From: Candidatus Alkanophaga liquidiphilum
Lineage (GTDB): Archaea; Halobacteriota; Syntropharchaeia; Alkanophagales; B39-G2
Reading direction: 5' to 3'
Assembly (NCBI GenBank): GCA_029259535.1
Contig: JAPHEF010000005.1
Span: 97-64,096, forward strand
DNA length: 64,000 nt
The notes beneath the pieces are model-generated. The model ran no database searches and was not told the DNA's origin. It saw nothing but the letters and a program-made list of their open reading frames with translations. The position numbers and the translations under genes were made by a program. Below, in pieces: positions 1-64,000 of the stretch. How positions within the stretch are numbered: position 1 is the stretch's first letter; the number at the start of each line of letters is the position of its first letter.

Positions 1-963
1 AAAGGCGGCGCTCATGCGATATTATTGGCGGTCGTCTGTTTCTTGCTTTCCATGTTTGCGGTGGCGCTCGCTGCTGTCCACTTTTTGGGCTGGGAGCTTT
101 TATACGGGCTGCTCTTCGGCGCAATTGTCGGAAATCCGACGCCGCTTGTCGTGTTTTCAGTGGTGAAGCGGCTGGGATTGAAAGAGCGGACAGCCACCGT
201 CCTGAGGTTAGAGGCGACGGTCGCTGAGATTTTGGCGATAGTAACGGCGTTAGCCCTTCTTGAGTCGCTCGCCACGCCGCAGCCTCTGCCGTCTGCGATA
301 ATAGCAGATGCGATCAGTAAGTTTTCGGTCGGCGGGATGATAGGGATTATCGCCGGCGTCCTCTGGTACTTTGTGCTTGACAAGGTGCGGGAACTTCCGT
401 TCTCCTACATGCTCACGCTCGCTGCAGCGTTCATCGTGTTCAGCATCGTTGAGAGCCTCGGCGGGAGCGGCCCTGTTAGCGCATTGCTCTTCGGTCTGAC
501 ACTCGGCAACGAAGAGAGCATTGCTTATATTCTGAGGCACGAGCGGGAAATATTGCGCTTTGACGAAACGATGCGCGCATTTCACTCCGAAATTTCATTT
601 TTTATACGAGCGTTCTTCTTCGTCTATCTCGGCGCAATATGCTCAGTGTCGCAATCCGACATCATAATTTACGGCATCCTTATTTCCTTGACATTACTTG
701 CCGCTCGTATTATCTCGGTCTTAGTATGCACCGTGCGGACCAACCTCTGGGCGGATGCGGCGGTGATGAGCTTCATGCTCCCCCGGGGCTTGGCGGCAGC
801 GGTTCTTGCGACGCTTGTCCTCAGCTTCGCAGACCATTTTCCCAGAGGCATGCAGGACGCCCTTATCATCTCAGAACTCACGTTCGTCGTCATCTTCGTC
901 ACCATCCTGATATGCACTGTGAGCACTTGCTTCTTCTTAAGAAGAATAGCTATTAGGGGCTGA
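1..963 (+). CDS. Na+/H+ antiporter (CPA1/NhaP-type) C-terminal portion; the ORF is open to the window start, so it is 5'-partial
   Basis: Polytopic hydrophobic translation (LLFGAIVGNPTP..., multiple TM helices). Frame 1 has no stop from base 1, so the gene continues upstream. Confidence 0.55.
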   Translation, partial: KGGAHAILLAVVCFLLSMFAVALAAVHFLGWELLYGLLFGAIVGNPTPLVVFSVVKRLGLKERTATVLRLEATVAEILAIVTALALLESLATPQPLPSAIIADAISKFSVGGMIGIIAGVLWYFVLDKVRELPFSYMLTLAAAFIVFSIVESLGGSGPVSALLFGLTLGNEESIAYILRHEREILRFDETMRAFHSEISFFIRAFFFVYLGAICSVSQSDIIIYGILISLTLLAARIISVLVCTVRTNLWADAAVMSFMLPRGLAAAVLATLVLSFADHFPRGMQDALIISELTFVVIFVTILICTVSTCFFLRRIAIRG

Positions 964-964
964 G

Positions 965-2146
965 TTACCTTGTATGGACAATTTTAATCACGTCGTTGTT
1001 TTTCAGGGCGTAGTCGGCGCTGAGCCTGCGTTTTGTCCTTGCGTCTACCGCATACAAGAAACTTTGTCCGATTTCGGTATGGACTGCGAATGCAAGGTCT
1101 CTGGCTGTGCTGCCACGCTTCATGAGGAAGGCGTCCGGAAGCGTTCTACCTACGGAGTCGCAGAGCTTGTTCTCATCCTCAACGGGATAAACGACGATGT
1201 GGTCGAGGAGGTCGAAGACTGCCCTGTTTATGCATTCTTGGACGCCACTGCTCCCGAATTCCCGCAGCAGCCTCCGCATTCTTTCGAGCGCCGCCCTTTG
1301 TGCATTAGTAACATCTGCTATGATTTCAAAATCCGAGTCGCCAGCGAGGTATTTTATGATGTTGTTCTTTGCCGCCGTCCGCAGTGCGAGCTCCATCTCC
1401 GCACTGCACGGAATTACAATGCGATCGAGCGCCTTAAGCCTCTCTAAAAACTCTTTAGGTGCGATGTCCATTTTATTTGCGGCTATTAGCATCTTCTTGC
1501 TCTCCTCGACGACGTGCGTCGCAAGCGTCTTTAGGGCGTCGTCGTCCCAATTTTTGACGTCGCCGTTGGCGGTCTTCATAGTCTTGGACAACGCCGCCTT
1601 CATCTGCGTCTCGGTAATGCCGACGCCCGCAAGCTGCTCGGTCAGCAGTCTCTCCGCTTTTGCCCCTTCAAGCTCGATCCGCCGCTGAACCTTCCGCCAG
1701 TTGCGCTGAATTATCCCGAAGACCCACATTCGTATTTCTTCTTCAAAAAAGGCGACATCCTCGACCGGGTCATGACTGCCGATGTTCACGATATTTCCGT
1801 CGGCATCCGTGCTCCCGGAGGCGTCGACGACGTGAATTATCGATTCCGCCCGCCGCAGGTTGTCAAGAAACTCGTTGCCCAAGCCCCGCCCTTTGTGGGC
1901 GTCCTTGACGAGCCCGGCGACGTCTATCAGCTCTACGGGGATGAACCGCTCACCCCGAACGCAATTCCCGCAGAACTCGCCGAGGAGCTCCTTACAGACG
2001 CATTTCGTGCGGACGTGCGTGATGCCAACGTTTGGCGAAACCGTCGTGAAGGGATACGGCGCAATTTCTACGTCAATCAGCGTGCTCGCTTTAAAAAACG
2101 TAGATTTCCCAGAGTTTGGCTTCCCAGCTATCGCCAAAGTTATCAT
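965..2146 (-). CDS. Obg-like GTPase, Ygr210/YchF-related archaeal family, with TGS-like C-terminus
   Basis: P-loop GKPNSGKSTFF. Cys cluster CxCKELLGEFCGNC, typical of archaeal Ygr210 homologs. G4 motif NKMD. Confidence 0.8.
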   Translation of the reverse strand: MITLAIAGKPNSGKSTFFKASTLIDVEIAPYPFTTVSPNVGITHVRTKCVCKELLGEFCGNCVRGERFIPVELIDVAGLVKDAHKGRGLGNEFLDNLRRAESIIHVVDASGSTDADGNIVNIGSHDPVEDVAFFEEEIRMWVFGIIQRNWRKVQRRIELEGAKAERLLTEQLAGVGITETQMKAALSKTMKTANGDVKNWDDDALKTLATHVVEESKKMLIAANKMDIAPKEFLERLKALDRIVIPCSAEMELALRTAAKNNIIKYLAGDSDFEIIADVTNAQRAALERMRRLLREFGSSGVQECINRAVFDLLDHIVVYPVEDENKLCDSVGRTLPDAFLMKRGSTARDLAFAVHTEIGQSFLYAVDARTKRRLSADYALKNNDVIKIVHTR

Positions 2147-2152
2147 CTTATT

Positions 2153-2422
2153 TTATTTCTCAACAGCCACCGTCTCTAACTGGCTCACTATGCTCCAGAT
2201 GGTCGTCCGGGCGTGCAGCGGCATGTTCGGGTCGTTCGTCAGCTCCTCAAGCGTCGAGATCGCAGAGGTCGCTCGGACTGCCAGCGACTCCTTCCCACTT
2301 AGAAGTTCGTTTTTAACCTGTGTCGCCGCTCGTCGTATATTTCTCGGAACCGTCATATCCTCAATTATTTTGTCAAGAAGCTCGACACACTTTTTTATAA
2401 CATCCGCCTCACTCATTTTCAT
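2153..2422 (-). CDS. UPF0147-family small archaeal protein
   Basis: 89-aa helical protein (MKMSEADVIKKCVELLDKIIED...) resembling the archaeal UPF0147 family. Confidence 0.55.
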   Translation of the reverse strand: MKMSEADVIKKCVELLDKIIEDMTVPRNIRRAATQVKNELLSGKESLAVRATSAISTLEELTNDPNMPLHARTTIWSIVSQLETVAVEK

Positions 2423-2681
2423 CCCCTCACTATATCTTTATTGTTCCGATTTAAATACGACGGAAATAGGAAGTGGAAGCTGTGCTTGCTCGTGGGGATT
2501 GTTTGCAGAGCAGCGCCAATATGCTCTGGGGTTTAAGAAAGTGTTGCTGTTGATTTCTTTTTCATGAGATAAGGGGGGACGGGGTATATCTTTTATATGT
2601 TCGGGATGAAGTGCTATTTACGCAAGGCTGATGCCTCCCGGGCACTATTAGCCTTAAAGAGAGGGGGAGGGGCGAGGTAGA

Positions 2682-4856
2682 ATGAGGATAACAATATTGG
2701 GTGTTTTATTTACAGTGCTTCTCCTTAGCAATGCCATGGCGGCGTCTCCTGAAAGAGCGAGCGCCCCCGAAAAGCTGGACACTCTGTATGTCGGAGAGGT
2801 TTTAAACGTTACCGGGTTAAAGCCGGGCAGCGAGCTGAAGCTTTATAAGAACGCCGAAAAAGTTCTTTCCGTCGAGGCGAGTGCCGGCGGATACGCCGTC
2901 ACGAAAGTAAACGTGGAGGCTGGCAGCTACGAGCTGAGGTGCACGCTTGAGAATGGCACGACCCTTAAAAAACATGTGGAAGTCCACTCCCCACTACTGG
3001 AAATAAAGGTCGTTGACAAGCAGGGACGAAAGGTAAAGGTGGTGGCTGTCAGCGCTCTTTTACGTTTCGACGTAGAGTTTCAGATGCCTGAGGACGACGT
3101 CGTGAGGGTGCGGCACGAGACGCCCGATGGCATTAGGGAGACGCTGAAGACGACCGCCGTGAGCAACCTTTCAAGCCTTAAGATAAGCACAAAGGGGTGG
3201 GAAGCTGGCACGCACGAACTCTGGGCTGAGACGATAAGCAGCATGTCCCGAGGCTTGAGCCTCACGTCAAACGTTGTGAATTTGACAATTCGCTGGCTGG
3301 AAATTACTGCTGGAAGGATGACGGTGGCGGAGGGTGAAAGTATTCGGTTCGTCGTGCGGGCGCTGCCCGAAGTTGCGTTCAGGTGCAACGTCACGCACCC
3401 CGAAACTGTTTTAATGACTCCCGCCTACGACAACCCCTTTGGCTTAGAGTTGAAGCGAGCGTGCAGTATGAGCGCAAGCCCGTTCTGGAAGGGCGGTTTC
3501 GCTGCGGTCACTGATGAAAGCGGTGTTTATGAGTTTGCGCTGCAGTTTAACAAGAGTCAAACATATTCGGTTTGCGTGGAGGCAGACCTCGACGGCGACG
3601 GCGAGTTCGGCGAGGATGGTGAAACGGCAAAATTAGATATAGAGGTTAAACATGCATTTGTGAGCTTGGAAGTGCCAGAAATAGGCATCGTCGGCGAGCT
3701 CGTGAGAATTCGAGGCGAGGCGAGCGGTGGCAGGGACGTGGACATCGTGATTGACAACATTTTGGAGCTTGACGACGTGCCTCTGGCAGACGGCGGCGTC
3801 TTTGAAGTCTATTGGGACACGAAAGGAAAAACTGCGAGGAGCTACGTTGTGAAGGCATACGTGGATTGCCACGTCGAGGACATTGGGAAGGGTGACGACG
3901 TCGAGGAGGTGTATTCGGAGCTGGACGTCGCCGGGGCGGCTACCGTGCGGCTAATAGAGCCCTGGGTCGCAATAACTGAATCGAAATGCGAAGTCGCTAA
4001 GGGCGACAACTACTTTGTGAAGGGCGTTGCATACGGCGCTGACAGCGTGGACATCGTCATCATAGGACCAAACGGCTTCGAGACGCTGCCGATGGGCGTG
4101 GAAGGTGGCTTGTATGTGGCATCCTCAGAGGTCTCTTGTAACAACGAGTTCGAAATTAGCATAAACATCCCGAAAAACGCCAGCAGTGGCGTTTACACCG
4201 CCGTGGCGACTATTCCCAGCTGCGACCGCCGCTACGGCAGCACCAGAGAAGGGCAGCTCCTCTCAGCGTTGCTGGAATGTTACAATGAAAACAACAACAG
4301 CGAGCTCGACGAGCTGCTGGGCAGGAGTCCTGCGCAGCTTTTTGATTACATCAGTGAGGCGACGTTCTACGCAAAGGGTAGCGACGACAAGTTTGCTGTG
4401 ACGGTCTTCGTGGTCTCCGCACCTTACCTGAAGATAGAAGCTGTCGGGAGCGTCGAAGTGGGAACGCCCATCACGATAAGCGGCACGACGAACAGAGAGA
4501 ACGGGACGCTCGTTGCAATAACATGCATTTCTGGACCTACGGAGCTGCCAAGTACCGTGGTGAGCGTGGAGGGCGGTAGGTTCGGCGCAAGAATAGACAC
4601 GAGTAACGCGGTTCCAGGGATATACAGGATAAAAGCAGAGGAAGAAGGTGGAAAAAGTGATGAGGTTACCATAGAGCTTACGGGCGTGCCACCAGCAACG
4701 CCGCTGGAAACCCCGATGCTGGTAGAAACGCCGATGCCTTCGCCGAGCCCGACTGGGACACCAACGCCAAGCCCGACGCCACCAGGCTTTGAAGTGTTAC
4801 TTGCAAGTGTTGCAGTGGCTGCTGCGTATCTGCTGAGGGCTAAGAAAAGGAAATAG
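2682..4856 (+). CDS. Secreted cell-surface (S-layer-like) glycoprotein with PGF-CTERM archaeosortase sorting signal
   Basis: N-terminal signal peptide. Thr/Pro-rich linker TPTPSPTP. C-terminal PGF + hydrophobic helix + RAKKRK (PGF-CTERM). Confidence 0.75.
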   Translation: MRITILGVLFTVLLLSNAMAASPERASAPEKLDTLYVGEVLNVTGLKPGSELKLYKNAEKVLSVEASAGGYAVTKVNVEAGSYELRCTLENGTTLKKHVEVHSPLLEIKVVDKQGRKVKVVAVSALLRFDVEFQMPEDDVVRVRHETPDGIRETLKTTAVSNLSSLKISTKGWEAGTHELWAETISSMSRGLSLTSNVVNLTIRWLEITAGRMTVAEGESIRFVVRALPEVAFRCNVTHPETVLMTPAYDNPFGLELKRACSMSASPFWKGGFAAVTDESGVYEFALQFNKSQTYSVCVEADLDGDGEFGEDGETAKLDIEVKHAFVSLEVPEIGIVGELVRIRGEASGGRDVDIVIDNILELDDVPLADGGVFEVYWDTKGKTARSYVVKAYVDCHVEDIGKGDDVEEVYSELDVAGAATVRLIEPWVAITESKCEVAKGDNYFVKGVAYGADSVDIVIIGPNGFETLPMGVEGGLYVASSEVSCNNEFEISINIPKNASSGVYTAVATIPSCDRRYGSTREGQLLSALLECYNENNNSELDELLGRSPAQLFDYISEATFYAKGSDDKFAVTVFVVSAPYLKIEAVGSVEVGTPITISGTTNRENGTLVAITCISGPTELPSTVVSVEGGRFGARIDTSNAVPGIYRIKAEEEGGKSDEVTIELTGVPPATPLETPMLVETPMPSPSPTGTPTPSPTPPGFEVLLASVAVAAAYLLRAKKRK

Positions 4857-5282
4857 GACCAAGTGTTGTTTGCGAAGTGCAACCAGTGTGCGCGGATACG
4901 TTAGAAAGAAACAGGCTGGGCGGAACCTATACTTAGGATAGAAGACAAAATGATATAGTTCATGAGGTGGACACAGGTGTTCTCATGGCCGTATCCGCGA
5001 GGCACGGGAATAAATATGCCCTAGATATTATACCGAATTCATCCAACCCCTGTTGGCTTTCTGCGGGAGTTTTTGTAACCAAATTCAGGCACGTCACCGC
5101 CGCCGTGTTCATCGACTACGGCGGCGTTCTTGAGGAGCTCTTGCCGGGCTCCACGAAGATGTGCAGCGTGGCTTCGAAAAAGTTGCAAGCAGTGTGAAAT
5201 AGGGTCGCACGTGAGAAGAAGCGATATCAGCGTCTTTTTAAAAAGGGGCAGTTCTACGAGTGCGCGGGGTGTGAAGCCAAAG

Positions 5283-5486
5283 CTTACAAGATTTCGGCGA
5301 GAAAGCTTATGATTTGAACCGAAGCGCCGCTAAATTAAAACTTGTTTGTCCATGTTCTTTTTAACGAGGCTGCGGTGAGCCAGCCTGTCGTGAAACTCCA
5401 ACTCGGAACCGGAGCGGTGCTCCTAAAGGGGTCGGAGTGGAGAGGCTTAACGTGAAGCTCCCGGCTTTAGCCGCGGAGTAGCTCAC
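5283..5486 (+). repeat. Conserved intergenic element, copy A (paralog of 13649-13878)
   Basis: Shares blocks CTTACAAGATTTCGGCGAGAAAGCT, GGTGAGCCAGCC...TCGTGA and GAAGCTCC.GGCTTTAGCC..GGAGTAGCTCAC with copy B. Confidence 0.6.
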
Positions 5487-5504
5487 GATGCAGTGTTGCT
5501 TTTT

Positions 5505-7517
5505 TCATTTTGGCAGCGTGAAGAAGAAACGGCTGCCCCTACCCACTTCGCTCTCAGCCCATACGCGTCCGCCATGTGCCTCCACGACGCTCCGCACGAC
5601 GAAAAGCCCAATCCCCATGCCCTTTTTATGAGATAAGTAGCTGCCAACCTCGTAAAAAGCCTCAAATATTCTGTCAAGCTCGTCCTTTGGGATGCCGACG
5701 CCGCTGTCGGCGACGCAAAACTCAACAGCGTCCCCTTTATCCTCAGCGGTTATCTTTATCAAACCATCCTCCTCAGTGAACTTCATAGCGTTCTCGAGCA
5801 GGCAGTAGAGGGCATGCACGACCTTTTCAGCGTCGCATCTCAACAATATTTCGGGTGCCGTCGCATCTAACTGCTGTCCCTGTTTCAGCAGCGGTCTGAC
5901 GGCTTCGACAGCGTCCGCCACGAGCGCCCTGACATCACACTCCTCAATGGCAAGGCGCAGCCCACCATTTCTGATTACAGCAACTGTTCGAAGGTCGTTC
6001 ACAAGCCTCGTGAGGCGTTGCAGCGCCCTTTCGATGCTGTGGAGGCGTCCTTCCTGCTCAGCGTTCAGCGTGCCAAACGAGTTGCTTAATAGCAGCTCGA
6101 CGTTGCCCTTGATTATCGTGAGCGGAGTGGCTATTTCATGCATCGCTATTGTTATGAGGTTCGATTTCAACGCTTCAAGCTCAAGCTCTCGAGTGTATGC
6201 TTGCTTCAGCGACTCATACGCCTTCTTAAGCTCTGCCTCTAACGCCTTTTTCTCGGTGACATCCCTTGCAATGATTATGACAGTGTCGCTGTCGTCGTGT
6301 TGCAGCCCGCCGGGTCGGCGCACGCAGCTCGCCGCTACTTCCAGCACGAGGGTCCTGTCCCTTCCTTTGAACTTCAGGATGCTTGTGACATCTTCGCCCT
6401 TTAGCGCTTTCGAAAAGATTTCTGACGCTGTTTTGCGGTCCTCCTCAAGGACGAAGTCGAGCACCGCCTTCTCTAAAAAGTCTTCCTTCGAGTATCCGAA
6501 CACCTCCAAAGTCCTCCTATTAACCTCTAAGAAGCGTCCAGCTTTATCGAGCACGATAAAGGGTTCGGAGGCATTATCGAAAAGTTCTTGATAATTCGCC
6601 TTTGACGCCTCCAGCTCTTCGAGGAGCGCCGTCCATGCAATGGTATGAGATGCGAGGTCTGCGAACGCAGAGAGCAACCGCAGCTCGAACTTGCTGAACT
6701 CCTTATACTCCGTGGTTGCGATGCAAAGCACGCCGATAGTCTCGTCCTGCAGCTTTATCGGAACTGTGAGGTAGGATTTCAGCCCATACCTGTTGATAAC
6801 GTGTCTCTCAACCTCTTCAGGCAAGTTCAGGGTCCGCAGGTCTTTGATATAGTGAATCTTCCCGTCGAGCGCCGTTCTGCAGCTCAGGTCATACTTGTTC
6901 TCGCTGAGCTTTATGCGGCGGCGCAGCTCCCAATACTCCTTGCCAAATCCCCTTGTCGCTGCGGTGATCAACTCGTTTTGTTCTCTGTCGAGCAACCGTA
7001 TGGACGCATGCTCGAGGCTCATCATCTCGCAAACGGTGTTCAAAGCGGCATCAAGTGTTTCCCTCATGCTCACGCCATTAACGACTTTCATGCTCGCATC
7101 GTAAAGGGCGTTGAGCCCAGCCATCCGCTCTTCAGCAAGCTTTTTGAGCTGCTTATTGAGCATTTCGAGCCGCTCGCTGAGCGACGCCGTGACCGCAGCG
7201 ACCGTGAGGAAGATGATGCTTCTGAAGACGTCCAGCAAGAAGACATTAGGCACAACGCCGTAAGTGAAATGCAAGCCGAGCAGGAAGATGGCGGAGGCGA
7301 CGGCGATGCCCATGCCTTTCCAGCGCCACCAGACCGCCGCAAGCACAATGGGCACGTAGAAGAGGTGTGTGTGAAACGCTTCTACGTAGAGCGCCCGGCG
7401 GAAGTAATAAGCAATGCCGCAGCAAAGAACGAAGGTTATAAGAACTGAGAGCACTTCAATTCCGACAGCCCGCTCTTGGGCAACTTGTTCCTTCCGAGCA
7501 GCGTTTGAAACTGTCAA
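5505..7517 (-). CDS. Membrane-anchored sensor histidine kinase with GAF and PAS domains
   Basis: N-terminal TM helices. H-box HEIATPLTIIKGNVELL. HATPase G-box DSGVGIP. PAS and GAF-like segments. Confidence 0.85.
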   Translation of the reverse strand: MTVSNAARKEQVAQERAVGIEVLSVLITFVLCCGIAYYFRRALYVEAFHTHLFYVPIVLAAVWWRWKGMGIAVASAIFLLGLHFTYGVVPNVFLLDVFRSIIFLTVAAVTASLSERLEMLNKQLKKLAEERMAGLNALYDASMKVVNGVSMRETLDAALNTVCEMMSLEHASIRLLDREQNELITAATRGFGKEYWELRRRIKLSENKYDLSCRTALDGKIHYIKDLRTLNLPEEVERHVINRYGLKSYLTVPIKLQDETIGVLCIATTEYKEFSKFELRLLSAFADLASHTIAWTALLEELEASKANYQELFDNASEPFIVLDKAGRFLEVNRRTLEVFGYSKEDFLEKAVLDFVLEEDRKTASEIFSKALKGEDVTSILKFKGRDRTLVLEVAASCVRRPGGLQHDDSDTVIIIARDVTEKKALEAELKKAYESLKQAYTRELELEALKSNLITIAMHEIATPLTIIKGNVELLLSNSFGTLNAEQEGRLHSIERALQRLTRLVNDLRTVAVIRNGGLRLAIEECDVRALVADAVEAVRPLLKQGQQLDATAPEILLRCDAEKVVHALYCLLENAMKFTEEDGLIKITAEDKGDAVEFCVADSGVGIPKDELDRIFEAFYEVGSYLSHKKGMGIGLFVVRSVVEAHGGRVWAESEVGRGSRFFFTLPK

Positions 7518-7712
7518 GGGTTACTCCTTATTGCATTTAGTGTCCTGCTTGTATTTAGTTGGGGTTGCTTAAATATTGTTTAGTTGGGTTGTCCAAGTAA
7601 CACGCACGGTAGGGGTGTTCAAAAATTAACTGTGATAGCTAATAATCAGCGATGGGAAGCTATTTATAATCCAAAAGCAATGAACAGCTGTTCAGAAGAA
7701 GGAGAATAGCTG

Positions 7713-8129
7713 GTGGAGGGAGAAAAACCGAATTTGGAAAAATATTCCTGCCCTAATCCTAAGTGCCCGGACTTCGGCGTTTTCGGCGGGGGTAATTTGG
7801 TCTTACATGCACCATATGGCACGCAACGCACCTACCTCCTCAGGTGCAAGACCTGTGGCAGGACGTTCTCGGTGCTTCGGGGAACGCCGTTCTTCAAGCT
7901 ACGAACTCCCAAAGACACCGTCATAAAGGCGTTCTGGCAAATCTCCGAGGGGTACAGCTTCAGGAAGACTGCTAGGGACCTTGGAGTAAGTGAGGATTCT
8001 ATCACAAGATGGACGAACAGGGCTTGTGAGCATGTGGACTTCCTCACGCAATACCTAGAAGAACTGGGGTGGGAAGAAGCACGAATCACGGCATTGTGGT
8101 TTTACATCAAGAAGCGCAGGAAGGTTTAA
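7713..8129 (+). mobile_element. IS1-family InsA-like transposase N-terminal fragment (zinc ribbon + HTH), orphan or truncated
   Basis: CPNPKCPDFG...RCKTCGRTF zinc ribbon followed by HTH GYSFRKTARDLGVSEDSITRW. No InsB/DDE part follows, because pcm starts on the opposite strand. Confidence 0.45.
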
Positions 8130-8132
8130 GGC

Positions 8133-8792
8133 TTAGGCTTCTGGGAAGCCGTATTCCCCGATAAGAGGGACGAAGACGACGCTACACTTCCTGTGCACGA
8201 GCACGCCGTTCTTTTTCTCTACGAGGTAGAGTTGCTGCTCATATGCGTATTTGCCGATGGGAATGACCATCTTACCACCGGTCTTCAACTGCTCCAAGAG
8301 CGGCGGCGGGACGTCGGGCGCTGCGCACGTCACGCAAACCTTGTCGTAGGGCGCCGCCGGCGGGTAGCCGAGCGTGCCGTCGCCGACGATGACGGTGACG
8401 TTCTTGTAGCCCGCACGCTCAAGGTTGTGGCGGGCGGTCTCAGCCAGCGTCCTTATCCGCTCTATGGTGAAGACGTGTCCCGTTTCGCCGACGAGCTCCG
8501 CAATGACAGCGGCGTGGTAGCCGGAGCCGGCTCCGACTTCTAAAACCTTCTCGCCTTTTTTCAGGTCGAGCAGGTCGCACATCTTCGCAACCATGTGCGG
8601 CGCACTTATCGTCTGCCCCTCTCCAATCGGCAGCGGATAGTCTGCATACGCCTTGTCCTGAAGATGTTCAGGCACGAACAAATGGCGAGGCACTTTTTCC
8701 ATGGCACGCAGAACGCGCTCGCTCGCTGCCCCGTAGGAGCGCAACAACCGCACCATGTTCCTTCTTTCCTCTTCAAACTCAGCGACGGGCAT
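8133..8792 (-). CDS. pcm: Protein-L-isoaspartate O-methyltransferase
   Basis: SAM-binding motif [18 protein letters not shown] signature TISAPHMVA. Length 219 aa. Confidence 0.9.
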
Positions 8793-8811
8793 CTAGAGTT
8801 TTTGATAGAGA

Positions 8812-8885
8812 TGGGCCCGATGCGACTCGAACGCATGACCTCCGCCGTGTGAGGGCGGCGTCATAACCACCTAGACCACGGGCCC
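8812..8885 (-). tRNA. tRNA-Val (anticodon CAC)
   Basis: Reverse complement folds as a cloverleaf: acceptor GGGCCCG/CGGGCCC, anticodon stem CCGCC/GGCGG, loop CTCACAC, T-loop TTCGAGT, discriminator A. No encoded CCA. Confidence 0.85.
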
Positions 8886-8938
8886 TTTTCATAAATACGT
8901 TGCTCAAACTTAAAAAACATGGTAAAAAGAAAAAGGAA

Positions 8939-9235
8939 TTATTGAGTAGTGTCCTCGAGCGTGCCGTAGGAGGAGCCTTTTCCGCCTGCTATGATGTTTC
9001 GTCTCTTTTCTATCTCATCCTCCGGCAGCGCACTCTCCTCGCCGACTCGCACCTTTTTCAGTTTTGCTATGCCGATTTCAAACGTTCTCTGACATCCATG
9101 TGAGCAGAAATAATGCTCCTTACCATCGGGCGTCACTGTGACGTAGGGCTCATGGGGTATGTCGCCAGAACCCTCCAACTCATTCCCCTCGTCGTCGTAG
9201 GCACAAATCTCACATTTCACCATCCTCAACACCAC
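8939..9235 (-). CDS. Small zinc-ribbon (TRASH/YHS-like) protein
   Basis: CEIC ... FCSHGC cysteine pairs. 98 aa. Confidence 0.45.
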   Translation of the reverse strand: MVLRMVKCEICAYDDEGNELEGSGDIPHEPYVTVTPDGKEHYFCSHGCQRTFEIGIAKLKKVRVGEESALPEDEIEKRRNIIAGGKGSSYGTLEDTTQ

Positions 9236-9287
9236 CGCTTACCTTTTAACTTATATTATTTAAGTCTTATCCTTTCTTTGGACAAGC

Positions 9288-11363
9288 TCACCCTTCTTCC
9301 TCTTTAGTTTCCGCGAACATGATTCTTGAGTCCCCGGGCGGCAGCACTTTCGCTATTTCGCCGGGCGCTGCGATTTTGCGCATGAGGCGTTTTTCGACGG
9401 CACTCGCCTTCTCCATGAATATTTCAGATATTTTCTTTGCAAGTTCTGCCTTCTCGCAGTCGCCAGGCACGATTTCCACGAGGTATTTCGCATGGCGTTT
9501 CACGGCTTGCGGCGGACCTGCGACGAGCCACGTCTCCTCGTTGATTTCGATGCCGACGGCGAGGCGGAGCGGCACTTTGAAGTAGCGACGGCGTCCTCTG
9601 ACGATGAAGCTGCCCTTCTTGATGTATTCGCCGCTTTCTGGTGTTTTGCTTACCTGCGTGGCGGCGACACTATAACAGTCAGCTTCTGCGAAGCCGTGTT
9701 TCCACAGCGAGGAGTATGCGGCGGCGAACTGCGCCGCTTCGTGTAACGAACGTTCTGGCACGGGACGCCCCTCGGTTTTCAGAAGCACAACAGGAGCGCC
9801 CGGCGTCTCGGTGTGGAAGAAGAGGTCGTCGTTTTCCATGTGTCGCTTCACCAGTTCTTCGTTCGTCGTGGCGTCCCTACCACCGACGCAGAGGAAGCCG
9901 TCCGACGTTCTGAACCAGCGATAGCGCTCGAACCAGCGCTCTCGGCGCTTCACTCTGCGTTGCGGGTAGAGCTCCGCCGCCTTGGTTTTAAGCAACTCCT
10001 GCTCCAATTCCTCTTCCAGCCGTTCCATTTTTGCACGAACTTCCAGAATTGCCTTTTTGACGCCCTCTTTCTTTCGCCGTAGCGTCTTCGCCTCCTCGTA
10101 ATACCGCTGAGCGCTCCGCTGCACGACTTTATGGACTTGCGGCGGTGTCAGCCCGCCCTTTAAAAATGTATCAAAAAACTCGCCAAGCTCAAGCTCTAAC
10201 GCAAAGCCATTCAGCGTTGTTTCCGCCCGTCGTGCTTTTCTGTCGGTTTTGACATTTGCGGTCGCCGATGCGCCGGCGGCAAGCACAGCCTCAACGTCGG
10301 CGTAGTGCGTGTAAAGAGCTTCTGCTTTTTCGATACATGCCGCTTCGCCAGCTTCAAGCTCTTTCAACGCTCGCTCTTGCTCCCCTAAGATTCTTTGGTA
10401 TTTCTCCAGCTTCTCACTTTTCAAGCCCTCAAGCTCGCCACGCACCGTCTCCACGGTGGCAACGGTGAAAAACTCATCAAGCGCCTCGTTGAAGCTTTCA
10501 AATGGTATTTTGCGATTGTTCTCATAAACTCGCAGCTCGAACGGCAGGACAGCTTCGTATTTTTCCCCCTTCATGGCGGCGAGAACGACGTGCGGCTTAA
10601 GTTCATTGCGCAGGAGCGGCGAGAAAAGTTGAACGATGACGGCGTGCAGCGTCTTAACTTGCTCATCACTGAGGCTTGCTGCGTTCGTGTTCTTTTCAAT
10701 CCCTGCCCGCAGGCAAACTTCTTCGGCAAAGATGCCACCGAGGTTGAGCTGCGTGGCGAGCGCCCTGACGACGTCCTTCTTTGATGCCTTAAGAACTTCT
10801 TTTAGCGTCGCCTCGTCGATGCCCAGCGGGCTCGGTCTCGGAGGCGGGAATTCGTAACGCTTGCCCCGCTTGAGCGCTCGTGCTGAGAACTCGACGGTCT
10901 TCAGCGGCAGGAGTATGCAGCGGTCCTCGTCAAGAAGCACGATGTTGCCCTTCGGCAAAAGCTCGGCGACGAGCGTCAGAGTCTTCCTCTCGCCCTCAGC
11001 CCAAGTCTCAACGTCAATGAGAATTATTCTGTCGAAGTCGTGCTGGCGAATCGCAGAGATGCGTCCGCCGCCGATGTGCTTGCGCAGGAACATTGCGAAG
11101 TTCGACGGGAACTTCGGCGAGGGCTTTGGATACTTCGTAAGATGGAAGCGTCTACCAGCCTCGATGATTAAGTCCAACGAGCCTTTTTCCTTATGGTGGA
11201 GCCGCAACCGAATCTCGGTAGGGCTGTGCTGGTATGCCTTTTCGATTCTTGCACCTTTGAGCCACTGAAGCTCGCTGACAACCGCTGCGACATCGGCGCT
11301 GCTCATCCCTTGTTTCATGTTTATAAGTTGGCGGGCAGCAGAAATCTCTTTACCCTGCTGCAC
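9288..11363 (-). CDS. NFACT-family RNA-binding protein (Rqc2/NEMF/FbpA homolog, ribosome quality control)
   Basis: Length around 690 aa. N-terminal NFACT-N-like MSSADVAAVVSEL. Coiled-coil middle. C-terminal DUF814-like region. The biological start may be the internal Met at about 11306 (the ORF starts on GTG). Confidence 0.75.
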   Translation of the reverse strand: MQQGKEISAARQLINMKQGMSSADVAAVVSELQWLKGARIEKAYQHSPTEIRLRLHHKEKGSLDLIIEAGRRFHLTKYPKPSPKFPSNFAMFLRKHIGGGRISAIRQHDFDRIILIDVETWAEGERKTLTLVAELLPKGNIVLLDEDRCILLPLKTVEFSARALKRGKRYEFPPPRPSPLGIDEATLKEVLKASKKDVVRALATQLNLGGIFAEEVCLRAGIEKNTNAASLSDEQVKTLHAVIVQLFSPLLRNELKPHVVLAAMKGEKYEAVLPFELRVYENNRKIPFESFNEALDEFFTVATVETVRGELEGLKSEKLEKYQRILGEQERALKELEAGEAACIEKAEALYTHYADVEAVLAAGASATANVKTDRKARRAETTLNGFALELELGEFFDTFLKGGLTPPQVHKVVQRSAQRYYEEAKTLRRKKEGVKKAILEVRAKMERLEEELEQELLKTKAAELYPQRRVKRRERWFERYRWFRTSDGFLCVGGRDATTNEELVKRHMENDDLFFHTETPGAPVVLLKTEGRPVPERSLHEAAQFAAAYSSLWKHGFAEADCYSVAATQVSKTPESGEYIKKGSFIVRGRRRYFKVPLRLAVGIEINEETWLVAGPPQAVKRHAKYLVEIVPGDCEKAELAKKISEIFMEKASAVEKRLMRKIAAPGEIAKVLPPGDSRIMFAETKEEEG

Positions 11364-11820
11364 AAACTAAGAAGCTACCATGAGTTAAGGCATGGACATG
11401 AAGCCGCGTTACCGTTATCGAACTAAGGTTATTAAGGTCGTTGATGCGATGCGCCCGACGTAGAGATCGGTTATTTTGCTGACGTGGACTCTCCTGAAAT
11501 TCACGCCGAAGAGAAGAGGAGTGAGGAGTATGCAGCGGGGCTCAGGGCGAAGAAATATGTAGAGCAGCGGCTCGCCGAGAACGGCAATGAATGCCTCGTA
11601 AAAACGGAAAAGCGAGCGGGGAGTGGCAGTGCTGGTCGCCACCGTTTACCTCAAAGATTCAGAAAAGTCGCTAAGCAAGGAGCTTCTGGGGGAAGGACCT
11701 GCCCACCGCCCAGCGAGCGGGGCGTCGTGGCTAACTTTGGGGCGCATGGGACAAACTGGGTGTAGCGCAGTAAGTATACAGAACGATAAGCTGCTTAAAC
11801 TGCACACCGCTCCCTGCGCG

Positions 11821-12603
11821 CTACGTCGCCCCCACGATCATTTTCATGATTTTCCTAACGGCGACGGATGCCGAGGAGTCTTCAGGGAGGTCGACGACGG
11901 GTTTTCCGAGGAGGTCAAACTCCGCGACCTTTGGGTCGTAAGGTATGATTTCGTGGAGTTCGATGCCGTGCTTCCTCGCTTCCTCCCTTACCTTCGCTTC
12001 AAGCCCCTCGGGAATTCTGTTCGCCACGTTTATTATCTTCTTGATGGCTATGTCAATCTCATCAGTTAGTTTTCTGATGCGGAGCGCCGTCAATATCCCT
12101 TTGACGGTTGCGTCCGTGATGACGAGCATGATGTCCACGTCTCTCGTCGTGCGGCGGCTGAGGTGTTCGAGCCCTGCTTCGCAGTCAATGACCGTGTAGT
12201 CATAATTCTTTGAAAGCGTGTCTATGACCATTCTAATGATGTGATTGACCGGGCAGTAGCAGCCCGGACCCTCAGGGCGCCCCATGACCAGCAGGTCGTA
12301 ATGGTCGCCCTCGTAAATTATTTCCATGATTTTGCCCTCGAATTCTCGGCGCTTGTCGCCGGTGACGCTCTTTTCCTCCAGCAACGCCTCTCGCATTTCG
12401 CCGACGCTCGCCGCGATGCTCACGCCGAGCGCATCCGGGAGGTTGGAGTCGGGGTCGGCGTCTATTGCTAAGATGCTGGCGTCTGGGAACTCCTTGCTTA
12501 GTTCCCTTATCAGGAGCGCCGCAACCAATGTTTTCCCAGTGCCTCCCTTCCCTGAAATTCCAATAACGGTGCCCAACGGCATTTTCTTAGCCCTCAAACT
12601 CAC
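11821..12603 (-). CDS. CooC/AcsF-like MinD-family ATPase (metallocentre or nickel-insertion accessory protein)
   Basis: Deviant Walker A GISGKGGTGKT. CxC motif GCYCP characteristic of CooC. Start overlaps the upstream gene stop (ATGA). Confidence 0.7.
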   Translation of the reverse strand: MSLRAKKMPLGTVIGISGKGGTGKTLVAALLIRELSKEFPDASILAIDADPDSNLPDALGVSIAASVGEMREALLEEKSVTGDKRREFEGKIMEIIYEGDHYDLLVMGRPEGPGCYCPVNHIIRMVIDTLSKNYDYTVIDCEAGLEHLSRRTTRDVDIMLVITDATVKGILTALRIRKLTDEIDIAIKKIINVANRIPEGLEAKVREEARKHGIELHEIIPYDPKVAEFDLLGKPVVDLPEDSSASVAVRKIMKMIVGAT

Positions 12604-13637
12604 ACAAGTTCGCTCAACATGCTATCCACAATCTCCCTCAAAAGCCCCTCAGGGTCGTCGTAGTATTTGGAGCCCGCTGCCGGCTTTATCCGCCCGACGA
12701 CTGAAGAGAATGCCATCTCACGCACGTCGTCGAGCGTAGCAACGTTCCGCCCGTCGAGGAGCGCCGCCGCTTGCACCTTCTCATAAAGGGAAATGGCGGC
12801 TCTTGCGGAGGCGCCCTGCTCAAGCTCCTCGCTCCACGGCGGCTCTCTCGTGGCTCGCACGAGCTTTACTATCGCATCAAGCACCTTCCCCGGAACCTCA
12901 ACGCTCTCCAACTGTTTCGCATTCCTCAAAATTATCTCCTTATCTTCCTCTTCAGTTTCAGGATACCCCATCTTCGTGACGTCGAACCTGTCCAAGAGCA
13001 CGTCTGAAAGCTCCTCGACGCCCGCCCGCTCTCTCGGATTCATCGTCGCGATCATGATGAAGTTCGACGGGTAGTCCACATCGTAGGGTCCAATGGTCGC
13101 AATCCCTTCCTCTAAGACTTGGAGCAGGGCGTTCTGCAGCTTCTCAGGCACCCTGTTCAGCTCGTCGAAGAAGACTATGCCCCTGTTTCCCTTCAACAGC
13201 TTCCCGGGCGTGAACGCCCGATAGTCCTGTGGTCCGTATTTAAAGGCTTTCGTTGGGTCGATGTCGCCGAGTAAGTCTTCTGCCGTTAGATCTGGCGAGC
13301 CTTGGATGCGGACGAAGCGTTTTATCCCACTTATTTTTTCGGTTTCCAGAGTCTCGCCACGCTCCTTCATTGCACGACATAGCGGACATACTGGCTCCCC
13401 AGGGTCACAGTGGTAAGGGCAGCCTTTCACCACCTCGATTTCGGGTAGCAGCTCTGCGATGTGTTTTGCGAGCGTCGTCTTCCCAACGCCGGGGTAACCT
13501 TCGATTAGGATGTGATGCCCGGCGAGCAGCGACGATATTATCTTGCGCTTCGCATCTCTCTGCCCAATGATGACGTCCAGCGGGTCCTTCCCATTCCTAA
13601 TATGTTCCAAAATTACCTCTCTAAGGTCTTCCAACAT
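12600..13637 (-). CDS. MoxR-like AAA+ ATPase with an inserted 4-Cys zinc ribbon
   Basis: Walker A GYPGVGKTTLAKHIA. Walker B/sensor VFFDELNRVPEKLQNALLQVLEEG. Insertion CPYHCDPGEPVCPLC between them. Confidence 0.7.
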   Translation of the reverse strand: MLEDLREVILEHIRNGKDPLDVIIGQRDAKRKIISSLLAGHHILIEGYPGVGKTTLAKHIAELLPEIEVVKGCPYHCDPGEPVCPLCRAMKERGETLETEKISGIKRFVRIQGSPDLTAEDLLGDIDPTKAFKYGPQDYRAFTPGKLLKGNRGIVFFDELNRVPEKLQNALLQVLEEGIATIGPYDVDYPSNFIMIATMNPRERAGVEELSDVLLDRFDVTKMGYPETEEEDKEIILRNAKQLESVEVPGKVLDAIVKLVRATREPPWSEELEQGASARAAISLYEKVQAAALLDGRNVATLDDVREMAFSSVVGRIKPAAGSKYYDDPEGLLREIVDSMLSELV

Positions 13638-13648
13638 GCCCCTTACCT

Positions 13649-13878
13649 CTTACAAGATTTCGGCGAGAAAGCTCATGGTTCAAACCATGAGCCGAATCGC
13701 CGATAGTTTTAAATACCTCCTCATCTATCCTATTCCCAGCGAGCTCAGAGCTATATGCTCTGGGTAGGGGCTGAGGTGAGCCAGCCCCGTCGTGAGGCTC
13801 AGGCTCTGGGCAGGTTGCCCTCAAAGAGTCTGAGCTGAGAGGCATGAAGCTCCTGGCTTTAGCCATGGAGTAGCTCAC
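13649..13878 (+). repeat. Conserved intergenic element, copy B (paralog of 5283-5486), with intact long 5' hairpin
   Basis: Hairpin TCGGCGA-GAAA-GCTCATGGTT-CA-AACCATGAGC-CGAA-TCGCCGA. The 3' block GAGGTGAGC pairs with GCTCACCTC at the element end. Confidence 0.6.
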
Positions 13879-14058
13879 CTCTTTCCTCCCTTAACAGATT
13901 TCACCCTCAAATCTTTAGAATGGCACTTCCTGCACCGTTTCGCCCTCATAGCGTTTCGTGCGTTGCAGTTCATGCAAATCTTCACATGCAGCAGCCGACG
14001 CTCAGCCTCTGGGAACCGTGCCATCGCTCCTTCACCTTGACCCTTTTACTATGTTAAG

Positions 14059-15156
14059 CTATAATAGTTCATAAAGGGTATTCCTTTTTCTCGGAATTCT
14101 TCCAGCCTCTCTTATCAGACGCTCAAGCGCCTCAGGACTCATGTATTCGCCAGAGGTCGCCCCCGCCGCCTTAGATATGTTCTCTTCCATTAAGGTGCCT
14201 CCCAAGTCGTTAGCGCCGAAATCGAGCATCTTCTTGGCGCCTTTGGGCGTGAGCTTCACCCACGACGCCTGAATATTGTCACAAAGTCCATGGAGGACGA
14301 CGCGGGCAAGGGCGTGGACGACTGCGCACTCGAAGAACGAGGGCGCCCGCCCGCCAATCATTCTTCCGAGTTCGTTGTTCTTCGGCATGAAAGGCAGAGG
14401 TATGAACTCCGTGAAACCTTTAGTTTCCTGCTGAATCTTTCTTATTAGGAACAAGTGCTCGATTCTGTGTGCGGCGGTCTCGACGTGCCCGAACATCATC
14501 GTTGCCGTTGTTGGGATGCCGATGCGATGTGCCGCCTTTATTATTTTAACCCACTCCTCAGTCCTCAGCTTCTTAGGGCAGATTTCATGACGCACCTTAT
14601 CAACGAGGATTTCAGCAGCAGTTCCTGGCATAGAGTCGAGCCCTGCCGCCTTTAACTCCTCTAAAACGTCCTCGATGCCGAGTTTGGAATTGTCGGCAGC
14701 GTGCTTAACTTCCATCGGCGAGAATGCGTGAATGTGCACGTCGAAATTCTCTTTTATGCGTTCAAGAATTTCGCAATAGTCTTCAATGCAGAAGTCGGGG
14801 TGCAGCCCGCCTTGAATGCAGACTTCGACGGCGCCACGCTCAACCGCTTCCGCTATCTTATTTATGATCTCTTCAATGCCCAAGAGGTAACCCTCACCCG
14901 TCTTGCGTCTGAAAGCGCAGAACTTGCAGCTCCCAATGCAGACGTTCGTGAAATTGATGTTACGATTCACTATGTAGGTGACGACGTCGCCGCACGCCGC
15001 CCTTCGAAGCTCGTCAGCAATTCTGAACAGCAAATGCGGGTTTTTAACTAAAAACATGGCGTCGTTCTTCGTGACGTCGCCTTTCCTCACTCTCTCGTAA
15101 AGCGTCTCTGCCGCCGCCACGCAGGCGGCAGCCGCCACCGCTCTCACGCTTACCAT
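14059..15156 (-). CDS. cofH: Radical SAM enzyme of the CofH/CofG/MqnC family (likely FO synthase subunit CofH)
   Basis: CIGSCKFCAF radical SAM motif preceded by NRNINFTNVC. About 365 aa. CofD also lies in the window, supporting an F420 context. Confidence 0.65.
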   Translation of the reverse strand: MVSVRAVAAAACVAAAETLYERVRKGDVTKNDAMFLVKNPHLLFRIADELRRAACGDVVTYIVNRNINFTNVCIGSCKFCAFRRKTGEGYLLGIEEIINKIAEAVERGAVEVCIQGGLHPDFCIEDYCEILERIKENFDVHIHAFSPMEVKHAADNSKLGIEDVLEELKAAGLDSMPGTAAEILVDKVRHEICPKKLRTEEWVKIIKAAHRIGIPTTATMMFGHVETAAHRIEHLFLIRKIQQETKGFTEFIPLPFMPKNNELGRMIGGRAPSFFECAVVHALARVVLHGLCDNIQASWVKLTPKGAKKMLDFGANDLGGTLMEENISKAAGATSGEYMSPEALERLIREAGRIPRKRNTLYELL

Positions 15157-15197
15157 CGCACCGTGATATTTATTGAGGGTAAATAAAAACTAAGAGG

Positions 15198-17585
15198 ATG
15201 AACCTTTACACGAGGCTTGAAAGCTGTCCTAAAGTTTACAGGGTTAACGTATGTGATGCAACCGACGCTGCCCTCATGAAAATAAACGAAGAGCTGGCAC
15301 TTGCGTTGAATTTAGATGAGATGCGTAGGATTAAGGAGCACTTCTTGGCGAAGGGTAGGAATCCAACGGACGTAGAACTTCAGAGCATAGCACAGGCGTG
15401 GAGCGAGCACTGCTGCTACAAAAGCTCGAAGCTCATACTCAAAAAATTCATCTTCGGTATAGAAGCGCCGCAGAATGTCTTAGTCGTCGTGGAGGACGCC
15501 GGCGTCGTGGCGTTCGACGACGAGCACGTCTACGTTGTGGGCTTCGAGAGCCACAACCATCCTTCGGCGCTCGAACCCTACGGTGGTGCCGCCACCGGCG
15601 TCGGCGGCATCATCAGAGACGTCGTCTGCATGGGCGCACAGCCTGTAGCGCTGATAGACGCTCTTTTTTTCGGTCCCCTGGACTACGATTACGAAAAGCT
15701 CCCGGAGGGCGTCAAGCACCCGAGGTTCCTCTTTGACGGCGTCGTCGCCGGCATCCGAGACTACGGGAACCGCATCGGGATTCCAACGTGCGCAGGTATG
15801 CTTTTCTTCGACGAGGGCTACATGGGCAACTGCCTCGTGAACGTCGGCTGCGTGGGCGTCGCAAGCAAGAAAAACGTGCGGCGGAGCGTCGCACGCCCCG
15901 GCGAGCTTTTAGTGCTCGTCGGCGGGCGAACGGGGCGTGATGGCATCCACGGCGTCACATTCGCCTCTACGGAGCTCACAGGCGACGAGGCGCTGCGGAG
16001 CGCCGTTCAACTCGGCGACCCGATAATGAAGGAGCCGCTCATGCACGCGATTCTCGACGCAAACGCCGCAGGGCTGATAAATGGAATGAAGGACTTAGGC
16101 GGCGGCGGGCTTTCGTGCGTCGTCTCTGAGATGTGCGCCGCCGGGAATTGCGGCGCCGTCGTCTTTCTTGACAGAGTACCTCTGAAGGAGGCGAGTTTGA
16201 AGCCTTGGGAGATTTGGGTCTCAGAGTCACAGGAGCGTTTCATGCTTGCTGTCGCTCCTGAGAATCTGGAGGAGCTCTCAAGCTTTTTTGAGAAGTGGGA
16301 CGTGCCTTTAACAGTCGTCGGCGAGACCATCAAGGAAAAAGTCATAAGGCTCTTCTACAAGGACGTGAAAGTTTTTGAGATGGAAACAGACTTTTTAGTG
16401 GGCAGTGTCGTTTACGAGCGGCATTGTGAGTTCAGGCAAGACGAAATCAAACGCATGGAGCAAGATCCGAAGCTCAAGGAGCCTAAAGATTACACCGAGA
16501 TTCTTTTGAGCTTGCTGGCGTCGCCGAATATTGCGTCAAGAGAGCACGTAGTAAGACAATACGACCACGACGTCAGGGCTTCGACGATAATAAAGCCGTT
16601 GCACGGCATAATCGGGAAGGAGACGCACGGTGATGCCGTCGTGATCAAACCCTTGGAGGAGTCATGGAGGGGGCTCGCAATTGCCGCGGACGTCAACCCC
16701 GCTTACACGAGAATAAATCCTTTCTGGGGCGCCGCCTCTGCGGTTGACGAGGTTTGCAGGAACTTGGTAGCGGTGGGAGCGTTGCCGCATTCGCTGGCTG
16801 ACTGCCTGAACTTCGGGAATCCTGAAAAGCCGGACAGGATGGGCGACTTCTACGAGTGCTGCCGCGGCTTAGGCTACGTTGCCCGTGCGTTGCGCCTGCC
16901 TTTCGTATCCGGCAACGTGAGCTTTTACAATGAGTTCGTCGCGCTTGACCGCCCAATACCGCCGACGCCGACCGTTCTCGGCATTGGAATCGTAGAGGAT
17001 GTGCGGAAGTGCGTTTCCGTGGATGCAAAGCGTGCAAGAAACGTTATTTACATCATAGGCGAGACGAAAAAGGAGCTTGGCGGCAGCGAGTATTACAGGC
17101 TCAGGGGCGTGCGGTTCGAGCGTGGCGAGAAATGCGGCGTCGTGCCGAGGACGAATCCCGAGACGCTGCGTAAGAGGATTGGAGTTTTAAGGCGTTTAAT
17201 TTTGGAGGGATTCGTGGAGAGCTGCCACGACGTTTCCGAGGGCGGGCTTGCAGTAGCTGCGTGCGAGATGCTGTTTGGCGGTTGTTTGGGCGTCGAGCTC
17301 GACGTCTCGCCGCTCCGCATGGAACGCAGCGACTTTAAGCTTTTCTCAGAGTCAAATACGAGGTGGCTCGTCGAGGTGCGTCCTGAGAAGCAAAGCGAGT
17401 TTGAGGACATCTTGATGCAGGAGAGTGTCTATTTCAGGGAGCTTGGCGTGCTGCGGAGCGAGCCCGTGATTTTAATACGGAACGGGAGTGGGGAGCTTGT
17501 GGACATGCCGCTTGAAGCTGCGAGGGCGGCGTGGAGAAGTGCGCTCGAGCGGCAGCGCGTTCGGCACGATATTGATTCGTTGTGA
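15198..17585 (+). CDS. purL: Phosphoribosylformylglycinamidine synthase II
   Basis: AIR-synthase-related duplicated domains. Conserved N-terminus YRVNVCDATDAALMKINEELALALN... 795 aa. Confidence 0.9.
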   Translation: MNLYTRLESCPKVYRVNVCDATDAALMKINEELALALNLDEMRRIKEHFLAKGRNPTDVELQSIAQAWSEHCCYKSSKLILKKFIFGIEAPQNVLVVVEDAGVVAFDDEHVYVVGFESHNHPSALEPYGGAATGVGGIIRDVVCMGAQPVALIDALFFGPLDYDYEKLPEGVKHPRFLFDGVVAGIRDYGNRIGIPTCAGMLFFDEGYMGNCLVNVGCVGVASKKNVRRSVARPGELLVLVGGRTGRDGIHGVTFASTELTGDEALRSAVQLGDPIMKEPLMHAILDANAAGLINGMKDLGGGGLSCVVSEMCAAGNCGAVVFLDRVPLKEASLKPWEIWVSESQERFMLAVAPENLEELSSFFEKWDVPLTVVGETIKEKVIRLFYKDVKVFEMETDFLVGSVVYERHCEFRQDEIKRMEQDPKLKEPKDYTEILLSLLASPNIASREHVVRQYDHDVRASTIIKPLHGIIGKETHGDAVVIKPLEESWRGLAIAADVNPAYTRINPFWGAASAVDEVCRNLVAVGALPHSLADCLNFGNPEKPDRMGDFYECCRGLGYVARALRLPFVSGNVSFYNEFVALDRPIPPTPTVLGIGIVEDVRKCVSVDAKRARNVIYIIGETKKELGGSEYYRLRGVRFERGEKCGVVPRTNPETLRKRIGVLRRLILEGFVESCHDVSEGGLAVAACEMLFGGCLGVELDVSPLRMERSDFKLFSESNTRWLVEVRPEKQSEFEDILMQESVYFRELGVLRSEPVILIRNGSGELVDMPLEAARAAWRSALERQRVRHDIDSL

Positions 17586-17603
17586 AAAGGAAAACTGGCG
17601 GCT

Positions 17604-18743
17604 TCATTTTCTTTTCCACGAGTATGCAATGGCGCCGGCGACCACGCTTGCGACTGCTACGAGCACAACGACCATTAATGCGTGTGTCCCTTCCGAGCTT
17701 GCCGTCGGCACCGCCCGCTGTCCAATCGAGACATATTCGATTTTAGAAAACAGGTTGCCATCCTCATCTTTATATTCTATGACGAGCGGCACCTCCGAGA
17801 CGCTCCCCGTCGCTTTCACGTGCAGCTCGAAGCTGCTGAAGTCGTCAGGATTGAGCAGCCCCACGAAATAGGCTTTGTAGGGATGCACGCCTTCGACGCC
17901 TTCCGCCGTGCCGACTCGCATGACCACGCTTCTCGCCGCCTCTAAGCCTGCGTTATTGATGTCGCCTGTGATTTTAAAGGAGTTAGCACCCGTCGCTTCC
18001 ACCTCTATCCCCGTGAGGACGAGCTCCACGCCCTTTTTGCTCTCCGCCACGTTCAAGGGGACGTTCAACACCATCGAATGCGAGTTGTCGCCGTTTCTAA
18101 ATTCCAACCTGAAATTCAGAACGCAAACGCCCATCATTTGAGGCGTGAAGTTGAAAGAAATAACCCCTGCTTCATCGGGCGGCAACTCCCCTATAAAGAC
18201 CTCTGAAGGAACAATGTTCTCGCTTTCGGCAACGACACGCACGCCCGTAGCAGCATTCAGTCTCGGATTTCCAACAGCAAGCTTGATTTCTGTGCGCTCT
18301 CCCACAAAGATATCCTCTGGGACGTTCTCGACACTTATGGTTAGCGGAGTGCTGTCCACCTGCACCGGTATCGAATATCTCACGGTCTCAGCTTCTTCCG
18401 TCTCCACTAAAATCTTGGGGTAGTAGATGCCGTCGGGGCATGTAGCGCGGACGGTGAACGTGAAGGTTATGCTCTCTCCGGGTCCCAGCCGCCCGACGTT
18501 CAGGAAGGGCTTGCTCAAGACTTCGATTTCACGGCTGAGCATGCAGACCTCCTTCAAATACACGCTCCTTGCCATCTCCATGTTCTTCACCGTCACGGTC
18601 ACCGTGCCGATGTCGCCCTGCATGAGAACCTCCGGGCTTACCCAGTAATCTGTGACCATGATTGCTGATTTCTGCGCATCTTCGGCATGTGCGCAGCCCG
18701 TCATGCCCCATGCCACCACGACTAAAAGCAAGAAGGAAAGCAT
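17604..18743 (-). CDS. Cell-surface protein with signal peptide and C-terminal TM anchor (CARDB/DUF11-like beta-rich ectodomain)
   Basis: Start chosen at the internal Met MLSFLLLVVVAWGMTGCAHAED (signal peptide). C-terminal VVVLVAVASVVAGAIAYSWKRK. The ORF-track N-terminal extension is low-complexity and overlaps a tandem repeat. Confidence 0.55.
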   Translation of the reverse strand: MLSFLLLVVVAWGMTGCAHAEDAQKSAIMVTDYWVSPEVLMQGDIGTVTVTVKNMEMARSVYLKEVCMLSREIEVLSKPFLNVGRLGPGESITFTFTVRATCPDGIYYPKILVETEEAETVRYSIPVQVDSTPLTISVENVPEDIFVGERTEIKLAVGNPRLNAATGVRVVAESENIVPSEVFIGELPPDEAGVISFNFTPQMMGVCVLNFRLEFRNGDNSHSMVLNVPLNVAESKKGVELVLTGIEVEATGANSFKITGDINNAGLEAARSVVMRVGTAEGVEGVHPYKAYFVGLLNPDDFSSFELHVKATGSVSEVPLVIEYKDEDGNLFSKIEYVSIGQRAVPTASSEGTHALMVVVLVAVASVVAGAIAYSWKRK

Positions 18744-18903
18744 AGCGAACGTGCGGCGCCACGTGCTGAGGTTTGAGCTGTTGTTGAAAACTGAGCAGCT
18801 GTTGTTGAAAACTGAGCAACCGAAACTTTTACCTAAGCCGTTACTGTTGCACGAGCCGCTGTTGCCAAGAACACCGCCCGCAGCCAGCATTAAACTACCC
18901 CCG

Positions 18904-19569
18904 TCAGAGTGTGCTGCTCAGGGTCGCCAGCTTCCACACCGAATACAGAACGTAAACTGCTACTGGAATCGCGACCGTTATCAGGGCGTCCCGTATCGAA
19001 AGCTTTCTCGCATGCTTCAGCCCGAAGACCCAGAGGTTTGCGGCCCACAACAGGAAGAGCATACCGATTACTGACGAGAGTTGCATCATCGGGCTTGCCA
19101 TCAGGGCTGAAATGGCGTCTGCCACTTCCTCAGGGCTTGTGACTGTTGGAAGCTCTACGGTTGAGAAAAAATGATACGTGAGGGCTGCGCTTATGATGCC
19201 GCCGATTACGAGAGGGATGTAGCCGTAGCCGATGAATTCGAGGGTGCGTTTGAACGAGCCTTCACCGTTGAAGAGTGCAGAAATGCCGAAGAGAATGGCG
19301 GCAACGACGAGCCAGATAATAAATGCAAAAACGAGGGCACCGACAGCGCTACCAACAAGCATGACTGAGATAAAACCTTGCGCCTCAGGCGGGAGCGTTC
19401 CGCCAAGAATCCCTACAGTCATGAGGCTCGACAGAAAAGCAATAGCCCCGCTGGTCATTCCGCTCAGCAAAACGATAAACGCTGGCGTCTTTAAATTTTC
19501 CTCTCTTTTCAACCTTTCCTCAAAAAATTTGTCCGGGTTCGTCAGCACTTCTATCATTTCCCGCACCAC
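18904..19569 (-). CDS. Yip1-domain family integral membrane protein
   Basis: Five TM segments. N-terminal MIEVLTNPDKFFEE typical of Yip1/DUF1282-like archaeal proteins. Confidence 0.5.
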   Translation of the reverse strand: MVREMIEVLTNPDKFFEERLKREENLKTPAFIVLLSGMTSGAIAFLSSLMTVGILGGTLPPEAQGFISVMLVGSAVGALVFAFIIWLVVAAILFGISALFNGEGSFKRTLEFIGYGYIPLVIGGIISAALTYHFFSTVELPTVTSPEEVADAISALMASPMMQLSSVIGMLFLLWAANLWVFGLKHARKLSIRDALITVAIPVAVYVLYSVWKLATLSSTL

Positions 19570-19622
19570 GTTATCAGAATGACATAAAACTTCTGCGGTA
19601 GCGTTGTGTTGCGGCAGCGTGG

Positions 19623-20063
19623 TTAGCCGACGCCTCTACGACGGGCGGCTCGTAACCGCTTCACCATTTTCACTGCCGCTTCCACAGCACGCTTCGCATA
19701 TTCCACTCGTTCCTGCGCTTCGAGCCTTGTTTCACCTGGTCCTGAGACTCCAAGCGTCACCGGCTTCTCAAACTCCAGAGACAAATCCATAAGCTTGCGG
19801 GCGGCGTGCTGCGCCACGATTTCGTCGTGTTCCGTCGCACCCTCGATGACGCAACCCAGCGTCACAACAGCATCCACGTCCTCGTCCATCAACAGCGTCT
19901 TCACAGCGAGCGGCATGTCGAAGACGCCCGGCACCTTAAGAACCCGTTTGACGCTCGCACCGAGGAATTCTGCGTGCTCCCTACCGAGTATTTCCATCTG
20001 GTAGGTGATGTCGCGGTGGAACTCGGAAACCACAAACGCCAACCGTATCTCCTCTCCTGCCAT
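19623..20063 (-). CDS. ribH: 6,7-dimethyl-8-ribityllumazine synthase
   Basis: Lumazine synthase fold signature [21 protein letters not shown]. 146 aa. Adjacent to ribC. Confidence 0.75.
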
Positions 20064-20072
20064 TCCAACACC

Positions 20073-21637
<1,565 letters not shown>

Positions 21638-21721
21638 CCGCTACTACATTAGCATTCTGATATTTAGCTTTTGTGGCGCACAAAAATAATTGACTTTCAC
21701 GGGGCAAAAAATAGGGAAAAA

Positions 21722-22537
21722 TTAGGAATTGCTCCTCCTTATAAGCAGCAGAAATACTGCGCTAAGCGTCAGCAATGACGGGAGCAGCGGCGTTGGGTAT
21801 TCAGGGACGGAGCATGTCTGCCAGAAATATGCAAGGATGTTGTCCAGAAGCTCCTCGTTGTCGGCTAAGTCTAAACAGCAGTTGCTCCACATCCACTCGT
21901 CGCCTATCGCCACTACAACACCTTTTCCGGCGGTGTCGTTGACCGCTAATAGACAGTATTTAAATGGCCCCACCATAAACCAACCTATCTCCTTTGAAGA
22001 GCCGGAAACTTTTATTTCACGAGCTGTGAGACCAATCGTCCCAATTGTGCCGTTCACTTCGGATAACCCTTTTGTTATAGGATGATATCCAAACTCATTG
22101 ATTACAGACAGCAACTTGTAGCTGCCAAACTCTATGCCAAACTCTTTGGTTATCTCATTGGCGTATGCTTTTTTTCTCTCATCCTGCGTGATAACGAGTT
22201 GCCCGCCGCTTTTCACCCAGTCTATGATGGCTTGCGCCTCTTCGTCTGGAATGTTCTTAACGGGCGTCAGCACGAAAAGCGCATCGTAATTGCTCAGCAG
22301 CGATGCATTCACATGCCTCGCATAATCCACAGTCCAGCCCTGCTCCACAAGTTCATTACGGAACTTACTCCAGAAAGGGCTGTTCTTATAACTGTACTGC
22401 ACCCAGCCGTCCTCCGATGGGCACCACCTCTTATACAGAACCAGCGCCTTCCCGCCATGCCACTCTGCGACTGCAGGCGTTATGAAGATTACGAGCAGGA
22501 GTGCCACTGCTGCCGCCACGAACACTTTTTTTACCAT
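21722..22537 (-). CDS. Secreted protein with PEF-CTERM-like (PEY) C-terminal sorting anchor
   Basis: Signal peptide MVKKVFVAAAVALLLVIF. C-terminal VPEYPTPLLPSLLTLSAVFLLLIRRSNS (PEF/PEY + TM + basic). Confidence 0.5.
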   Translation of the reverse strand: MVKKVFVAAAVALLLVIFITPAVAEWHGGKALVLYKRWCPSEDGWVQYSYKNSPFWSKFRNELVEQGWTVDYARHVNASLLSNYDALFVLTPVKNIPDEEAQAIIDWVKSGGQLVITQDERKKAYANEITKEFGIEFGSYKLLSVINEFGYHPITKGLSEVNGTIGTIGLTAREIKVSGSSKEIGWFMVGPFKYCLLAVNDTAGKGVVVAIGDEWMWSNCCLDLADNEELLDNILAYFWQTCSVPEYPTPLLPSLLTLSAVFLLLIRRSNS

Positions 22538-22802
22538 TCCTCTCCCCCCTCCATGCATTCACTGAGGTTCTATTTAAATTTTTCCGACGCAGAACGACGC
22601 CATCCCAAATAAAAGAAATGTAATTTGTCCTCATCATATTTTGACTCCAAAGAGAGGCTCTTTTCCGATATCTGATATTTTTCTTCGCATCATTTGAAAC
22701 AAATCCAAAATGTTCCGAAATCCTCATTTCGACGGGTGGAGCGTCTTCACACGTGGCGGCGATTAAAAAAGAAAAGGAGGCAGGGGCATGTTCATCCAGC
22801 CC

Positions 22803-23765
22803 TTAGACCTCCCTCTTCTTAAATATTAGCAGCGCTGCGCCGAATATCGTCATCGCCACCGGCAGCACTACTGTCGGGAACTCCGGCGCCGGGACTGAAG
22901 CCTCCAGCTCGTTGTAGCCGCTCAACACCTCGTCCTTCGAATCGCCGAAGATGTAGTAAATCCTGAAGCTCACAGAGTCCCCAGGATTCAGCGTTATGTC
23001 GTCCCACTCGAACAGTGCATTGCCGTCGAAATAACGACCGTTTGGGTCTGGCTCATCGACGTCAGTATTATATGCATAACGGTCGTCCCACGCATTTGCG
23101 TCGTGGGCGTCTGCGGGCGTGCTCAAAGATGTTGCGACCGCCGCATACGGATAACTATCACCGTCCCGGACCAGCATTATAGGCTTGCCGTCGCTGTCCT
23201 CCAAATAATCCCAATAGTCTGAAAATGTACGGTCAAGGTCCCAGTCCACGATACGCTTGTATTTCAAGCCCGTGACTGTGTCAGAGCCTGTGTTTTCCAA
23301 GGTTACTTCCAAGATGACGAACTTCTTGTCCTTCGGCAGCGTGAACTCATGCGTCAGCCGTATGCGCCCGTCTGCAGTCTCAACAACGTCCCTAACCTTA
23401 AACTCGTCGGCTGTGCTCAGATTCGTCTCTGAGACAAAGTTCAAACCGTTAATTCCATCAGCGTATGCGTAGCACTCATGAAGAACTCTCCAGAGTCGTA
23501 ATAGCCGACGAAGTAGCCTTCGCCCCACCAGCCCACCGCAAGGTGCTCATGCTCAATGCCAACGGGATACTGGGGACCGTAGCCGAGAGAATAGTCGGCA
23601 AGGTATCCATGGCTGTCAACGCCCATTTTTGATGTAAGTGGCTGTTACTCCGAAATCAGGCCCATAATCCATAGTAGGAGCGTCTGCATCAGATTGGGCG
23701 GCGGCGCACGGCGCTGCTAACGCCACTAAAATTACTGCTACCAGCACTGGTATCAGCTTTTTCAC
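22803..23765 (-). pseudogene. PEF-CTERM surface protein gene disrupted by two frameshifts
   Basis: Three consecutive minus-strand ORF pieces read as one protein: GTG-start signal peptide MKKLIPVLVAVILVALAAPCAAA (23765 down to a TGA at 23616); then 23441-23626; then 22803-23528. The C-terminus is PAPEFPTVVLPVAMTIFGAALLIFKKREV (PEF-CTERM). Confidence 0.5.
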
Positions 23766-24052
23766 ATACTCACCTCTTCCCTTCTTGACAGTCTTTTGAG
23801 TTTTTGAGGAATTATAAAAGATTTACGCTCTCCTCTCAATGATCAGGGAGATAAGAGGGGTCTACTTGAAAATTAAAGCTGTTTAGAAGCTTTTTTTGTT
23901 CCCGACTTTAAAAAATAGCATTAATTTAAAATGAATTTATAAGGATACGAAATTGTAATTTAAAAATGCATCGGAACCGGCGGCAGGGGCATCCGATGTT
24001 GTAATGAAAAGAGGTTAAATTAAGTGGATCAAAACAAAAGAGGAGAGGCAAA

Positions 24053-24484
24053 ATGCGAATTTCCGAATTCATAAAGCCGCCCGAAATTGAAATAACGATA
24101 GTAACGCACCGCAGCATCTTCCAAGCGGAGCATGCGCACGAGAAGCTCGGCGACGCTTACGCATCGCTCTCCGCCGAGATTCTAATGGACGCCGCTGATA
24201 TGAGACAAATCGGCGTGAAGGACGGAGAAAACGTGGAAATCCGAAACGAACACGGTTTCATCGTCGTTCGAGCGAAAAAAGACGAGGAACGGCACGAGGG
24301 CATCGCATTCATGTGCAACAGCATCTTCGCAAACCTCCTCGCCTCGCCCGCACCACCGCAAGCCCTACAACTGCAACCACAAGCTCAGCACGCCTTGCCA
24401 AGCCTTAAACGCATAAAAGCAAAAATCTCAGCCACTAAAGAAAATATAACCAACATAAAGGACATCACAAAACGTAAACTTTAG
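24053..24484 (+). CDS. Molybdopterin-dinucleotide-binding-domain protein (FwdD-like) with low-complexity C-terminal tail
   Basis: ADMRQIGVKDGENVEIRNEHGFIVVRAKKDE...GIAFM resembles formylmethanofuran dehydrogenase subunit D. Confidence 0.6.
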   Translation: MRISEFIKPPEIEITIVTHRSIFQAEHAHEKLGDAYASLSAEILMDAADMRQIGVKDGENVEIRNEHGFIVVRAKKDEERHEGIAFMCNSIFANLLASPAPPQALQLQPQAQHALPSLKRIKAKISATKENITNIKDITKRKL

Positions 24485-24523
24485 AGGCACAAGGGCATGC
24501 AGCACTCTGTAACAACCTAAAGA

Positions 24524-25180
24524 TTAATCACTGATGCCCAAAAGCTTTTTAGCCTCAACAACGGCATCAATGGCGTCTTCGCCATATCCGTCCGCTCCAA
24601 TACGCTCTGCCCACTCTCTCGACACCGGGGCGCCGCCGACCATAACCTTAACGCTGTCCCGGAGCCCTGCCTCTTTTAGTGCTTCGATGACTCTCTGCTG
24701 CTCCGGCATTGTCGTCGTCATTAGGGCGCTAAGCCCTAAAATGTCCGGATGCTCATCCCTCACCGTCTGCACGAAATCCTCAGTCGGCACGTCCCTGCCG
24801 AGGTCCACACATTCAAAGCCACTGGCTTCGAGCATCGTCCGCACAATCGTTTTCCCGATGTCGTGCACGTCGAACTGCACGACGCCGATAACTACCTTGC
24901 CGAGCGTCTTCCTCTCCCTCCGCTCCTTCTTAAGCTCCGGCTCGAGAATTTTCAACGCAGTGTAAAAAGCCTCGGCGGCGAGCATGAGCTCAGGAAGCGC
25001 ATACTCTCGCTCTTCATACTTGCGCCCGACCTCTCGCATGCCCTCGGACAAGCCTTTCTCTATGATTTCGTAAGGAGCAATGCCCTCAGAAAGCGCCTTT
25101 CTTGTAAGCTCCTCAGCGACGGTGTCGTCGCCGAGCAAAACAGCTTTCGCCAAACCATCAAATATCTCATCCCTCGCCAT
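24524..25180 (-). CDS. Methyltransferase cognate corrinoid (B12-binding) protein, MtaC/MtbC/MtsB-like
   Basis: B12-binding DxHxxG motif DVHDIGKTIV. N-terminal helical cap. 218 aa. Confidence 0.85.
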   Translation of the reverse strand: MARDEIFDGLAKAVLLGDDTVAEELTRKALSEGIAPYEIIEKGLSEGMREVGRKYEEREYALPELMLAAEAFYTALKILEPELKKERRERKTLGKVVIGVVQFDVHDIGKTIVRTMLEASGFECVDLGRDVPTEDFVQTVRDEHPDILGLSALMTTTMPEQQRVIEALKEAGLRDSVKVMVGGAPVSREWAERIGADGYGEDAIDAVVEAKKLLGISD

Positions 25181-25278
25181 GATATCGCCTATCTCGATTT
25201 ACAAACAAAAATACTTAAAATTTTCTCTTCCTTTTTTAAGCAATAATACTTAAATTAGGAGGCGTTGAAAACAATAGT

Positions 25279-26322
25279 ATGTCTGAAATGACGCCTATGG
25301 AGCGTTTCGAGGCGGCGCTGCGTGGTGAGGAGCCCGATAGAGTCCCAGTGATGTTCATGGCGTTAATGATTTGCGCAAGGGAGATAAACGTGGGAATGCG
25401 GGAATATGCCAAAGACGCCGAAAAGCTTGCAAGAGGGCAGCTTGCTTTCTTCGAAAAATACAAGCCGGACGTCGTCACGCCGGGCACGAACGTGTGTATG
25501 ACGGCGGAAGCCTTCGGCACGAAGACGAAGTTCCATGAGGGACTTACACTTCCCGTGACTGAGGAGTATGCAGTCAAGACTGCTGAAGACTGGGAAAAGA
25601 TTGAGGTGCCGGACCCGAAAAGAGCTGGGCGCCGTGGTGTCTATCTCGGCGCTGTTGAAATAATCTCTGAGCGTCTGAGAGGCGTGCCGATAATGGGCTT
25701 CATCATAAGCCCGCTGACGCTTGCGAGCTGGGTTGCTGACCTTTCAAGAGTCGTAGTGGACATGAAGAAAAATCCAGATTTGCTGCATAAAGGATTGAGG
25801 ACGCTGACCGATGCCGTGAAAGCAAGGATTGAGACCTCAATAGACGCAGGCGTGACGCACTTCATGCTCGTCTGCACACGAGCGAGCCGGGAGCTCTTCA
25901 AGGAGGAGCAGTATGCGGAGTTTGGCATGCCTTACGACTTAGAGGTGTTAAGCCACGCCGTCAAGCGTAAAGTGCCCATCGTCGCCCACGTCTGCGGCGT
26001 CGAGCCATTACTTAGCCTTATAATTAGGAAATACCCAATAGTGGGCGTGAACTGGTGGGACAGGGGCACGAAATTCAGCCTAAAGGACGTGAAAAATGAA
26101 TATGAGGTTACGGTGATAGGCGGCGTTGACCAGAACCGCACGCTGCTTATGGGGACGCCTGAGGACGTTGAGCGGGAGGCTGCCGATGCTATAAAGAATG
26201 CGGCGCCCGGAGGCAGGTTCATACTTTCTGCGGGCTGCGAGCTACCTGCGATCGCGCCGCCTGAGAATATAAAGGCGGTAGTGCGTGCCGCCGAGAAGTA
26301 TGGGAAATATGTGAAGGGATGA
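25279..26322 (+). CDS. Methylcobamide:CoM methyltransferase-like (uroporphyrinogen decarboxylase / MtaA-MtbA family), paralog 1
   Basis: URO-D fold. Conserved RVPVMF, HVCG, GGRFILSAGCELP. Confidence 0.8.
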   Translation: MSEMTPMERFEAALRGEEPDRVPVMFMALMICAREINVGMREYAKDAEKLARGQLAFFEKYKPDVVTPGTNVCMTAEAFGTKTKFHEGLTLPVTEEYAVKTAEDWEKIEVPDPKRAGRRGVYLGAVEIISERLRGVPIMGFIISPLTLASWVADLSRVVVDMKKNPDLLHKGLRTLTDAVKARIETSIDAGVTHFMLVCTRASRELFKEEQYAEFGMPYDLEVLSHAVKRKVPIVAHVCGVEPLLSLIIRKYPIVGVNWWDRGTKFSLKDVKNEYEVTVIGGVDQNRTLLMGTPEDVEREAADAIKNAAPGGRFILSAGCELPAIAPPENIKAVVRAAEKYGKYVKG

Positions 26323-27416
26323 ATATGAAGGTGAAAAAGGAGAAGATGACCTCTGCGGATAGAGTAATGCTGGCAATGGGCTTAGACGAGCCTGACAGGG
26401 TGCCAGTGGGCTGCTTACCACTGACCATCGGTGCGAGGATGGCGGGCGTCGCTGTTGACAAATATGCGCTGGATGCGAAACTTATCGCAAAAGGGCAGCT
26501 CGTTTTTTACGAAAAGTTCGGCGTTGATTTCTTGTGTCCGATGTCGGATATTGCGATGGCTGCAGAGGCGTGGGGCACGAAAACAAAGTTCGTGAAGACT
26601 TCCACGCCCTATACCGTCGAATATGCTGTCAAAAAGCCTGAAGACTGGGAGAAGATTGACAAGATTTCTGCATCAGAGTGGTGGGAGGAAGCTGGAAGGA
26701 TTCCTTTAGTTCTGGAGGCGCAGGACATCATCATTGATAAAGTGGAGTCAACAGTGCCTGTAATAGGATTCCTCGTGAGCCCAATAACGTTGGCATCGTG
26801 GATCGGCGGCTTGGACCGGGTTTCGATAGACATGATAAGGGCGCCGGACCTCCTGCACCGAGCGTTAAGGGTTCTCACGGAATCAATGATAGAAATGGCG
26901 AAGGCGTTGTATGACAACGGCATCTGCGTCTGTTATATGGTCTGCACGAGGGCGACTCGCGATATTTACACACTTGAGCAATACATGGAGTTCGGCACGC
27001 CCTACGACCTCAAGCTCATCGAGGGCGTGAAGCATTTCATGGTTCTCATGGGGCACGTCTGCGGCAGAGAACCGTTCCTTGAAATCCTAGCGCCTTTGTA
27101 TTCCTTCGTCGGCATTAACTTCTGGGACCGGGGCTCTAAATACGACATCGCATTTGCGAAACGCAAATATGGACGCATGACTCCGGTAATAGGTGGCGTC
27201 GACCAAACAAGAACGTTGCTCTATGGCACGCCCGAAGAGGTGGAGGCGGAATGTCTCGACGCCATCAGAAAGGCGGCGCCGGGAGGTGGCTTCATCCTAG
27301 CGCCCGGTTGCGAGCTCTCCCTTGAGACGCCTGACGAGAACATAGCGGCAATGGTGAACGCCGCACGCAAATATGGCACTTATCCTTTGGATGAGAAAAT
27401 ATTAGGAGGTGCGTGA
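26319..27416 (+). CDS. Methylcobamide:CoM methyltransferase-like (MtaA-MtbA family), paralog 2
   Basis: Same family as the upstream gene (RVPVGCLPL, HVCG, GGGFILAPGCEL). Overlapping start (ATGA coupling). Confidence 0.8.
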   Translation: MNMKVKKEKMTSADRVMLAMGLDEPDRVPVGCLPLTIGARMAGVAVDKYALDAKLIAKGQLVFYEKFGVDFLCPMSDIAMAAEAWGTKTKFVKTSTPYTVEYAVKKPEDWEKIDKISASEWWEEAGRIPLVLEAQDIIIDKVESTVPVIGFLVSPITLASWIGGLDRVSIDMIRAPDLLHRALRVLTESMIEMAKALYDNGICVCYMVCTRATRDIYTLEQYMEFGTPYDLKLIEGVKHFMVLMGHVCGREPFLEILAPLYSFVGINFWDRGSKYDIAFAKRKYGRMTPVIGGVDQTRTLLYGTPEEVEAECLDAIRKAAPGGGFILAPGCELSLETPDENIAAMVNAARKYGTYPLDEKILGGA

Positions 27417-28338
27417 GATGGCTACTAAGGAGTTTAAGGTTCCTGAGATTCCGGAAGTGCCGTGGGAGGTTCCAAAAGACCCTGAGCTTCAGCCGTTCCT
27501 TGCGCCGACGCCGCTCTGCGAGGCTCATCACCCCCGGATTAAGGAGGAAGCCCTGAAAATAACGGAGGGCGCCAGAAATCCGAGAGAAGCGGCGATGATG
27601 ATTTTCTACTACATGATTGACAAGATAAAGTTCGAGATGGAGCCGCCAAAGTCCGCCCTTGAAACTTTGGAAGAAGGCGGCGGGAACTGCTTTAACAAAG
27701 CGAGCTTACAAATTGCGCTGCTGCGCTCCATCGGAATTCCCGCAAGATACAGCCTCGACAAGACGAAAATAAAATTGATAAGGGTCGTAATTCCTGAGGA
27801 AATTTTCAAGGAAATGGCAAAAAAGCAAAGCTGGACGATTCATTTCTCAGTGGACGCCTACATAGACAGGAAATGGATACAATGCGACACGAGCTTCGAT
27901 CAGGCATTAGTGCCATTCCCCTACAACTGGAACGGGCGGACTGACCTATTGCTGCTGTGCCCGTGGTGGCGGCTTGGGCATATAGGGAAGACGCCAGTGC
28001 TGCCTGCCGACGAGATAAATGCGAGATTTGCAGAGCGTGGCTTCACGAAGGAGTTTTGCATGAAGAATATTCGCCCTTACATGGAGGCGTTGCGTGAGAT
28101 GAGCACCGTCGAACTATGCAAGTATTACAAGAGGATTTTAGGGCGGCGGGACGCCGAGAGCTTTGCGCACCTGCTCTTCTTCCACTTCGTCGGGCACTAC
28201 CGAGACATCAAATACATGCCGTTCTTCCGCCACGACATAGATTGGGATTCTTCGCAGCTCGTCTTTAAGGAGCCCAAATACAGCGTCGACATAGAGAAGC
28301 GGAGTGTGAGCGGACTACCCTTTGAGGTGGAATATTAA
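27409..28338 (+). CDS. Transglutaminase-like cysteine protease domain protein
   Basis: Catalytic Cys motif GGGNCFNKASLQIALLRSIGIPARY. Downstream His/Asp. Confidence 0.65.
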   Translation: MREMATKEFKVPEIPEVPWEVPKDPELQPFLAPTPLCEAHHPRIKEEALKITEGARNPREAAMMIFYYMIDKIKFEMEPPKSALETLEEGGGNCFNKASLQIALLRSIGIPARYSLDKTKIKLIRVVIPEEIFKEMAKKQSWTIHFSVDAYIDRKWIQCDTSFDQALVPFPYNWNGRTDLLLLCPWWRLGHIGKTPVLPADEINARFAERGFTKEFCMKNIRPYMEALREMSTVELCKYYKRILGRRDAESFAHLLFFHFVGHYRDIKYMPFFRHDIDWDSSQLVFKEPKYSVDIEKRSVSGLPFEVEY

Positions 28339-28411
28339 GGCGCCTGCAGCTCAAAACATTTACAAATTAGAAAGGTATATATAGGAATAAAGGGTTTGAA
28401 AGAAAAATAAT

Positions 28412-28729
28412 ATGGATACAGAGGAGCTGTTGAGGGATGCGCATGTGCTGCTGCATCCTATTAGGTATAAAATCATAGAGCTCCTGATGAACGATTCTTT
28501 ACACATAAGCGAGATAAGCAATAGGATACAGGAGGACCGGCGGCTTGTTTCATACCATCTCTTAACGCTGGAGGAGTGCGGTTTCTTGGAGAGTGCTTAT
28601 GAAATATCCTACGAGCCGAAGTCGAAAGGCAAAGCCTTGCGGAAGTATAAGGTGACAGATAAGGTCGGTAAAGTCATCTCAGAGCTGAAGAATCGCATTT
28701 CGGAAATTCCTAACTTCTCATCATCCTAA
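28412..28729 (+). CDS. ArsR-family winged-helix transcriptional regulator
   Basis: HPIRYKIIELLMNDSLHISEISNRIQEDRRLVSYHL HTH pattern. 105 aa. Confidence 0.65.
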   Translation: MDTEELLRDAHVLLHPIRYKIIELLMNDSLHISEISNRIQEDRRLVSYHLLTLEECGFLESAYEISYEPKSKGKALRKYKVTDKVGKVISELKNRISEIPNFSSS

Positions 28730-30025
28730 CAGCTCTAATTCTACTCCTAATTTTTTCAACTCCTCAAAGAACGAAGGATAAGAAATAGAAACGCATTCGG
28801 CGCCTTCAATTACAGTAACGCCGTCGGCGGCGAGTCCTGCGATGGCTAACGCCATTGCGATTCTATGGTCGCCTCTTGAATCAACGACGGTGCCGTGAAG
28901 CGCCGCATGAGTGCTACCCTCAATGACCAGCCCGTCTTCCTTCTCTTTTATCTTTGCGCCCAGCTTTGAAAGTTCCTCCGCTGTTGCTTTTAGCCTGTCC
29001 GTCTCCTTATGCCGCAGGTGCGCGGCGTTTGTTATTTCAGTAATGCCCTCGGCGACAGTGCCTAAAACCGCAACCGTTGGCACTAAATCCGGAATATCCC
29101 TTGCATCCACTCTGACGCCTCTCAGCCGTCCCACGCCCTTTATGCACACGACACCCTTTTCCTCGTCCCATTGGACGTCTGCGCCCATCTTTTTTAAGAT
29201 ATCCAAAATTTTCACGTCGCCTTGCGCCGACGGGAACAGGTTCTTAACGTAGACCTCACCAACGCTGCCTTTTGCCGAGCTCACGACGGCAGCCGCAAGT
29301 ATGAAGGCGGCGGAAGAGAAATCACCTGGCACCGTGAAGCGGCGAAGGTCGTAGCTCTGCGGCTCGACCTCGAATATTTCTTTTCTTTCGTGCTTTTTAC
29401 GGCGCACGGCTACGCCTGCCCTTTTCAAGATGTCAAGCGTGATGTTCACATAGGGCTCAGAACTTAGCCTGCTGACGATGATTTTCACAGGGTTTTCAGC
29501 GAGCGGCGCCGCAATGAGGAGGGCGGAGACGAACTGCGAACTGATACTTGCATCTATTTCGGTGCATCCGCCTTTAAGCCTACCTTTGACTATTAAAGGA
29601 GCGGTGCCGTCGCCCTTCGTCGAGAGCGCTTTGGCACCGAGCTCGTTTAGCGATTTTAACAGCGGCAAGTTCGGGCGGCGCCGCAGCGACGCATCTCCAG
29701 TCAAAACGGTTATCCCGTCGCAGAGAGCGGCTACAGCCGTGAATATCCTAAGCGTCGTTCCAGAATTTTCAGCGTTTACCACGTCGTCGGGCGTCTTCGG
29801 CTGCGTGCCACGGACGACAAGCTTATCTGAGCCTTTAAGCTCCAAGGCGGCACCGAACGCAGCAGCAGCGTTTATTGTTGCTCTCGTATCGCCAGAGAGC
29901 AGTGGAAAAAGAATTTCACATCTCTCAGAGAACGCAGCAACCGCTATCGCTCGATGCGTATAACTCTTAGACGGCGGCGCAAACACCTCCCCTTTTACCT
30001 CTGAGCTGCGGATTACTGCTTTCAT
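28721..30025 (-). CDS. aroA: 3-phosphoshikimate 1-carboxyvinyltransferase (EPSP synthase)
   Basis: PSKSYTHRA motif. Two-domain EPSP synthase architecture. 434 aa. Confidence 0.9.
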   Translation of the reverse strand: MKAVIRSSEVKGEVFAPPSKSYTHRAIAVAAFSERCEILFPLLSGDTRATINAAAAFGAALELKGSDKLVVRGTQPKTPDDVVNAENSGTTLRIFTAVAALCDGITVLTGDASLRRRPNLPLLKSLNELGAKALSTKGDGTAPLIVKGRLKGGCTEIDASISSQFVSALLIAAPLAENPVKIIVSRLSSEPYVNITLDILKRAGVAVRRKKHERKEIFEVEPQSYDLRRFTVPGDFSSAAFILAAAVVSSAKGSVGEVYVKNLFPSAQGDVKILDILKKMGADVQWDEEKGVVCIKGVGRLRGVRVDARDIPDLVPTVAVLGTVAEGITEITNAAHLRHKETDRLKATAEELSKLGAKIKEKEDGLVIEGSTHAALHGTVVDSRGDHRIAMALAIAGLAADGVTVIEGAECVSISYPSFFEELKKLGVELELLG

Positions 30026-30238
30026 CTGCTATTCATTTGTTCGACGTGTATGTAAATTTGCGTTATGCTTTACTTTCCATGCGTCGTTTTTTCCCACGTG
30101 CTTAGCTCATACGGGTCGCTCGTCTGCGTGGCGATGCGTTTAGCGCCTTAAGACTTCGCAAGAGCGTCGTGCTTTCCCTTTAAGATGAGCGAAATGTTAA
30201 TAAATAATGAGTAAAAATATGTTGGTGGAGAAATAGGG

Positions 30239-32071
30239 ATGCAGCTCGTAAAGGGATACGAGGATTGGATGTATAAGGAGTTGAGGTTGTCGCCTTGTAG
30301 CGGTTACAATCCCCCTGACGAAATACCGGTGAGGTGTGAGCAGATAGACATTGCAGTTTTCAACACCTTTGACGAGATCATCAACAAGCATCCCAGGGAG
30401 AAGCTCTGTGGTTTCTTCCACAGGCATGTCGGTAGGAAGAATAGAACGATACTCCCGTGGCTCCACTGGCTGGATGGCAGCGTCGGCGTATTCGCCACGC
30501 TCGGGCAATACCCCCGATCGAAGGGGGAGAGGGCGGTCATTTGCGCCCCCCTGTATAACCAGCATGATAGGTTAGAATGTGAATGTGGCACTGACTACCA
30601 CGTGCCCACGCTTGAACACGTTACGTCCGTTGCGTATACGAATTACACCCTCTTAGGGCATTTCGCATTCCACCTCAACGGCGGCTTCTGGCGGATGGAA
30701 GACACCATCTGGGGCTCGAACACCGTTGTGGTGGCAGCAGCGCTCAACCACGTCATCCAATCGAAGCCGCCATACAACGACGAGAAGATTTTCGAGCTCT
30801 GGGAGGAGGCGAAGTGGCGGAAGGCAAAGATCAGAAGACTAAAGGCCTTGAAAAGGTTCCTGAGGGAGCCGACGCTTTTGAACCTGAGAAGAGCCGAGCT
30901 CGAAGCGGCGAAAGCTGACTACTGGCCGTATAGGCGGCTGGTCGAGGTGCGATGGCCTGAGCGGTACTTGAGCGTCTGGGAGATAAAGCAGGAGATAAAA
31001 AGGCTGAAGAAAGACGCAGAAGCGAAGGCGAGGCGAGCAGTGGGTGAGCTTTTCAAGAAGGTCGTGTATTTGCCAAAGCCCGGCAATGAGGAGGTCATGT
31101 TCCAGCCGCTCCACCCCGAGGGCAAAGTCGTTTTCAAGCTAATAGGTGAGCTTTCGGAGCTGGAGGATGAAATAAGGAAGGAGAAGGAGAGGATAAAGGA
31201 GACAAGACACGAACGTCGCCGGTTGATGCGGAAGATGCAGCGCCTCATAAAAGAGGCAATAAAGAGGTATCCCGCTCAGATAAAGGAGGAGAAAGCTTCC
31301 CTCAGAGCGCCGAGAGAACGACTTTACAGGAAGGCGTTAAAGGAGCAAGGACGCATCATTGAGTATTTGGGGGCGAAGGAGAATCTAATTATGTTGCGGG
31401 ACATGGTCATAGCGAAGCACCCGCTGCTCAGAGACAAGCGCATATACTTCGTGGGCGTGAAGCCGTGGTTCGCTCACATTTGTGCAGAGCGTCGTCAGGA
31501 GATAAAGTTGCGTGGTGACTATTGGGAAGAAGAACTTTATCCTATATGGTTCGAGCGGCGGTGGCATAGAGCGCACATACGGCGGGATATGAAGGGGAGC
31601 TGCAAGGTGCGGTGGCTTGGCAGCCTCGTGTGTCCAACGCTTCTCTCTTTGATACTGAGCAACGACTCACAAGGCGATCACCAGAATAGCATCACAAGGC
31701 TCGTGTTCAGGATGCGGCATCAGAACAGAGGGATGGGAGAGTGGAAAGTTCTCTCAAGAGACACACGCAAGAAAATTTCATATCCGCTGATGATAAGACC
31801 GATACGTCTCAAAAACGGACACGTAGTTTACGGGCAGGTTTTCGGCGCCGAGGAGTGCCGTCCGCTCCGCCCGCCTGACATCTGGAGGTGCCGGTATTAC
31901 TCGCTGTGGGCATGTTTCTTCTTAGAACTTCTTAACAGCACAGGATTGCACAAGATAGTATTCTGGAACTCAACACGCAATCACCGCTACCGCCGCCCGT
32001 TCGTGCGGTTCAACTTCAGCTACAACTTCCTCGACCGCATCGTGGACTGGTTCATCCTGAACGTTTGGTAG
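30239..32071 (+). CDS. Hypothetical 610-aa protein: Cys/His/Trp-rich N- and C-terminal regions flanking a long K/R/E coiled coil; ORFan with atypical codon usage
   Basis: Long uninterrupted ORF. AGG/AGA Arg and ATA Ile codons are frequent, unlike neighbouring genes. No recognisable family from sequence. Confidence 0.5.
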   Translation: MQLVKGYEDWMYKELRLSPCSGYNPPDEIPVRCEQIDIAVFNTFDEIINKHPREKLCGFFHRHVGRKNRTILPWLHWLDGSVGVFATLGQYPRSKGERAVICAPLYNQHDRLECECGTDYHVPTLEHVTSVAYTNYTLLGHFAFHLNGGFWRMEDTIWGSNTVVVAAALNHVIQSKPPYNDEKIFELWEEAKWRKAKIRRLKALKRFLREPTLLNLRRAELEAAKADYWPYRRLVEVRWPERYLSVWEIKQEIKRLKKDAEAKARRAVGELFKKVVYLPKPGNEEVMFQPLHPEGKVVFKLIGELSELEDEIRKEKERIKETRHERRRLMRKMQRLIKEAIKRYPAQIKEEKASLRAPRERLYRKALKEQGRIIEYLGAKENLIMLRDMVIAKHPLLRDKRIYFVGVKPWFAHICAERRQEIKLRGDYWEEELYPIWFERRWHRAHIRRDMKGSCKVRWLGSLVCPTLLSLILSNDSQGDHQNSITRLVFRMRHQNRGMGEWKVLSRDTRKKISYPLMIRPIRLKNGHVVYGQVFGAEECRPLRPPDIWRCRYYSLWACFFLELLNSTGLHKIVFWNSTRNHRYRRPFVRFNFSYNFLDRIVDWFILNVW

Positions 32072-32168
32072 TGGCGTTTGTCGCCCCCCCTCACTACTAC
32101 AGCACCGCACAATGCATCGGCTTAGTTGAGTTGCTCATCCTTTTTTAAACCGACAAATATTAGTGTAA

Positions 32169-32246
<78 letters not shown>

Positions 32247-32600
32247 TCAGAACACATGCTAAAGTAACCCCTGTAACCATTGAGGAGCATCCTTCGGAAA
32301 GGAGCAGCTCCCCCTCGGGCATACGCCCTGCTAAACATATGGATGAGTGTTGGGGCGTCAGCGTTGCTAATATGCACCTCAGCAGAAAACCGTATTGGCA
32401 TTCTCAACTCCACTTCTAACCCTGTCGTTCGGAAGTGGGATATTTTAGCTTAAGGCATCCGCTCCCGCTGCCTCCTCAGCCCAACAGCTTCGCAACAACA
32501 GTCATCCTACTTCCTAAACGATGCAAAGATATTATGTTCAAGGCAGGGCATTGCAGGTCGGTGGTTCTCTACCGCCAGCTTTTTAAAGGTTAGAAAATAG

Positions 32601-34340
32601 TTACTCCCCTTCAGCGGGCTCGCAAGCTTTCCTCAATTCCTCCTCTTTTAAGACACGTCGCAGAACCTTCCCGACGGCGGATTTTGGGAGTTCCTCCCTG
32701 AATTCCACCACTCTCGGAACTTTGTAGGCGGCAAGACATTCCTTACAAAAGTCTATTATGTCCTTATCGCAAACCTTGCCCTTAAATTCCTCCTTAAGCA
32801 CTACAAACGCTTTTACAGTCTCCCCCCTATACGGGTCGGGCACGCCCACCACCGCCGCCTCGCACACTGCCGGATGCTCATACAAGACCTCTTCAACTTC
32901 CCTTGGGTATATGCTATAGCCGCCAGCGAGTATCATATCCTTTTTTCTATCAACGATGTAGAAGTAGCCATCTTCATCAAATTTCGCAATATCCCCTGTC
33001 AGAAGCCATCCATTTATCAACACATTCTTCGTCTCTCCTTCCATCTTGTAATAGCCTTTCATGACCTGCGGACCTTTGATTGCCAGCTCTCCGCTCTCTC
33101 CAGCAGGCAAGATTACACCATTATCATCAACAACGACGCTCAGAGTATTGGGGAAGGGTATTCCTATGCTTCCCTCCTTGTTAACCCCGTAAACAGGATT
33201 TGCGTGTGTTACCGGCGAAGTTTCGGATAGGCCATAACCTTCTACGAGCTTTCCACCGGTTATTTTTTCAAACTCCCTTTTAACCTCAATAGGCAGGGGG
33301 GCGGCGCCGCTGATGCAGACCCGCACCGAGCTTAAGTCATATTTGCTAACGTCAGGGTGCGTGCTTATGGCATTAAACAGCGTCGGCACCCCGCAAAATA
33401 TCGTCACTTTATGCTTTTGGATCGCTTTTAATATCCTTCGTATGTCTCTTGGGTCAGGAATCAAAACGATCTTACAGCCCAAAAGTATGGGGGTGTTCAA
33501 ACTCGTGGTCATTCCATAGACGTGGAAATAGGGGAGCGCGCCCAAGAACACGTCATCTGAAGAAACGTCGTTGACCCATTCGGCGTTCTGATATGCATTT
33601 GCGACCAAATTATAATGCGTAAGCATTACTGCTTTGGGCAAGCCTGTTGTCCCACCTGTATATTGGAAGGCAGCTACATCCTCCTTGGGGTTTATTTCAA
33701 TAGTTTCGTCCGTAGGACTGAATTTCATAACGTCCTTCCAGTAAACAACATCCTTTTCGTCAATGCTGACCTTTTGCTTTCTAAGCGGATAAAGCACATT
33801 TAAAGGAAAGGGGAGGAAATCCTCTATCTTACAAACGACAACTTTCCTTATCAATCCTTCATCGAGTAAAGGTCTGATTCTTGGATATACGAGCTCCACA
33901 GCAAAAACTACGTCTACCTCGCTGTTCTCAACTAAATACCGCAATTCTCTCTCAGTATACATCGGATTGCACTGCACAACGATGCCTCCGGCTTTAAGAA
34001 TGCCGAAATAACATGCTACGTAGTGCGGTGTATTTGGTAAATCTACTACAACCCTGTCACCTTTCCTTACATCCTCCGACTTGAGAAAAGAGGCAACTTT
34101 GTCTGCCATCTCATCCAGCTCTTCATAACTTATCTTCTTACCAAAAAAGTCCAAAGAAGTCTTGTTAGGATATTTTTTAGCTGAATTTTCTAACAAAGTA
34201 TTCAAAGGCACTTTAGGACAGTCTATATGCCCTCTAACTCCCTCATCGTAATGTTTTAGCCAGACCCTTCTTATCTCATCGTCCCTAATTTCAAAGAGAT
34301 TTCTGCCCTCAACACCTAAGATACTTGTAACATTTGCCAT
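32601..34340 (-). CDS. AMP-forming acyl-CoA synthetase (long-chain fatty acid--CoA ligase-like)
   Basis: AMP-binding motif YTGGTTGLPKAVMLTH. 579 aa. Confidence 0.85.
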   Translation of the reverse strand: MANVTSILGVEGRNLFEIRDDEIRRVWLKHYDEGVRGHIDCPKVPLNTLLENSAKKYPNKTSLDFFGKKISYEELDEMADKVASFLKSEDVRKGDRVVVDLPNTPHYVACYFGILKAGGIVVQCNPMYTERELRYLVENSEVDVVFAVELVYPRIRPLLDEGLIRKVVVCKIEDFLPFPLNVLYPLRKQKVSIDEKDVVYWKDVMKFSPTDETIEINPKEDVAAFQYTGGTTGLPKAVMLTHYNLVANAYQNAEWVNDVSSDDVFLGALPYFHVYGMTTSLNTPILLGCKIVLIPDPRDIRRILKAIQKHKVTIFCGVPTLFNAISTHPDVSKYDLSSVRVCISGAAPLPIEVKREFEKITGGKLVEGYGLSETSPVTHANPVYGVNKEGSIGIPFPNTLSVVVDDNGVILPAGESGELAIKGPQVMKGYYKMEGETKNVLINGWLLTGDIAKFDEDGYFYIVDRKKDMILAGGYSIYPREVEEVLYEHPAVCEAAVVGVPDPYRGETVKAFVVLKEEFKGKVCDKDIIDFCKECLAAYKVPRVVEFREELPKSAVGKVLRRVLKEEELRKACEPAEGE

Positions 34341-34361
34341 GATTATAAAGGAATTATCAAT

Positions 34362-34973
34362 CTAAAAATAGCTTTCCCGTAACTCTCGTCTTTTCCGCTC
34401 AAGATAAGAATATACGGCACCGTGCGGCGTCCCATTGACGAGCATCTCGACGGCAGCCCTCGCCACCCTCACCTGCTCGGGGTAACCGATGATGCTGGTG
34501 GTCTTGCCGTAAACTGAAATTTTCGTGCCCGTCAGCTCCTCGATGTGCTGGCGGGTCCGCCCGCCTCTTCCAATAATTCTGCCTTTTACTCGCCGTAAAG
34601 CGTTTTCGGAGAGGTAGGACAAGCTTATTATATCGAGGATGCGGGCATCGTCGTCAAGTAAGGCGAACGCCTTTTCGGGAGAGAAGCCACGAGCTATTGC
34701 GCGCACGACGTCGACGACGCGCAACGCCATCAATGGGTCCCTCGTCCGGATCACGACGCTCCCGTCCCTGCTGTCCACCTCTATTCTACTCGACGTTCTA
34801 CTTTCGAGCTCAGCCTTCGTGCTGCCGCCTTTTCCGATGAGCACTCCTATTCTGTCTTGCGGTATCCGGACGTAGTGCTCAGAGACCGCCCATTCCTCGT
34901 TCTCAACCGCCTCAGCCTCATCCACAACTACCTCGTTCTTATCTGCCTCGTCCCGTCTCTTTTCGTCCTCCAT
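34362..34973 (-). CDS. KH-domain RNA-binding protein (archaeal Dim2/Pno1-like)
   Basis: Two KH modules with GKGG / GRGG loops (IGKGGSTK, IGRGGRTRQ). Adjacent to Rio1. Confidence 0.75.
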   Translation of the reverse strand: MEDEKRRDEADKNEVVVDEAEAVENEEWAVSEHYVRIPQDRIGVLIGKGGSTKAELESRTSSRIEVDSRDGSVVIRTRDPLMALRVVDVVRAIARGFSPEKAFALLDDDARILDIISLSYLSENALRRVKGRIIGRGGRTRQHIEELTGTKISVYGKTTSIIGYPEQVRVARAAVEMLVNGTPHGAVYSYLERKRRELRESYF

Positions 34974-35847
34974 TCTCCACCAGCCTCAAAATCTCATCCT
35001 CAGAACATTGCACGCTCAACTTTTTAAAAAACGTGGCAACGTTTCTTACATCTCGCCTTAAGAAGGCTTCGGCGTTCGGATGGCTCAGGAGCACCGCTTG
35101 TCCGAAGTCTATGAGCACCGGGCGTATGTTCTCGCTTTCAATGTAGCCTTCAGCCATGATGTTGAACTCGCTGAGGTCGGCGTGGACAAGCCTTGCACCG
35201 TTATACAGGAGCCGCATGTAAGAGACCAAATCTTTGAAAATGCGTTTGGCGTCAGCTTTGTCGATGTCGTTGGCGACCTCCCGCAACAGCGGCTCGGGCA
35301 CGCCGTCCACGCCGATGAACTCCATGACGAGGACGTTTCTGTCGGCGGCAACCGGCTTCGGGACTCGCACGCCGGCGTCCGCCGCCCGCTTCAAGTTACG
35401 AAACTCCTTCTTCGTCCATGCAAAGACCATGCTACGCTTGTTCTTCTTTATATTTTCGAAGCGGGGGTCGCCAATGATGTATTCGTGCATGGCGTCGAAC
35501 GTGCTCGTCTCGATTTTGTAAATTTTCACGGCGATTTCTTTCATCCCAGTGACGCTTTTGTCAGAGAGGGCATGGAAGACGTTGGCTTCTTTGCCCGTGC
35601 TCACGGGTCCGCCCATCGCCGTTATGATGCGCCGTTTCGCAAGCTTGTAGAGGCATTCGAGCGTTGGGATGTCAAAAACATACTCCTCGACCTTTCTATC
35701 CTCTTGCGTTCTTCTGCGGGTTCTCGCACGCTTCCGCTCCCACCTCAGCCACTCCTCTATTTCAAATAGCCCTTCCTCTCCAGCCATGCCACCTGTGGTC
35801 TCGTATATTTCCAAACGACGTCTGCTTTCTCGTCCTGAAACTCCCAA
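34939..35847 (-). CDS. RIO-type serine/threonine protein kinase (Rio1)
   Basis: Flexible loop and ATP site [12 protein letters not shown]. Catalytic [11 protein letters not shown]. 3' end overlaps the aIF1A gene slightly; the true start is possibly the internal Met. Confidence 0.85.
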
Positions 35848-36062
35848 GGCACGACAATGACGACATCGCCGACGTGCATCCAGACACGCTTTCGCATCTT
35901 CCCCGGTATTCTCACCATCCGCTTAACGCCGTCCATGCACCGAACGATCATATGATTCGCTCCGAGCATCGTCTCAACAATACCAAGAACCTCCCGCCGC
36001 TCCGGGTTCGGGATGCGGACCCTGATAACCTCTCCACCAATCTCGCCTATCGCCTCGTTCAC
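35757..36062 (-). CDS. Translation initiation factor 1A
   Basis: S1/OB fold signature [33 protein letters not shown]. About 100 aa. Confidence 0.85.
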
Positions 36063-36179
36063 TCCGCCCTTCTTGCGTTCTGCGGCATTTTCCGCTCTGC
36101 TTTTTTTCTTTGTCAGCCCCTACACCCGTTAGTCAGTTGAGAAATAGTAATATTAAAGAGTATCCCATGATATGGTGGC

Positions 36180-36806
36180 ATGAGGTTGAGGAGGGGTTTT
36201 TTACTTTTACTGAAAAGGCTTCTGAGGAGGAGGAATACGAAGATTGGAATATACGGGGCACCAAATGCTGGGAAGACGACACTGGCAAACAGAATACTCC
36301 ACGACTTCTTAGACCATGAAGAGATGGGAGTTGTCTCTGAGATTCCACACGAGACGCGACGAGCTTACCGCAAGGAGGGCATTCTCATTACCGCAAAAGG
36401 CGCAAAGCTCAAAGTGGACATCGTGGATACGCCCGGGCTCGCAACGAAAATCGATTTCCACGATTTCATACCCTACGGACTTAGCGAAGAAGAAGCGAAG
36501 AAAAGGGCGAAAGAAGCGACAGAGGGCGTCATCGAGGCCATAAAATGGCTCGATGACCTTGACGGCGTCCTCCTCGTTATGGACGCCACGGAAGACCCAT
36601 TCACGCAGGCGAACATCGTCATCATTGGGAATCTCGAGGCTCGTGACATCCCCTTCATCATCGTAGCGAATAAAATGGACTTGGAAAACGCGGTGCCGGC
36701 GAGAATAAAAAATGCGTTCCCGCAGCACGTCGTCGTGCCGATTTCTGCGCTTAAGGGCGAGAATATGGAAAAACTGTATGAGGAGATGGCCCGTTGCTTT
36801 AGGTGA
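36180..36806 (+). CDS. Small Ras/Arf-like GTP-binding protein (archaeal GTPase linked to DUF2073 and a Zn-ribbon partner)
   Basis: P-loop [17 protein letters not shown]. Confidence 0.6.
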
Positions 36807-37165
36807 TGCGTATGAGCGGGTGCGGAGAAGAGAGGAACATAAAGCTGGACCTGATATCCGAGGAGCGAATGGCATCAATGACTTCTATGGAAAAAATACG
36901 GTTCATCCTTGACGGGGTGAAGCTCGGAAACATCGTCGTTTTAGAAGGCGGACTCACGCCGGAGGAGCAGATGAAACTCATAGAGATGACGATGTCCGAG
37001 ATAAGTGAGGACTTCACGGGCATAGAAATAGGGAGTTATCCGCTGAAAAGAGGCTTCTTGAGGCTGCGGCGGCGGACGAGGCTCACCATCGTTGGACCGG
37101 CGAACATGATGAAGACTATAAAAAAAGACAAAGACCTAATAAGGGCAATAATTTCAATAGTTTAA
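36803..37165 (+). CDS. DUF2073-like small archaeal protein (conserved partner of the GTPase)
   Basis: Conserved synteny GTPase / this gene / Zn-ribbon protein. Start may be the internal Met MASMTSMEK. Confidence 0.45.
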
Positions 37166-37166
37166 A

Positions 37167-37556
37167 ATGCCGCACAAGTGCACGAGGTGCGGGAAAGTAT
37201 TTCATGAGTTGAGCGAGGATATGCTCCAAGGCTGCCCCACATGTGGCAGTAAAACGTTCTTCTACGTGCGGAGTGCCGCCGCGCAAAAACTTGCGGAGAG
37301 AATAAAGGTAATAACTGGCATTGGGGAGGGGCAAGAAGCTGGAACCGAGGCTGATGAGGCATTAGAGGCTCAGGCGCAAAACTTGCAACTCGACATCGAA
37401 AGCATACGGATTTTAAAGCCCGGCGTCTATGTGCTGAACCTTGAGGCGTTGTTCAGAAAAGAGGGGATAATCATGGGGATAAAAGAGGACGGCAAATACG
37501 TCATACATCTGCCGTCTTTATTTAAAACGAAACGGAAACGGAGAGAGGAGAAGTGA
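37167..37556 (+). CDS. Zn-ribbon protein (CxxC...CxxC), third member of the conserved archaeal triad
   Basis: CTRCG ... CPTCGS ribbon at the N-terminus. 129 aa. Confidence 0.5.
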   Translation: MPHKCTRCGKVFHELSEDMLQGCPTCGSKTFFYVRSAAAQKLAERIKVITGIGEGQEAGTEADEALEAQAQNLQLDIESIRILKPGVYVLNLEALFRKEGIIMGIKEDGKYVIHLPSLFKTKRKRREEK

Positions 37557-38218
37557 TGGAGAGCCTCAAGTGCATCTTCGTGGACTGGCAATATGCATAC
37601 GAGCTTTGCAAGGACGTTTTCCTGAAGATAAGAGCGTCGGGCTTCAGACCGGATGTTGTGATCGCCGTTGCTCGAGGCGGCTGGTTCCTTGGGCGGGCAC
37701 TTTGCGACTTTTTTCTCATAAAGGAGTTGTTCAGCGTGAAGGTAGAGCACTGGGGCGTCGCCGCCACCGAGGGGCGAGCGGAGCTTAGATGCTGGCTCGA
37801 CGAAAACGCCGCCCGCCGCGTCGAGGGTAAGAACGTATTGATAACCGATGATATCACCGACACCGGCGACAGCCTCCGCATACTCTTAGAGCACTGCCGT
37901 CGCAGTTTGAATGCAAAAGAGGTGCGAACCGCCACGATGCAGCACAAGACAAGCTCCTCTATAACTCCTGACTACTACGGCGAGGTCTTAAAAGAGTGGA
38001 AATGGGTGATTTACCCGTGGAGCATCCACGAAGACCTTTTCACACTCATCCCGAAGGTCTTAGGTGAGGGAAAGACTATCGAACAAATAAAAGAGCGGCT
38101 GCGGGATGCCTTCGACATCTATATTTCGCAGAACACGCTCGAAGAAGTCCTCGAAAACATGCTGCATCACGGTAAGGTGGAAAAAAAAGGGAAACTTTGG
38201 ACGCCGGCGGCGCAGTAA
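37553..38218 (+). CDS. Purine phosphoribosyltransferase (hypoxanthine/guanine PRTase-like)
   Basis: PRPP-binding motif VLITDDITDTGDSL. Overlapping start. Confidence 0.7.
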   Translation: MMESLKCIFVDWQYAYELCKDVFLKIRASGFRPDVVIAVARGGWFLGRALCDFFLIKELFSVKVEHWGVAATEGRAELRCWLDENAARRVEGKNVLITDDITDTGDSLRILLEHCRRSLNAKEVRTATMQHKTSSSITPDYYGEVLKEWKWVIYPWSIHEDLFTLIPKVLGEGKTIEQIKERLRDAFDIYISQNTLEEVLENMLHHGKVEKKGKLWTPAAQ

Positions 38219-38225
38219 CTCGGCG

Positions 38226-39164
38226 TTAAGTTGAGCGTTGCTGTCCGAAGTATTCGTAGAAGCCGCCTCGACTACCTTTCCAGCGTTTGGGGTCGCCTTT
38301 AAAGCCGGCGGTGATGAGCTGGCGCATGAGCGGCGGCGTTCGCCATTTAGAGTCGCCAGTTAGTTTATACATTTCCTCCCAGACCTTTGCTCGCAGCTCC
38401 AGTCCAATCCAATCTGTGAACTCAAACTGCCCCATAGGATGATTGTAACCATATTTCAGGATGATGTCCACGTCCTTCGGGGTTGCAACCCCCTCCTCCA
38501 CGATTCTGATGGCTTCCACGGCGAGAGCGTGGCTGAGCCTGATGGACGGGAAGCCGGTGCCCATATCTTTGACAACGGCAATCACACGCCCGAGCTGTTC
38601 GGCGAGCCTCTTCGAGACTTCCAAGGTCTCATCGGAAGTCAATAACCCCCTAACTATCTCAAGAAGCTTCATAACAACGACGGGCTGGAAGAAGTGCATG
38701 CCGATGACCTTTTCGGGACGTTTTGTCGCCGCTGCAATTTGCGTGACGGGCAGCGAGGACGTGTTTGACGCCAGAATCGTATGCTCAGGGCATATCTCGT
38801 CAAGCTCGGCAAAAACCTTCTTCTTCAGTTCTAAGCTCTCGGGCACCGCCTCTATGACGTAATCGGCATCATTACATGCGTATTTGAGGTCGGTCGTCAC
38901 TTCTATACAGCTGAGAGCCGCCTCTGCCTCTTCCCTCGTCATCTTGCCCTTCTCGACAGTTTTTTCGAGACCCCAGCGCCCGCTCTTTATCTCCTTCATG
39001 CCAGCTTTTAGAATCCCATCGCTGATGTCACGGGCGACAACCTTGAAGCCATGCTGGGCGCAGAGTCTCGTAATCTCCCGCCCCATCACTCCAAAACCTA
39101 TTACGGCTATCTTCTCAATCTCCACATGCTCACCTCCCCCTAAACTCAGGCTTTCGCCGCTCAA
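38226..39164 (-). CDS. 3-hydroxyacyl-CoA (3-hydroxybutyryl-CoA) dehydrogenase
   Basis: Rossmann IAVIGFGVMG. C-terminal 3HCDH dimerisation domain. Confidence 0.85.
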   Translation of the reverse strand: MSGESLSLGGGEHVEIEKIAVIGFGVMGREITRLCAQHGFKVVARDISDGILKAGMKEIKSGRWGLEKTVEKGKMTREEAEAALSCIEVTTDLKYACNDADYVIEAVPESLELKKKVFAELDEICPEHTILASNTSSLPVTQIAAATKRPEKVIGMHFFQPVVVMKLLEIVRGLLTSDETLEVSKRLAEQLGRVIAVVKDMGTGFPSIRLSHALAVEAIRIVEEGVATPKDVDIILKYGYNHPMGQFEFTDWIGLELRAKVWEEMYKLTGDSKWRTPPLMRQLITAGFKGDPKRWKGSRGGFYEYFGQQRST

Positions 39165-39918
39165 GGAACGCCTTCATGCCCTCAGCCCTGTCCTCGGAAG
39201 CAAAGCAGACGCCGAGCGCCTGCGACTCGAACCGCAGCCCGGCATCGAGCGGCGTGTTCATCGCCACGTTAATCGCACGCTTTATGAGACGTAATGCCAG
39301 CGGGCTTTTACTTGCTATCGTTTTTGCGAGTCCCATTGCCACTTCTTCGAGCTTTTCGGTCGGCACGACCTTCTCAACGAGCCCTACACGTTCAGCTTCT
39401 TTTGCGTCTATGATATTGCCAGTGAAGCATAGCAGCTTTGCCATCCCAGGTCCAACGAGCCGAGGGAGGCGTTGTGTGCCGCCAGCGCCCGGCATTATTC
39501 CCAAATTTACCTCCGGCTGCCCAAACTTCGCATTTTCCGCTGCTATCCTGAAGTCGCACGCCATCGCAAGCTCCAGCCCGCCACCGAGGCAGAAGCCGTT
39601 GATCGCTGCAATCACGGGCTTGCTGAAATCCTCGATGCGCTTGTAGAGCGTCTGACCGCCGAGTGACGACTCCGAAAACTCCATAATCTGTTTAAAGCTC
39701 ATTTCGGACAGCACTTTTATGTCGGCGCCGGAGACGAACGTTTTATTGCCGGCGCCCGTGATGACGACCGCTCACACGCTTTCATCCTTTTCAACATCGT
39801 CAAGCGCCACAAGCAGCTTTTTCCTCGTCTCGATGTCGAGGGCGTTCCTCGACTCAGGGCGGTTTATTGTTATTTTCACAATGCCCTCCGCCTTTTCAAG
39901 TATGACGTTTTTGAACAA
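39130..39918 (-). pseudogene. Enoyl-CoA hydratase (crotonase) with in-frame TGA (39772-39774) after a TTG start
   Basis: Upstream frame reads MFKNVILEKAEGIVKITINRPESRNALD...DESV-TGA-AVVITGAGNKTFVSGADIK, continuing into the crotonase core ...CLGGGLELAMACD. A single nonsense codon sits where crotonases carry R/K/G. Confidence 0.55.
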
Positions 39919-39957
39919 AGCAATCCCCTATTAAATTTCCAGAGTAAAAGTAGAAGG

Positions 39958-40203
39958 ATGCTTGTGGACGTGACGATAAAGTTGAAAAGAGGGGTTACGG
40001 ACCCGGAGGGGGAGAACACGAAGAAGGCACTTACGCTGTTGGGCTTCAAGAACGTGCAATCAGTAGGTGTGATGAAGACCTTCAGAATAGAAATGGATTG
40101 CGGTGACGAGGCAGAAGCGGTGAAACAAGCGGAGGAGATGTGCAGGCGATTGCTTGCAAACCCTGTTATACACGAATACGAGATAAAAGTGGTGAGGGGG
40201 TAG
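39958..40203 (+). CDS. purS: Phosphoribosylformylglycinamidine synthase subunit PurS
   Basis: 81-aa PurS pattern: VTIKLKRGVTDPEG...ALTLLGF...VGVMKTFRIEMD. Confidence 0.85.
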   Translation: MLVDVTIKLKRGVTDPEGENTKKALTLLGFKNVQSVGVMKTFRIEMDCGDEAEAVKQAEEMCRRLLANPVIHEYEIKVVRG

Positions 40204-40206
40204 AGA

Positions 40207-41535
40207 ATGCCGGAGCAGCCGAGGTTCGACCCCTGGGGCTCAGCCGTCATCGATTACTCAAAAGTGTTCACGGAGTTTGGAATATCGAGGTTCGAGGGGC
40301 TTCTGCCGAGAGTTAAGGAGCCACATCTTTACATGCGTCGCCGCATTGTAATGGGGCATCGGGACTACGAGCTTATTTTGGAGGCGATGGAGCGGCGCCG
40401 TCCGTTTGCGGTGATGAGCGGCTTTATGCCTTCAGGAAAACTGCACCTTGGCGGGAAAATGGTCATGGACGAAATCATCTGGCACCAGCGGATGGGCGCT
40501 GCGGCGTTCGTCAGCATTGCCGACATGGAAGCGCATGCCGTTCGCCGCATATCTTGGCGTGAGTGCAAGAAGATTGGCGTCTTCGAATATATACTCAGCC
40601 TGATCGCCCTCGGCTTCGACCCGCACAGGGGCTTCATTTACTTCCAGTCTGAAAACAGGTTGCTACAAGACCTCGCCTTCGAACTGGGTTGCGAGGCTAA
40701 CATCGGAGAGCTGAGCGCAGTTTACGGCTTCTCCAGCGACGTCAACGTCTCGAAGTGCGTCAGCGTGCTCATGCAGAGCGCCGACATCCTGCAGCCGCAA
40801 CTCGCAACGTTCGGCGGACCAAAGCCAACGGTAATTCCTGTTGGTTTCGACCAAGACCCGCATATCCGATTAACGAGAGACGTTGCCTCAAGGGTGCGGC
40901 TCTTCACCGTCGAGCTCGTCAAAAATGGGGATGAATGTGTGAGGGTCAGGGCGAAGACGGAGGACGCCGCCTCTGCGCTCACGGAGGTTACGAGCAAGCT
41001 CGGCGGCGAGAAGCGAGCTTACGAGATGCATGTTGATGTCTACGGCGAGCCTTTCGAAGTGGTGGAGCGTGTGGTCAGGGAGGTAGAAATTGAGCTCGGC
41101 GGCTACGGCTTTTACCCGCCGGCAGCGACGTTCCACCGCTTCATGCGTGGGCTCGGCGGCGGGAAGATGTCGTCGTCGAAGCCTGAGAGCTACATAGCGC
41201 TGACGGAGCCGCCGAGGGACGCCGCTGCGAAGGTAATGAACGCAAAGACCGGCGGGCGGGCGACTCTGGAAGAGCAGCGGAAGCTTGGCGGCGTTCCCGA
41301 GGAGTGCATAGTTTACGAGCTTCTGATGTTCCACCTTATCGAGGACGACCGGCACGTAGCTGAAATTTACGAGGAGTGCATCTCAGGACGCCGCACCTGC
41401 GCAGCTTGCAAAAAGGCGGCGGCAGAGCTTATGCGTTCTTTCCTGAAAGAGCATCAGGAGAGGAGGGAAGAGGCGAAAAACGTTTTAAAGGAATTGGATA
41501 TGGGGAAGAAGTGGCTGGAAGCTGTTAAGTTTTGA
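40207..41535 (+). CDS. Tryptophanyl-tRNA synthetase-like class I aaRS, atypical (HLGG instead of HIGH; about 80-aa insertion)
   Basis: N-terminus DPWGSAVIDYSKVFTEFG as in archaeal/eukaryal TrpRS. KMSSSK motif. Extra domain RLFTVELVKNGDECVRVRAKTEDAA...EIELGG. Confidence 0.6.
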   Translation: MPEQPRFDPWGSAVIDYSKVFTEFGISRFEGLLPRVKEPHLYMRRRIVMGHRDYELILEAMERRRPFAVMSGFMPSGKLHLGGKMVMDEIIWHQRMGAAAFVSIADMEAHAVRRISWRECKKIGVFEYILSLIALGFDPHRGFIYFQSENRLLQDLAFELGCEANIGELSAVYGFSSDVNVSKCVSVLMQSADILQPQLATFGGPKPTVIPVGFDQDPHIRLTRDVASRVRLFTVELVKNGDECVRVRAKTEDAASALTEVTSKLGGEKRAYEMHVDVYGEPFEVVERVVREVEIELGGYGFYPPAATFHRFMRGLGGGKMSSSKPESYIALTEPPRDAAAKVMNAKTGGRATLEEQRKLGGVPEECIVYELLMFHLIEDDRHVAEIYEECISGRRTCAACKKAAAELMRSFLKEHQERREEAKNVLKELDMGKKWLEAVKF

Positions 41536-41610
41536 GGGCGGGTGAAGCCATTATAAACACTTTTTTATAAAAAAGTGATTATGGAATAAACAAAGGAGGT
41601 GTGGTGAAAA

Positions 41611-42204
41611 ATGAAGATGGTTTTTGTTTCACACACAAAAAGAGATGCAGAATTCTGCGATGCATTTGATAGAGTATGTGCTCGAGTAGGAATTAGAGCA
41701 TTTCGCTCTGAATTTGAAACAATTGAGAGACCTGCGTGGAAAACAATAAAAGATGCTATAAATAAATCTATTGCTGTATTCTTTTTAGTAGGAGAAGAAT
41801 TAGTAAGGAGTCAGGATTTAGGAGATCCTGAATGGAGATATACTCAGAATTGGATTGCTTATGAAATAGGTATAGCATGTCAAAGAGGAATTGATGTTTG
41901 GGCTGTTTGTGATGACGTCCCAATTAACTTTCCGATGCCATATATCAATAATTATCTTACTTTAAGCTTAAAGCACGAGCCGGCATTTAATTATTTAAGA
42001 GAAGTCCTTGAACTCTATAAAACAGGGCAGACTTTCCCTTTTCCTTATGTAGACCCTTTTGGGAATAATCTAGGCGTAAAGTGTCCCTACGATGACTGTC
42101 AAATGGAATTTAACTTGCATGTTGGCTTACCACCAGGAGAAATAATCAGGTGCCCTCAATGTTTGAGGAATATAGTGTTTCCTCAGGGCATTTACTTTGA
42201 TTAA
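41611..42204 (+). CDS. TIR-like (DUF1863/ThsB-like) domain protein with C-terminal Cys4 zinc ribbon
   Basis: VFVSHTKRDAEF...SIAVFFLVGEEL...WIAYEIGIA pattern of TIR-like domains. C-terminal CPYDDC...CPQC. Lies in an AT-rich island. Confidence 0.6.
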   Translation: MKMVFVSHTKRDAEFCDAFDRVCARVGIRAFRSEFETIERPAWKTIKDAINKSIAVFFLVGEELVRSQDLGDPEWRYTQNWIAYEIGIACQRGIDVWAVCDDVPINFPMPYINNYLTLSLKHEPAFNYLREVLELYKTGQTFPFPYVDPFGNNLGVKCPYDDCQMEFNLHVGLPPGEIIRCPQCLRNIVFPQGIYFD

Positions 42205-42341
42205 CTGCCAAAAAATGAACACGCCGACAGCGTATAACAGAGCGTATCTGGCTATGGTGCTTCACACTTGCCTAAACCCACCTTCGGCGTGCTTCAGATA
42301 CGCTCAAAACGTTATACTTATATGCTTGCAACACTTAAGTT

Positions 42342-43015
42342 GGACGTGTCCACATAACATAAGCCCACCGCAACCGATTATAGTATAGCATGAACAACTT
42401 ACAGAACACATTCCAGTTTCTAACGGATTAAAACAGCTAATTGAGAAAAGAGCGTCTTTATCCGCTGCTTCAGCGAAAAACACCGATTCTACCGAGCTTC
42501 ATAATCTCACCGAAAGGACTGATGTTCAAATTCCCAACCAAGTCTTCTCATAGCATCCATTAACCAAGCTTATCTATAATAATCCGGGCCTATTCTCGCA
42601 GTATTCTAGCACTTCCTTTAAAGACTTTAGTTAGATAATTCCGTGTTGTATAAACTCTCATAATCAACTCATTCCTCTCCACACCGCAGAATAAACATAG
42701 TACGCCTTTTATTCGCTTTAACAATTGTTTCGTCTGAGGCAATCAGATTTCTTTGTTTTTTCTCTGTTGTAACCGGTAGCTTCTCTTCAAATTTCTTTTC
42801 TTTATCCAGTTCCGGACAGAGGTTTTAGAGACGGGATGGAGCTCTGACAGAATTCCGGCAGCCCTTCACCGAAGCCGTCTGAATATAAGCTAGGATCTTA
42901 ACTCGAAAGGCGGCGGCACCTTATTCTTCTCAAACACCTTCAACTCCTCCACAATCCCCCTTACACTACGCATAAAAATAGTTCCCCCCATTTATGATCT
43001 TATGTGGACACGTCC
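42342..43015. mobile_element. MITE-like non-autonomous element bounded by 16-bp terminal inverted repeats, no intact ORF
   Basis: GGACGTGTCCACATAA at 42342-42357 and its reverse complement TTATGTGGACACGTCC at 43000-43015. The interior is AT-rich with only short broken reading frames. Confidence 0.5.
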
Positions 43016-43258
43016 TAGTCCTCACGCAATTCATCACAACCCTGATGGGTGTGAGCTTTCTTGCTTAGTTTTTTGTAATGCCCATTTAGACGCCGCTCAG
43101 CAGAAGGAAACAAATTGCCGACATCTTGGCATTTAATGATGTGGGAGCATGAGGTAAGCTTATATATGAGGCTTGCCAACGGCAAATGATATCCGACAAT
43201 AAAGGAGGTAATGTCCGGCGTGCTGCTTGCCCGAATAACTGGGAATTGAGGCGGGAAA

Positions 43259-43726
43259 ATGTGGAGAATAGTTGCAAAGCCCGAGGTATGTATGGGATGT
43301 CACCTTTGCGAGATTTGGTGTGCGGTGGCGCACTCTACGTCCAAAGACATCATTAAAGCCTTCCTTTACGAGGGACAGAAGCCCTTGCCGAGACTCCTCG
43401 TTGAGGAAAGCTACCCTGAAAGCTTTGCGCTGCAGTGCAGGCATTGCGATGAGCCCGAATGTATGTTCGCATGCATCAGCGGCGCCTTATATAAGGACAG
43501 AACGGGCAGAGTGCTCCATGACGAGAGCAAATGCGTCGCCTGTTATAGTTGCATAATGGCTTGCCCCTACGGCGCCATCAGAATTAACCCGTTCACCGGC
43601 AAGATTCTCAAATGCGATCTGTGTGCGGATTTGGATTTCCCGTTATGCGTGGAAAAATGTCCAAACAACGCTCTGGAATACGTGGAGATTAAGACTGAGG
43701 CGGAGGAAAAGCTTTATGAGATATGA
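43259..43726 (+). CDS. 4Fe-4S dicluster ferredoxin-domain protein
   Basis: CxxCxxC...CP motifs (CMGCHLCEIWC; CVACYSCIMACP; CDLCADL...CVEKCP). Confidence 0.75.
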   Translation: MWRIVAKPEVCMGCHLCEIWCAVAHSTSKDIIKAFLYEGQKPLPRLLVEESYPESFALQCRHCDEPECMFACISGALYKDRTGRVLHDESKCVACYSCIMACPYGAIRINPFTGKILKCDLCADLDFPLCVEKCPNNALEYVEIKTEAEEKLYEI

Positions 43727-45026
43727 TTACGTCATCATAGGGAACTCTGCAGGTGGCATCGGCTGCGTTGAGGCAATAAGAGAGCTGGATGAAGCTTCGA
43801 GCGTGGCGGTAATCGCCGCTGAGAAATATCATGCTTATTCCAGAGCTTTGATCCCGTATTATCTGGATGGCAAGATAGAGTTGGACAAAATCTATTATCG
43901 CCCGCATGATTTTTACCAAAAGATGAACGTCGAGACGCATCTCGGCGTTAAAGCCGTAGGAATAGATATAAATTCAAGGGAGGTCCTGCTGGAGGATGGG
44001 GTGCGGGTCGGCTTTGGCAAGCTACTGATAGCAACCGGCGGAAAGCCGTTTATACCTCCTATTGAGGGGCTTTCAGGTCAAAAGAACGTTTTCACCTTCC
44101 TAAAGCTCGAAGACGCCCTCGGCGTGAAGGAGACTTTGAAGAGCGCTGAGACATCGCTAATTCTCGGAGGCGGTATCATCGGGCTGATGGTGGCTGAAGT
44201 TTTGAGACGGAAAGGGCTCGAAGTCATAGTGGTGGAGCTTGCCGACAGAGTTCTTGCGCCGGTCGTTGACCCGATAACCTCAAAACTCGTGCAGGAGAAG
44301 TTTGCTGAAAATGGGGTTGGGATTATCCTTCAGAACACGATCGCAAAGGTTGTTGGAGAGAAGGAGGTTGAAAGAGTAATTTTGAAGGACGGGAGCGAAC
44401 TTCCAACGGACTTGCTTATTTTAGCGGTTGGCGTGCGTCCCAACACTGAGGTTGTGAGAGATACTCCCATCAAAGTGAATAGGGGCATAGTGGTGGACAA
44501 ATATATGGAGACGTCCGTCAAAGGCATTTACGCCTGTGGCGACTGTGCCGAGATCTACGATTTTGTTTTCGGAGCTAACAGGGTGCTGCTGCTCTGGCCA
44601 ACAGCCTACGTCGGCGGGAGAATCGCAGGCTTCAACATGTGCGGCGTCCGCCGTGAACTCACGCACGCCACGAGCATGAATGCAATGCATTTCTTTGACT
44701 TCTATATTGTGAGCGCCGGGCTGAACGTCCCGAATGACAGCGATGAGTTTGAGGTGATCTACAAGCTTGACGAAGAGCGGAAGATTTACAGGAAATTTGC
44801 GCTCAAAGATGGGGAAATAGCTGGATTCATCCTCGCAGGAAAGGTTGACAGGGCTGGAATATTCTTAAAACTTATGAAAGAAGGCGTTAAAGTCACTGGG
44901 TTCAAGGACAAGCTGTTGAAGGAGGATTTCGGGTATGTTGACTTGTCTGAGGAAATAAGGTGGGATTTGCTGGCGGATAAAGTGAAGCTGGGGGTGGTAT
45001 ATGAGTATGCGGCGTATGAGGCGTGA
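43716..45026 (+). CDS. FAD-dependent pyridine nucleotide-disulfide oxidoreductase (NAD(P)H oxidase / CoA-disulfide reductase-like)
   Basis: GXGXXG motifs DYVIIGNSAGG and ILGGGIIGLMVAEVL. Start taken at the internal Met MRYDYVIIG, overlapping the ferredoxin stop. Confidence 0.75.
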   Translation: MRYDYVIIGNSAGGIGCVEAIRELDEASSVAVIAAEKYHAYSRALIPYYLDGKIELDKIYYRPHDFYQKMNVETHLGVKAVGIDINSREVLLEDGVRVGFGKLLIATGGKPFIPPIEGLSGQKNVFTFLKLEDALGVKETLKSAETSLILGGGIIGLMVAEVLRRKGLEVIVVELADRVLAPVVDPITSKLVQEKFAENGVGIILQNTIAKVVGEKEVERVILKDGSELPTDLLILAVGVRPNTEVVRDTPIKVNRGIVVDKYMETSVKGIYACGDCAEIYDFVFGANRVLLLWPTAYVGGRIAGFNMCGVRRELTHATSMNAMHFFDFYIVSAGLNVPNDSDEFEVIYKLDEERKIYRKFALKDGEIAGFILAGKVDRAGIFLKLMKEGVKVTGFKDKLLKEDFGYVDLSEEIRWDLLADKVKLGVVYEYAAYEA

Positions 45027-46146
45027 GACTCTGCCCGATAAGGAGCACCAAGCCTGCGGCTTGTTTGGCGTGATGAATAGGAAGGGAGAGAGATTTGGAG
45101 GAAGGATGGCTATAGATGCCTTGATGAACATGAGGGTCAGAGGAAACGGGCTTGGAGCCGGTTTTGCCGCCTACGGAATTTACCCTGAACATAAAGATTA
45201 CTACGCATTGCACATAATGTTTCAAGATTGGGACTTAGATGCGAAGCGTGAAGTTGATAAATTCCTTGGAGCAAACTTCGACGTTGTTTGCGACGAGGAA
45301 ATGCCCACGAATCCTGAGGCATCGGTGATAAATCCGCCGCTCGTGTGGCGTTACTTCATGGCGCCGGATAAAAAAGGAGATGAAAAAAGGCTCAGCGACG
45401 ATGACTACGTAGTAAAGAAAGTGATGCACATAAATACGAGGATAAAAAACGCTTACGTCTTTTCGTCGGGGAAGAACATGGGCGTGTTCAAGGGCGTCGG
45501 CTTCCCTGAGGAGATAGCCGAGTATTTCATGCTTGAAAAGGAGTATAGGGGGTATATTTGGGTGGCGCACAGCAGGTTCCCAACGAACACGCCCGGCTGG
45601 TGGGGCGGCGCCCACCCGTTCTGCATCCTCGACTGGACGGTCGTCCATAACGGGGAAATTTCATCTTACGGCACGAACAAGAGGTATCTTGAGATGTATG
45701 GCTATTATTGCACGCTGCTTACCGACACTGAGGTCATGGCCTACGCCGTCGACCTACTGATGCGAAGGCAGCGCCTCCCGATCGAAATTGTGGCGAAGAT
45801 ATTTGCGCCGCCGATGTGGGACCACGTCGACATCATGGACGAGAAAAGGAAGAAGCTCTACATGACGTTGAGGATGGTTTACGCTCCGTTATTGATAAAC
45901 GGACCTTGGACGATTATCGTCGCTCATCACGGTGAGATGTTCGGCATAACTGACAGGATAAGACTCCGCCCCATAACCGCAGGGGAGAAAGGCGATTTGC
46001 TTTTCGTTTCGTCGGAAGAAGCAGCTATTAGGGCGGTCTGTCCCAACCTCGATAGAGTCTTCACGCCGATGGGCGGCGAGCCCGTGGTGGGCAGGCTGAA
46101 AGGCGTGGAAAAGGAGCTGAGGAAGAAGGCTGAAGAGGGGGTGTAG
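45001..46146 (+). CDS. Glutamate synthase, class-II glutamine amidotransferase domain subunit (archaeal split GltB)
   Basis: Ntn-type GATase with catalytic Cys in ACGLFGV. HNGEISSYGTNKRY. Confidence 0.8.
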   Translation: MSMRRMRRETLPDKEHQACGLFGVMNRKGERFGGRMAIDALMNMRVRGNGLGAGFAAYGIYPEHKDYYALHIMFQDWDLDAKREVDKFLGANFDVVCDEEMPTNPEASVINPPLVWRYFMAPDKKGDEKRLSDDDYVVKKVMHINTRIKNAYVFSSGKNMGVFKGVGFPEEIAEYFMLEKEYRGYIWVAHSRFPTNTPGWWGGAHPFCILDWTVVHNGEISSYGTNKRYLEMYGYYCTLLTDTEVMAYAVDLLMRRQRLPIEIVAKIFAPPMWDHVDIMDEKRKKLYMTLRMVYAPLLINGPWTIIVAHHGEMFGITDRIRLRPITAGEKGDLLFVSSEEAAIRAVCPNLDRVFTPMGGEPVVGRLKGVEKELRKKAEEGV

Positions 46147-47693
46147 TGGTGGAGCTGGTCAGAGGAGAAGAGATGTTCAGTCACATGCTCCCGGAGTTCA
46201 TCGTGGAGCGTCGAGAAGACCGCTGTATAAGATGCAGGGTCTGCGAGCGTCAGTGCGCTTTCGAAGTTCATAAATACGACAAAGAGCTCGATATGGTATT
46301 TTCCGACGAGAAGAAGTGCGTCGGCTGCCAGAGGTGCGCCGTTTTATGCCCGACGGATGCGTTGGTCATAAGACCGCACCCCGGGGAGTACCGGCGGAAC
46401 GCTAACTGGACGAGAGAGCGCATCCAAGACTTGAAGAAGCAGGCTGAGACCGGTGGCGTTATTCTGACAGGGAGCGGCAACGACAAGCCCTACCGTATCT
46501 ACTGGGACCACATCGTCCTGAATGCATCTCAGGTTACGAATCCTTCGATTGACCCGCTGCGGGAGCCCATGGAGTTAAGAACGTTCCTCGGCAGGAAGCC
46601 TGATGCGTTGGAGTTAAGATTCAACGGCGGCGACTACGAGGACGTGGAGGTAGCCACTGAGCTATATCCGAACGTGATGATAGAGACACCGATGGTATTC
46701 TCAGCTATGTCCTACGGGGCGATAAGCTATCAGGCTTTCAAGTCGCTGGCGATGGCAGCAAGCGAGTATGGAACGCTGTTCAATACCGGCGAGGGCGGTC
46801 TGCCGAAGGAGCTTCGGAAATACGGCAAAAACGCCATCGTGCAGTGCGCAAGCGGAAGATTTGGCGTCGACCCTGAATACCTCAACTGCGCCGCCGTCGT
46901 AGAAATCAAAATAGGGCAGGGCGCAAAGCCTGGAATAGGCGGGCATTTGCCGGGCGAGAAGGTGACGCTGCCGATTTCGGTGACGAGGATGATTCCTGAA
47001 GGCACGGACGCCCTTTCCCCGGCGCCGCAGCACGACATTTATTCCATCGAGGACCTGAGCATGCTCATCTACGCCTTAAAGGAAGCAACAAACTACGAGA
47101 CGCCCGTCAGCGTTAAGATAGCGGCGGTGCACAACGTCGCCGCAATAGCAAGCGGGATGGTCAGAGCCGGCGCCGATATAATCGCCATTGACGGCCTGCG
47201 AGGCGGAACCGGGGCAGCTCCGAAGACCATCAGGGACAACGTCGGAATTCCCATCGAGCTCGCACTGGCGGCGGTCGACCGGAGGCTGAGAGAGGAGGGG
47301 ATAAGAAATAAGTGTTCGATTCTCGTCGCCGGCGGCTTCAGGTGCAGTGCCGACGTTGTAAAAGCCATAGCGCTCGGGGCGGACGCTGTTTATGTCGGCA
47401 CGCCCGCGCTCGTGGCGATGGGCTGCACTCTCTGCCAGAAGTGCTACACAGGAAAGTGCAACTGGGGAATCTGCACGCAAGACCCTTATCTTTCAAGGAG
47501 GCTGAACCCTGAAATCGCTTCTAAGAGGCTCGTGAACTTGCTGAGGGGCTGGAGTTTCGAAATAAAGGAGATGCTTGGTGGGATGGGCATAAACGCCGTT
47601 GAAAGCCTTAGGGGCAACAGGGACCATTTGCGGGGCGTGGGGCTTGAGGATTGGGAGCTTGAGGTTCTCGGCATAAAGGGGGCTGGTGAGTGA
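46146..47693 (+). CDS. Glutamate synthase FMN-binding domain subunit with N-terminal 2x[4Fe-4S] ferredoxin domain
   Basis: CIRCRVCERQC and CVGCQRCAVLCP. GltS FMN/Fe-S core GAKPGIGGHLPGEKV and IDGLRGGTGAAP. Confidence 0.85.
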   Translation: MVELVRGEEMFSHMLPEFIVERREDRCIRCRVCERQCAFEVHKYDKELDMVFSDEKKCVGCQRCAVLCPTDALVIRPHPGEYRRNANWTRERIQDLKKQAETGGVILTGSGNDKPYRIYWDHIVLNASQVTNPSIDPLREPMELRTFLGRKPDALELRFNGGDYEDVEVATELYPNVMIETPMVFSAMSYGAISYQAFKSLAMAASEYGTLFNTGEGGLPKELRKYGKNAIVQCASGRFGVDPEYLNCAAVVEIKIGQGAKPGIGGHLPGEKVTLPISVTRMIPEGTDALSPAPQHDIYSIEDLSMLIYALKEATNYETPVSVKIAAVHNVAAIASGMVRAGADIIAIDGLRGGTGAAPKTIRDNVGIPIELALAAVDRRLREEGIRNKCSILVAGGFRCSADVVKAIALGADAVYVGTPALVAMGCTLCQKCYTGKCNWGICTQDPYLSRRLNPEIASKRLVNLLRGWSFEIKEMLGGMGINAVESLRGNRDHLRGVGLEDWELEVLGIKGAGE

Positions 47694-48535
47694 TGGAATA
47701 TTCCATAGGCGGTCTCAGAGATATGTTCCTCGGAAATGTGCGTCGTCTCGAGGACATCCTTAGCTACGCAAATATTAGCGACGACATAGCTGAGATAGAT
47801 GCCTCAAGATTGGTTCATAAGGAAATAAACGACCTGATGCGGTATTGCGCCCTGCAAGGAGTCAGGAAAATCGTTTTGCGGGGTGTGTGCGGGCAGCGCT
47901 ACCTCGGGACGAGACTCTACTTCCCGAACCCAAGACCAAGGCTCGAAATCGAAATCCATGGGCATCCGGGCAACGATCTCGGCGCCTTCCTCGACGGGCA
48001 TCGTATCGTCGTTCACGGGAACGCTCAGGACGGCGTCGGAAACACAATGGACGGAGGCGAAATCCTCGTTCATGGGCGGGCGGGCGACGTCGTCGCAATG
48101 TCCATGCGGGGCGGCAGAATCCTCATCAGGGACGACGTCGGCTATAGGGCGGCAATCCACATGAAGGAGTATAAGGATAAGGTTCCCGTGCTCGTCGTCG
48201 GCGGCACCGCCCAAGATTTCTTCGGCGAATATATGGCTGGCGGCAGAGTGGTCCTCCTCGGCTTGAACCTCGGCAACAAGCCGCACCGTGCGAGATATAT
48301 TGGAACGGGCATGCACGGCGGCATCATGTTCATCAGAGGTAAGGTGGAGAAGTGGCAGCTCGGCAAAGAAGTCGGAATTGTGGACATGGAGCGAGAGGAC
48401 TGGAAACTCCTTGAAAAGCATGTTGGGGATTTCTGCGAAATTTTTGGATTTAAAAGGGATGAGGTGCTTGGCGGGGACTTCCTGAAGCTGAAACCAATGA
48501 CGAAAAGACCCTACGGCAAGGTTTACGCATACTGA
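47690..48535 (+). CDS. Glutamate synthase C-terminal (GXGXG) domain subunit
   Basis: Repeated beta-helix GXGXG motifs (HGNAQDGVGNTMDGGEILVHGRAGD...). Confidence 0.8.
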   Translation: MMEYSIGGLRDMFLGNVRRLEDILSYANISDDIAEIDASRLVHKEINDLMRYCALQGVRKIVLRGVCGQRYLGTRLYFPNPRPRLEIEIHGHPGNDLGAFLDGHRIVVHGNAQDGVGNTMDGGEILVHGRAGDVVAMSMRGGRILIRDDVGYRAAIHMKEYKDKVPVLVVGGTAQDFFGEYMAGGRVVLLGLNLGNKPHRARYIGTGMHGGIMFIRGKVEKWQLGKEVGIVDMEREDWKLLEKHVGDFCEIFGFKRDEVLGGDFLKLKPMTKRPYGKVYAY

Positions 48536-48650
48536 CCTGCTTTATGGGAATCAAGAGGAGTTGCTGCCGTAACGGTTCTTATTGAAGGAAAAAGTTGCTA
48601 AAAGCTAAATCCAAATTCAAAAACCTCAGGCGTTCTTATTCCGTTGCCTA

Positions 48651-50564
48651 TCATATCAGTCTTAGGGTTTCCAAGTTCATCGGCGCCCTCGTGTCGATAC
48701 CGAACTTTTTGTATATTGCGCTTGCGAGCTCTATGCATTTCGAGCTCTCGCCGTGCACGCATACGACTCTGGAGGGCTGCGGTTTCATCCGGCGCACGTA
48801 TTCGAGGAGCTGCTCACGATCGGAGTGCCCTGAGAACCCGTCCACGGTGATGACTTCCATATTTATCTTTACGACCTCGGTCTTCCCCTCGCCTGTGGAG
48901 AACTGCACCTCCTTCCAGCCACGCTGGATGCGCCGCCCCAGCGTCCCCTCCGCTTGATAACCCACGAAAATCATAGTGTTCCGCTCATCATAAGCCAGAC
49001 CCTTTAGATACTCTATCACGGGACCGCCATTCAGCATGCCTGACGTCGCAAGTATAATCGAGGGCTCCGGGCTTTCTATGACTTCTTTGCGCTTGTCGGC
49101 GTCATCGACTTGTACGAAAACGTCTGAGAGGAAAGGATTTAGCCCCTTGTGGAAAATCATATTCCTGAGATTCTTGTTGAGGTATTCGGGATAAGCCGTA
49201 TGGATAGCGGTAGCCTCCCAGATCATCCCATCAAGGTAAACTGGCACCTCCTCAATTATCTCGTTCCTTATGGACTCCTCCAGGACAATCATGACCTCTT
49301 GCGACCTGCCGACCGCAAATGCCGGGATTATGACCTTACCGCCACGGCTGAGCGTCCTTTTTACTACTTCTTGAAGCCTCCTTTCAGCCTCACGCCTTGA
49401 CGGCTGGAAGTCGTTATTCCCGCCGTAAGTCGCTTCGATGACAAGGGCTTCGACCCTTGAGAACCAATTGACTGCCGGGTCGAAAAGGTGCGTCCGCTCG
49501 TATTTTATGTCGCCGGTGAAGACGACGTTATAGAGACCGCTGCCGATGTGAAAATGGGCGACCGCCGAACCGAGAATATGTCCGGCGTTGAAAAATGTGA
49601 GCTTGACATCAGGGGCGATGTCGGTGACGTCGCCGTAATTCAGAGGGATGGTATGCCGCAAAGCCTCTCGTATCATCTGCGACTTGTAAGGTGGGCGCCT
49701 GCCCTCCCGTGCTGAGACTTCGATGTAGTCGAGCTGCAAGAGCACCATTAGGTCACGGGTGGGTGGCGTTACGTAAACCGGACCGTCATACCCATACTTG
49801 AAAAGCAGGGGCAGCAGCCCCGAATGGTCGAGATGGGCATGCGTGATGACGACGGCGTCCAACTGGTCTAACGGGGAGACTTCCGGCACGTAAAGATACG
49901 GCATTTCGCCGTTGCTCGAAACGTTGACGCCGCAGTCTATCAGTATGCGGGTCTCAGGCGTGGAGAGTAAGAAGGCGGAACGCCCGACCTCACGGCAGCC
50001 GCCAAGCATTGTAACGCGCACCCACTCGTCGCTCGACAGCTTCTCCCTGAAAATGTGCCTGCCTACCCGCTTCAGGAAATCACGGCGGAAGATACCCTCT
50101 GCCCTCAGAAACTGTCTTATGTTCTTTATCGTCGTGGATTGTATTGGCGGCGCTCTTATGACGTTCACACGCCAGCCTATTCGCTTCGTGATGTCTCTGA
50201 GGGTTGCGCCCTTCCGTCCTATGACGAGCCCGGGCTTCTCTGCCTCTATCACGACCTCGCAGGCATCGAAGTCGAAGTATATGTCCCGAATGCCGCTGTC
50301 TTCGGGGATTATATCATAAATGTATTTTACTGCCCTCTCCGGCTCCATCAGGATTTCCGGGTTCGGACGGATCGCTATTCGCTTCTTCAGCTCTTTAGCA
50401 ATGTTCCTTACTAGTTCTTCATTTTCCGCAAACTTCTGCGGCTCCTCCGTGTATATGACTATTTGAGGCCCCTCAAAATCCACGCTCGTTATGCTCACGT
50501 CGTTGGGGAGAAGTTCAAGGATTCTCTGTCGGAACTCTTCGAGCATCTGTTCTGCTGTTGGCAT
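48651..50564 (-). CDS. aCPSF1-type beta-CASP ribonuclease with N-terminal KH domains (transcription termination factor FttA)
   Basis: KH domains. Metallo-beta-lactamase HAHLDHSG. Beta-CASP and RMMBL C-terminus. 637 aa. Confidence 0.85.
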
Positions 50565-50597
50565 TCTCTCACTCCAAGCCTGCCAAGCAGGCGTTAA

Positions 50598-51266
50598 TTA
50601 AGAAACTGACCGTCTTATCCTGTCTATTTCCTCCTTACTCAGCTCCTTGTATCTGTCCTTCGTTATCGCAACAACCTCTATATCATCGCCAGAGGCGACG
50701 TCCCGCTTTATTGCGCCGTGCAGTGCGCGCACGGCAAGCTCTGTTCCCTCTTCCAGGGAGATATCCTTGTGATAACGGTCCTCGATGATGCCGTAAGCGA
50801 TGGGCGAGCCTGAGCCCGTGACCGCCGCCTCTCGTTCTTCGATGGCGCCGCCGAGCGGGTCTAACGAGAAGATGCGCGGACCTGTGTGGTCGATGCCGCC
50901 GACAAGGAGTTGCGTGTAAAAAGGGAACAGGCGTTGCGCATTGAGGATGTTGGCGAGGAGCGTCGTAATTGCTTTTATCGTCATGGGCTCGCCCCGTCGC
51001 ATCTTGTAGAGCTTCGCCTCCACCGAGACTATGCGGACGAGCGTCTGGGCGTCGCCGACGAGCCCGGCGGTAGTCATGCCGACATTGTCATCTATTTGGT
51101 ATATCTTCTTTGCGGCTTTCGACGCTATAAAGTAGCCAATGGTCGCTCTTTTCTCACTGGCGAGCACGACGCCGCCGTCGCAGACGATGCCGACGGTCGT
51201 GGTCCCCCTGAAAGCATTCTTGAAAACGTCCCCTAACCCTTCCATGCGTGTTGTTAAGTCTCCCAT
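50598..51266 (-). CDS. psmB: Proteasome subunit beta
   Basis: Propeptide then catalytic [21 protein letters not shown]. Confidence 0.85.
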
Positions 51267-51292
51267 GCTATTGCCTCCTCAGTTCAGGGCAG

Positions 51293-51718
51293 TCAAACCT
51301 TCTGCGTGGTCGTAAGCTTGACGTGCTTTACGCCTTTTAGGCTCATAATTTTCTCGGTCAGCTCGCGCAGCCGCTTTGCGTCCCCGCCCACAATGACAAC
51401 CTCAAGACAGTTGCTCTCGTCGAGATGGATGTGCAGAGAGGTCCTTATAACATCGATAAAGTGATGCTGTAAATCCACAAGCTCACTGTTTATCCCTCTT
51501 TGCTCATGGTCATAAATAAAGGTTACGACACCGACCCGCTCGCCGCTCTCGCCGCTCATCCACTCGTATTCGACGATGTAGTTGCGAATCGCATCTCTTA
51601 TGCCCTCAGACCTTGAGGAGTAGCCGCGCTCTTTTATTATACCATCAAAGCGGCGCAACAGGTTCGAAGGCAGCGAAACTCCAATCCTCATCAACTTCTC
51701 TTCCTGCTCCGCGCTCAC
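51293..51718 (-). CDS. nikR: Nickel-responsive regulator NikR (RHH + metal-binding domain)
   Basis: RIGVSLPSNLLRRFD ribbon-helix-helix. H..H...C nickel site HHFIDVIRTSLHIHLDESNC. Confidence 0.75.
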   Translation of the reverse strand: MSAEQEEKLMRIGVSLPSNLLRRFDGIIKERGYSSRSEGIRDAIRNYIVEYEWMSGESGERVGVVTFIYDHEQRGINSELVDLQHHFIDVIRTSLHIHLDESNCLEVVIVGGDAKRLRELTEKIMSLKGVKHVKLTTTQKV

Positions 51719-52161
51719 ATCTTCGTTCTTCGTCCTCTCAGACCTCCTTCACTACGTCTTATTATCTCTTCTATTATATCTTTACTACTGCAAAAGGGGT
51801 ATGAATTACATTTACCCAGCCGCACCACCTTCGTGTTAAAACCCCTCCTCCTAAGTTCCCTCTCAAGCTCACGCTCATCAAAATTTTGGTCGTAGCCCAA
51901 AGCCACAATATCCGGTTTTATTTCATAAAGCGGCTCAAATATATCTTTTTCGCTGCCGAGCACCGCCTTGTTTACAATCTTAAGAGAGGCTACCATCTTA
52001 AGCCGCTGCTCTTCAGGGATGATAGGTGCCCGCTTCTTAACGTTAACGTCACGGGCGACGATGACATAAAGCTCGTCGCCAAGCTTTTTCGCCTCCTCAA
52101 GATAGAAGATATGTCCGGGATGTAAGATGTCGAACGTCCCCGTTGCAAGCACCCTTACCAT
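51715..52161 (-). CDS. ribL: Archaeal FAD synthase (FMN adenylyltransferase RibL)
   Basis: Cytidylyltransferase motif GTFDILHPGH. 148 aa. Confidence 0.8.
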   Translation of the reverse strand: MVRVLATGTFDILHPGHIFYLEEAKKLGDELYVIVARDVNVKKRAPIIPEEQRLKMVASLKIVNKAVLGSEKDIFEPLYEIKPDIVALGYDQNFDERELERELRRRGFNTKVVRLGKCNSYPFCSSKDIIEEIIRRSEGGLRGRRTKM

Positions 52162-52994
52162 CTTTTCACACTCCCACCGCCAAGGAAGCCCCTTCAGGGG
52201 AGGAATTGGCGGAAGTTATTTATATATCTTTAGTTATTTGTCTCGATGGGCTGGAGCGGCTTTCTTTATGCCAGTTTTCCAGCCCGATGCGGGTGCGGTC
52301 TTACAGCCACCCCGATGGCTCGATGAAGCGGGACGGCGCCCCACGCACCCACGCACGCACGGGCGAGGGCAAGCTAGCTCCTCGTTCATCGAGGAGACGC
52401 TGACCTCTTTTATCTTTTTACCAACTATGAATTGGGGGAGTTTGAATTCTAAAAACCTAACATCAACTCCTTAACAAAGTTTCTACCAAGAGAAAGCCTT
52501 ATTCTATTTCTATCAACTTTGAACATATCCCTTTGAAAAGTACAAACCAAATAACTGTCTTTTGCAGAGAGATTGGTCTATTGTAGTTCCTTTTTCTCTT
52601 CTCATCAAGAATGTGGAAGAAGCACATGCTTTTATCGACAACTTTCATTGCTTGATGTGCAACTTGATATGGAAGTAGTTTGTAGTCCTCGTTATGCTTA
52701 ACAAGGTGATAAGCTTATTCATATTGAAGGCATTTGCCGTTGTTAAAGTAATATTATCTTACTGTGTAGAGGCAGAATTGTAGAGGCTTTTGGAAAGTCT
52801 GGTAAGTATTTTGAGAATGTTGTATGTTTTCTTGTTAGTTTTGACATGGCTTTTCTGTGTGGGACATGTTTATCATTTTTAATAAATTCATGTATTTATG
52901 GTTTATGACTAAGAAAATCGTAATTCACTCACCGGTTGAAACCGGTGGTCTTCTTGCGAGAGTCTTATAAAGTAGCATTCTAACAGGAAAAAAG

Positions 52995-53684
52995 GTGAGG
53001 AAGCTGCTGCGGTCGCACGTCATCGTGCTCTCGCTCGGGGGCGTTCTCTTTGAGGACGCCGTAACCGTGAGGAACACGGCAGAAGTCGTTAGAACTGCGG
53101 CTGAGGACACTGCCAAAATCTACGCAGTTACGGGTGGAGGCACGCTTGCCCGTCGCTTCATCGAGACCGTGCGGAAGCTCGGCGCCGATGACGCCTACTG
53201 CGACCTTGTCGGGATTGCCGCCACGAGACTCAACGCCATGCTTCTGATAGCGGCGTTACGTTCGTTGCATGTGGAGGTGCGGCAGACGCCACCTCGAGAT
53301 TACGAAGAGGCGCTTGCGTCGCCGGAGCGAATCGTCGTGCTCGGTGGCGTCTCTCCTGGATACACAACGGACGCCGTCGCCGCAATTCTCGCCGAACTCG
53401 CAGGCGCAAAGCTCCTGCTCTTTGCGACTTCGGTGGATGGCGTTTACGACGCTGATCCAAAGACACAACCCACCGCCAAGAAGTTCAAAAGTCTTACGCC
53501 TGAAGAGCTTACGGAGATCGTCATGAAGACGAGGCTGAAAGCAGGCTCGCACTCGGTCATTGACCCCGTAGCTGCGAAAATCATTGAACGGTGCAGAGTT
53601 AAAACAATCGTAATTGACGGGCGGCGTCCCGAAAACATACTTAACGCCATCCACGGCGAACACAACGGCACGGAAATAGCTTAA
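52995..53684 (+). CDS. pyrH: Uridylate (UMP) kinase
   Basis: Archaeal PyrH pattern VLSLGG...TGGGTLARRFI...CDLVGIAATRLNAMLL...GYTTDAVAA...VDGVY.ADP. Confidence 0.8.
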   Translation: MRKLLRSHVIVLSLGGVLFEDAVTVRNTAEVVRTAAEDTAKIYAVTGGGTLARRFIETVRKLGADDAYCDLVGIAATRLNAMLLIAALRSLHVEVRQTPPRDYEEALASPERIVVLGGVSPGYTTDAVAAILAELAGAKLLLFATSVDGVYDADPKTQPTAKKFKSLTPEELTEIVMKTRLKAGSHSVIDPVAAKIIERCRVKTIVIDGRRPENILNAIHGEHNGTEIA

Positions 53685-53700
53685 TTTGGGAATTGTTGCT

Positions 53701-54642
53701 TCAAGTCCTCTTGGGAAGTAGTCTCTCTGCCTCTACGATGTCTAATATGAATTCTGCGAGGCATTCGCAGCGTTTTACGTCATTCATGACGGTATCCGCC
53801 GCCAGAAGTCGCACGCCGTCCACTTCTTTTTTGCCTCTGACAAGCTCATCTCGGACATCTACGACGAGAACATCAAGAAAATCCGCATAGCACCTGAGAA
53901 CGCCGAGCGCAGAGGCTTCATAGCCGCACGCCCGCATCAACTTCGCCGCAGGACCGCTTATTGCCTTTTTCCCAATAATCGGGGAGACTGCAACGACGAA
54001 CTTGTTTTTCAGTGCTTCTCTAATCCCACGTAGTCGTAAAATTGGACCTATGCTCGTTATCGGATTGCTCGGACCTATTAGAACGACGAACGCCTTGCGA
54101 AGCTCTCTTAAAAATGCAGCGCTCGGCTTTGCTTCGTTCATACCCTTAAACTCGACGCCTAAGACCTCAGGCTCGCCCCGTCGCAGAACCCAAAACTCCT
54201 GAAAGTGCATTTTTCCTTCTGTGGTGCGTATGAGCGTTTCCACCCTGTCGTCAGTCATTGGGATGACTTTTGCCCGCACCCGCAACCTTTCTGCCAGTAT
54301 TTGCGTCGCCTCAGTCAGAGACCTTCCCGCCCGTAAAAGTTCGCTTCGCAAGATGTGCGTCGCACGGTCGGTATCGCCTATCTTCAGCATTTCCTCGTAG
54401 CCCAGCCTTCTCAGGACTTCGTGCGTCGTGAAGGTATCGTCTTTCACGCCCCACCAGCGCTCCTCATCTATCCTCCCCGAAAGGGCGTAAAGCACCGAAT
54501 CTACATCGGGACAGACGAGGTTCCCAGAAACCCAAACATCTTCCGCCGTATTTACAACGACACTCAGCTGAGACTCGTCAAAGACGTCTTTTAAGCCGAT
54601 GAGGAGCTTCGGCGTGCCCGTCCCGCCTGAAAACACAAGCAT
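53701..54642 (-). CDS. cofD: 2-phospho-L-lactate transferase (F420 biosynthesis)
   Basis: N-terminal LVFSGGTGTPKLLIGL. CofD/UPF0052 fold. 313 aa. Confidence 0.85.
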   Translation of the reverse strand: MLVFSGGTGTPKLLIGLKDVFDESQLSVVVNTAEDVWVSGNLVCPDVDSVLYALSGRIDEERWWGVKDDTFTTHEVLRRLGYEEMLKIGDTDRATHILRSELLRAGRSLTEATQILAERLRVRAKVIPMTDDRVETLIRTTEGKMHFQEFWVLRRGEPEVLGVEFKGMNEAKPSAAFLRELRKAFVVLIGPSNPITSIGPILRLRGIREALKNKFVVAVSPIIGKKAISGPAAKLMRACGYEASALGVLRCYADFLDVLVVDVRDELVRGKKEVDGVRLLAADTVMNDVKRCECLAEFILDIVEAERLLPKRT

Positions 54643-54673
54643 GCTCGTTATTCAGCAAAATAAGGAATTAAAA

Positions 54674-55579
54674 TTAAAGGATCTCGTGCAGAGGTATTTG
54701 ATACTTTCCGAGCTTACCGCCATAGTTGCCGGCGGTGATTTTCACGACGCCTGGCACCTTGACCGCTGCGAGTATCCCGGCACGCATCGCTTTTCGCACA
54801 GCGTCCTCGCTAATCCCGTTAATCACAATTTCGTAAACGCCGCTCACGCCCTCAGGGATTTGTGAGGCATCTACTTTGTCCCGAAGCGTCGGGCAGAACT
54901 TCTCGTTCGTCGTAGCTCGCATGAATTTGTATTTTGCGGAACCGACCTTCGAGCCCGAGGCGACAATGCCGCCTGGGAACGGCGTGATTGTGCCCTCAAC
55001 TCGCTCTATGGCGGCGACTGCGTTCTCTGCCGCTATGAGTGCGGGCATCTGCTCCTTTGCGAGGATGAAAAAATTGCCACCGGCGACGCCGTCGCAGGCG
55101 CCGAAATTCTCCTCCACGAGGAAGTCGCCTTCCATCAGTGGCACCCGCCACATCTTACGCCCGTAAATTTCCTCGGCGCTCTCGAAGCCGTCTCCAAAGA
55201 ATTTAAGCTTGAACCCCACATTGAACTGCTTTTCGGCGTCGGGAAGGCCATTGAAGGCGGTGGTCGTCGGGCACGTCAGCGTGCACTGCCCAAGCCTTGC
55301 GAGGAGCTGCTCCTCCAACGTTTTGAAGCTTGGCGTGCATATCTGGATGTAAATCCCCGGGCGTCCGTCGGGCGTCTCCTCAGACGTCGCCAGCCGCTCG
55401 ACGCCGGCCTCCGCCGGGCACATTATTACAGACGTCCCGAAGCCTGTGGTTTCAGCGGCGGCGACTCTCGCCCACTTCTCATTCACCGCAGTTATCAAAA
55501 CCCGTGCAACCTTTATCGGAAACGCCTCCGCAAAAGTATCTTCGATTTCAACGCCGTTGATTTTCATCTTGCCACCCAC
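54674..55579 (-). CDS. ftr: Formylmethanofuran--tetrahydromethanopterin N-formyltransferase
   Basis: KINGVEIEDTFAEAFPIKVARVLITA N-terminus is diagnostic of Ftr. About 300 aa. Confidence 0.85.
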   Translation of the reverse strand: MGGKMKINGVEIEDTFAEAFPIKVARVLITAVNEKWARVAAAETTGFGTSVIMCPAEAGVERLATSEETPDGRPGIYIQICTPSFKTLEEQLLARLGQCTLTCPTTTAFNGLPDAEKQFNVGFKLKFFGDGFESAEEIYGRKMWRVPLMEGDFLVEENFGACDGVAGGNFFILAKEQMPALIAAENAVAAIERVEGTITPFPGGIVASGSKVGSAKYKFMRATTNEKFCPTLRDKVDASQIPEGVSGVYEIVINGISEDAVRKAMRAGILAAVKVPGVVKITAGNYGGKLGKYQIPLHEIL

Positions 55580-55617
55580 TCCTTTGTTTAAAGGGCGGTT
55601 ATAAAAACATAACGACG

Positions 55618-56178
55618 ATGGAGAAGGTAGGACGCAAAAAGTTTATTTTTGTTAAATACGAAGATATAAACATGGTGAAGAGGACGAGAATAATAAGCGA
55701 CCCTGCGGACTTTGTTCCCTTACTGCGCATATTCCTGTTCACCGAATACAGGAGGATATTTGAAGAATTAAGCAACGGCTGGAAAACTGAGGAGGAGCTG
55801 AGGCGGGAGCTTGGCGAGGATGTGAAGGATGGGCTGCACATTCTTATGAGGTGTGGGCTGCTGGAGAGCCGCTGGCGGGCGCCGGAGCCTGGGAAGAAGC
55901 CAGTGATGGAGTATCATACTTCCTATTCCAACGTGGTAACGAATTTCCAGTGTTCTCTCAAGGAGTTCGCGGACCTAGTGGACGTTGCTTACATGGATGA
56001 TAAACAGTTTGAATATTTAGAGAAGCCAGTGATGGATTTAATCGCCGCCGGGCGGAATTCCATAAACGCTATGTCTAAAACTCTTGACTTGAGCGTAATT
56101 TCCTTAAAGGCGATAGTAAAAAGGTCTCATAGGATGTGCATAAGAGGACATAAGATAGAAATTGTCAAGGGGAATTGA
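55618..56178 (+). CDS. Hypothetical protein, possible winged-helix DNA-binding regulator (start probably at the internal Met near 55672)
   Basis: Helix-rich segment LLRIFLFTEYRRIFEELSNGWKTEEELRRELGEDVKDGLHILMRCGLLE. Divergent from the CrtI-like/DUF116 genes. Confidence 0.35.
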   Translation: MEKVGRKKFIFVKYEDINMVKRTRIISDPADFVPLLRIFLFTEYRRIFEELSNGWKTEEELRRELGEDVKDGLHILMRCGLLESRWRAPEPGKKPVMEYHTSYSNVVTNFQCSLKEFADLVDVAYMDDKQFEYLEKPVMDLIAAGRNSINAMSKTLDLSVISLKAIVKRSHRMCIRGHKIEIVKGN

Positions 56179-56190
56179 TTAAAGGGACCC

Positions 56191-57501
56191 CTATCCAGCT
56201 AAGTCCTTCTTCACCCTCCTAACGACTTTCAGCACGCCCGCAGCGATACCTTCGGTCATTATTCTGCCACGGGCTTTGCAACCGTCTCCCACCATGTAAA
56301 GACCTCTTACTGGCAGCCTTACATCGAGATCCTCGCCTTGTATCGCCCAATTCACAGGCCAGTCGTCCCTGAAGGTGTGCGCGCCAAGAATTTCGCAATT
56401 GTCCTCAAAATGCGGCAGCAACTCTTTCAAATCTTCGACACCAAGCTCTATTTCTTTCCGCACGTCGCCGCCCCTGAACACCTGATGCGTCAGCAGCAAG
56501 TATTTGCCCTTAGGTGCCAGTGGCTGTTCGTATTGTATTAATCCAGAAATACGTCTTGCTGAAGGTGTGAGCACAACTTCGCAGCTCCTAAAAAGCTTTT
56601 CGGAGCTGCTGACGCATATCGTTATGCCTTCGGCAGCTTCGACGGAGCCCGCACGCCTCAAAAGTTCCGAAACTGCGTCTTTCTCGCTCATCATCCTGAG
56701 CGTCTCCGACGGGCTTGCATTACTGACTACGCATCTGCACTTTATTTCCATCTGCTCGTCGCCGATGCTTGCAGATACGCCGCGAATCTCACCGCTTTGA
56801 ACTAATATTCCATTTACAGGGACTTGTGTTAATATTTCTCCACCGCTCTCAATAATTACTTGCTTAAACCTCTCAACAACTCCTTTACATCCGTTTTCAG
56901 GGAAGAGGGGCTTGCCCAGCAGCACTATGTTCCTTATGAAACGCATCCCTTCACTTTTGGAAACTTTTTCGAGCGGAGCACTCATCGAAAAACCTATGAG
57001 CGCCTTAAAGCATTTGTAAAGTTCTTCATTTCTAAACTTCCCTAAAAATTCGCCAAATGACGTGTATTCCGTGTGGATGCCGAAAAAAGCTGAAGCAATA
57101 ACCTTTATGAAAGACTCTCTTGCCTCATGTGATTTAAACGTTTTGAATGCGGTTAACAAGTTTGAAACCCTATGGCGGCGGTCTTCCCAGAGGAACTCAG
57201 CCCATGCTTCCGATGTTTTTCCATGAATGCCTATGGCTTTTAAGGCTCTTGCGAAAACACCTTTTGAGTGGGGTATTACGTGTAGAGCTCCTGTGGGAAG
57301 CTCGTATCCTTTGTAATTGAAGCTCGAGAACCTCCCTCCTAAAAATGACAACTTCTCAAGAACTAACGTTTTAAAATGCTTGCAGAGGAGCGCTGCGGCG
57401 AGCAGCCCGCCTATACCCGCGCCTATAACTATGATGTCATATTCTCGGCGGATATCAAGCGTGTTGGGCATACCCCCATGCATCTTAAACATCCAACGCA
57501 A
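56191..57501 (-). CDS. FAD-dependent oxidoreductase of the phytoene desaturase (CrtI)-like family
   Basis: YDIIVIGAGIGGLLAA dinucleotide-binding motif. Amine-oxidase/CrtI-like length (about 430 aa). Likely start at MPNTLD (about 57471). Confidence 0.65.
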   Translation of the reverse strand: MRWMFKMHGGMPNTLDIRREYDIIVIGAGIGGLLAAALLCKHFKTLVLEKLSFLGGRFSSFNYKGYELPTGALHVIPHSKGVFARALKAIGIHGKTSEAWAEFLWEDRRHRVSNLLTAFKTFKSHEARESFIKVIASAFFGIHTEYTSFGEFLGKFRNEELYKCFKALIGFSMSAPLEKVSKSEGMRFIRNIVLLGKPLFPENGCKGVVERFKQVIIESGGEILTQVPVNGILVQSGEIRGVSASIGDEQMEIKCRCVVSNASPSETLRMMSEKDAVSELLRRAGSVEAAEGITICVSSSEKLFRSCEVVLTPSARRISGLIQYEQPLAPKGKYLLLTHQVFRGGDVRKEIELGVEDLKELLPHFEDNCEILGAHTFRDDWPVNWAIQGEDLDVRLPVRGLYMVGDGCKARGRIMTEGIAAGVLKVVRRVKKDLAG

Positions 57502-57597
57502 TTCTTCACATCTATTTCAGCACGCCCCCACACCGTAATGGCTCCGCTCGGGCATACCATCTCGCAGTAGCCGCAGCCCGTGCAGTCGCCTTCTATC

Positions 57598-58266
57598 TTA
57601 AGCATGATTCTGAGCCAGCATCTCAGGAGTCAGCAGGAGTTCCTCTTTTACTTTGTCCCAGTTGACATCGGTCATTATACAGCCCGCCCTTGCGAGAAGC
57701 ACCCCGATCATCGGAATGCCCTTCGCCGTCACGTATCTCATTACCTCGTGGAGGTCCTTATGGCACGCAACGCCGAGCGCCGCCTCTGGCTTTCTGTCTT
57801 TGACAACACGCTTCACGAACTCGCCGCCGGGCGCTATACTCACCATAATTCCGTGCCGCTCGCAGATCTCCATGATTTCAGCGATGTTGCACCGTCCACA
57901 CCGCCTGCACAAAATACCCTCGCCTGGCTTCGTCATCGCCGGACAGTCTATATCGCGGAGACATTGCGGCAGGAACAGAATGCGACGCTCGAAGGGCGTT
58001 GCTGCATATTTTTCTCGGTAAGCATGATTCAACAGCGTAATTTGCACCTCGTCCACGACGTTCGGGTTGATGCGCAGGCTGCCGAGAAGCGTCTTCAGCG
58101 GTCTGTAAAAGAACGTTATCAGCGAGAACGCAAGCTTCGGGAACAGGAACCGCTTGTATTTGTATATGTATGCGCCGATGGCGGCGGCAGCAATCGCCAA
58201 AACTAAGAATATGAAAAGCAGCGTTACGAATATTTGCCCCAGGACGATATAGATGTTCAGCGCCAT
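57598..58266 (-). CDS. DUF116-family Cys-rich membrane protein, paralog 1
   Basis: N-terminal TM helices. Conserved LPQCLR...CP...C.RCGRC...GVACH. Confidence 0.55.
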   Translation of the reverse strand: MALNIYIVLGQIFVTLLFIFLVLAIAAAAIGAYIYKYKRFLFPKLAFSLITFFYRPLKTLLGSLRINPNVVDEVQITLLNHAYREKYAATPFERRILFLPQCLRDIDCPAMTKPGEGILCRRCGRCNIAEIMEICERHGIMVSIAPGGEFVKRVVKDRKPEAALGVACHKDLHEVMRYVTAKGIPMIGVLLARAGCIMTDVNWDKVKEELLLTPEMLAQNHA

Positions 58267-58976
58267 GCTACCTCCCCCGCCTTTTCAACCTCGCCGTCGG
58301 TGCCCGCAAACAATTTTAGGAGCAGCTCGTCAAAATCAACAATGGTATTGATGCAGCCTGTCTTCTTTAAGGGGACGCCCTGCGCCGGTATGCCTGCGAG
58401 CTTTGCGTTCAGCATGCCCTCATGGAGGTTCGGGTAACAAGCGACGCCCACTACCGCTCTTGGTCTCGCTGAGATAAGCACTCGCTTCGCAAAAGTCCCG
58501 CCCGGCACGACGAATACTCTTATTCCCAACCTCTTGCACGCTGCATTTATCCTCGCAATCTCGCATCGCCCGCACTCTACGCAGTGGAATCCGTCCACGG
58601 AACTCAACTTCGCAGGGCACTCAAGCGAGCGCATGCACTGCGGCAGCAGCAAAACTCGCTCCTCCGTTGGCACTGTCGCAAAATCTGCGTAATTTATGCA
58701 GTTCTTGAGCTCCACGCTTATCCTATCAACCAGCTCAGAATCTATTTTGAAGAACGAAATTATCCGTTTTGCGGGCTCGTATAACAAGTCTATCATGAAA
58801 GATATGAAGTTGGGAAAGAGTATTCTCCCGGTTCTAAGCGCAATATAGCCTGCAAGTAGAATTACGGTAAGGAGTGTGAAGAACACTATGAGCAAGCCCA
58901 AGAAAATCTTGCCGAGCAATTCAAGGCTGATTAAACTGATGTATTCAAACAATGCTCTCCCCTCACATCTTTTCAT
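58257..58976 (-). CDS. DUF116-family Cys-rich membrane protein, paralog 2
   Basis: Same architecture and motifs (LPQCMR...CP...CVECGRC...GVACY). Overlaps paralog 1 by 10 nt. Confidence 0.55.
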   Translation of the reverse strand: MKRCEGRALFEYISLISLELLGKIFLGLLIVFFTLLTVILLAGYIALRTGRILFPNFISFMIDLLYEPAKRIISFFKIDSELVDRISVELKNCINYADFATVPTEERVLLLPQCMRSLECPAKLSSVDGFHCVECGRCEIARINAACKRLGIRVFVVPGGTFAKRVLISARPRAVVGVACYPNLHEGMLNAKLAGIPAQGVPLKKTGCINTIVDFDELLLKLFAGTDGEVEKAGEVAWR

Positions 58977-59157
58977 GCGTTAGGGCAATATATAAGACTT
59001 ACTGCGGCTTGAATGTCTTCGAAATAAAAACCCTGACGATAAAATACGTTTCAAAGGCTTGAATAAAAAATTAGAAACGATTTGCAAACTATTTTACAAA
59101 TAAAGGATAAATAGAGAGGCGAAATCTCCTGGGTTCTATGAGGACATAGACGGGGCG

Positions 59158-59643
59158 TCATGCCTTTTTGAAGCAATACCAGTATCTCCTCATCTCTCCA
59201 GGTCCCAATATTTCAAGAGGCTCCCATTCTACTTTCGTGCCGATTTTTACCTCCTCGGAACTCAGGTCGAACATTATACCACTCACTTGGATGCCATTCT
59301 TTGGATAATCGCCGAACCTCACTATGGCTATTATAAACGGCACCGTGTCCTGGAACTGCAAGGGGGCGCCCGCCCGCACCTCCGTGAAGGCATAAACCTC
59401 CCCGACCTTAGGAATATCCACCCACTCGAGATTTTCGCTCAAGCACTCGCTGCAGACCGCCACAGGTGGGTATAACAACTTTCCACAATCCTTGCACTTC
59501 GTAGTCGTGAAACGCCCCTCCGCCAAATTCTTGTAGAATTGGTAAATTCTCGTCGCATCCGGACCTTTTTCGTCCTGCTGCTCCCAGAGGTCTAAGAGTG
59601 GCGGGAAGGGTATGGTGGCGGGTATGCGTATCGACTTGACCAT
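59158..59643 (-). CDS. DUF35 OB-fold/Zn-ribbon protein (thiolase scaffold partner)
   Basis: CKDCGKLLYPPVAVCSEC rubredoxin-like ribbon plus OB fold. Immediately downstream of thiolase. Confidence 0.7.
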   Translation of the reverse strand: MVKSIRIPATIPFPPLLDLWEQQDEKGPDATRIYQFYKNLAEGRFTTTKCKDCGKLLYPPVAVCSECLSENLEWVDIPKVGEVYAFTEVRAGAPLQFQDTVPFIIAIVRFGDYPKNGIQVSGIMFDLSSEEVKIGTKVEWEPLEILGPGEMRRYWYCFKKA

Positions 59644-59647
59644 CGTT

Positions 59648-60847
59648 TCACCCCCCTAATTTTATTTCCTTCCGATTCTCGATGCTGTAAGCCATTATGT
59701 GGTGGAGGGATGCCAGTCCGCTCAGGTTATGAGTGATGGCTATTCTGGCGTTGCTGCCGACGTATCTTTCCTTGGGGACGCTGCCCCTGAACTGGTTAAA
59801 TACCTCCCAAGCTTGTCGGACGCCTGTGGCACCGAGGGGGTGCCCGAAGCTGAGGAGCCCGCCGCTGGGATTCACGGCGACGTCACCGCCGATGTAGCTG
59901 CGCCCCTCCTCAACGAACTTTCCACCTTCGCCTTTCTCGCAGAAACCAAGCTCTTCATACTCCATTATCTCGCTAATGGTAAAGCAGTCATGCAACTCTG
60001 CGAAATCAATGTCCCTAGGTCCGATGCCGAGCATGTTGTAAAGTTCTTTTGCCGCCCGCCTCAGGGCGGGCCACTCGCTGAGGTTGCCCATTTGGTTGAC
60101 GGTGTCGGCGGCGAAGACGCACTGCGTGCCGCCGATAATCCAAACAGGCGTGTCTGTGAGCTTCTTTGCTATTTCTTCAGCTGCAAGGACGACGGCGGCA
60201 GCGCCGTCCGTCATGCCGCAGCAATCGAAAAGACAAAGTGGCGGGGCAACGACTTTCGAATTTATCACGGCGTCGACGCTAAATCGCTTCGTGAACTGCG
60301 CATACGGGTTATAGGAGCCGTAAGTGGAATTTTTCTCCCTAACAACCGCCATTTGCTCCCTTGTCGTGCCATAATCATGCATGTGCCGCTGGGCGACCAT
60401 TGCGAAGAAGGGCGGCGCCGTCATTCCGCTGGGGCCATCGAACTCTCGGTTAGCGACGTTTATCATGCTCGTCTGGCTTATAGCCATGTTTTTGGAAGTC
60501 ATTTTTTCAACGCCAATGACGAAAGCGATATCGCTAAGCCCCGTGGCGATCGCGAGCCACGCATACCTGATTGCAGCTTGCCCGCTGGCGCAAGCTACTT
60601 CGGTCCTCGCTACGACTCTCGTCGGGCGCAAGCCAAGAAGTTCGGCGACAAGAGGCGCTACATGCGTCTGATACGCCCAGCGTTCGGGCTGCGCCGCCCC
60701 AACGATGAGAGAATCCACTTCTTTCTTATCAAGATTCGGCACGTCCTTGAATGCGGCTTTTCCTGCCTCCTGCACGAGATCCTTCCAGCTCGCCTCCCGC
60801 ACGCCGAATTTCGTTATCCCCGCCCCTACTATGGCGACGTTACGCAT
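59648..60847 (-). CDS. Thiolase (acetyl-CoA C-acetyltransferase / SCP-x-like, archaeal type)
   Basis: N-terminal VAIVGAGITKFG. Active-site Cys region. C-terminal thiolase motifs. 399 aa. Confidence 0.8.
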   Translation of the reverse strand: MRNVAIVGAGITKFGVREASWKDLVQEAGKAAFKDVPNLDKKEVDSLIVGAAQPERWAYQTHVAPLVAELLGLRPTRVVARTEVACASGQAAIRYAWLAIATGLSDIAFVIGVEKMTSKNMAISQTSMINVANREFDGPSGMTAPPFFAMVAQRHMHDYGTTREQMAVVREKNSTYGSYNPYAQFTKRFSVDAVINSKVVAPPLCLFDCCGMTDGAAAVVLAAEEIAKKLTDTPVWIIGGTQCVFAADTVNQMGNLSEWPALRRAAKELYNMLGIGPRDIDFAELHDCFTISEIMEYEELGFCEKGEGGKFVEEGRSYIGGDVAVNPSGGLLSFGHPLGATGVRQAWEVFNQFRGSVPKERYVGSNARIAITHNLSGLASLHHIMAYSIENRKEIKLGG

Positions 60848-60915
60848 CTTTTCACCTTAGAAAATTTCGCTCTGATGTTATTTAATTTTCATGTAAAACG
60901 CAGAGCAGAAATATT

Positions 60916-62334
60916 ATGAGGGAGATAGGGATTTCAATGAGTCTTGATGAAGTTTTCAACCCCTGCTCGGTGGTCGTGGTCGGCGCCTCTCCTGATGAAC
61001 GTAAGATGGGACACCAGTGCGTTAAAAGCTTGGTGGAGGCATTTGACGGGGAGATATACGTGGTGAACCCACATGCCAGCCGTATCTTAGGAATTAACTC
61101 TTACAAGTCGGTGAGGCAAATACCAGGAAGCGTGGACCTCGCAATCGTCGTCGTCCCCTCGAGCGTTGTGCTTTCCGCAGTTCGTGAGTGTGCGGAGAAA
61201 GGCGTCAAGGGCGCCGTCATAATCACAGGAGGCTTCAAAGAGGCGAGCGCCGCCGAGCGTGACGTCGACACAGGCGGCGAGCTTCTACAAGAGCAACTTG
61301 CAGCCTTGGCAGAAGAGGCAGGTATGAGGATTATAGGCCCGAATACGTTCGGATTCGTCAACGTCGGTGTGATAAATGCCTCGTTCTCGCCGGTTTTCAA
61401 CGGGCTGCGGAAGGGGCGTATCGCAATGGTTGGGCAGAGCGGCGGTGTCTGCCACATTTTTGCTTACATGGCAATGAACGAGGGTGTGGGGCTTAACAAG
61501 CTTGTGGGGCTTGGCAATAGATGCAATGTGGAATTCTACGACATTTTAGAGTATTTAGAGGAAGACGATGAAACGGATACGATTGCTATGCATATTGAGG
61601 GCATAGACGAGCCAAGGAAGCTGATGAACGCAGCGAGAAGAGTCGCAAAGAAGAAGCCTGTCGTTGCATACAAGGTAGGGCGAACAAGAGCTGTGGAGAG
61701 AGCGGCACTCTCGCACACGGGCTCGATGGCGGGCGAATATAAGCTTTACGACGCTGCGTTCCGCCAATCTGGTGTCGTCACGGTTAATAGCTGCGAGGAG
61801 CTGTTCGATGCTGCTAAGATACTTTCGTTGTGTCAGGACTGCTTGCCGAAGGGCAGGAAGGTTGCGATAATTTCGACGCAGGCGGGCCCCGGCATAATAC
61901 TGACGGACGAGTGCACGAGCGGCGGCTTGCAGCTTGCGAGGTTCTCTGAGGCTACTGAAAAGAAGCTAAAAAGGTTGCTGCCGCCACTGACGATAAGGGA
62001 GAACCCAGTGGACATGGCGTTCATCAGGGATGCGGGGCTCTGGCTGGAAGTTGTAAGGACGGTCTTAGCAGATGACGGCGTGGATGCCCTGATAATTTTC
62101 AACTTGTACCACCCCTCGTTCTTGCTGCCGCCTGAGGAAATTGTGGATGCGAGGCGCTGTTACGGGAAGCCACTAATCATGTGCACGAGCTTCCCGCACG
62201 AGCTTATGCTGAAAGAGAAAATTAAGTTAGAAGAGGAGGGCGTTCCTGTGTATAGCACGCCCGAACGAGGAGCTAAGGCGCTCATCACTCTTATAAAATA
62301 TGCGGAGATGAAAAGGAGGATTGAAAGCGGTTAA
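60916..62334 (+). CDS. ADP-forming acyl-CoA synthetase alpha subunit (CoA-binding + succinyl-CoA-synthetase-like domains)
   Basis: CoA-binding Rossmann domain SVVVVGASPDERKMG. Ligase-CoA domain. Confidence 0.7.
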   Translation: MREIGISMSLDEVFNPCSVVVVGASPDERKMGHQCVKSLVEAFDGEIYVVNPHASRILGINSYKSVRQIPGSVDLAIVVVPSSVVLSAVRECAEKGVKGAVIITGGFKEASAAERDVDTGGELLQEQLAALAEEAGMRIIGPNTFGFVNVGVINASFSPVFNGLRKGRIAMVGQSGGVCHIFAYMAMNEGVGLNKLVGLGNRCNVEFYDILEYLEEDDETDTIAMHIEGIDEPRKLMNAARRVAKKKPVVAYKVGRTRAVERAALSHTGSMAGEYKLYDAAFRQSGVVTVNSCEELFDAAKILSLCQDCLPKGRKVAIISTQAGPGIILTDECTSGGLQLARFSEATEKKLKRLLPPLTIRENPVDMAFIRDAGLWLEVVRTVLADDGVDALIIFNLYHPSFLLPPEEIVDARRCYGKPLIMCTSFPHELMLKEKIKLEEEGVPVYSTPERGAKALITLIKYAEMKRRIESG

Positions 62335-62404
62335 AATTAATTTGGCTGTCCACTACGAGCGTGAGGCGAGCTGCGGTGGAGTTGCTGTTGATCACGCATT
62401 AATC

Positions 62405-63433
62405 TCAAGGCTCGCATCGCACGACGAACGTATCATTAAATTTTTCGACGGTAAACTTCACGTCGAGGAACTTCTGCGTTATGTAGATGTTAGTGTCGAG
62501 GTGTTTTGTCACTTCTCTGACTTTTATCTCCGAAACCTCGCCGTCGGCGGCGGCGAGCGCCATGTAAGGCACGAGTTGGTCCGCGAGATGAACATCGACG
62601 GTGGCATTGGACTCAAGCTCACTTAGAATCGCAGCAGCAGCCTCCTCGCCGACGGCTTCCGCCCGCTTTCCCCGCTCGCCGAGGGCGCCCCCTGCCTTAA
62701 AGTCCTGCCAGAGAGTGATGCCGCTCCCCGGGCATGGGGTCTCTACCGTTTCGATTACGATGCTGGCGTCGTAGCCACGACTCTCAAGGGCACGAGCGGC
62801 GGCTCTCGCCTGCCGCTCCGCAACGTGCCTGGGCAAGGAGCCACAGTGCGAAACTCCTTTGACTTCGTTGCTACGCATCTCAAACTCGGTCAGGATGAAG
62901 CGCTTAAGCCCGCCGCTCAGCGGCTCAATGTGCGCTTCGACAACCCCCCCGCCTTTTGGGTAATAGCCACGTCGTAGGAGTCGCAGCGAAACTTCGCAGT
63001 TCATTTTTCGCAACGCCTTCAAAAAAACGTTCTTGTAGAAGTCGAAGGGCGGCGACCACGCAACGTCCGTCCCCCCTACAACTCTAAGGCTCGTAGCCTC
63101 ATCTGCGAAGAGCGCTGCGGGAATCAGGCATTGCAGGAGGAGTGTGATGCTGCCCGCCGTCCCTATATTTATCTCAAGACGCCCCCCCTCAACCCTTGAG
63201 GGTAAGAACTCAAGCGTAGTAGAGCGCAGCTTCAAACCCCTAACTTCAGCGTTGCATATTCGGCGGACGGTGTCCACCGCATTCAAATGCTGCGCTGCGA
63301 GCCCCGGAATCGGACGATTCGCTCGTATTTTCTCAATGCGAACGGGCTTCCCCGTGACCGCAGAAAGCGCCACCGCCGTCCTTACTATCTGACCGCCACC
63401 CTCGCCGTAAGAGCCATCTATCCTCACGTGCAT
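62405..63433 (-). CDS. rtcA: RNA 3'-terminal phosphate cyclase
   Basis: MHVRIDGSYGEGGGQIVRTAVALSAVTGKPVRIEKIRANRPIPGL is the RtcA N-terminus. Start placed at the internal Met; the ORF-track 5' extension is rejected. Confidence 0.85.
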   Translation of the reverse strand: MHVRIDGSYGEGGGQIVRTAVALSAVTGKPVRIEKIRANRPIPGLAAQHLNAVDTVRRICNAEVRGLKLRSTTLEFLPSRVEGGRLEINIGTAGSITLLLQCLIPAALFADEATSLRVVGGTDVAWSPPFDFYKNVFLKALRKMNCEVSLRLLRRGYYPKGGGVVEAHIEPLSGGLKRFILTEFEMRSNEVKGVSHCGSLPRHVAERQARAAARALESRGYDASIVIETVETPCPGSGITLWQDFKAGGALGERGKRAEAVGEEAAAAILSELESNATVDVHLADQLVPYMALAAADGEVSEIKVREVTKHLDTNIYITQKFLDVKFTVEKFNDTFVVRCEP

Positions 63434-64000
63434 GGTTTTCTCGTTTCGTTTTAGTTTAAATTTGGCTTCCGCTTGCGTAGCGTGCCGCGCCGCTGCTCGT
63501 CGCCGTAGCAGCCCCTTAGAAACGACATCGAAAGCAGGACGCTGGACATGTGGAACATCGTCCTCAGCGGCTGGGATGTTTTCATGCCGACATTCAGGAT
63601 GAAGAGAAATGCGGCGGCATCTGTCGTCCCGAGGGTCAGGCTCAAGCTTGGTGAACCTGTCGGCGCCACTGTTCTCTTCGAGTCTCCGCGTTCGTCCTTC
63701 TTGCAAACTTCAGCTGGAGCACTACTGCACGGCTCGTGATTCCTGCAAATCATCTCGTCGTCGGCGAATACGCCTTTGTCGCAACGTTCGAGGAGCGTCA
63801 CAAGTTTCAGGGAAGTTCCCATGATAACTGTGGAATGGCGGAGCTGTGAACCCCGCAAACCAGCATGGAGATAGGTGAAAAGCCTACTTGAACGCTGGAA
63901 GCCCCTTCCGATAGGGAGGGGTAGTTCACTCTTCATGTCAGCCCGCAAGCAGTGCGTCGTCTCGTCATTTAAAGCTTGTCAAGCGGAGTCATGGGTTGTT

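Follow-up and report, generated by a model that had tools for sequence, protein, structure and literature searches.

What is the sequence that recurs, in two copies of the same orientation, within a 64-kb stretch of the genome of Candidatus Alkanophaga liquidiphilum (here called the window), a thermophilic alkane-oxidising archaeon of the Syntropharchaeia? A sequence-only reading of the window had placed copy A at positions 5283 to 5486 and copy B at 13649 to 13878, with three conserved blocks in common, and both copies were found on the + strand at these coordinates. Exactly two occurrences of the 25-nt block CTTACAAGATTTCGGCGAGAAAGCT were found (5283 and 13649), and likewise exactly two of the 34-nt 3' block TGAAGCTCCnGGCTTTAGCCnnGGAGTAGCTCAC (0 matches in 100 shuffles for each). 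None of the three blocks common to A and B was reproduced by shuffling, and the pairwise alignment of the copies has a mean column identity of 77%. The repeat is real, an observation that our analysis partly confirmed, and the interpretation given to it is partly supported. Copies A and B are short, gene-less (tnpB-less) derivatives of an archaeal IS200/IS605 transposon, similar to PATEs and MITEs, and each consists of a transposon left end and promoter joined to an ωRNA scaffold. The normal place of such a structured guide RNA (ωRNA) scaffold is the end of a tnpB nuclease gene.

Covariation bears out the proposal that the repeat specifies a structured RNA. Among 11 tnpB-less copies, 94.1% of cells were paired, compared with 37 to 45% in slid controls, and 20 pairs had changed on both sides, compared with 2 to 6 in the controls. 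The modelled RNA would consist, in order, of a 5' hairpin (stem 1), a GGCUG/CAGCC hairpin, a long hairpin in the middle, and, on the 3' side, a hairpin of the tetraloop type. The GUGAGC loop of the GGCUG/CAGCC hairpin pairs with the 3'-terminal GCUCAC to form a pseudoknot. Complementarity between GGTGAGC and GCTCAC had been noticed before and covaries across the wider family, but the pairing starts from a hairpin loop and is not the closing helix for which it had been taken. At the free pseudoknot position, standard pairs were found in 100 of 104 distinct aligned sequences (CG, 42; GU, 25; AU, 18; GC, 15; other, 4), with a covariation score of 0.105 compared with 0.032 for shuffles, none of 500 of which reached it. 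The raw count at this position was 119 standard pairs in 124 pattern matches, a set that takes in the window copies, two genome loci, and chance matches. L139 and L189, both of the tnpB-less subfamily, have a C-C mismatch in the pseudoknot. The abundance of G.U pairs places the RNA on the + strand. An alternative proposed by RNAalifold, in which GUGA just 5' of the 3' hairpin pairs with the terminal UCAC, was rejected: this GUGA is missing in other subfamilies, and it is the loop-to-tail pairing that covaries. The window-type RNA has the multi-stem scaffold, with a pseudoknot beside the guide, that is characteristic of ωRNAs.

The compensatory differences formerly cited in favour of a longer helix (GAG.../...CTC in copy B and CTGC.../...GCAG in copy A) involve bases 3' of GCTCAC, outside the element, and are due to chance; across 11 related copies these positions have no consistent pairing. 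As the copies have unrelated flanks, a continuation of the helix beyond the element was discarded. So was a cis-regulatory or 5'-UTR reading, copies A and B facing convergent or divergent genes with no common downstream gene.

Relatives of the window RNAs connect them with TnpB. A metagenome scan recovered at least 120 such relatives. In 57 metagenome matches, a TnpB gene (PF07282; TnpB HMM) lies directly upstream and ends inside the RNA, and in 31 matches the open reading frame (ORF) is at least 340 amino acids long and has its stop codon approximately 5 to 17 nt before the RNA end. The PF07282 Cas12f1-like TNB domain was matched by all six ORFs checked, one of which also had a weak match to OrfB_IS605, below the cut-off. 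In these relatives the RNA is found at the 3' end of tnpB, on the same strand, and ends at the transposon boundary, which is the position of an ωRNA. We identify the window RNA as the ωRNA scaffold that belongs to a TnpB clade of archaea and is related to HgcC. A scan of a genome collection used an overly degenerate DNA pattern, and 109 of the 111 stretches it returned were chance matches in GC-rich bacteria; only L053 and L105, both from Ca. Alkanophaga volatiphilum, were genuine. No relatives were found with the pattern in viral contigs.

The full-length elements L133, L200, and L220 run from TTACA through a GCTAAGAAAGC-like block and a hairpin to a TATA box and then the tnpB start codon, ATG; in L133 and L220 the hairpin is followed by GATGAATT. 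In the solo copies, a matching left end and TATA box are fused to the RNA. Because the full-length relatives carry a related left end before tnpB, the window copies are interpreted as internal deletions, and the deletion would have brought the tnpB promoter to approximately 25 nt upstream of the RNA. Both ends are homologous to those of protein-coding members of the IS200/IS605 family. A duplicated gene fragment had been named as an outcome that would speak against a structured RNA; the RNA region does descend from the 3' end of tnpB, but its conservation is structural and not protein-coding. No tnpB was found within the 64-kb window, and none of the five determinable copies with a window-type RNA or left end was a tnpB-carrying element. 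The window-specific left-end variant was seen only in the tnpB-less copies L175, L179, and L201. A search for TnpB homologues returned no Alkanophaga protein among the best 120 matches, which included Archaeoglobus, Thermococci, ANME-1-related, and Asgard proteins. A partial TnpB is present in Ca. A. volatiphilum (L105:1-639) and is a possible partner within the genus.

The suggestion of a miniature mobile element gains support from sharp boundaries, a TTAC at the left, and near-identical copies in other genomic contexts. In window-type copies for which the left flank is available, similarity begins directly after TTAC(A), and in all 11 related copies it ends directly after ...GCTCAC. TTAC is also found at the left of L053 and L105 and of the tnpB-carrying L133, L200, and L220. 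The right flanks (GATG... in copy A and CTCT... in copy B) differ from the left flanks; there is no target-site duplication, and terminal inverted repeats are absent, as is the case for IS200/IS605 insertions. A subterminal hairpin is present at the left end of copy B, and the hairpin at the right end is conserved with covariation (helix 7); copy A has a subterminal hairpin only at its right end because the left one is degenerate (z = 0.08). The RNA part of copy A is 93% identical to L155 and 97% identical to L175:1-103, both in other contexts; L199, with a different 3' flank, matches copy B at 92.5% identity. Many contexts were seen among the copies, and the occurrence of 92 to 97% identical sequences in different flanks points to recent spread. 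Copies A and B represent two lineages rather than a local duplication, because they are closer to L155 and L175 and to L199, respectively (92.5 to 97%), than to each other (77%).

No orthologous empty sites for copies A and B were recovered in the corresponding loci of the nearest relatives, because synteny is not conserved there. The nearest orthologues of the MoxR gene beside copy B (80 to 81% identity) have other upstream neighbours, and for copy A the 77% orthologue of a 724-amino-acid protein precedes TIP49, not a histidine kinase, with unalignable intergenic DNA. Precise excision would join TTAC to GATGCAG... at copy A or to CTCTTTCC... at copy B.

Copy B (13654 to 13878, + strand; R1 model, 63.5 bits) has an intact left end, a promoter, and the full ωRNA scaffold with the right end. 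Its TTAC flank, identified by alignment (13650 to 13653), is 12 nt from the ATG of a divergent MoxR-type ATPase gene (12600 to 13637, - strand). The left end contains a composite hairpin, TCGGCGA...GCTCATGGT-TCAA-ACCATGAGC...TCGCCGA (13660 to 13703), a candidate TnpA-binding subterminal palindrome. Folded as single-stranded DNA, it has 7 + 9 bp and a stability of -17.1 kcal/mol (z = -6.7), equalled by none of 200 shuffles; the hairpin of 7 + 10 bp described earlier is thus real but for its last pair, which would need a 2-nt loop. The TATA box TTTTAAATA (13707 to 13715), recognised by alignment with other copies and with full-length elements, lies approximately 25 nt upstream of stem 1 (13743 to 13765), a TATAT-loop hairpin absent from copy A in which 8 of 9 pairs have changed on both sides (helix 1). 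Stem 2, with GGGCTG/CAGCCC (13768 to 13787; folds and covariation), presents in its loop the GTGAGC (13776 to 13781) that is the 5' half of the pseudoknot. The middle domain (13789 to 13843) is a long hairpin with an apical GGGCA-GGT-TGCCC, supported by helices and by folds (minimum free energy, -77.6 kcal/mol; z = -5.6), and is followed by the 3' hairpin GCTCCTGGC-TTTA-GCCATGGAGT (13849 to 13871; DNA fold and paired helix). Alignment and covariation identify GCTCAC (13873 to 13878) as the right boundary and also as the 3' strand of the pseudoknot, and the adjoining CTCTTTCCTCCCTTAACAGA (13879 to 13898) is, by its position, the predicted ωRNA guide. The ORF at 13713 to 13838 has a weak TnpB HMM match to the TnpB C terminus (E = 0.005).

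Copy A (5288 to 5486, + strand; R1 model, 53.9 bits) combines a left-end remnant with a promoter and the ωRNA scaffold and right end. The TTAC at 5284 to 5287, after which the similarity of the copies begins, is the predicted insertion target and left cleavage site and also the predicted TnpB TAM. The left end (AGATTTCGGCGAGAAAGC..., 5288 to 5330) contains a truncated hairpin that does not fold as DNA, and the same short form is found in L175. An A/T-rich, TATA-like box, TAAATTAAAA (5331 to 5340), lies approximately 25 nt upstream of the 5' hairpin of the RNA and aligns both with boxes of the TTTAAATA type in related copies and with those that precede tnpB in full-length elements, a correspondence from which promoter activity is expected for the boxes of both copies. 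Stem 2, the GGCTG/CAGCC hairpin (5367 to 5385; folds and covariation), contains the pseudoknot 5' half, GTGAGC (5375 to 5380), in its loop. The middle domain (5387 to 5452; helices 4 to 6 and folds) is a long interrupted hairpin with an apical GGAGC-GGT-GCTCC. The 3' hairpin GCTCCCGGC-TTTA-GCCGCGGAGT (5457 to 5479; helix 7) is the last ωRNA stem and, in DNA, the right-end subterminal hairpin; its motif is the "RE-like tetraloop" of HgcC and sotRNAs (PMC4615843). GCTCAC (5481 to 5486; alignment and covariation) forms the pseudoknot 3' half and the right boundary (...TCAC) of the element. The flank GATGCAGTGTTGC (5487 to 5506), directly 3' of the right end and followed by a T-run, would be the guide, and it overlaps the 3' end of a convergent histidine-kinase gene. 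A guide directly 3' of the right end is the arrangement in TnpB ωRNAs (PMC10055086), and by this analogy flanking DNA of about this length may serve both copies as guide. There is no second match to the predicted guides within the 64-kb window.

The description of the repeat as a two-copy element is incomplete: the R1 covariance model detected a third, diverged ωRNA-like element, copy C (63837 to 63929, + strand; 35.7 bits, E = 2e-6), of the "...GGTAGTTCAC" subtype and with a GTGAAC loop complementary to its own 3' GTTCAC. Copy C is located upstream of rtcA (62405 to 63706, - strand); no tnpB precedes it, and a left end is not recognisable.

In our judgement, copies A and B and the weaker copy C are probably non-autonomous relics of the IS200/IS605 family (IS1341 type), from which the tnpB ORF has been deleted and which may be used in trans. 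The left end, 3' of the TTAC target, keeps its subterminal hairpin together with the TATA-box promoter that once served tnpB, and the last 120 to 140 nt of the transposon, ending in ...TCAC, encode the ωRNA scaffold. The sequence comparisons establish this anatomy, the boundaries, the homology with tnpB-bearing elements, and the covariation of the RNA, and on them we propose the following mechanism. Transcription from the kept promoter would yield the scaffold together with approximately 16 to 20 nt of flanking DNA as guide. This RNA may be bound by a TnpB from another locus of the genome, and the complex would cut TTAC-adjacent "empty" sites left by TnpA-mediated excision; recombination repair of the cut site could restore the element (homing or retention). 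TnpA acting in trans could move the element by single-strand "peel and paste" via the end hairpins. By analogy with TnpB systems, the window RNAs would be bound by TnpB in trans and direct the cutting of TAM-flanked DNA.

It is possible, though in our view rather doubtful, that the copies are dead relics, that is, decaying fragments that are neither mobilised nor guides and whose transcription, if any, is noise. No tnpB is present in the window, no cognate tnpB-bearing master was seen for the RNA subtype, and copy C has no recognisable left end. Copy A in particular is probably immobile and decaying, because its left hairpin is degenerate and stem 1 is absent. Against general decay, tnpB-less copies free of coding constraint have kept their helices through the double-sided changes described above, the TATA box has stayed at a constant distance from the RNA, the near-identical copies in other contexts indicate recent spread, and the ends of copy B are intact. 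A less probable reading is that the window-type RNAs form an independently evolving "guide-only" lineage, with its own promoter and a structure selected across several archaeal genomes, whose members are hyperparasites of the TnpB and TnpA of other elements or exapted regulatory or decoy RNAs. Exaptation proper, as a domesticated host or selfish regulatory RNA without nuclease-mediated homing, we regard as unlikely. Such an RNA might be an antisense or guide RNA for a nuclease-dead TnpB-like repressor or a TnpB sponge, or it might affect growth, as does the haloarchaeal PATE-derived RNA, the overexpression of which improved Halobacterium growth (PMC4615843). The copies retain their own promoter and a structure conserved without a coding gene, a copy A transcript would enter the 3' end of the histidine-kinase gene in antisense, and in bacteria the domestication of TnpB to give RNA-guided transcription factors is reported (PMC10705468). 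Yet the copies have no neighbouring genes in common, the guides are simply the flank at the landing site with no second match in the window, and no TnpB-like repressor was identified.

Two further readings fare worse. The "novel sRNA family" of the sequence-only reading would be a family of resident, non-mobile sRNA genes that have a conserved promoter and, upstream, a palindromic operator; the TATA box and palindrome can be so read, and neither copy A nor copy B reaches the gathering score of any Rfam family. This view is very improbable and already largely refuted, for the left block has its homologue in the left end of insertion sequences that carry tnpB, TTAC and ...TCAC delimit the element in unrelated contexts, and homologous RNAs overlap tnpB stop codons; the RNA is instead attributable to the ωRNA scaffold of the HgcC-related TnpB clade. 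It is scarcely credible that the functional unit is a small protein gene, the 85-amino-acid ORF on the - strand across copy B (13621 to 13878). This ORF was among those listed, and the public assembly calls an 81-amino-acid gene there (L001 11291-11536), but that call has no Pfam domain on record, the ORF is not kept in copy A and relatives, and the substitutions represent compensatory pairing, with G.U pairs, on the + strand. The small-protein reading is already refuted by this covariation and by the 26-nt and other indels that break the alignment.

With the interpretation as tnpB-less transposon derivatives, three un- or misannotated stretches of the contig, one of them (copy B) now called an 81-amino-acid "gene" in the public assembly, become mobile-element relics with predicted guide RNAs. 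There is direct sequence evidence of an overlap between tnpB stop codons and the HgcC-like "orphan" RNAs of hyperthermophilic archaea, which marks these as probable ωRNAs; as a by-product, orphan HgcC would find its explanation as the ωRNA that goes with a TnpB clade of archaea. This TnpB/ωRNA clade is large (at least 120 metagenome loci), thermophile associated, and characterised by an IS608-like TTAC motif, and it may be of interest to those mining for compact thermostable RNA-guided nucleases.

The TAM of ISDra2 is TTGAT, whereas the predicted TAM of the window copies is the IS608-like TTAC, and the window copies differ further from the ISDra2 ωRNA in having no tnpB upstream. Like TnpB ωRNAs or reRNAs such as that of ISDra2 (PMC8612924), the window RNAs occupy the far right end of the element, on the tnpB strand, and in their relatives they overlap the tnpB stop codon; a multi-stem scaffold, a pseudoknot beside the guide, and, by prediction, flanking DNA as guide and a TAM equal to the transposon target motif are also shared. 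IS608 of Helicobacter pylori has a TTAC target, inserts 3' of TTAC, and has subterminal hairpins (PMC3201880). The window elements resemble it in insertion 3' of TTAC without target duplication, in subterminal hairpins at both ends, in a left cleavage site 17 to 19 nt 5' of the hairpin foot, in a right end a few nucleotides 3' of the right hairpin with a TCAx ending (TCAA in IS608 and TCAC here), and in an A-rich GAAAG just 5' of the left hairpin, comparable to the IS608 guide AAAG. In contrast to IS608, they lack tnpA and tnpB, and the right cleavage site is 7 nt from the hairpin foot instead of 10.

HgcC (RF00062) was found in 2002 in Methanocaldococcus and Pyrococcus, and its function is listed as unknown (PMC4615843, PMC5732400). 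The Rfam check suggested by the sequence-only reading returned nothing at gathering thresholds for either copy, but in a permissive search it gave the HgcC lead for copy A (17.9 bits, E = 0.052); copy B had no match to HgcC at E <= 10. The HgcC gathering score, 50 bits, is not reached by the window copies. The relatives score higher, at 47.7 and 42.9 bits for the tnpB-overlapping L117 and L133, 44 and 27.5 bits for L105, and 27.7 bits for L053, which makes a gradient of scores. The window copies form a diverged sister subfamily and should not be counted as members of HgcC. The architecture is the same: a GGCUG...CAGCC hairpin with pairing between its loop and the 3' tail (CUGACC/GGUCAG in HgcC and GUGAGC/GCUCAC here), a purine-rich linker, a hairpin with a UUUA or UUCA loop, and then a GGAG.AG.UCA tail. 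The middle domain of the window RNAs is different from that of HgcC, and longer.

The closest known counterparts are tnpB-less PATE-like elements encoding ωRNAs, which have already been described (PMC10055086, PMC4615843). PATEs "often encode ωRNAs" on which TnpB acts in trans (PMC10055086); examples are the ISGst PATE-like elements of Geobacillus stearothermophilus (PMC10055086) and the Halobacterium PATE RNA VNG_R0052 (PMC4615843), and the right-end tetraloop is common to haloarchaeal PATE-derived RNA and HgcC (PMC4615843). PATEs resemble the window copies in three respects: their left and right ends are fused with no protein gene between them, the right end encodes an ωRNA- or sotRNA-like RNA with a terminal tetraloop hairpin, and TnpA and TnpB are presumed to act in trans. 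The window copies differ in that they are found in an archaeon of the Syntropharchaeia, have an HgcC-like RNA scaffold, keep the former tnpB TATA promoter approximately 25 nt from the RNA start, and belong to an RNA subtype that, in the sample examined, never occurred together with tnpB. The window elements are of a kind already known and constitute neither a new RNA class nor a new mechanism.

Two related elements lie on the plus strand of the window, copy A (5283-5486) and copy B (13649-13878), in the same orientation, as the sequence-only reading had proposed, and with a mean column identity of 77% in a pairwise alignment. The conserved blocks common to both, one of 25 nt (CTTACAAGATTTCGGCGAGAAAGCT) and one of 34 nt (TGAAGCTCCnGGCTTTAGCCnnGGAGTAGCTCAC), each occur exactly twice in the window (0/100 shuffles). 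The left hairpin of copy B, described earlier as a near-perfect 7 + 10 bp, is strong when folded as single-stranded DNA (-17.1 kcal/mol; z = -6.7) but comprises 7 + 9 bp. The corresponding hairpin of copy A is degenerate (z = 0.08) and does not fold, and a 26-nt gap has removed stem 1, the first hairpin of the RNA; copy A looks decayed, and copy B is intact. The view that there are only two copies did not hold, because the R1 covariance model built from the RNA family detected copy C at 63837-63929 (+) (35.7 bits; E = 2e-6). Copy C is a diverged sequence resembling an ωRNA (the guide RNA of the TnpB nuclease) of subtype "...GGTAGTTCAC," in which the stem GCGG/CCGC replaces GGCTG/CAGCC and the loop GTGAAC matches its own tail GTTCAC. 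It is intergenic, upstream of rtcA (62405-63706, -), and neither a recognizable left end nor tnpB was found at this locus within the window.

Alignment of 11 window-type copies (the RNA subtype of copies A and B, all tnpB-less) with their flanks upheld the proposal of a structured RNA. The consensus has seven helices, pseudoknot included; 94.1% of cells pair, versus 37 to 45% with slid partners, there are 20 double-sided pair changes versus 2 to 6 in slid controls, and none of 500 shuffles reached the covariation score. Frequent G.U pairs fix the RNA strand as plus. The pairing of GGTGAGC with GCTCAC, taken previously for a closing helix, does covary, but alignment to the HgcC RNA family places GGTGAGC in the loop of the GGCUG/CAGCC hairpin (stem 2). 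Since the corresponding HgcC loop, CUGACC, is also complementary to the HgcC 3' tail, GGUCAG, the helix is a pseudoknot. The compensatory differences claimed beyond GCTCAC rest on extra pairs that belong to flanking sequence and do not recur among the other copies. At the one pseudoknot position that the search pattern left free, 104 distinct family members among the matches listed carry CG (42), GU (25), AU (18), GC (15), or another combination (4); in the raw set of 124 pattern hits, where chance matches, two genome loci, and the window copies are also counted, 119 pair.

At gathering thresholds, the only Rfam match in the whole window was a tRNA, with nothing for copies A and B. A permissive Rfam scan gave a weak HgcC match for copy A (RF00062; 17.9 bits; E = 0.052) and none for copy B. 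At gathering score, the Rfam tRNA model reports only tRNA-Arg (32169-32243) and not the tRNA-Val (CAC) that ARAGORN calls at 8812-8885 (-). A 138-aa ORF (7713-8129, +) adjoins this tRNA-Val between copies A and B; it has weak, below-cutoff Pfam helix-turn-helix matches, one of them to that of an ISL3 transposase, and may be another mobile-element remnant.

The pattern used to scan the genome collection was too loose, and matches were mostly due to chance; the two true relatives, L053 and L105, are both from "Candidatus Alkanophaga volatiphilum." A palindrome, GCCACAGGCTGGCTGCTCTGAGCCAGCCTGTGG, recurs over several contigs of the Planctomycetaceae MAG PE_seawater31 (L062, L086, L101, and two sites in L106); it is REP-like, unrelated to the copies, and a chance match of the loose DNA pattern. 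A scan of viral contigs found no relatives. The metagenome pattern (GGCTGnnGTGAnCCAGCC-N65-95-GnAGnTCAC) matched at least 120 loci, which form several subfamilies with a common 5' hairpin, 3' hairpin, and tail and a differing middle domain. Among the matches listed, 31 have a same-strand ORF of at least 340 aa that ends inside the RNA, usually at the TAG of ...GGTAGTTCAC, 5 nt before the RNA end. All six ORFs scanned matched PF07282 (Cas12f1-like TNB domain), and one matched OrfB_IS605 weakly, below the cutoff. With an HMM built from these ORFs, TnpB was identified directly upstream in 57 metagenome hits among the matches listed: in 21/25 determinable HgcC-type copies, 22/22 of the AACTGGGGC type, 10/12 of the TCTCCCCC type, 4/9 of the AACTCCCG type, and 0/5 of the window type. 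The closest named TnpB proteins, among the matches listed, are those of Archaeoglobus, Thermococci, ANME-1-related archaea, and a Methanophagales virus. The HMM detected no tnpB in the 64-kb window, its only match being a relic ORF at 13713-13838 (E = 0.005); the sister species "Ca. Alkanophaga volatiphilum" has a partial TnpB (L105:1-639). The first 8 kb of that contig (JAPHEE010000005.1) also hold four HgcC/ωRNA-like matches (1312-1409 -, 3309-3410 +, 6105-6189 +, and 7088-7209 -), a dense relic cluster. Metagenome contigs may likewise carry two elements, as in L175 (1-103 and 5223-5450) and, with different RNA subtypes, L201 (135-239, +; 4517-4735, -).

Against the Rfam HgcC model, the L053 and L105 RNAs score 27.5 to 27.7 bits, and a further copy at L105:1312-1409 (-) scores 44 bits. 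The HgcC tetraloop motif has been tied to IS1341-type tnpB 3'-end RNAs and to RNAs derived from PATEs, which are tnpB-less IS200/IS605 derivatives (Gomes-Filho et al. 2015, PMC4615843). The RNAs of L117 and L133, which overlap tnpB, score 47.7 and 42.9 bits against HgcC. Together with the TnpB genes upstream, these matches identify HgcC-like RNAs as ωRNAs of an archaeal TnpB clade, and copies A and B belong to a diverged subfamily of them.

Copy A has a 724-aa protein of no assigned family and a 76-aa ORF (+) on one side and, on the other, a GAF-PAS histidine kinase in convergent orientation (5505-7517, -). The neighbors of copy B are a CofH/MqnC radical-SAM gene (14059-15156, -) and the gene of a MoxR-type AAA ATPase (12600-13637, -), whose start codon, ATG, lies 12 nt away from the TTAC that flanks the element. 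The ATPase is 100% identical to a protein listed by NCBI under "Candidatus Alkanophaga liquidiphilum." A leader or riboswitch is therefore ruled out, as neither copy has a plus-strand gene downstream. The public assembly's gene caller predicts an 81-aa protein antisense to copy B (13621-13878, -; 11291-11536 in L001 of that assembly), probably a spurious call over a structured element. The window contig was also found in assemblies ERZ26872902 and SRR222147xx. Local duplication is excluded as the origin of the pair: identity is 93% between copy A and L155, 97% between copy A and L175:1-103, and 92.5% between copy B and L199, but only 77% between A and B, so the two are separate insertions of two lineages. 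On a related Syntropharchaeia-type contig, L240, the MoxR ATPase orthologue (80% identity) comes right after a full tnpB (215-1348, +), the 3' end of which matches R1 weakly (1267-1368; E = 0.3); elements of the IS200/IS605 type have struck upstream of this ATPase gene more than once.

Sharp boundaries favor the mobile-element half of the earlier suggestion of a novel sRNA family or miniature mobile element. Similarity starts directly after TTAC(A) in copies with an available left flank and ends directly after GCTCAC in 11/11, the flanks being otherwise unrelated, which suggests whole mobile elements rather than mere RNA genes. Searches at orthologous loci of the nearest relatives recovered no empty sites for copies A and B. 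The tnpB-bearing L133, L200, and L220 show the order TTACA, GCTAAGAAAGC-like block, hairpin, TATA box, and tnpB ATG, with GATGAATT following the left hairpin in L133 and L220. In solo elements, a left end and a TATA box that match these are joined to the last 120 to 150 nt of the element (TATA box at 13707-13715 and stem 1 from 13743 in copy B; TATA box at 5331-5340 and stem 2 from 5367 in copy A). Solo elements are thus products of internal deletion, which has left the tnpB promoter ~25 nt from the RNA start.

Beyond the anatomy, homology, and covariation documented for the copies, TnpB biology (PMC8612924, PMC10055086) suggests by analogy that the retained promoter would transcribe scaffold plus flank, that TnpB in trans would use this transcript to cut TTAC-adjacent empty sites, whereby the element would be restored, and that TnpA in trans would move it. 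The architecture matches that of IS608, for which cleavage and insertion take place 3' of TTAC, with 19 nt separating TTAC from the left hairpin, and which terminates in TCAA a few nucleotides 3' of the right hairpin (PMC3201880); in the copies, the left distance is 17 nt, and the right end, TCAC, lies 7 nt past the hairpin. Novelty of kind cannot be claimed: PATEs "often encode ωRNAs," which depend on TnpB in trans (Meers et al., PMC10055086), and a PATE-derived RNA is known from Halobacterium (Gomes-Filho et al., PMC4615843), so the copies belong to a described kind of element. To this they add, modestly, an explicit link between HgcC and ωRNA (in the literature searched, a single paper names both HgcC and TnpB), a promoter-to-ωRNA fusion, and a subfamily that, among the matches listed, occurs only without tnpB.

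Follow-up and report, generated by a model that had tools for sequence, protein, structure and literature searches.

A horizontally acquired gene for a TIR-like zinc-ribbon protein next to a MITE-like element in an alkane-oxidising archaeon

Introduction

TIR and TIR-like NADases are central to immunity in all domains of life, and abortive infection by NAD+ depletion is the working mode of SpbK, Swarozyc, Evangelion and Vulcan. To our knowledge, almost nothing is known about the antiviral defence of hosts such as thermophilic alkane oxidisers. As late as 2026, new TIR-like lineages became named defence systems (DUF4062/NIR), and Swarozyc (KpSwz), Evangelion (Eva01) and Vulcan need both a catalytic glutamate (E97, E87 and E98, respectively) and an auxiliary region (10.64898/2026.05.01.722283, 10.64898/2026.06.25.731849, 10.64898/2026.09.04.749371). 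About 20% of DUF4062 defence genes lie in islands and more than 50% have a defence neighbour (10.64898/2026.05.01.722283). Here, we describe an interval (41536-43258) of a 64-kb window, the whole stretch of DNA that was analysed, from an alkane-oxidising archaeon (Ca. Alkanophagales), in which a TIR-like core is paired with a minimal zinc-ribbon module in one 197-aa protein.

With the DUF4062/NIR NADases, this protein shares a one-polypeptide plan of an N-terminal TIR-like core and a C-terminal auxiliary region, a conserved glutamate near residues 85-100 (the role of E85 here being putative) and, for its gene family, spread by horizontal transfer. Their auxiliary region is a large, diversified sensor (326 aa in KpSwz, HEAT repeats in Vulcan), whereas here it is a short, conserved Cys4 ribbon; more than half of them have a defence neighbour, whereas the family of the 197-aa gene lies outside defence islands in 26 loci and is mostly archaeal or from sediment anaerobes. 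The DUF4062 profile (PF13271) scores 12.6 bits against the 197-aa protein (E=0.17, under the cut-off of 24.7) and is matched weakly (E<=0.01) by 16 of 116 relatives. Thoeris ThsB (ThsB_TIR, formerly DUF1863) likewise stands alone as a TIR-like protein, is of similarly small size and has its glutamate in the same context, W-x-x-[WY]-E-[IV]; the 197-aa protein differs by its zinc ribbon and by one more helix (residues 62-74), which precedes the WxxxE helix, and ThsA, which adjoins ThsB in Thoeris, is not found beside the 197-aa gene. For SpbK of Bacillus subtilis ICEBs1, the match spans only ~28 N-terminal residues of the 197-aa protein (E=0.007), and the TIR domain is C-terminal in SpbK (matched residues 138-167) but N-terminal here. 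Nucleoside 2-deoxyribosyltransferases (NDT, Pfam clan Nribosyltransf) resemble the protein in fold, but it has no NDT profile match. We know of no zinc ribbon in SpbK or in NDTs.

Base composition and features of the interval

The initial annotation had noted a fall in base composition between the two flanking genes, and 300-nt windows bear this out, with GC of 0.33-0.43 inside (0.33-0.34 over 41550-41999 and 0.38-0.43 over 41850-42899), whereas the TrpRS gene has 0.55-0.63 and the ferredoxin gene ~0.52; over 41536-43015 as a whole, GC drops from ~0.55 to 0.33-0.42. The 197-aa gene itself has a GC content of 0.367 (z = -3.8 when set against every 600-nt stretch of the 64 kb, with mean 0.522 and sd 0.041). 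Its GC3 is 0.27, whereas the other 47 ORFs in the window that reach 150 aa average 0.64 and do not fall under 0.49. The gene is, as had been proposed, the sole intact one of the interval, being the only ORF with homologues or a domain match, and neither the Rfam nor the tRNA scan found anything in the interval (features in Table 1).

The spacer upstream of the gene contains a 30-nt near-perfect palindrome (41553-41582, ATAAACACTTTTTTA/TAAAAAAGTGATTAT) with a TATA-like TTTATAAAA inside and, 8 nt ahead of the ATG, a Shine-Dalgarno-like GGAGGTG, from which we infer that the gene has its own archaeal promoter and ribosome-binding site. The spacer at the other end of the interval has no ORF with homologues and presumably holds the promoter region of the ferredoxin operon.

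Table 1. Features in and beside the interval, in positions of the 64-kb window.
Feature	Position	Strand	Details
TrpRS gene (tRNA-synt_1b)	stop at 41535		upstream flank; NCBI name tryptophanyl-tRNA synthetase for 92-100% identical relatives
AT-rich upstream spacer	41536..41610	+	GC 0.35
TIR-like zinc-ribbon protein gene	41611..42204	+	197 aa
TIR-like alpha/beta domain	residues 1-120 (41611-41970)	+	invariant F5, D12, W81, E85, G87, A89
Helix of the 197-aa protein	residues 123-137	+	
Cys4 zinc ribbon, four-stranded	residues ~155-190 (42073-42180)	+	C158, C163, C181, C184
Imperfect 87-nt hairpin, attC-like layout	42232..42318	+	inverted repeat; GTATAAC - A - GAGCGTATCTG ... CAGATACGCTC - AAAAC - GTTATAC
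MITE-like non-autonomous element	42342..43015	.	674 bp, 19-nt terminal inverted repeats, no transposase
Spacer between MITE-like element and ferredoxin gene	43016..43258	+	GC 0.46
4Fe-4S ferredoxin gene			downstream flank; Fer4_11, E=4e-19

A TIR-like domain with a zinc ribbon

The 197-aa protein contains the motifs VFVSH, AVFFLVGEEL and WIAYEIGIA, as well as four C-terminal cysteines, and had been described at the outset as a TIR-like protein of the DUF1863/ThsB type with a C-terminal Cys4 ribbon. Pfam TIR_2 (PF13676) matches it at 24.9 bits (E=3.1e-5) over residues 4-80 only, below the gathering cut-off of 28, and is matched by 83 of the 116 relatives at E<=0.01 (best 1.5e-7), although a precomputed PF13676 call is found on only ~10% of relatives. 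The AlphaFold model (pLDDT 95) shows a TIR/NDT-type, flavodoxin-like fold in the N-terminal 120 residues, with a predicted five-stranded parallel beta-sheet, and its best fold matches are TIR domains and nucleoside deoxyribosyltransferases. Profile and predicted fold thus agree on a TIR-like domain, and it is the narrower ThsB-type assignment that finds no support, since PF08937 (ThsB_TIR) does not match the 197-aa protein at E<=10. Nor is that profile one of the 11 families listed across the 116 relatives; it is reached by distant members only (P0196, 23.0 bits, cut-off 21.2; P0210, 20.2 bits), and one distant member weakly matches the CAP12/Pycsar TIR profile (23.3 bits, cut-off 24.7). The PADLOC spbK model is weakly matched by 70 of the 116 relatives and the ThsB models by 26. 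In the PDB, the best sequence matches of an N-terminal profile are weak and fall on KpSwz DUF4062 (E=0.027, residues 2-62), SpbK and AbTIR; a full-length profile returned zinc-finger noise only, and a profile of the C-terminal 80 residues, used to look for the zinc-ribbon module fused to other effectors, returned four short fragments and nothing else, an uninformative outcome from a search that covered few candidate sequences.

Neither W81 nor E85 varies among 116 close and 27 diverse sequences; the W-to-E spacing is +4, and both residues are retained in members with ~30% identity. The ribbon is present as described, and its four cysteines are invariant or nearly so and are retained in relatives only 29-35% identical. 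W81-x3-E85 presumably corresponds to the WxxxE on helix aC of bacterial TIR NADases (e.g., W204/E208 of AbTir), which suggests E85, by motif and position, as the putative catalytic glutamate of a glycohydrolase acting on NAD+ or a related nucleotide.

Distribution and genomic setting

The protein belongs to an unnamed family that spans archaea and bacteria (~400 clusters at 50% identity), has members of ~195-205 aa and lacks a dedicated Pfam, NCBIfam or PADLOC model. Its main hosts are uncultured sediment archaea and Dehalococcoidia, with thermophilic alkane oxidisers among them, and the closest relatives of the 197-aa protein (60-92% identity) are from other phyla and the other domain. Similarity to the sister species breaks off right at the TrpRS stop codon (41535); the TrpRS of that species is 92% identical and has no such gene after it. 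Because the sister species lacks the gene here and synteny breaks at the TrpRS stop, the gene was acquired horizontally in this Ca. Alkanophagales genome, as had been suggested. The low GC3, the closest relatives in other phyla and the other domain, and a dS between two strains of 0.092 for the 197-aa gene compared with 0.013 for the adjacent TrpRS gene also speak for acquisition. The family gene is AT-richer than its host nearly everywhere, in one case with a GC3 of 0.24 in a host with a GC3 of 0.78. No relatives were found among the viral contigs of IMG/VR, a result that is uninformative on defence either way; a viral origin was considered and set aside, BFVD giving weak NDT-like fold matches only.

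At every locus examined, the family gene is solitary. A hidden conserved partner was sought by clustering every ORF at 32 loci with BLAST and by all-against-all phmmer comparison of neighbours within two genes in 30 loci, and both yielded lineage-specific synteny only; nor does a ThsA-like or SIR2 gene, the partner that had been suggested for checking, occur at ~30 homologous loci, and a Pfam summary of 130 neighbours lists none either. Neighbours within three genes at 26 loci are mainly housekeeping genes (MetK, AdoHcyase, MiaB-like, IspG, and aminoacyl-tRNA synthetases including TrpRS and GluRS). PADLOC run on these 130 neighbours gave scattered single matches only (one AbiEi/AbiEii pair, one phospholipase effector, PDC-S13, PDC-M05A and PDC-S09), leaving any PADLOC-type neighbour within three genes at only ~4-5 of 26 loci, in a survey of a narrower neighbourhood than that of the DUF4062 study (10.64898/2026.05.01.722283), and defence enrichment was rejected. 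The interval likewise holds no second defence gene. A horizontally acquired TIR-like gene plus a MITE is thus upheld, and the "mini defence island" of the initial annotation is not. In Dehalococcoidia, the gene occupies a stable syntenic slot (after metK, before miaB) with divergence tracking that of its neighbours, which is unusual for fast-turnover defence genes; conserved synteny in related genomes had been named at the outset as grounds for refutation.

Interpretation

The explanation that we place first, tentatively and at somewhat less than an even chance, is a foreign-DNA junction with a horizontally acquired gene, a candidate one-protein TIR NADase abortive-infection switch, and an independent MITE-like passenger. 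The interval would be foreign DNA placed at a synteny breakpoint, in which a self-contained gene is followed by an unrelated element that may have aided rearrangement. By analogy with SpbK, Swarozyc and Evangelion, the 197-aa protein is best read as a putative single-protein TIR NADase, and a single-gene defence system is a reasonable hypothesis. E85 would cleave NAD+ or a related nucleotide, the helix and zinc ribbon may act as a regulatory or sensing module governing oligomerisation and activation, and a viral cue would lead to NAD+ depletion and growth arrest. The AT-rich coding sequence, retained in every host, may limit expression of a potentially toxic enzyme. Frameshifted or truncated family copies at 3 of ~28 loci, taken as a sign of dispensability, are counted in favour. 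Counted against are the strong conservation, in place of diversification, of the zinc ribbon as putative sensor, the profile scores of the 197-aa protein (TIR_2 below the gathering score, ThsB_TIR unmatched, DUF4062 at only E=0.17), the mainly housekeeping neighbours and the stable synteny in Dehalococcoidia. Rather more doubtful is a fuller version, in which the family (TIR-ZnR) is a new family of single-protein immune NADases of archaeal origin whose AT-richness is actively maintained and whose compact zinc ribbon directly senses a conserved viral or nucleic-acid cue. Its basal members would be those in Bathyarchaeia, Nitrososphaeria and Thermoplasmatota, the free-standing gene would have crossed into Dehalococcoidia, Omnitrophota and WOR-3, and the AT-rich sequence would keep a toxic effector poorly expressed until needed.

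The predominance of housekeeping neighbours, the lack of a conserved partner, the very high full-length conservation, ribbon included, and the stable synteny with congruent divergence in Dehalococcoidia would suit an NDT/LOG-like N-glycosidase or transferase of nucleotides or nucleosides, without an immune role and with a zinc-ribbon tail binding nucleic acid or protein, which would have a conserved cellular role (nucleotide salvage, or NAD- or RNA-linked processing) and be transferred occasionally. This is an unlikely, though not a negligible, alternative: the profile matches are all TIR-type (TIR_2, ThsB_TIR, DUF4062, spbK and CAP12-TIR) with no NDT or LOG model among them, the distribution is patchy and crosses domains, the foreign composition is retained, and the gene is missing at the TrpRS position in the sister species and pseudogenised at some loci. 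A Thoeris-like ThsB, i.e., a TIR sensor whose cyclic-ADPR-type signal would act on an effector from another part of the genome, is improbable given that no ThsA, SIR2, Macro or SLOG gene adjoins the gene in the window or at ~30 loci and that the window protein is unmatched by ThsB_TIR.

We give equally little credence to a selfish, cassette-like mobile gene (an integron-type or other site-specific insert) that persists by addiction or toxicity and not by host benefit, which would account for the lone insertion between unrelated housekeeping genes, for AT-richness in all hosts, for DNA similarity between homologous loci that is limited to the coding region, and for a 3' half that is especially diverged between two near-identical strains, suggesting allele exchange. 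Just after the stop codon in the window lies the attC-like hairpin (DNA fold -13.4 kcal/mol, z=-2.1), which may serve as a terminator or recombination site or may have arisen by chance. By our own search pattern, which is other than the IntegronFinder model, the window locus is the only homologue locus with such a structure (0 of the 27 others), and 1.2% of control downstream regions have one (5 of 430), so that an integron cassette was rejected as a family property; moreover, the ORFs of the 8 kb around the gene (38.5-46.5 kb) include no evident integrase or second cassette, and inheritance in Dehalococcoidia is vertical. Flanking direct repeats, tried as insertion scars, are significant around the gene at one locus only (13 nt at L005, 1 of 100 shuffles) and marginal at three others (L009, L029 and L047).

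If active, the candidate TIR NADase would give activation studies a TIR enzyme that is very small (197 aa) and probably thermostable. A family that is solitary, set among housekeeping genes and AT-rich whatever the host GC challenges the guilt-by-association search for defence genes and raises the question of selection on the composition of toxic genes; should it prove to be a housekeeping glycosidase instead, it would warn against equating "TIR-like" with "defence".

The adjoining mobile element

The MITE-like element begins 137 nt downstream of the 197-aa gene, and its description as an ORF-less element of 674 bp with 16-nt terminal inverted repeats is accurate and can be extended. The arms (42342-42360 and 42997-43015) are 19 nt long and complementary at 18 of 19 positions, with a perfect 16-nt core (GGACGTGTCCACATAA), and the longest internal ORFs are 40-59 aa. 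Pfam found nothing significant in two stop-spanning minus-strand pseudo-translations; a transposase origin, raised by what looked by eye like a decayed HTH/DDE start, was set aside, Pfam giving HTH_28 at a non-significant E=0.13. The flanks (...CTTAAGTT / element / TAGTCCTC...) show no clear matching target-site duplication.

Like archaeal MITEs and other non-autonomous insertion sequences, the element combines a length of 674 bp and 19-nt repeats with the lack of a transposase, has identical termini in different contexts and breaks short-read assemblies; it differs from them in having no recognised target-site duplication, autonomous partner or transposase family. Four further copies in JGI contigs (L041-L044), recovered for the left 176-262 nt only, are 90-96% identical over that length and all begin at the same base, GGACGTGTCCACATAACAT, in unrelated flanks. 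The element is thus a true mobile, multi-copy repeat. Five assemblies of the same and the sister strain terminate 29-167 nt inside it, and eight contig ends lie inside its copies.

Description

The AT-rich interval between the TrpRS and ferredoxin genes encodes a TIR-like zinc-ribbon protein (TIR-ZnR) that matches Pfam TIR_2 over residues 4-80 (E=3.1e-5, 24.9 bits, below the gathering score of 28), with faint Pfam matches to a LysW-type zinc ribbon and DUF4062. It gave no match to ThsB_TIR/DUF1863 (Pfam) or in NCBIfam and no meaningful match in PHROGs, and its sole PADLOC match was spbK (E=0.007). TIR_2 is matched by 83 of 116 relatives and DUF4062 by 16; the PADLOC spbK model (70/116) and ThsB models (26/116) match weakly throughout, distant members pass the ThsB_TIR cut-off, and one distant member weakly matches the CAP12/Pycsar TIR model (23.3 bits; cut-off 24.7). 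The best PDB sequences for a profile of the N-terminal domain are KpSwz (DUF4062, E=0.027), SpbK and AbTIR. The AlphaFold model, computed from 116 sequences, has very high confidence (pLDDT 95.4, pTM 0.91) and predicts an alpha/beta domain with five strands, then a long helix (123-137) and four short strands that surround the cysteines, with top Foldseek matches to a SPARTA TIR-APAZ protein (5.9e-5), RUN1 TIR (5.2e-4) and TIR-STING. The TIR_2 score, the family-wide matches and the TIR-type Foldseek matches uphold the description of the protein as TIR-like; the combination of this core with a zinc ribbon is a new architectural variant in an unnamed family.

The close set shows no variation at H8, D12, D20, G61, W75, W81, E85, G87, A89, C158 and C163 and hardly any at C181 and C184, and F5, D12, S53, A55, W81, E85, G87, A89 and F107 are still invariant in the wider set (down to 32-46% identity), whose basal members lack an insertion at residues 62-74 (strand C to the WxxxE helix). 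Because of this conservation and insertion, motif and topology would place W81-x3-E85 where TIR domains have their catalytic motif ('S-x-W-C-x-x-E' / WxxxE). Even the members furthest removed (Nitrososphaeria, Thermoplasmatota, Bathyarchaeia) have both the TIR-like domain and the CPxC...CPxC ribbon.

A word-indexed search yielded 365 unnamed relatives, nearly all 190-210 aa and 56-92% identical, and when 1.84 billion cluster representatives were searched exhaustively with a profile, 405 matched at E<=1e-3, 231 of them at E<=1e-10. The family is compact and sharply bounded; IMG/VR held no relatives. In GTDB contigs (one genome per species), archaeal carriers are Thermoplasmatales, Methanoperedens, GoM-Arc1, 'Halobacteria' MAGs, Bathyarchaeia and Nitrososphaeria, and other carriers are many Dehalococcoidia, Omnitrophota, WOR-3 and one contig labelled delta-proteobacterial. 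A neighbour-joining tree has three groupings: basal (Nitrososphaeria/Thermoplasmatota; Bathyarchaeia), a Dehalococcoidia clade of metK-adjacent and miaB-adjacent subclades, and a 'promiscuous' clade in which the window gene is intermixed with Thermoplasmatales, Methanoperedens, Omnitrophota and others. Frameshifted or truncated copies occur in GoM-Arc1 (L020:8264-8886), a Dehalococcoidales MAG (L026:9980-10571) and a Bathyarchaeota MAG (L022:10001-10411), so that some lineages can do without the gene, if the copies are not assembly artefacts.

Features of the window locus and island-like contexts of homologues
Feature	Position	Strand	Details
Palindrome, near-perfect, 30 nt	41553-41582		ATAAACACTTTTTTA/TAAAAAAGTGATTAT; between TrpRS and TIR-ZnR genes; TATA-like box inside
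TIR-ZnR ORF	41611-42204	+	197 aa; protein quoted in the initial annotation
Imperfect hairpin	42232-42318		attC-like R''-L''...L'-R' layout; directly after TIR-ZnR stop codon; DNA fold z=-2.1
Inverted-repeat arms of 674-bp element	42342-42360 and 42997-43015		19 nt, 18/19 complementary
Island-like context	L004:1509-10342		Tyrosine integrase, AAA_15+DUF3226, split PLD genes, HU-like gene
Island-like context	L045:2775-12715		HU-like gene, two DNA methyltransferases, HATPase_c_3 protein

Proteins that share 92-100% identity with the adjacent TrpRS are named by NCBI from Candidatus Alkanophagales archaea, which are thermophilic alkane oxidisers of the Guaymas Basin (PMC10322722). The TIR-ZnR gene lies at the same place in a strain with a 99% identical TrpRS (L036-L039). 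A sister species (TrpRS 92%, 86% nucleotide identity) has the entire upstream block in common (KH, RIO1, eIF1A, GTPase, OapB, OapC, PRT, 3HCDH, ECH, PurS, TrpRS); the match ends at 41535, precisely with the stop codon of TrpRS, after which the sister species carries a NUDIX gene (one assembly) and a KaiC-like/T2SSF/PilB cluster. The horizontal acquisition proposed in the initial annotation is borne out by this break, and the AT-rich interval is also present: GC, 0.55-0.63 in the TrpRS gene, drops to 0.33-0.34 across 41550-41999, stays at 0.38-0.46 to ~43200 and is back at ~0.52 in the ferredoxin gene. The 594-bp TIR-ZnR ORF, the one copy in the window, has a GC of 0.367 (z = -3.8 relative to every 600-nt segment of the 64-kb window) and a GC3 of 0.27, versus a mean of 0.64 and minimum of 0.49 for the 47 other long ORFs in the window. 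It is preceded by AGGAGGTG 8 nt upstream, and the palindrome before it may serve as an operator, as a promoter or as a TrpRS terminator; assembly L040 stops within the palindrome, at 41556.

Between the window gene and its counterpart in the other strain (L036:7411-8001), dS is 0.092 and dN 0.031, versus 0.013 and 0.006 for TrpRS. Differences lie mostly in the 3' half (dS 0.185 in the 3' third), and the two proteins end in different residues (GIYFD vs GHLI). Allele exchange by recombination is suggested, on small counts of synonymous changes (10 vs 4 in TrpRS). Farther downstream, 52166-52260 is a 78% inverted match to the sister species (L033:12857-12951, 5.5 kb downstream of its TrpRS), which hints that a roughly 10.6-kb block (41536-52165) was rearranged or replaced between the species. 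A second AT-rich stretch without ORFs (GC about 0.34) lies at 52400-52990. ARAGORN called a tRNA-Val(CAC) at 8812-8885 that the Rfam tRNA model does not return at its gathering threshold; tRNA-Arg (32169-32244) is the only tRNA found by both.

AT-richness is shared across the family, with mean GC3 of 0.32 for TIR-ZnR genes versus 0.45 for neighbouring ORFs (n=26, Wilcoxon p=2e-6) and the lowest GC3 of the locus in 12/26. An apparently vertically inherited metK-group copy (L017:5657-6238) has a GC3 of 0.24 versus a neighbour average of 0.78. Between loci, DNA similarity is limited to the coding region. AT-richness in nearly every host suggests selection on composition or repeated replacement.

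No conserved partner beyond close relatives was found by all-against-all ORF clustering (32 loci) or by the more sensitive phmmer search of neighbours within two genes (30 loci). The TIR-ZnR gene lies 6-22 nt after metK at three loci with S-adenosylmethionine synthetase and AdoHcy hydrolase, and a MiaB-like radical-SAM enzyme is its neighbour at three; further neighbours are IspG, an MFS transporter, TrpRS and AcnX. Because TIR-ZnR identities (62-82%) parallel those of neighbouring genes (71-84%) in the metK and miaB groups, long vertical residence is indicated there. PADLOC on 130 neighbours within three genes returned single matches only (an AbiE pair, a phospholipase effector and three PDC candidates). 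With such scattered singles in housekeeping neighbourhoods, the mini defence island of the initial annotation is not supported; overall, its observation is confirmed and its interpretation partly supported. Two homologue contexts resemble mobile or defence-type islands (Table). At the Thermoplasmatales locus L005, a ParE-type toxin pair follows the TIR-ZnR gene, with GluRS seven genes downstream of it; the gene is enclosed by a direct repeat of 13 nt, TTTTGTAAC(A/G)TCT (148-160 and 764-776; 1/100 shuffles match), which may be the scar of an insertion. In L009 and L047, weaker repeats lie on either side of the gene. A four-gene block is common to window 43623-47693, downstream of TIR-ZnR, and Bathyarchaeota L023:4311-9045, upstream of it (as the first three genes in the window, a pyridine-nucleotide-disulfide-oxidoreductase-like gene and two archaeal glutamate-synthase-like genes; the fourth family is 271 aa long in L023), which may be coincidence.

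SpbK is a comparable TIR example. Another TIR-like lineage, DUF4062/NIR, includes the single-protein systems Swarozyc, Evangelion and Vulcan, which have an N-terminal NADase core (catalytic glutamate E97, E87 and E98, respectively) and a C-terminal auxiliary sensor, and act by NAD+ depletion and abortive infection (three preprints of 2026: 10.64898/2026.05.01.722283, 10.64898/2026.06.25.731849, 10.64898/2026.09.04.749371). TIR-ZnR likewise has a core, with intact WxxxE, and a C-terminal module; the window protein scores below the DUF4062 cut-off, and membership was rejected; its gene also lacks a defence-island setting. Thoeris membership, and with it the DUF1863/ThsB type first assigned, was also set aside, as the protein has no ThsB model match and its gene no adjacent ThsA. 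The best-supported mechanism would be an NAD+ (or nucleotide) glycohydrolase switched on by ligand or oligomerisation, because of the intact WxxxE and the core-plus-module logic common to DUF4062/NIR systems. A non-immune enzymatic role is seriously in play, favoured by the housekeeping neighbourhoods, stable synteny in Dehalococcoidia and the conserved zinc ribbon. TIR-ZnR is noteworthy mainly for its cross-domain spread and persistent AT-richness, and for belonging to the functionally uncharted archaeal TIR-like proteins.

The hairpin after the gene (GTATAAC-A-GAGCGTATCTG...CAGATACGCTC-AAAAC-GTTATAC) is kept at 98.6% in the sister strain. Our own pattern search found no comparable attC-like hairpin after 27 other homologues and the same pattern in 5/430 control regions; the hairpin is peculiar to the window locus.

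The 674-bp ORF-less element that follows is a real multi-copy mobile element without transposase, since its copies share a precise start amid unrelated flanks and assemblies end inside it, in agreement with its earlier description as MITE-like. Its terminal inverted repeats are real and slightly longer than claimed (19 nt vs 16); the 16-nt core occurs in the window at these two sites only (0.22 matches expected by chance, <=3 mismatches). Neither a target-site duplication nor an autonomous partner was identified, and pseudo-translations gave no significant Pfam match. Five independent assemblies (window strain and sister strain) break off 29-167 nt into the element. When JGI metagenomes were scanned with the first 23 nt of the element, four contigs, all belonging to one sample, proved to carry left ends 90-96% identical over 176-262 nt, all with the exact first base and three at contig ends. 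In one (L041:1637-2353), the HepT (HEPN) toxin gene belonging to an MNT-HepT pair borders directly on the 176-nt left-end fragment, which seems to cut it short, and immediately past the element end is a tRNA-like sequence.

Follow-up and report, generated by a model that had tools for sequence, protein, structure and literature searches.

Two DUF116 proteins encoded with a ferredoxin and a CrtI-related flavoprotein in Candidatus Alkanophaga liquidiphilum: a candidate partner of archaeal lipid-saturating enzymes

The DNA analysed here, referred to as the window, is a 64,000-nucleotide stretch of a contig of the archaeon Candidatus Alkanophaga liquidiphilum. On its minus strand, four genes form a unit in the order DUF116-A, DUF116-B, a small ferredoxin and an FAD flavoprotein. 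DUF116-A (58257..58976, 239 aa), the first gene of the operon, and its paralogue DUF116-B (57598..58266, 222 aa) match PF01976 with 157.6 and 147 bits, respectively (cut-off 25), are 36% identical and overlap by 10 nt, in agreement with an initial annotation that described two tandem, overlapping DUF116 paralogues. The ferredoxin gene (57429..57605, 58 aa), which lies between DUF116-B and the flavoprotein and was overlooked in that annotation, overlaps the DUF116-B stop with its ATG by 8 nt and shares 55 nt at its 3′ end with the 5′ end of the last gene, which encodes the 430-aa flavoprotein (56191..57483; the ORF is also given as 56191-57501). All three overlaps are identical in a sister species (77% identity). 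The DUF116 pair had been placed downstream of the flavoprotein; as both DUF116 genes and the flavoprotein gene are on the minus strand, the pair is in fact located upstream (5′) of it.

Immediately upstream of the four-gene unit are genes for a thiolase, a DUF35 protein and the alpha subunit of an ADP-forming acetyl-CoA synthetase. On the 5′ side of DUF116-A, an AT-rich intergenic region of 181 nt (58977..59157, minus strand) contains, as read from the sequence, T-runs past the DUF35 stop and a TATATA element at 58989-58994. This element and its flanks are invariant in three of three loci (the window, L006 and L011), and within the four-gene unit a conserved TATATA is found upstream of DUF116-A only. 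The region probably comprises a terminator and a putative promoter belonging to the four-gene unit itself. On the other side, a small wHTH gene was correctly recognised (PF09824 ‘ArsR’, 178 bits; 55618-56178), although not its orientation: rather than being divergent from the cluster, it converges on the flavoprotein gene, with stop codons 12 nt apart, and diverges from ftr (54674-55579). Given this arrangement, in which the upstream region of the wHTH gene is common to ftr, the suggestion that the cluster has its own regulator is unsupported; the PF09824 gene is found in Alkanophaga loci only, and is missing from all ANME-1 DUF116 loci and from those of Syntrophoarchaeum.

The ferredoxin is of the bacterial 2x[4Fe-4S] type, matching PF00037 in two stretches (E = 5.7e-15) and carrying two CxxCxxCxxxCP motifs, CTGCGYCEMVCP and CVGCLRCMGVCP. 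Its ORF is kept in L006, at 7879-8055 and with unchanged overlaps, and both motifs are also found in L011. The idea that the DUF116 pair substitutes for the ferredoxin of the flavoprotein's homologues was rejected, as the 58-aa ferredoxin ORF is present. A -1 frameshift joining ferredoxin to flavoprotein, suggested by the 55-nt overlap, was also discarded; no canonical slippery heptamer was seen. The linker between the two proteins after such a hypothetical frameshift would be much shorter than in natural fusions.

The flavoprotein, which matches an NCBI protein of Ca. Alkanophaga liquidiphilum with 100% identity, is an FAD oxidoreductase as first annotated, with a GAGIGG motif, an NAD_binding_8 match (PF13450, 45.9 bits) and a full-length Amino_oxidase match (PF01593, 35.7 bits against a cut-off of 19.8, residues 30-422), features of the amine-oxidase / CrtI-PDS-PPO superfamily. 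In the PDB, it matches 3KA7 (2.9e-57, residues 17-424) and 3NRN (5.2e-44), both at full length, and a search with the family profile returns 3KA7 (7e-119) and 3NRN (3.5e-97), followed by CrtD, PDS and CrtI at 1e-25 to 1e-19. These matches assign it to the uncharacterised 3KA7/PF1083 family. Both 3KA7 (a Methanosarcina mazei ‘oxidoreductase’) and 3NRN (Pyrococcus furiosus PF1083) are structural-genomics proteins without assigned function, so that the match gives a fold family and not a chemistry. The earlier assignment to the phytoene-desaturase family holds at superfamily level but not for TIGR02734 crtI_fam, against which the flavoprotein scores 43.5 bits (cut-off 238) over residues 23-71 only. 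Of its 33 NCBIfam hits, the best 25 score far below their respective cut-offs and include no match to TIGR02032, the geranylgeranyl reductase (GGR) family; a search of the 64-kb window likewise found no GGR gene. The carotenoid desaturases CrtI, CrtD and PDS, its next best PDB hits, and the methanogen protein Has belong to the same FAD superfamily, and all of them work at the membrane surface, on polyprenyl chains. The flavoprotein differs from them in being about 70 residues shorter and in having a ferredoxin alongside. Its homologues P0003, P0009 and P0020 contain a fused 2x[4Fe-4S] domain, and in L004 the homologue's gene follows one for a 58-aa ferredoxin, which points to a redox-partner logic for ferredoxin and flavoprotein, and a distant family member is found in a GGR-like / Caroten_synth / Fd-flavoprotein operon (L134).

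The DUF116 pair belongs to a family described earlier as arCOG02078 (also COG1852 or PF01976), which was predicted to comprise metal-binding, flavodoxin-like, membrane-anchored electron-transfer proteins (Makarova et al. 2015, PMC5898192). That account tied the family to energy metabolism, with sulfite/nitrite reductase-like and ArsA-like neighbours, and recorded one polyprenyl synthetase fusion, but did not include the A/B pair (a putative heterodimer), its fusions, or a link to GGR or CrtI-like enzymes (PMC5898192). Both paralogues in the window have the N-terminal membrane anchor ascribed to them, with hydrophobic spans at residues 12-54 of DUF116-A and 1-37 of DUF116-B (one or two helices), and both carry the reported cysteine motifs LPQC, CP, CxxCGRC and GVAC, plus GC. 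In an alignment of 43 family members, seven cysteines (C114, C120, C132, C135, C138, C180 and C208) are invariant; in alignments that take in B-type sequences, six remain so and C120 is nearly invariant, and all seven are present in both window paralogues. The AF2 model of DUF116-A (pLDDT 92.3, pTM 0.82) has an alpha/beta domain in which the invariant cysteines follow beta1, beta3 and beta4 or sit in an inserted CxxCxxC loop. In this model, they lie at the C-terminal edge of the sheet, where a flavodoxin-like fold usually holds its cofactor; this placement agrees with the electron-transfer prediction for arCOG02078, and the cysteine pattern suggests Fe-S binding. Foldseek with the AF2 model gave CheY-like and B12-binding folds as best matches, none of them significant, and a DUF116 sequence profile found no significant relative in the PDB.

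An A-type gene followed by a B-type gene is found in 34 fetched Syntrophoarchaeia loci as well as in the window. DUF116-A orthologues have 52-62% identity in ANME-1 and 47% in Syntrophoarchaeum, and the A and B orthologue groups are older than the Alkanophaga/ANME-1 split. These tandem pairs, together with natural A-B fusions from several independent sources (L018, L035, L051 and P0083-85), suggest that DUF116-A and DUF116-B act together; AF2 modelled a natural fusion with moderate confidence only (pLDDT 72.9, pTM 0.61).

The pairing of DUF116 with this particular flavoprotein is limited to the genus Alkanophaga (the window, L006 and L011), and no DUF116 gene was found near flavoprotein homologues in seven contexts from outside the genus. 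True crtI_fam and lycopene cyclase genes, with UbiA also among the neighbours, are found next to a single-copy DUF116 gene at 6 of 79 metagenome loci. The DUF116 genome survey was seeded by a narrow A-type alignment and is therefore biased towards Syntrophoarchaeia. At 20 of the 37 informative loci from this group, a GGR paralogue is located directly 3′ of the DUF116 pair. In ANME-1, it follows DUF116-B on the same strand, intact in 17 loci and as a remnant in three, at a distance of 6-80 nt in most loci and 259 nt in one, and scores 233 bits with TIGR02032 (cut-off 158.8). The surroundings of the ANME-1 DUF116/GGR loci are of at least five kinds, and classical ferredoxin motifs are absent within 2.5 kb of them. 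Because GGR genes adjoin the pair in a single clade only, with DUF116-A identities of 70% or more, the association counts as roughly one evolutionary event.

Among the best 150 representatives of the family, 9-10 are fusions to a polyprenyl synthetase, in which DUF116 is N-terminal and retains its membrane anchor. A polyprenyl synthetase is also encoded two genes from DUF116 in L013, HMG-CoA reductase, GHMP kinase and DUF92 genes surround L007, and in a terpenoid cluster of Bipolaricaulota a DUF116 gene adjoins ispH and a squalene-hopene cyclase gene (10.1101/2025.11.21.689855). Other associations are with Fe-S proteins, namely a fusion to a Fer4 dicluster domain (P0291), a neighbouring Fer4_5 polyferredoxin (L135) and neighbouring CCG/Fer4_8 proteins. 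Single-copy DUF116 genes are mostly found amid housekeeping genes (TFIIB, Gar1, succinyl-CoA ligase). The notion of a membrane-associated redox or isoprenoid module is retained, in that DUF116 meets prenyl-chain enzymes in several independent settings, without the dedicated regulator that had been part of it.

We propose, with a probability of about 45%, that the four-gene operon encodes a membrane-tethered electron-transfer chain, from Fe-S to FAD, whose target is the C=C bonds of polyprenyl chains. In the proposed model, DUF116-A and DUF116-B would pair as a heterodimer whose N-terminal helices anchor it on the cytoplasmic side of the membrane, with each flavodoxin-like domain binding one or more Fe-S clusters via the seven invariant cysteines. 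The dimer would dock the peripheral flavoenzyme and/or pass electrons, via the small ferredoxin, to its FAD, and the flavoenzyme would in turn saturate a C=C bond of a prenyl chain or perform chemistry on the chain that requires reduced FAD. In ANME-1, the same DUF116 pair would serve the GGR paralogue directly, without a ferredoxin. A comparable system is that of Methanosarcina acetivorans, whose GGR requires a ferredoxin encoded beside it (Isobe et al. 2014, summarised in PMC10821996): there as here, the gene for an FAD prenyl-chain enzyme lies beside that of a small Fe-S electron supplier, and ANME-1 shares with it a GGR-family gene, in this case directly after the DUF116 pair. In contrast to the M. 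acetivorans system, the Fe-S partner is, or includes, a predicted membrane-anchored DUF116 heterodimer, and the Alkanophaga flavoenzyme is of the CrtI-related superfamily and not the GGR family. FixC/FixX-type pairs are also composed of a GGR-superfamily flavoprotein and a small Fe-S partner, and a PDB search with the ANME-1 GGR paralogue ranks FixC second (1.1e-20); unlike in these pairs, there are no ETF genes here and the partner family is different.

A broader version of this model, which we advance only tentatively and regard as somewhat doubtful in its full extent, is that the DUF116 A/B heterodimer is an unrecognised class of membrane-anchored Fe-S protein that acts as the physiological electron-input and docking subunit of archaeal prenyl-chain flavoenzymes (the ANME-1 GGR paralogues and the CrtI-like enzyme of Alkanophaga), and that DUF116 is conserved as a core part of the isoprenoid-lipid tailoring machinery in archaea and anaerobic bacteria alike, in some of them fused to polyprenyl synthetase. 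What reduces most archaeal GGRs in the cell has not been established (PMC10821996), and DUF116, a candidate missing partner of archaeal lipid-saturating enzymes, would if this is true supply the answer for these lineages. Archaeal membranes owe their properties to how isoprenoid chains are saturated and tailored, processes that also yield widely used lipid biomarkers. Should the link between DUF116 and prenyl flavoenzymes prove true, a large orphan family would gain a role, and the lipid-biosynthetic machinery of ANME and of alkane-oxidising archaea a further component.

We consider it unlikely that the DUF116 pair is instead a non-redox membrane organiser, tethering soluble or peripheral isoprenoid enzymes (polyprenyl synthetase, GGR and CrtI-like) and using its cysteines to bind a structural or regulatory metal. 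Polyprenyl synthetase is not a redox enzyme and needs no electrons, so that a pure electron-donor role leaves its fusion to an anchor-bearing DUF116 (also PMC5898192) unaccounted for; a dedicated ferredoxin for the flavoprotein is already encoded in Alkanophaga, so that electron donation would not strictly require the DUF116 pair; and the partners of DUF116 are drawn from several unrelated enzyme families. However, seven invariant cysteines, with a CxxCxxC among them at the predicted cofactor edge, exceed the usual requirement of a structural Zn site, the Fer4 fusion and the polyferredoxin and CCG/Fer4_8 neighbours point to redox, and the ANME-1 GGR loci have no other Fe-S partner nearby.

The membrane-tethered electron chain also has to be weighed against the distinctly unlikely reading that the flavoprotein is a redox-neutral, reduced-FAD-dependent hydratase (Has-like) or isomerase (CRTISO-like), for which ferredoxin and DUF116 merely keep the FAD reduced. 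CRTISO and oleate hydratase require reduced FAD and catalyse reactions with no net redox change. Has (M. acetivorans MA0127), a methanogen protein of the phytoene-desaturase family, hydrates a geranylgeranyl double bond (10.1101/2025.10.20.683597; PMC12777485). MA1492 and MA1486 were rejected as Has, MA_1486 being Tes. The closest solved relative of the flavoprotein, 3KA7, also comes from a Methanosarcina. However, its family extends to Pyrococcus (3NRN/PF1083) and to bacteria (Aminicenantes). Neither is known to produce hydroxyarchaeol, a lipid typical of ANME-2 and Methanosarcinales and not of the ANME-1 lineage, and Has reportedly functioned in Escherichia coli without a dedicated ferredoxin.

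More doubtful still is that DUF116 is itself the catalyst, an Fe-S enzyme that converts a prenyl substrate at an IspH/IspG-like site-differentiated cluster, and that the ferredoxin and flavoprotein (or GGR) are its reductase system or the next step. The Rosetta-stone fusions with polyprenyl synthetase suggest consecutive pathway steps, the Bipolaricaulota gene beside ispH and squalene-hopene cyclase (10.1101/2025.11.21.689855) fits such a role, and a CxxCxxC with three cysteines could leave one iron free for substrate. Against this, GGR and CrtI-type enzymes are well known to be catalytic themselves and, having no NAD(P)H-binding module, could not act as the reductase of another enzyme, and neither Foldseek nor the PDB profile search revealed a likeness of DUF116 to known Fe-S enzymes.

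We give very little credence to the view that the adjacency is a lineage-specific arrangement without lipid meaning and that flavoprotein and ferredoxin might function in the oxidation of alkanes or fatty-acyl compounds: the restriction of the pairing to Alkanophaga, the thiolase, DUF35 and acetyl-CoA synthetase genes next to it and the unexplained conversion of alkyl-CoM to acyl-CoA in these archaea (PMC10322722) speak in its favour, but the four-gene translational coupling is kept between species, the AT-rich gap with its conserved TATA-like box divides the unit from thiolase/DUF35, the DUF116 pair is kept in ANME-1, methane oxidisers without long alkyl substrates, and the available part of the supplementary tables of the Alkanophaga paper does not list the four genes, nor does it mention DUF116, phytoene, geranylgeranyl or CxxCxxC. 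A feature that is not kept in S. butanivorans (L043) is the GlcD-like flavoprotein gene located upstream of the DUF116 pair on one Syntrophoarchaeum contig (L010).

The archaeon Candidatus Alkanophaga liquidiphilum is a thermophilic, alkane-oxidising member of the Syntrophoarchaeia (PMC10322722). An ORF listing combined with Pfam and NCBIfam scans, with minus-strand genes taken in the direction of transcription, gives the following order in the window: a thiolase (60847-59648, minus strand), a DUF35/ChsH2 OB-fold protein (59643-59158, minus), an AT-rich gap of 181 nt (59157-58977), the two DUF116 (PF01976) paralogues A (58976-58257, minus) and B (58266-57598, minus), a 58-aa ferredoxin (57605-57429, minus) and a flavoprotein (57501/57483-56191, minus; NCBI annotates the start at 57483). 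The initial annotation had identified its genes and their cysteine motifs correctly, but the DUF116 pair that it placed downstream of the flavoprotein lies upstream. Its wHTH gene (PF09824 'ArsR', 55618-56178, plus strand), described as divergent from the cluster and as the cluster's own regulator, is instead convergent with the flavoprotein, ending 12 nt from its stop, and starts 38 nt from, and facing, ftr (55579-54674), which leaves the regulatory reading unsupported.

The ferredoxin is absent from that first gene list. Two CxxCxxCxxxCP motifs are found in what had been taken for intergenic DNA separating DUF116-B from the flavoprotein, both within the 58-aa ORF (MLKIEGDCTGCGYCEMVCPSGAITVWGRAEIDVKNCVGCLRCMGVCPTRLISAENMTS), which matches 2x[4Fe-4S] ferredoxins in two stretches (PF00037, E = 5.7e-15). 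Its ATG overlaps the DUF116-B stop by 8 nt (ATGCTTAA), its 3' end enters the flavoprotein ORF by 55 nt (counted from the NCBI start), and the A and B ORFs share 10 nt, which together argue for a translationally coupled four-gene unit. The sister species (contig L006, 7879-8055) has a ferredoxin ORF with identical overlaps, about two-thirds identical by manual count, and both motifs are present in Ca. A. volatiphilum (contig L011). In both Alkanophaga species with the 55-nt overlap (window 57429-57483, minus; L006 8001-8055) the flavoprotein is in the -1 frame; ferredoxin and flavoprotein form a single fused protein in other lineages, and the overlap could be a site of gene fission or frameshifting. 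No canonical slippery heptamer was seen there, and frameshifting would leave a short linker.

T-runs follow the DUF35 stop upstream of DUF116-A, and a TATATA element (58989-58994), invariant in three Alkanophaga sequences, precedes DUF116-A; we infer from the sequence that the thiolase and DUF35 genes probably form a transcription unit apart from the DUF116 genes. Since TATATA lies just 13 nt 5' of the annotated ATG and ANME-1 orthologues begin ~15 residues later, the true DUF116-A start codon, or the start of a leaderless transcript, may lie downstream of 58976 (58950-58976, minus). The thiolase/DUF35 pair (59158-60847, minus) has no adjoining HMG-CoA synthase and diverges from the gene for the alpha subunit of an ADP-forming acetyl-CoA synthetase (60916-62334, plus); the thiolase scores slightly under the PRK06064 cut-off (409 vs 420 bits) and may act either in mevalonate synthesis or in beta-oxidation. 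In the Ca. A. volatiphilum MAG (L011, 5200-10500), thiolase, DUF35 and flavoprotein are all split over several frames, suggesting indels from assembly or sequencing, or pseudogenes; L006, which comes from another sample, has all three intact.

DUF116-A and DUF116-B of the window are 36% identical. Seven cysteines are invariant in an alignment of 43 family members, and when B-type sequences are included six remain invariant and C120 nearly so; both window proteins have all seven. Each protein would have either one or two membrane helices. An AlphaFold2 model of DUF116-A (pLDDT 92.3, pTM 0.82) consists of a long N-terminal helix (5-49), two more helices and an alpha/beta domain, in which the invariant cysteines sit after beta1 (C114), beta3 (C180) and beta4 (C208) or in the CxxCxxC loop. 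As modelled, they lie at the cofactor edge of a flavodoxin-like fold. Foldseek returned no significant structural relative in the PDB (the best being CheY-like receivers and B12-binding domains, E ~0.04-0.1), and a DUF116 sequence profile had no PDB match. In one 593-aa protein (P0230), an intein carrying a LAGLIDADG endonuclease domain interrupts DUF116. Inteins mostly occupy conserved functional sites of important proteins. Five further representatives (P0241, P0250, P0257, P0249 and P0226) lack the N-terminal anchor and carry a C-terminal extension of ~280 aa, of unknown family, with a hydrophobic segment. In the sole literature on the family, arCOG02078 was predicted to have a flavodoxin-like fold, bind metal, be anchored in the membrane and transfer electrons (PMC5898192), in agreement with our model and cysteine placement.

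A-type sequences were scanned against GTDB species, each represented by one genome, yielding 40 loci, to which contigs fetched by exact protein were added; in 34 loci, besides the window, an A-type copy is directly followed by a B-type copy. Natural A-B fusions of 465-502 aa occur in loci L018, L035 and L051 and in protein clusters P0083-85 (JGI, ENA, Logan). Their A halves are ~57% identical to window A and their B halves ~50% to window B, and the duplication is therefore older than the Alkanophaga/ANME-1 split. A single copy is found in deep-branching ANME-1c genomes (L042, L050), in Bathyarchaeia and in a Planctomycetota MAG. Because the tandem pair is conserved and naturally fused, DUF116-A and DUF116-B would be expected to form a heterodimer; the AlphaFold2 model of a natural fusion is only moderate (pTM 0.61).

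In 17 ANME-1 loci the gene after DUF116-B, in the same orientation, is an intact one of ~385 aa, starting after 6-80 nt in most and 259 nt in one, and three further ANME-1 loci hold a remnant of it. It belongs to the geranylgeranyl reductase (GGR) family (TIGR02032, 233 bits vs a cut-off of 158.8) without reaching the equivalog cut-offs of the canonical lipid reductase; the T. acidophilum DGGGPL reductase is its top PDB match. A GGR-family gene or remnant thus follows the pair in 20 of the 37 loci with enough downstream sequence. This three-gene unit is kept across rearranged flanks, both upstream (CBS pairs, TiaS, TBP, anthranilate synthase, SpoIIM/lactamase) and downstream (argininosuccinate lyase, a GHMP kinase), and GGR also follows the fused A-B of L051. 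As all GGR-bearing loci fall within one clade of at least 70% DUF116-A identity, the adjacency is close to one evolutionary event. None of the ANME-1 GGR loci has a classical ferredoxin motif at 2.5 kb or less from its DUF116 genes. Elsewhere in ANME-1, CDC48 or HisRS lies downstream of DUF116; a polyprenyl synthetase is two genes away in L013, and L007-type loci also contain HMG-CoA reductase, a GHMP kinase and DUF92. One ANME-1 locus (L034) has two GGR paralogues downstream of the pair (7929-9083 and 10293-11405), 77% and 76% identical to the copy in locus L030. In the Alkanophaga loci (window, L006 and L011, the last of them frameshift-ridden), ferredoxin and flavoprotein fill the position of the ANME-1 GGR.

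The flavoprotein, 100% identical to a Candidatus Alkanophaga liquidiphilum protein at NCBI, carries a GAGIGG FAD motif and a weak but full-length Amino_oxidase match. It is far under all NCBIfam cut-offs (crtI_fam, 43.5 bits vs 238), and its closest solved relatives in a PDB search are 3KA7 (M. mazei, 2.9e-57) and 3NRN (P. furiosus PF1083, 5.2e-44), both structural-genomics proteins without function; in a family-profile search, CrtD, plant PDS and CrtI come next (1e-25 to 1e-19), before protoporphyrinogen and amine oxidases. The earlier label 'CrtI-like' is therefore fair for the superfamily and does not extend to the phytoene desaturase family. The family is seemingly rare (27 matches at ~33% identity in a word-indexed search). 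Several members (P0003, P0009, P0020) have an N-terminal 2x[4Fe-4S] domain, and in L004 a 58-aa ferredoxin gene precedes the homologue with a 4-nt overlap. One such Fd-flavoprotein is encoded in an operon with a GGR-like and a PF04240 carotenoid-biosynthesis protein (L134), another homologue lies two genes from a UbiA prenyltransferase (L133), and a third is in tandem with a second Amino_oxidase protein of 546 aa (L132); the contexts in L001, L003 and L004 are otherwise uninformative. The pairing of CrtI-like and DUF116 genes noted initially did not recur in this family outside Alkanophaga, DUF116 being absent from the contexts of seven homologues there. In six metagenome loci, DUF116 adjoins a gene that qualifies as crtI_fam (462 bits, cut-off 238) together with one for a lycopene-cyclase-domain protein; one of the six encodes a UbiA prenyltransferase as well. 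Because these neighbours do not share the orientation of DUF116, they are weaker evidence.

The metagenome scan covered 80 loci of single-copy 'LPHC'-type DUF116, whose neighbours are mainly housekeeping genes. In four of them (L068, L080, L094, L109) a 410-aa CCG-domain/Fer4_8 protein (HdrD/GlpC-like) lies directly downstream on the opposite strand, and in L135 the gene after DUF116 encodes a 173-aa unknown protein, with one for a 729-aa Fer4_5 polyferredoxin behind it. An exhaustive profile search (E of 1e-3 or better) gave 2,033 representatives; DUF116-polyprenyl synthetase fusions account for nine or ten of the top 150, confirming and extending a single example noted in 2015 (PMC5898192), and in P0291 the fusion partner is a Fer4 dicluster domain. 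In a Bipolaricaulota terpenoid cluster, a DUF116 gene lies beside ispH, squalene-hopene cyclase and polyprenyl synthetase (preprint 10.1101/2025.11.21.689855). P0225 (538 aa) and P0212 (552 aa) join DUF116, in both possible orders, to a common ~330-aa domain, 69% identical between them, whose FDDMLD and LDDMLD motifs recall terpenoid synthase Asp-rich motifs; this domain has no Pfam match at 1e-4 and no PDB sequence match.

Isoprenoid chains at the membrane, often with redox partners, are a recurring theme of these contexts. The best-supported model, which we hold tentatively at a probability of about 0.45, is a membrane-tethered chain from a putative Fe-S centre, optionally through a ferredoxin, to FAD, acting on prenyl double bonds. 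DUF116-A/B would be its membrane-anchored Fe-S and docking subunit, and electrons would pass, directly or via the ferredoxin, to the FAD of the flavoenzyme. The Alkanophaga flavoprotein itself may reduce, desaturate, isomerise or, like hydroxyarchaeol synthase (Has), hydrate its substrate. The neighbourhood evidence for this chain comprises few independent events. Polyprenyl synthetase is a non-redox enzyme, and its fusion to DUF116 is explained at least as well by a DUF116 that acts as scaffold or catalyst instead of electron donor. A parallel is the GGR-ferredoxin pair of M. acetivorans, to which the proposed electron-transfer chain adds DUF116-A/B as a membrane subunit. Ferredoxin-dependent prenyl reductase systems are already known; the literature searched contains no conserved heterodimeric DUF116 module attached to them, no GGR-DUF116 link in ANME-1 and no four-gene Alkanophaga operon. 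The role of a large orphan family and the identity of the physiological partner of GGR thereby become directly testable.

Elsewhere in the window, Pfam gives no match at 1e-5 for two long ORFs, 2682-4856 (plus, 724 aa) and 30239-32071 (plus, 610 aa). At 25279-27416 (plus) lies a tandem pair of URO-D family genes (347 and 365 aa, 4-nt overlap), with a transglutaminase-like gene after it; URO-D pairs in methanogen relatives are often methyltransferases, not haem enzymes.
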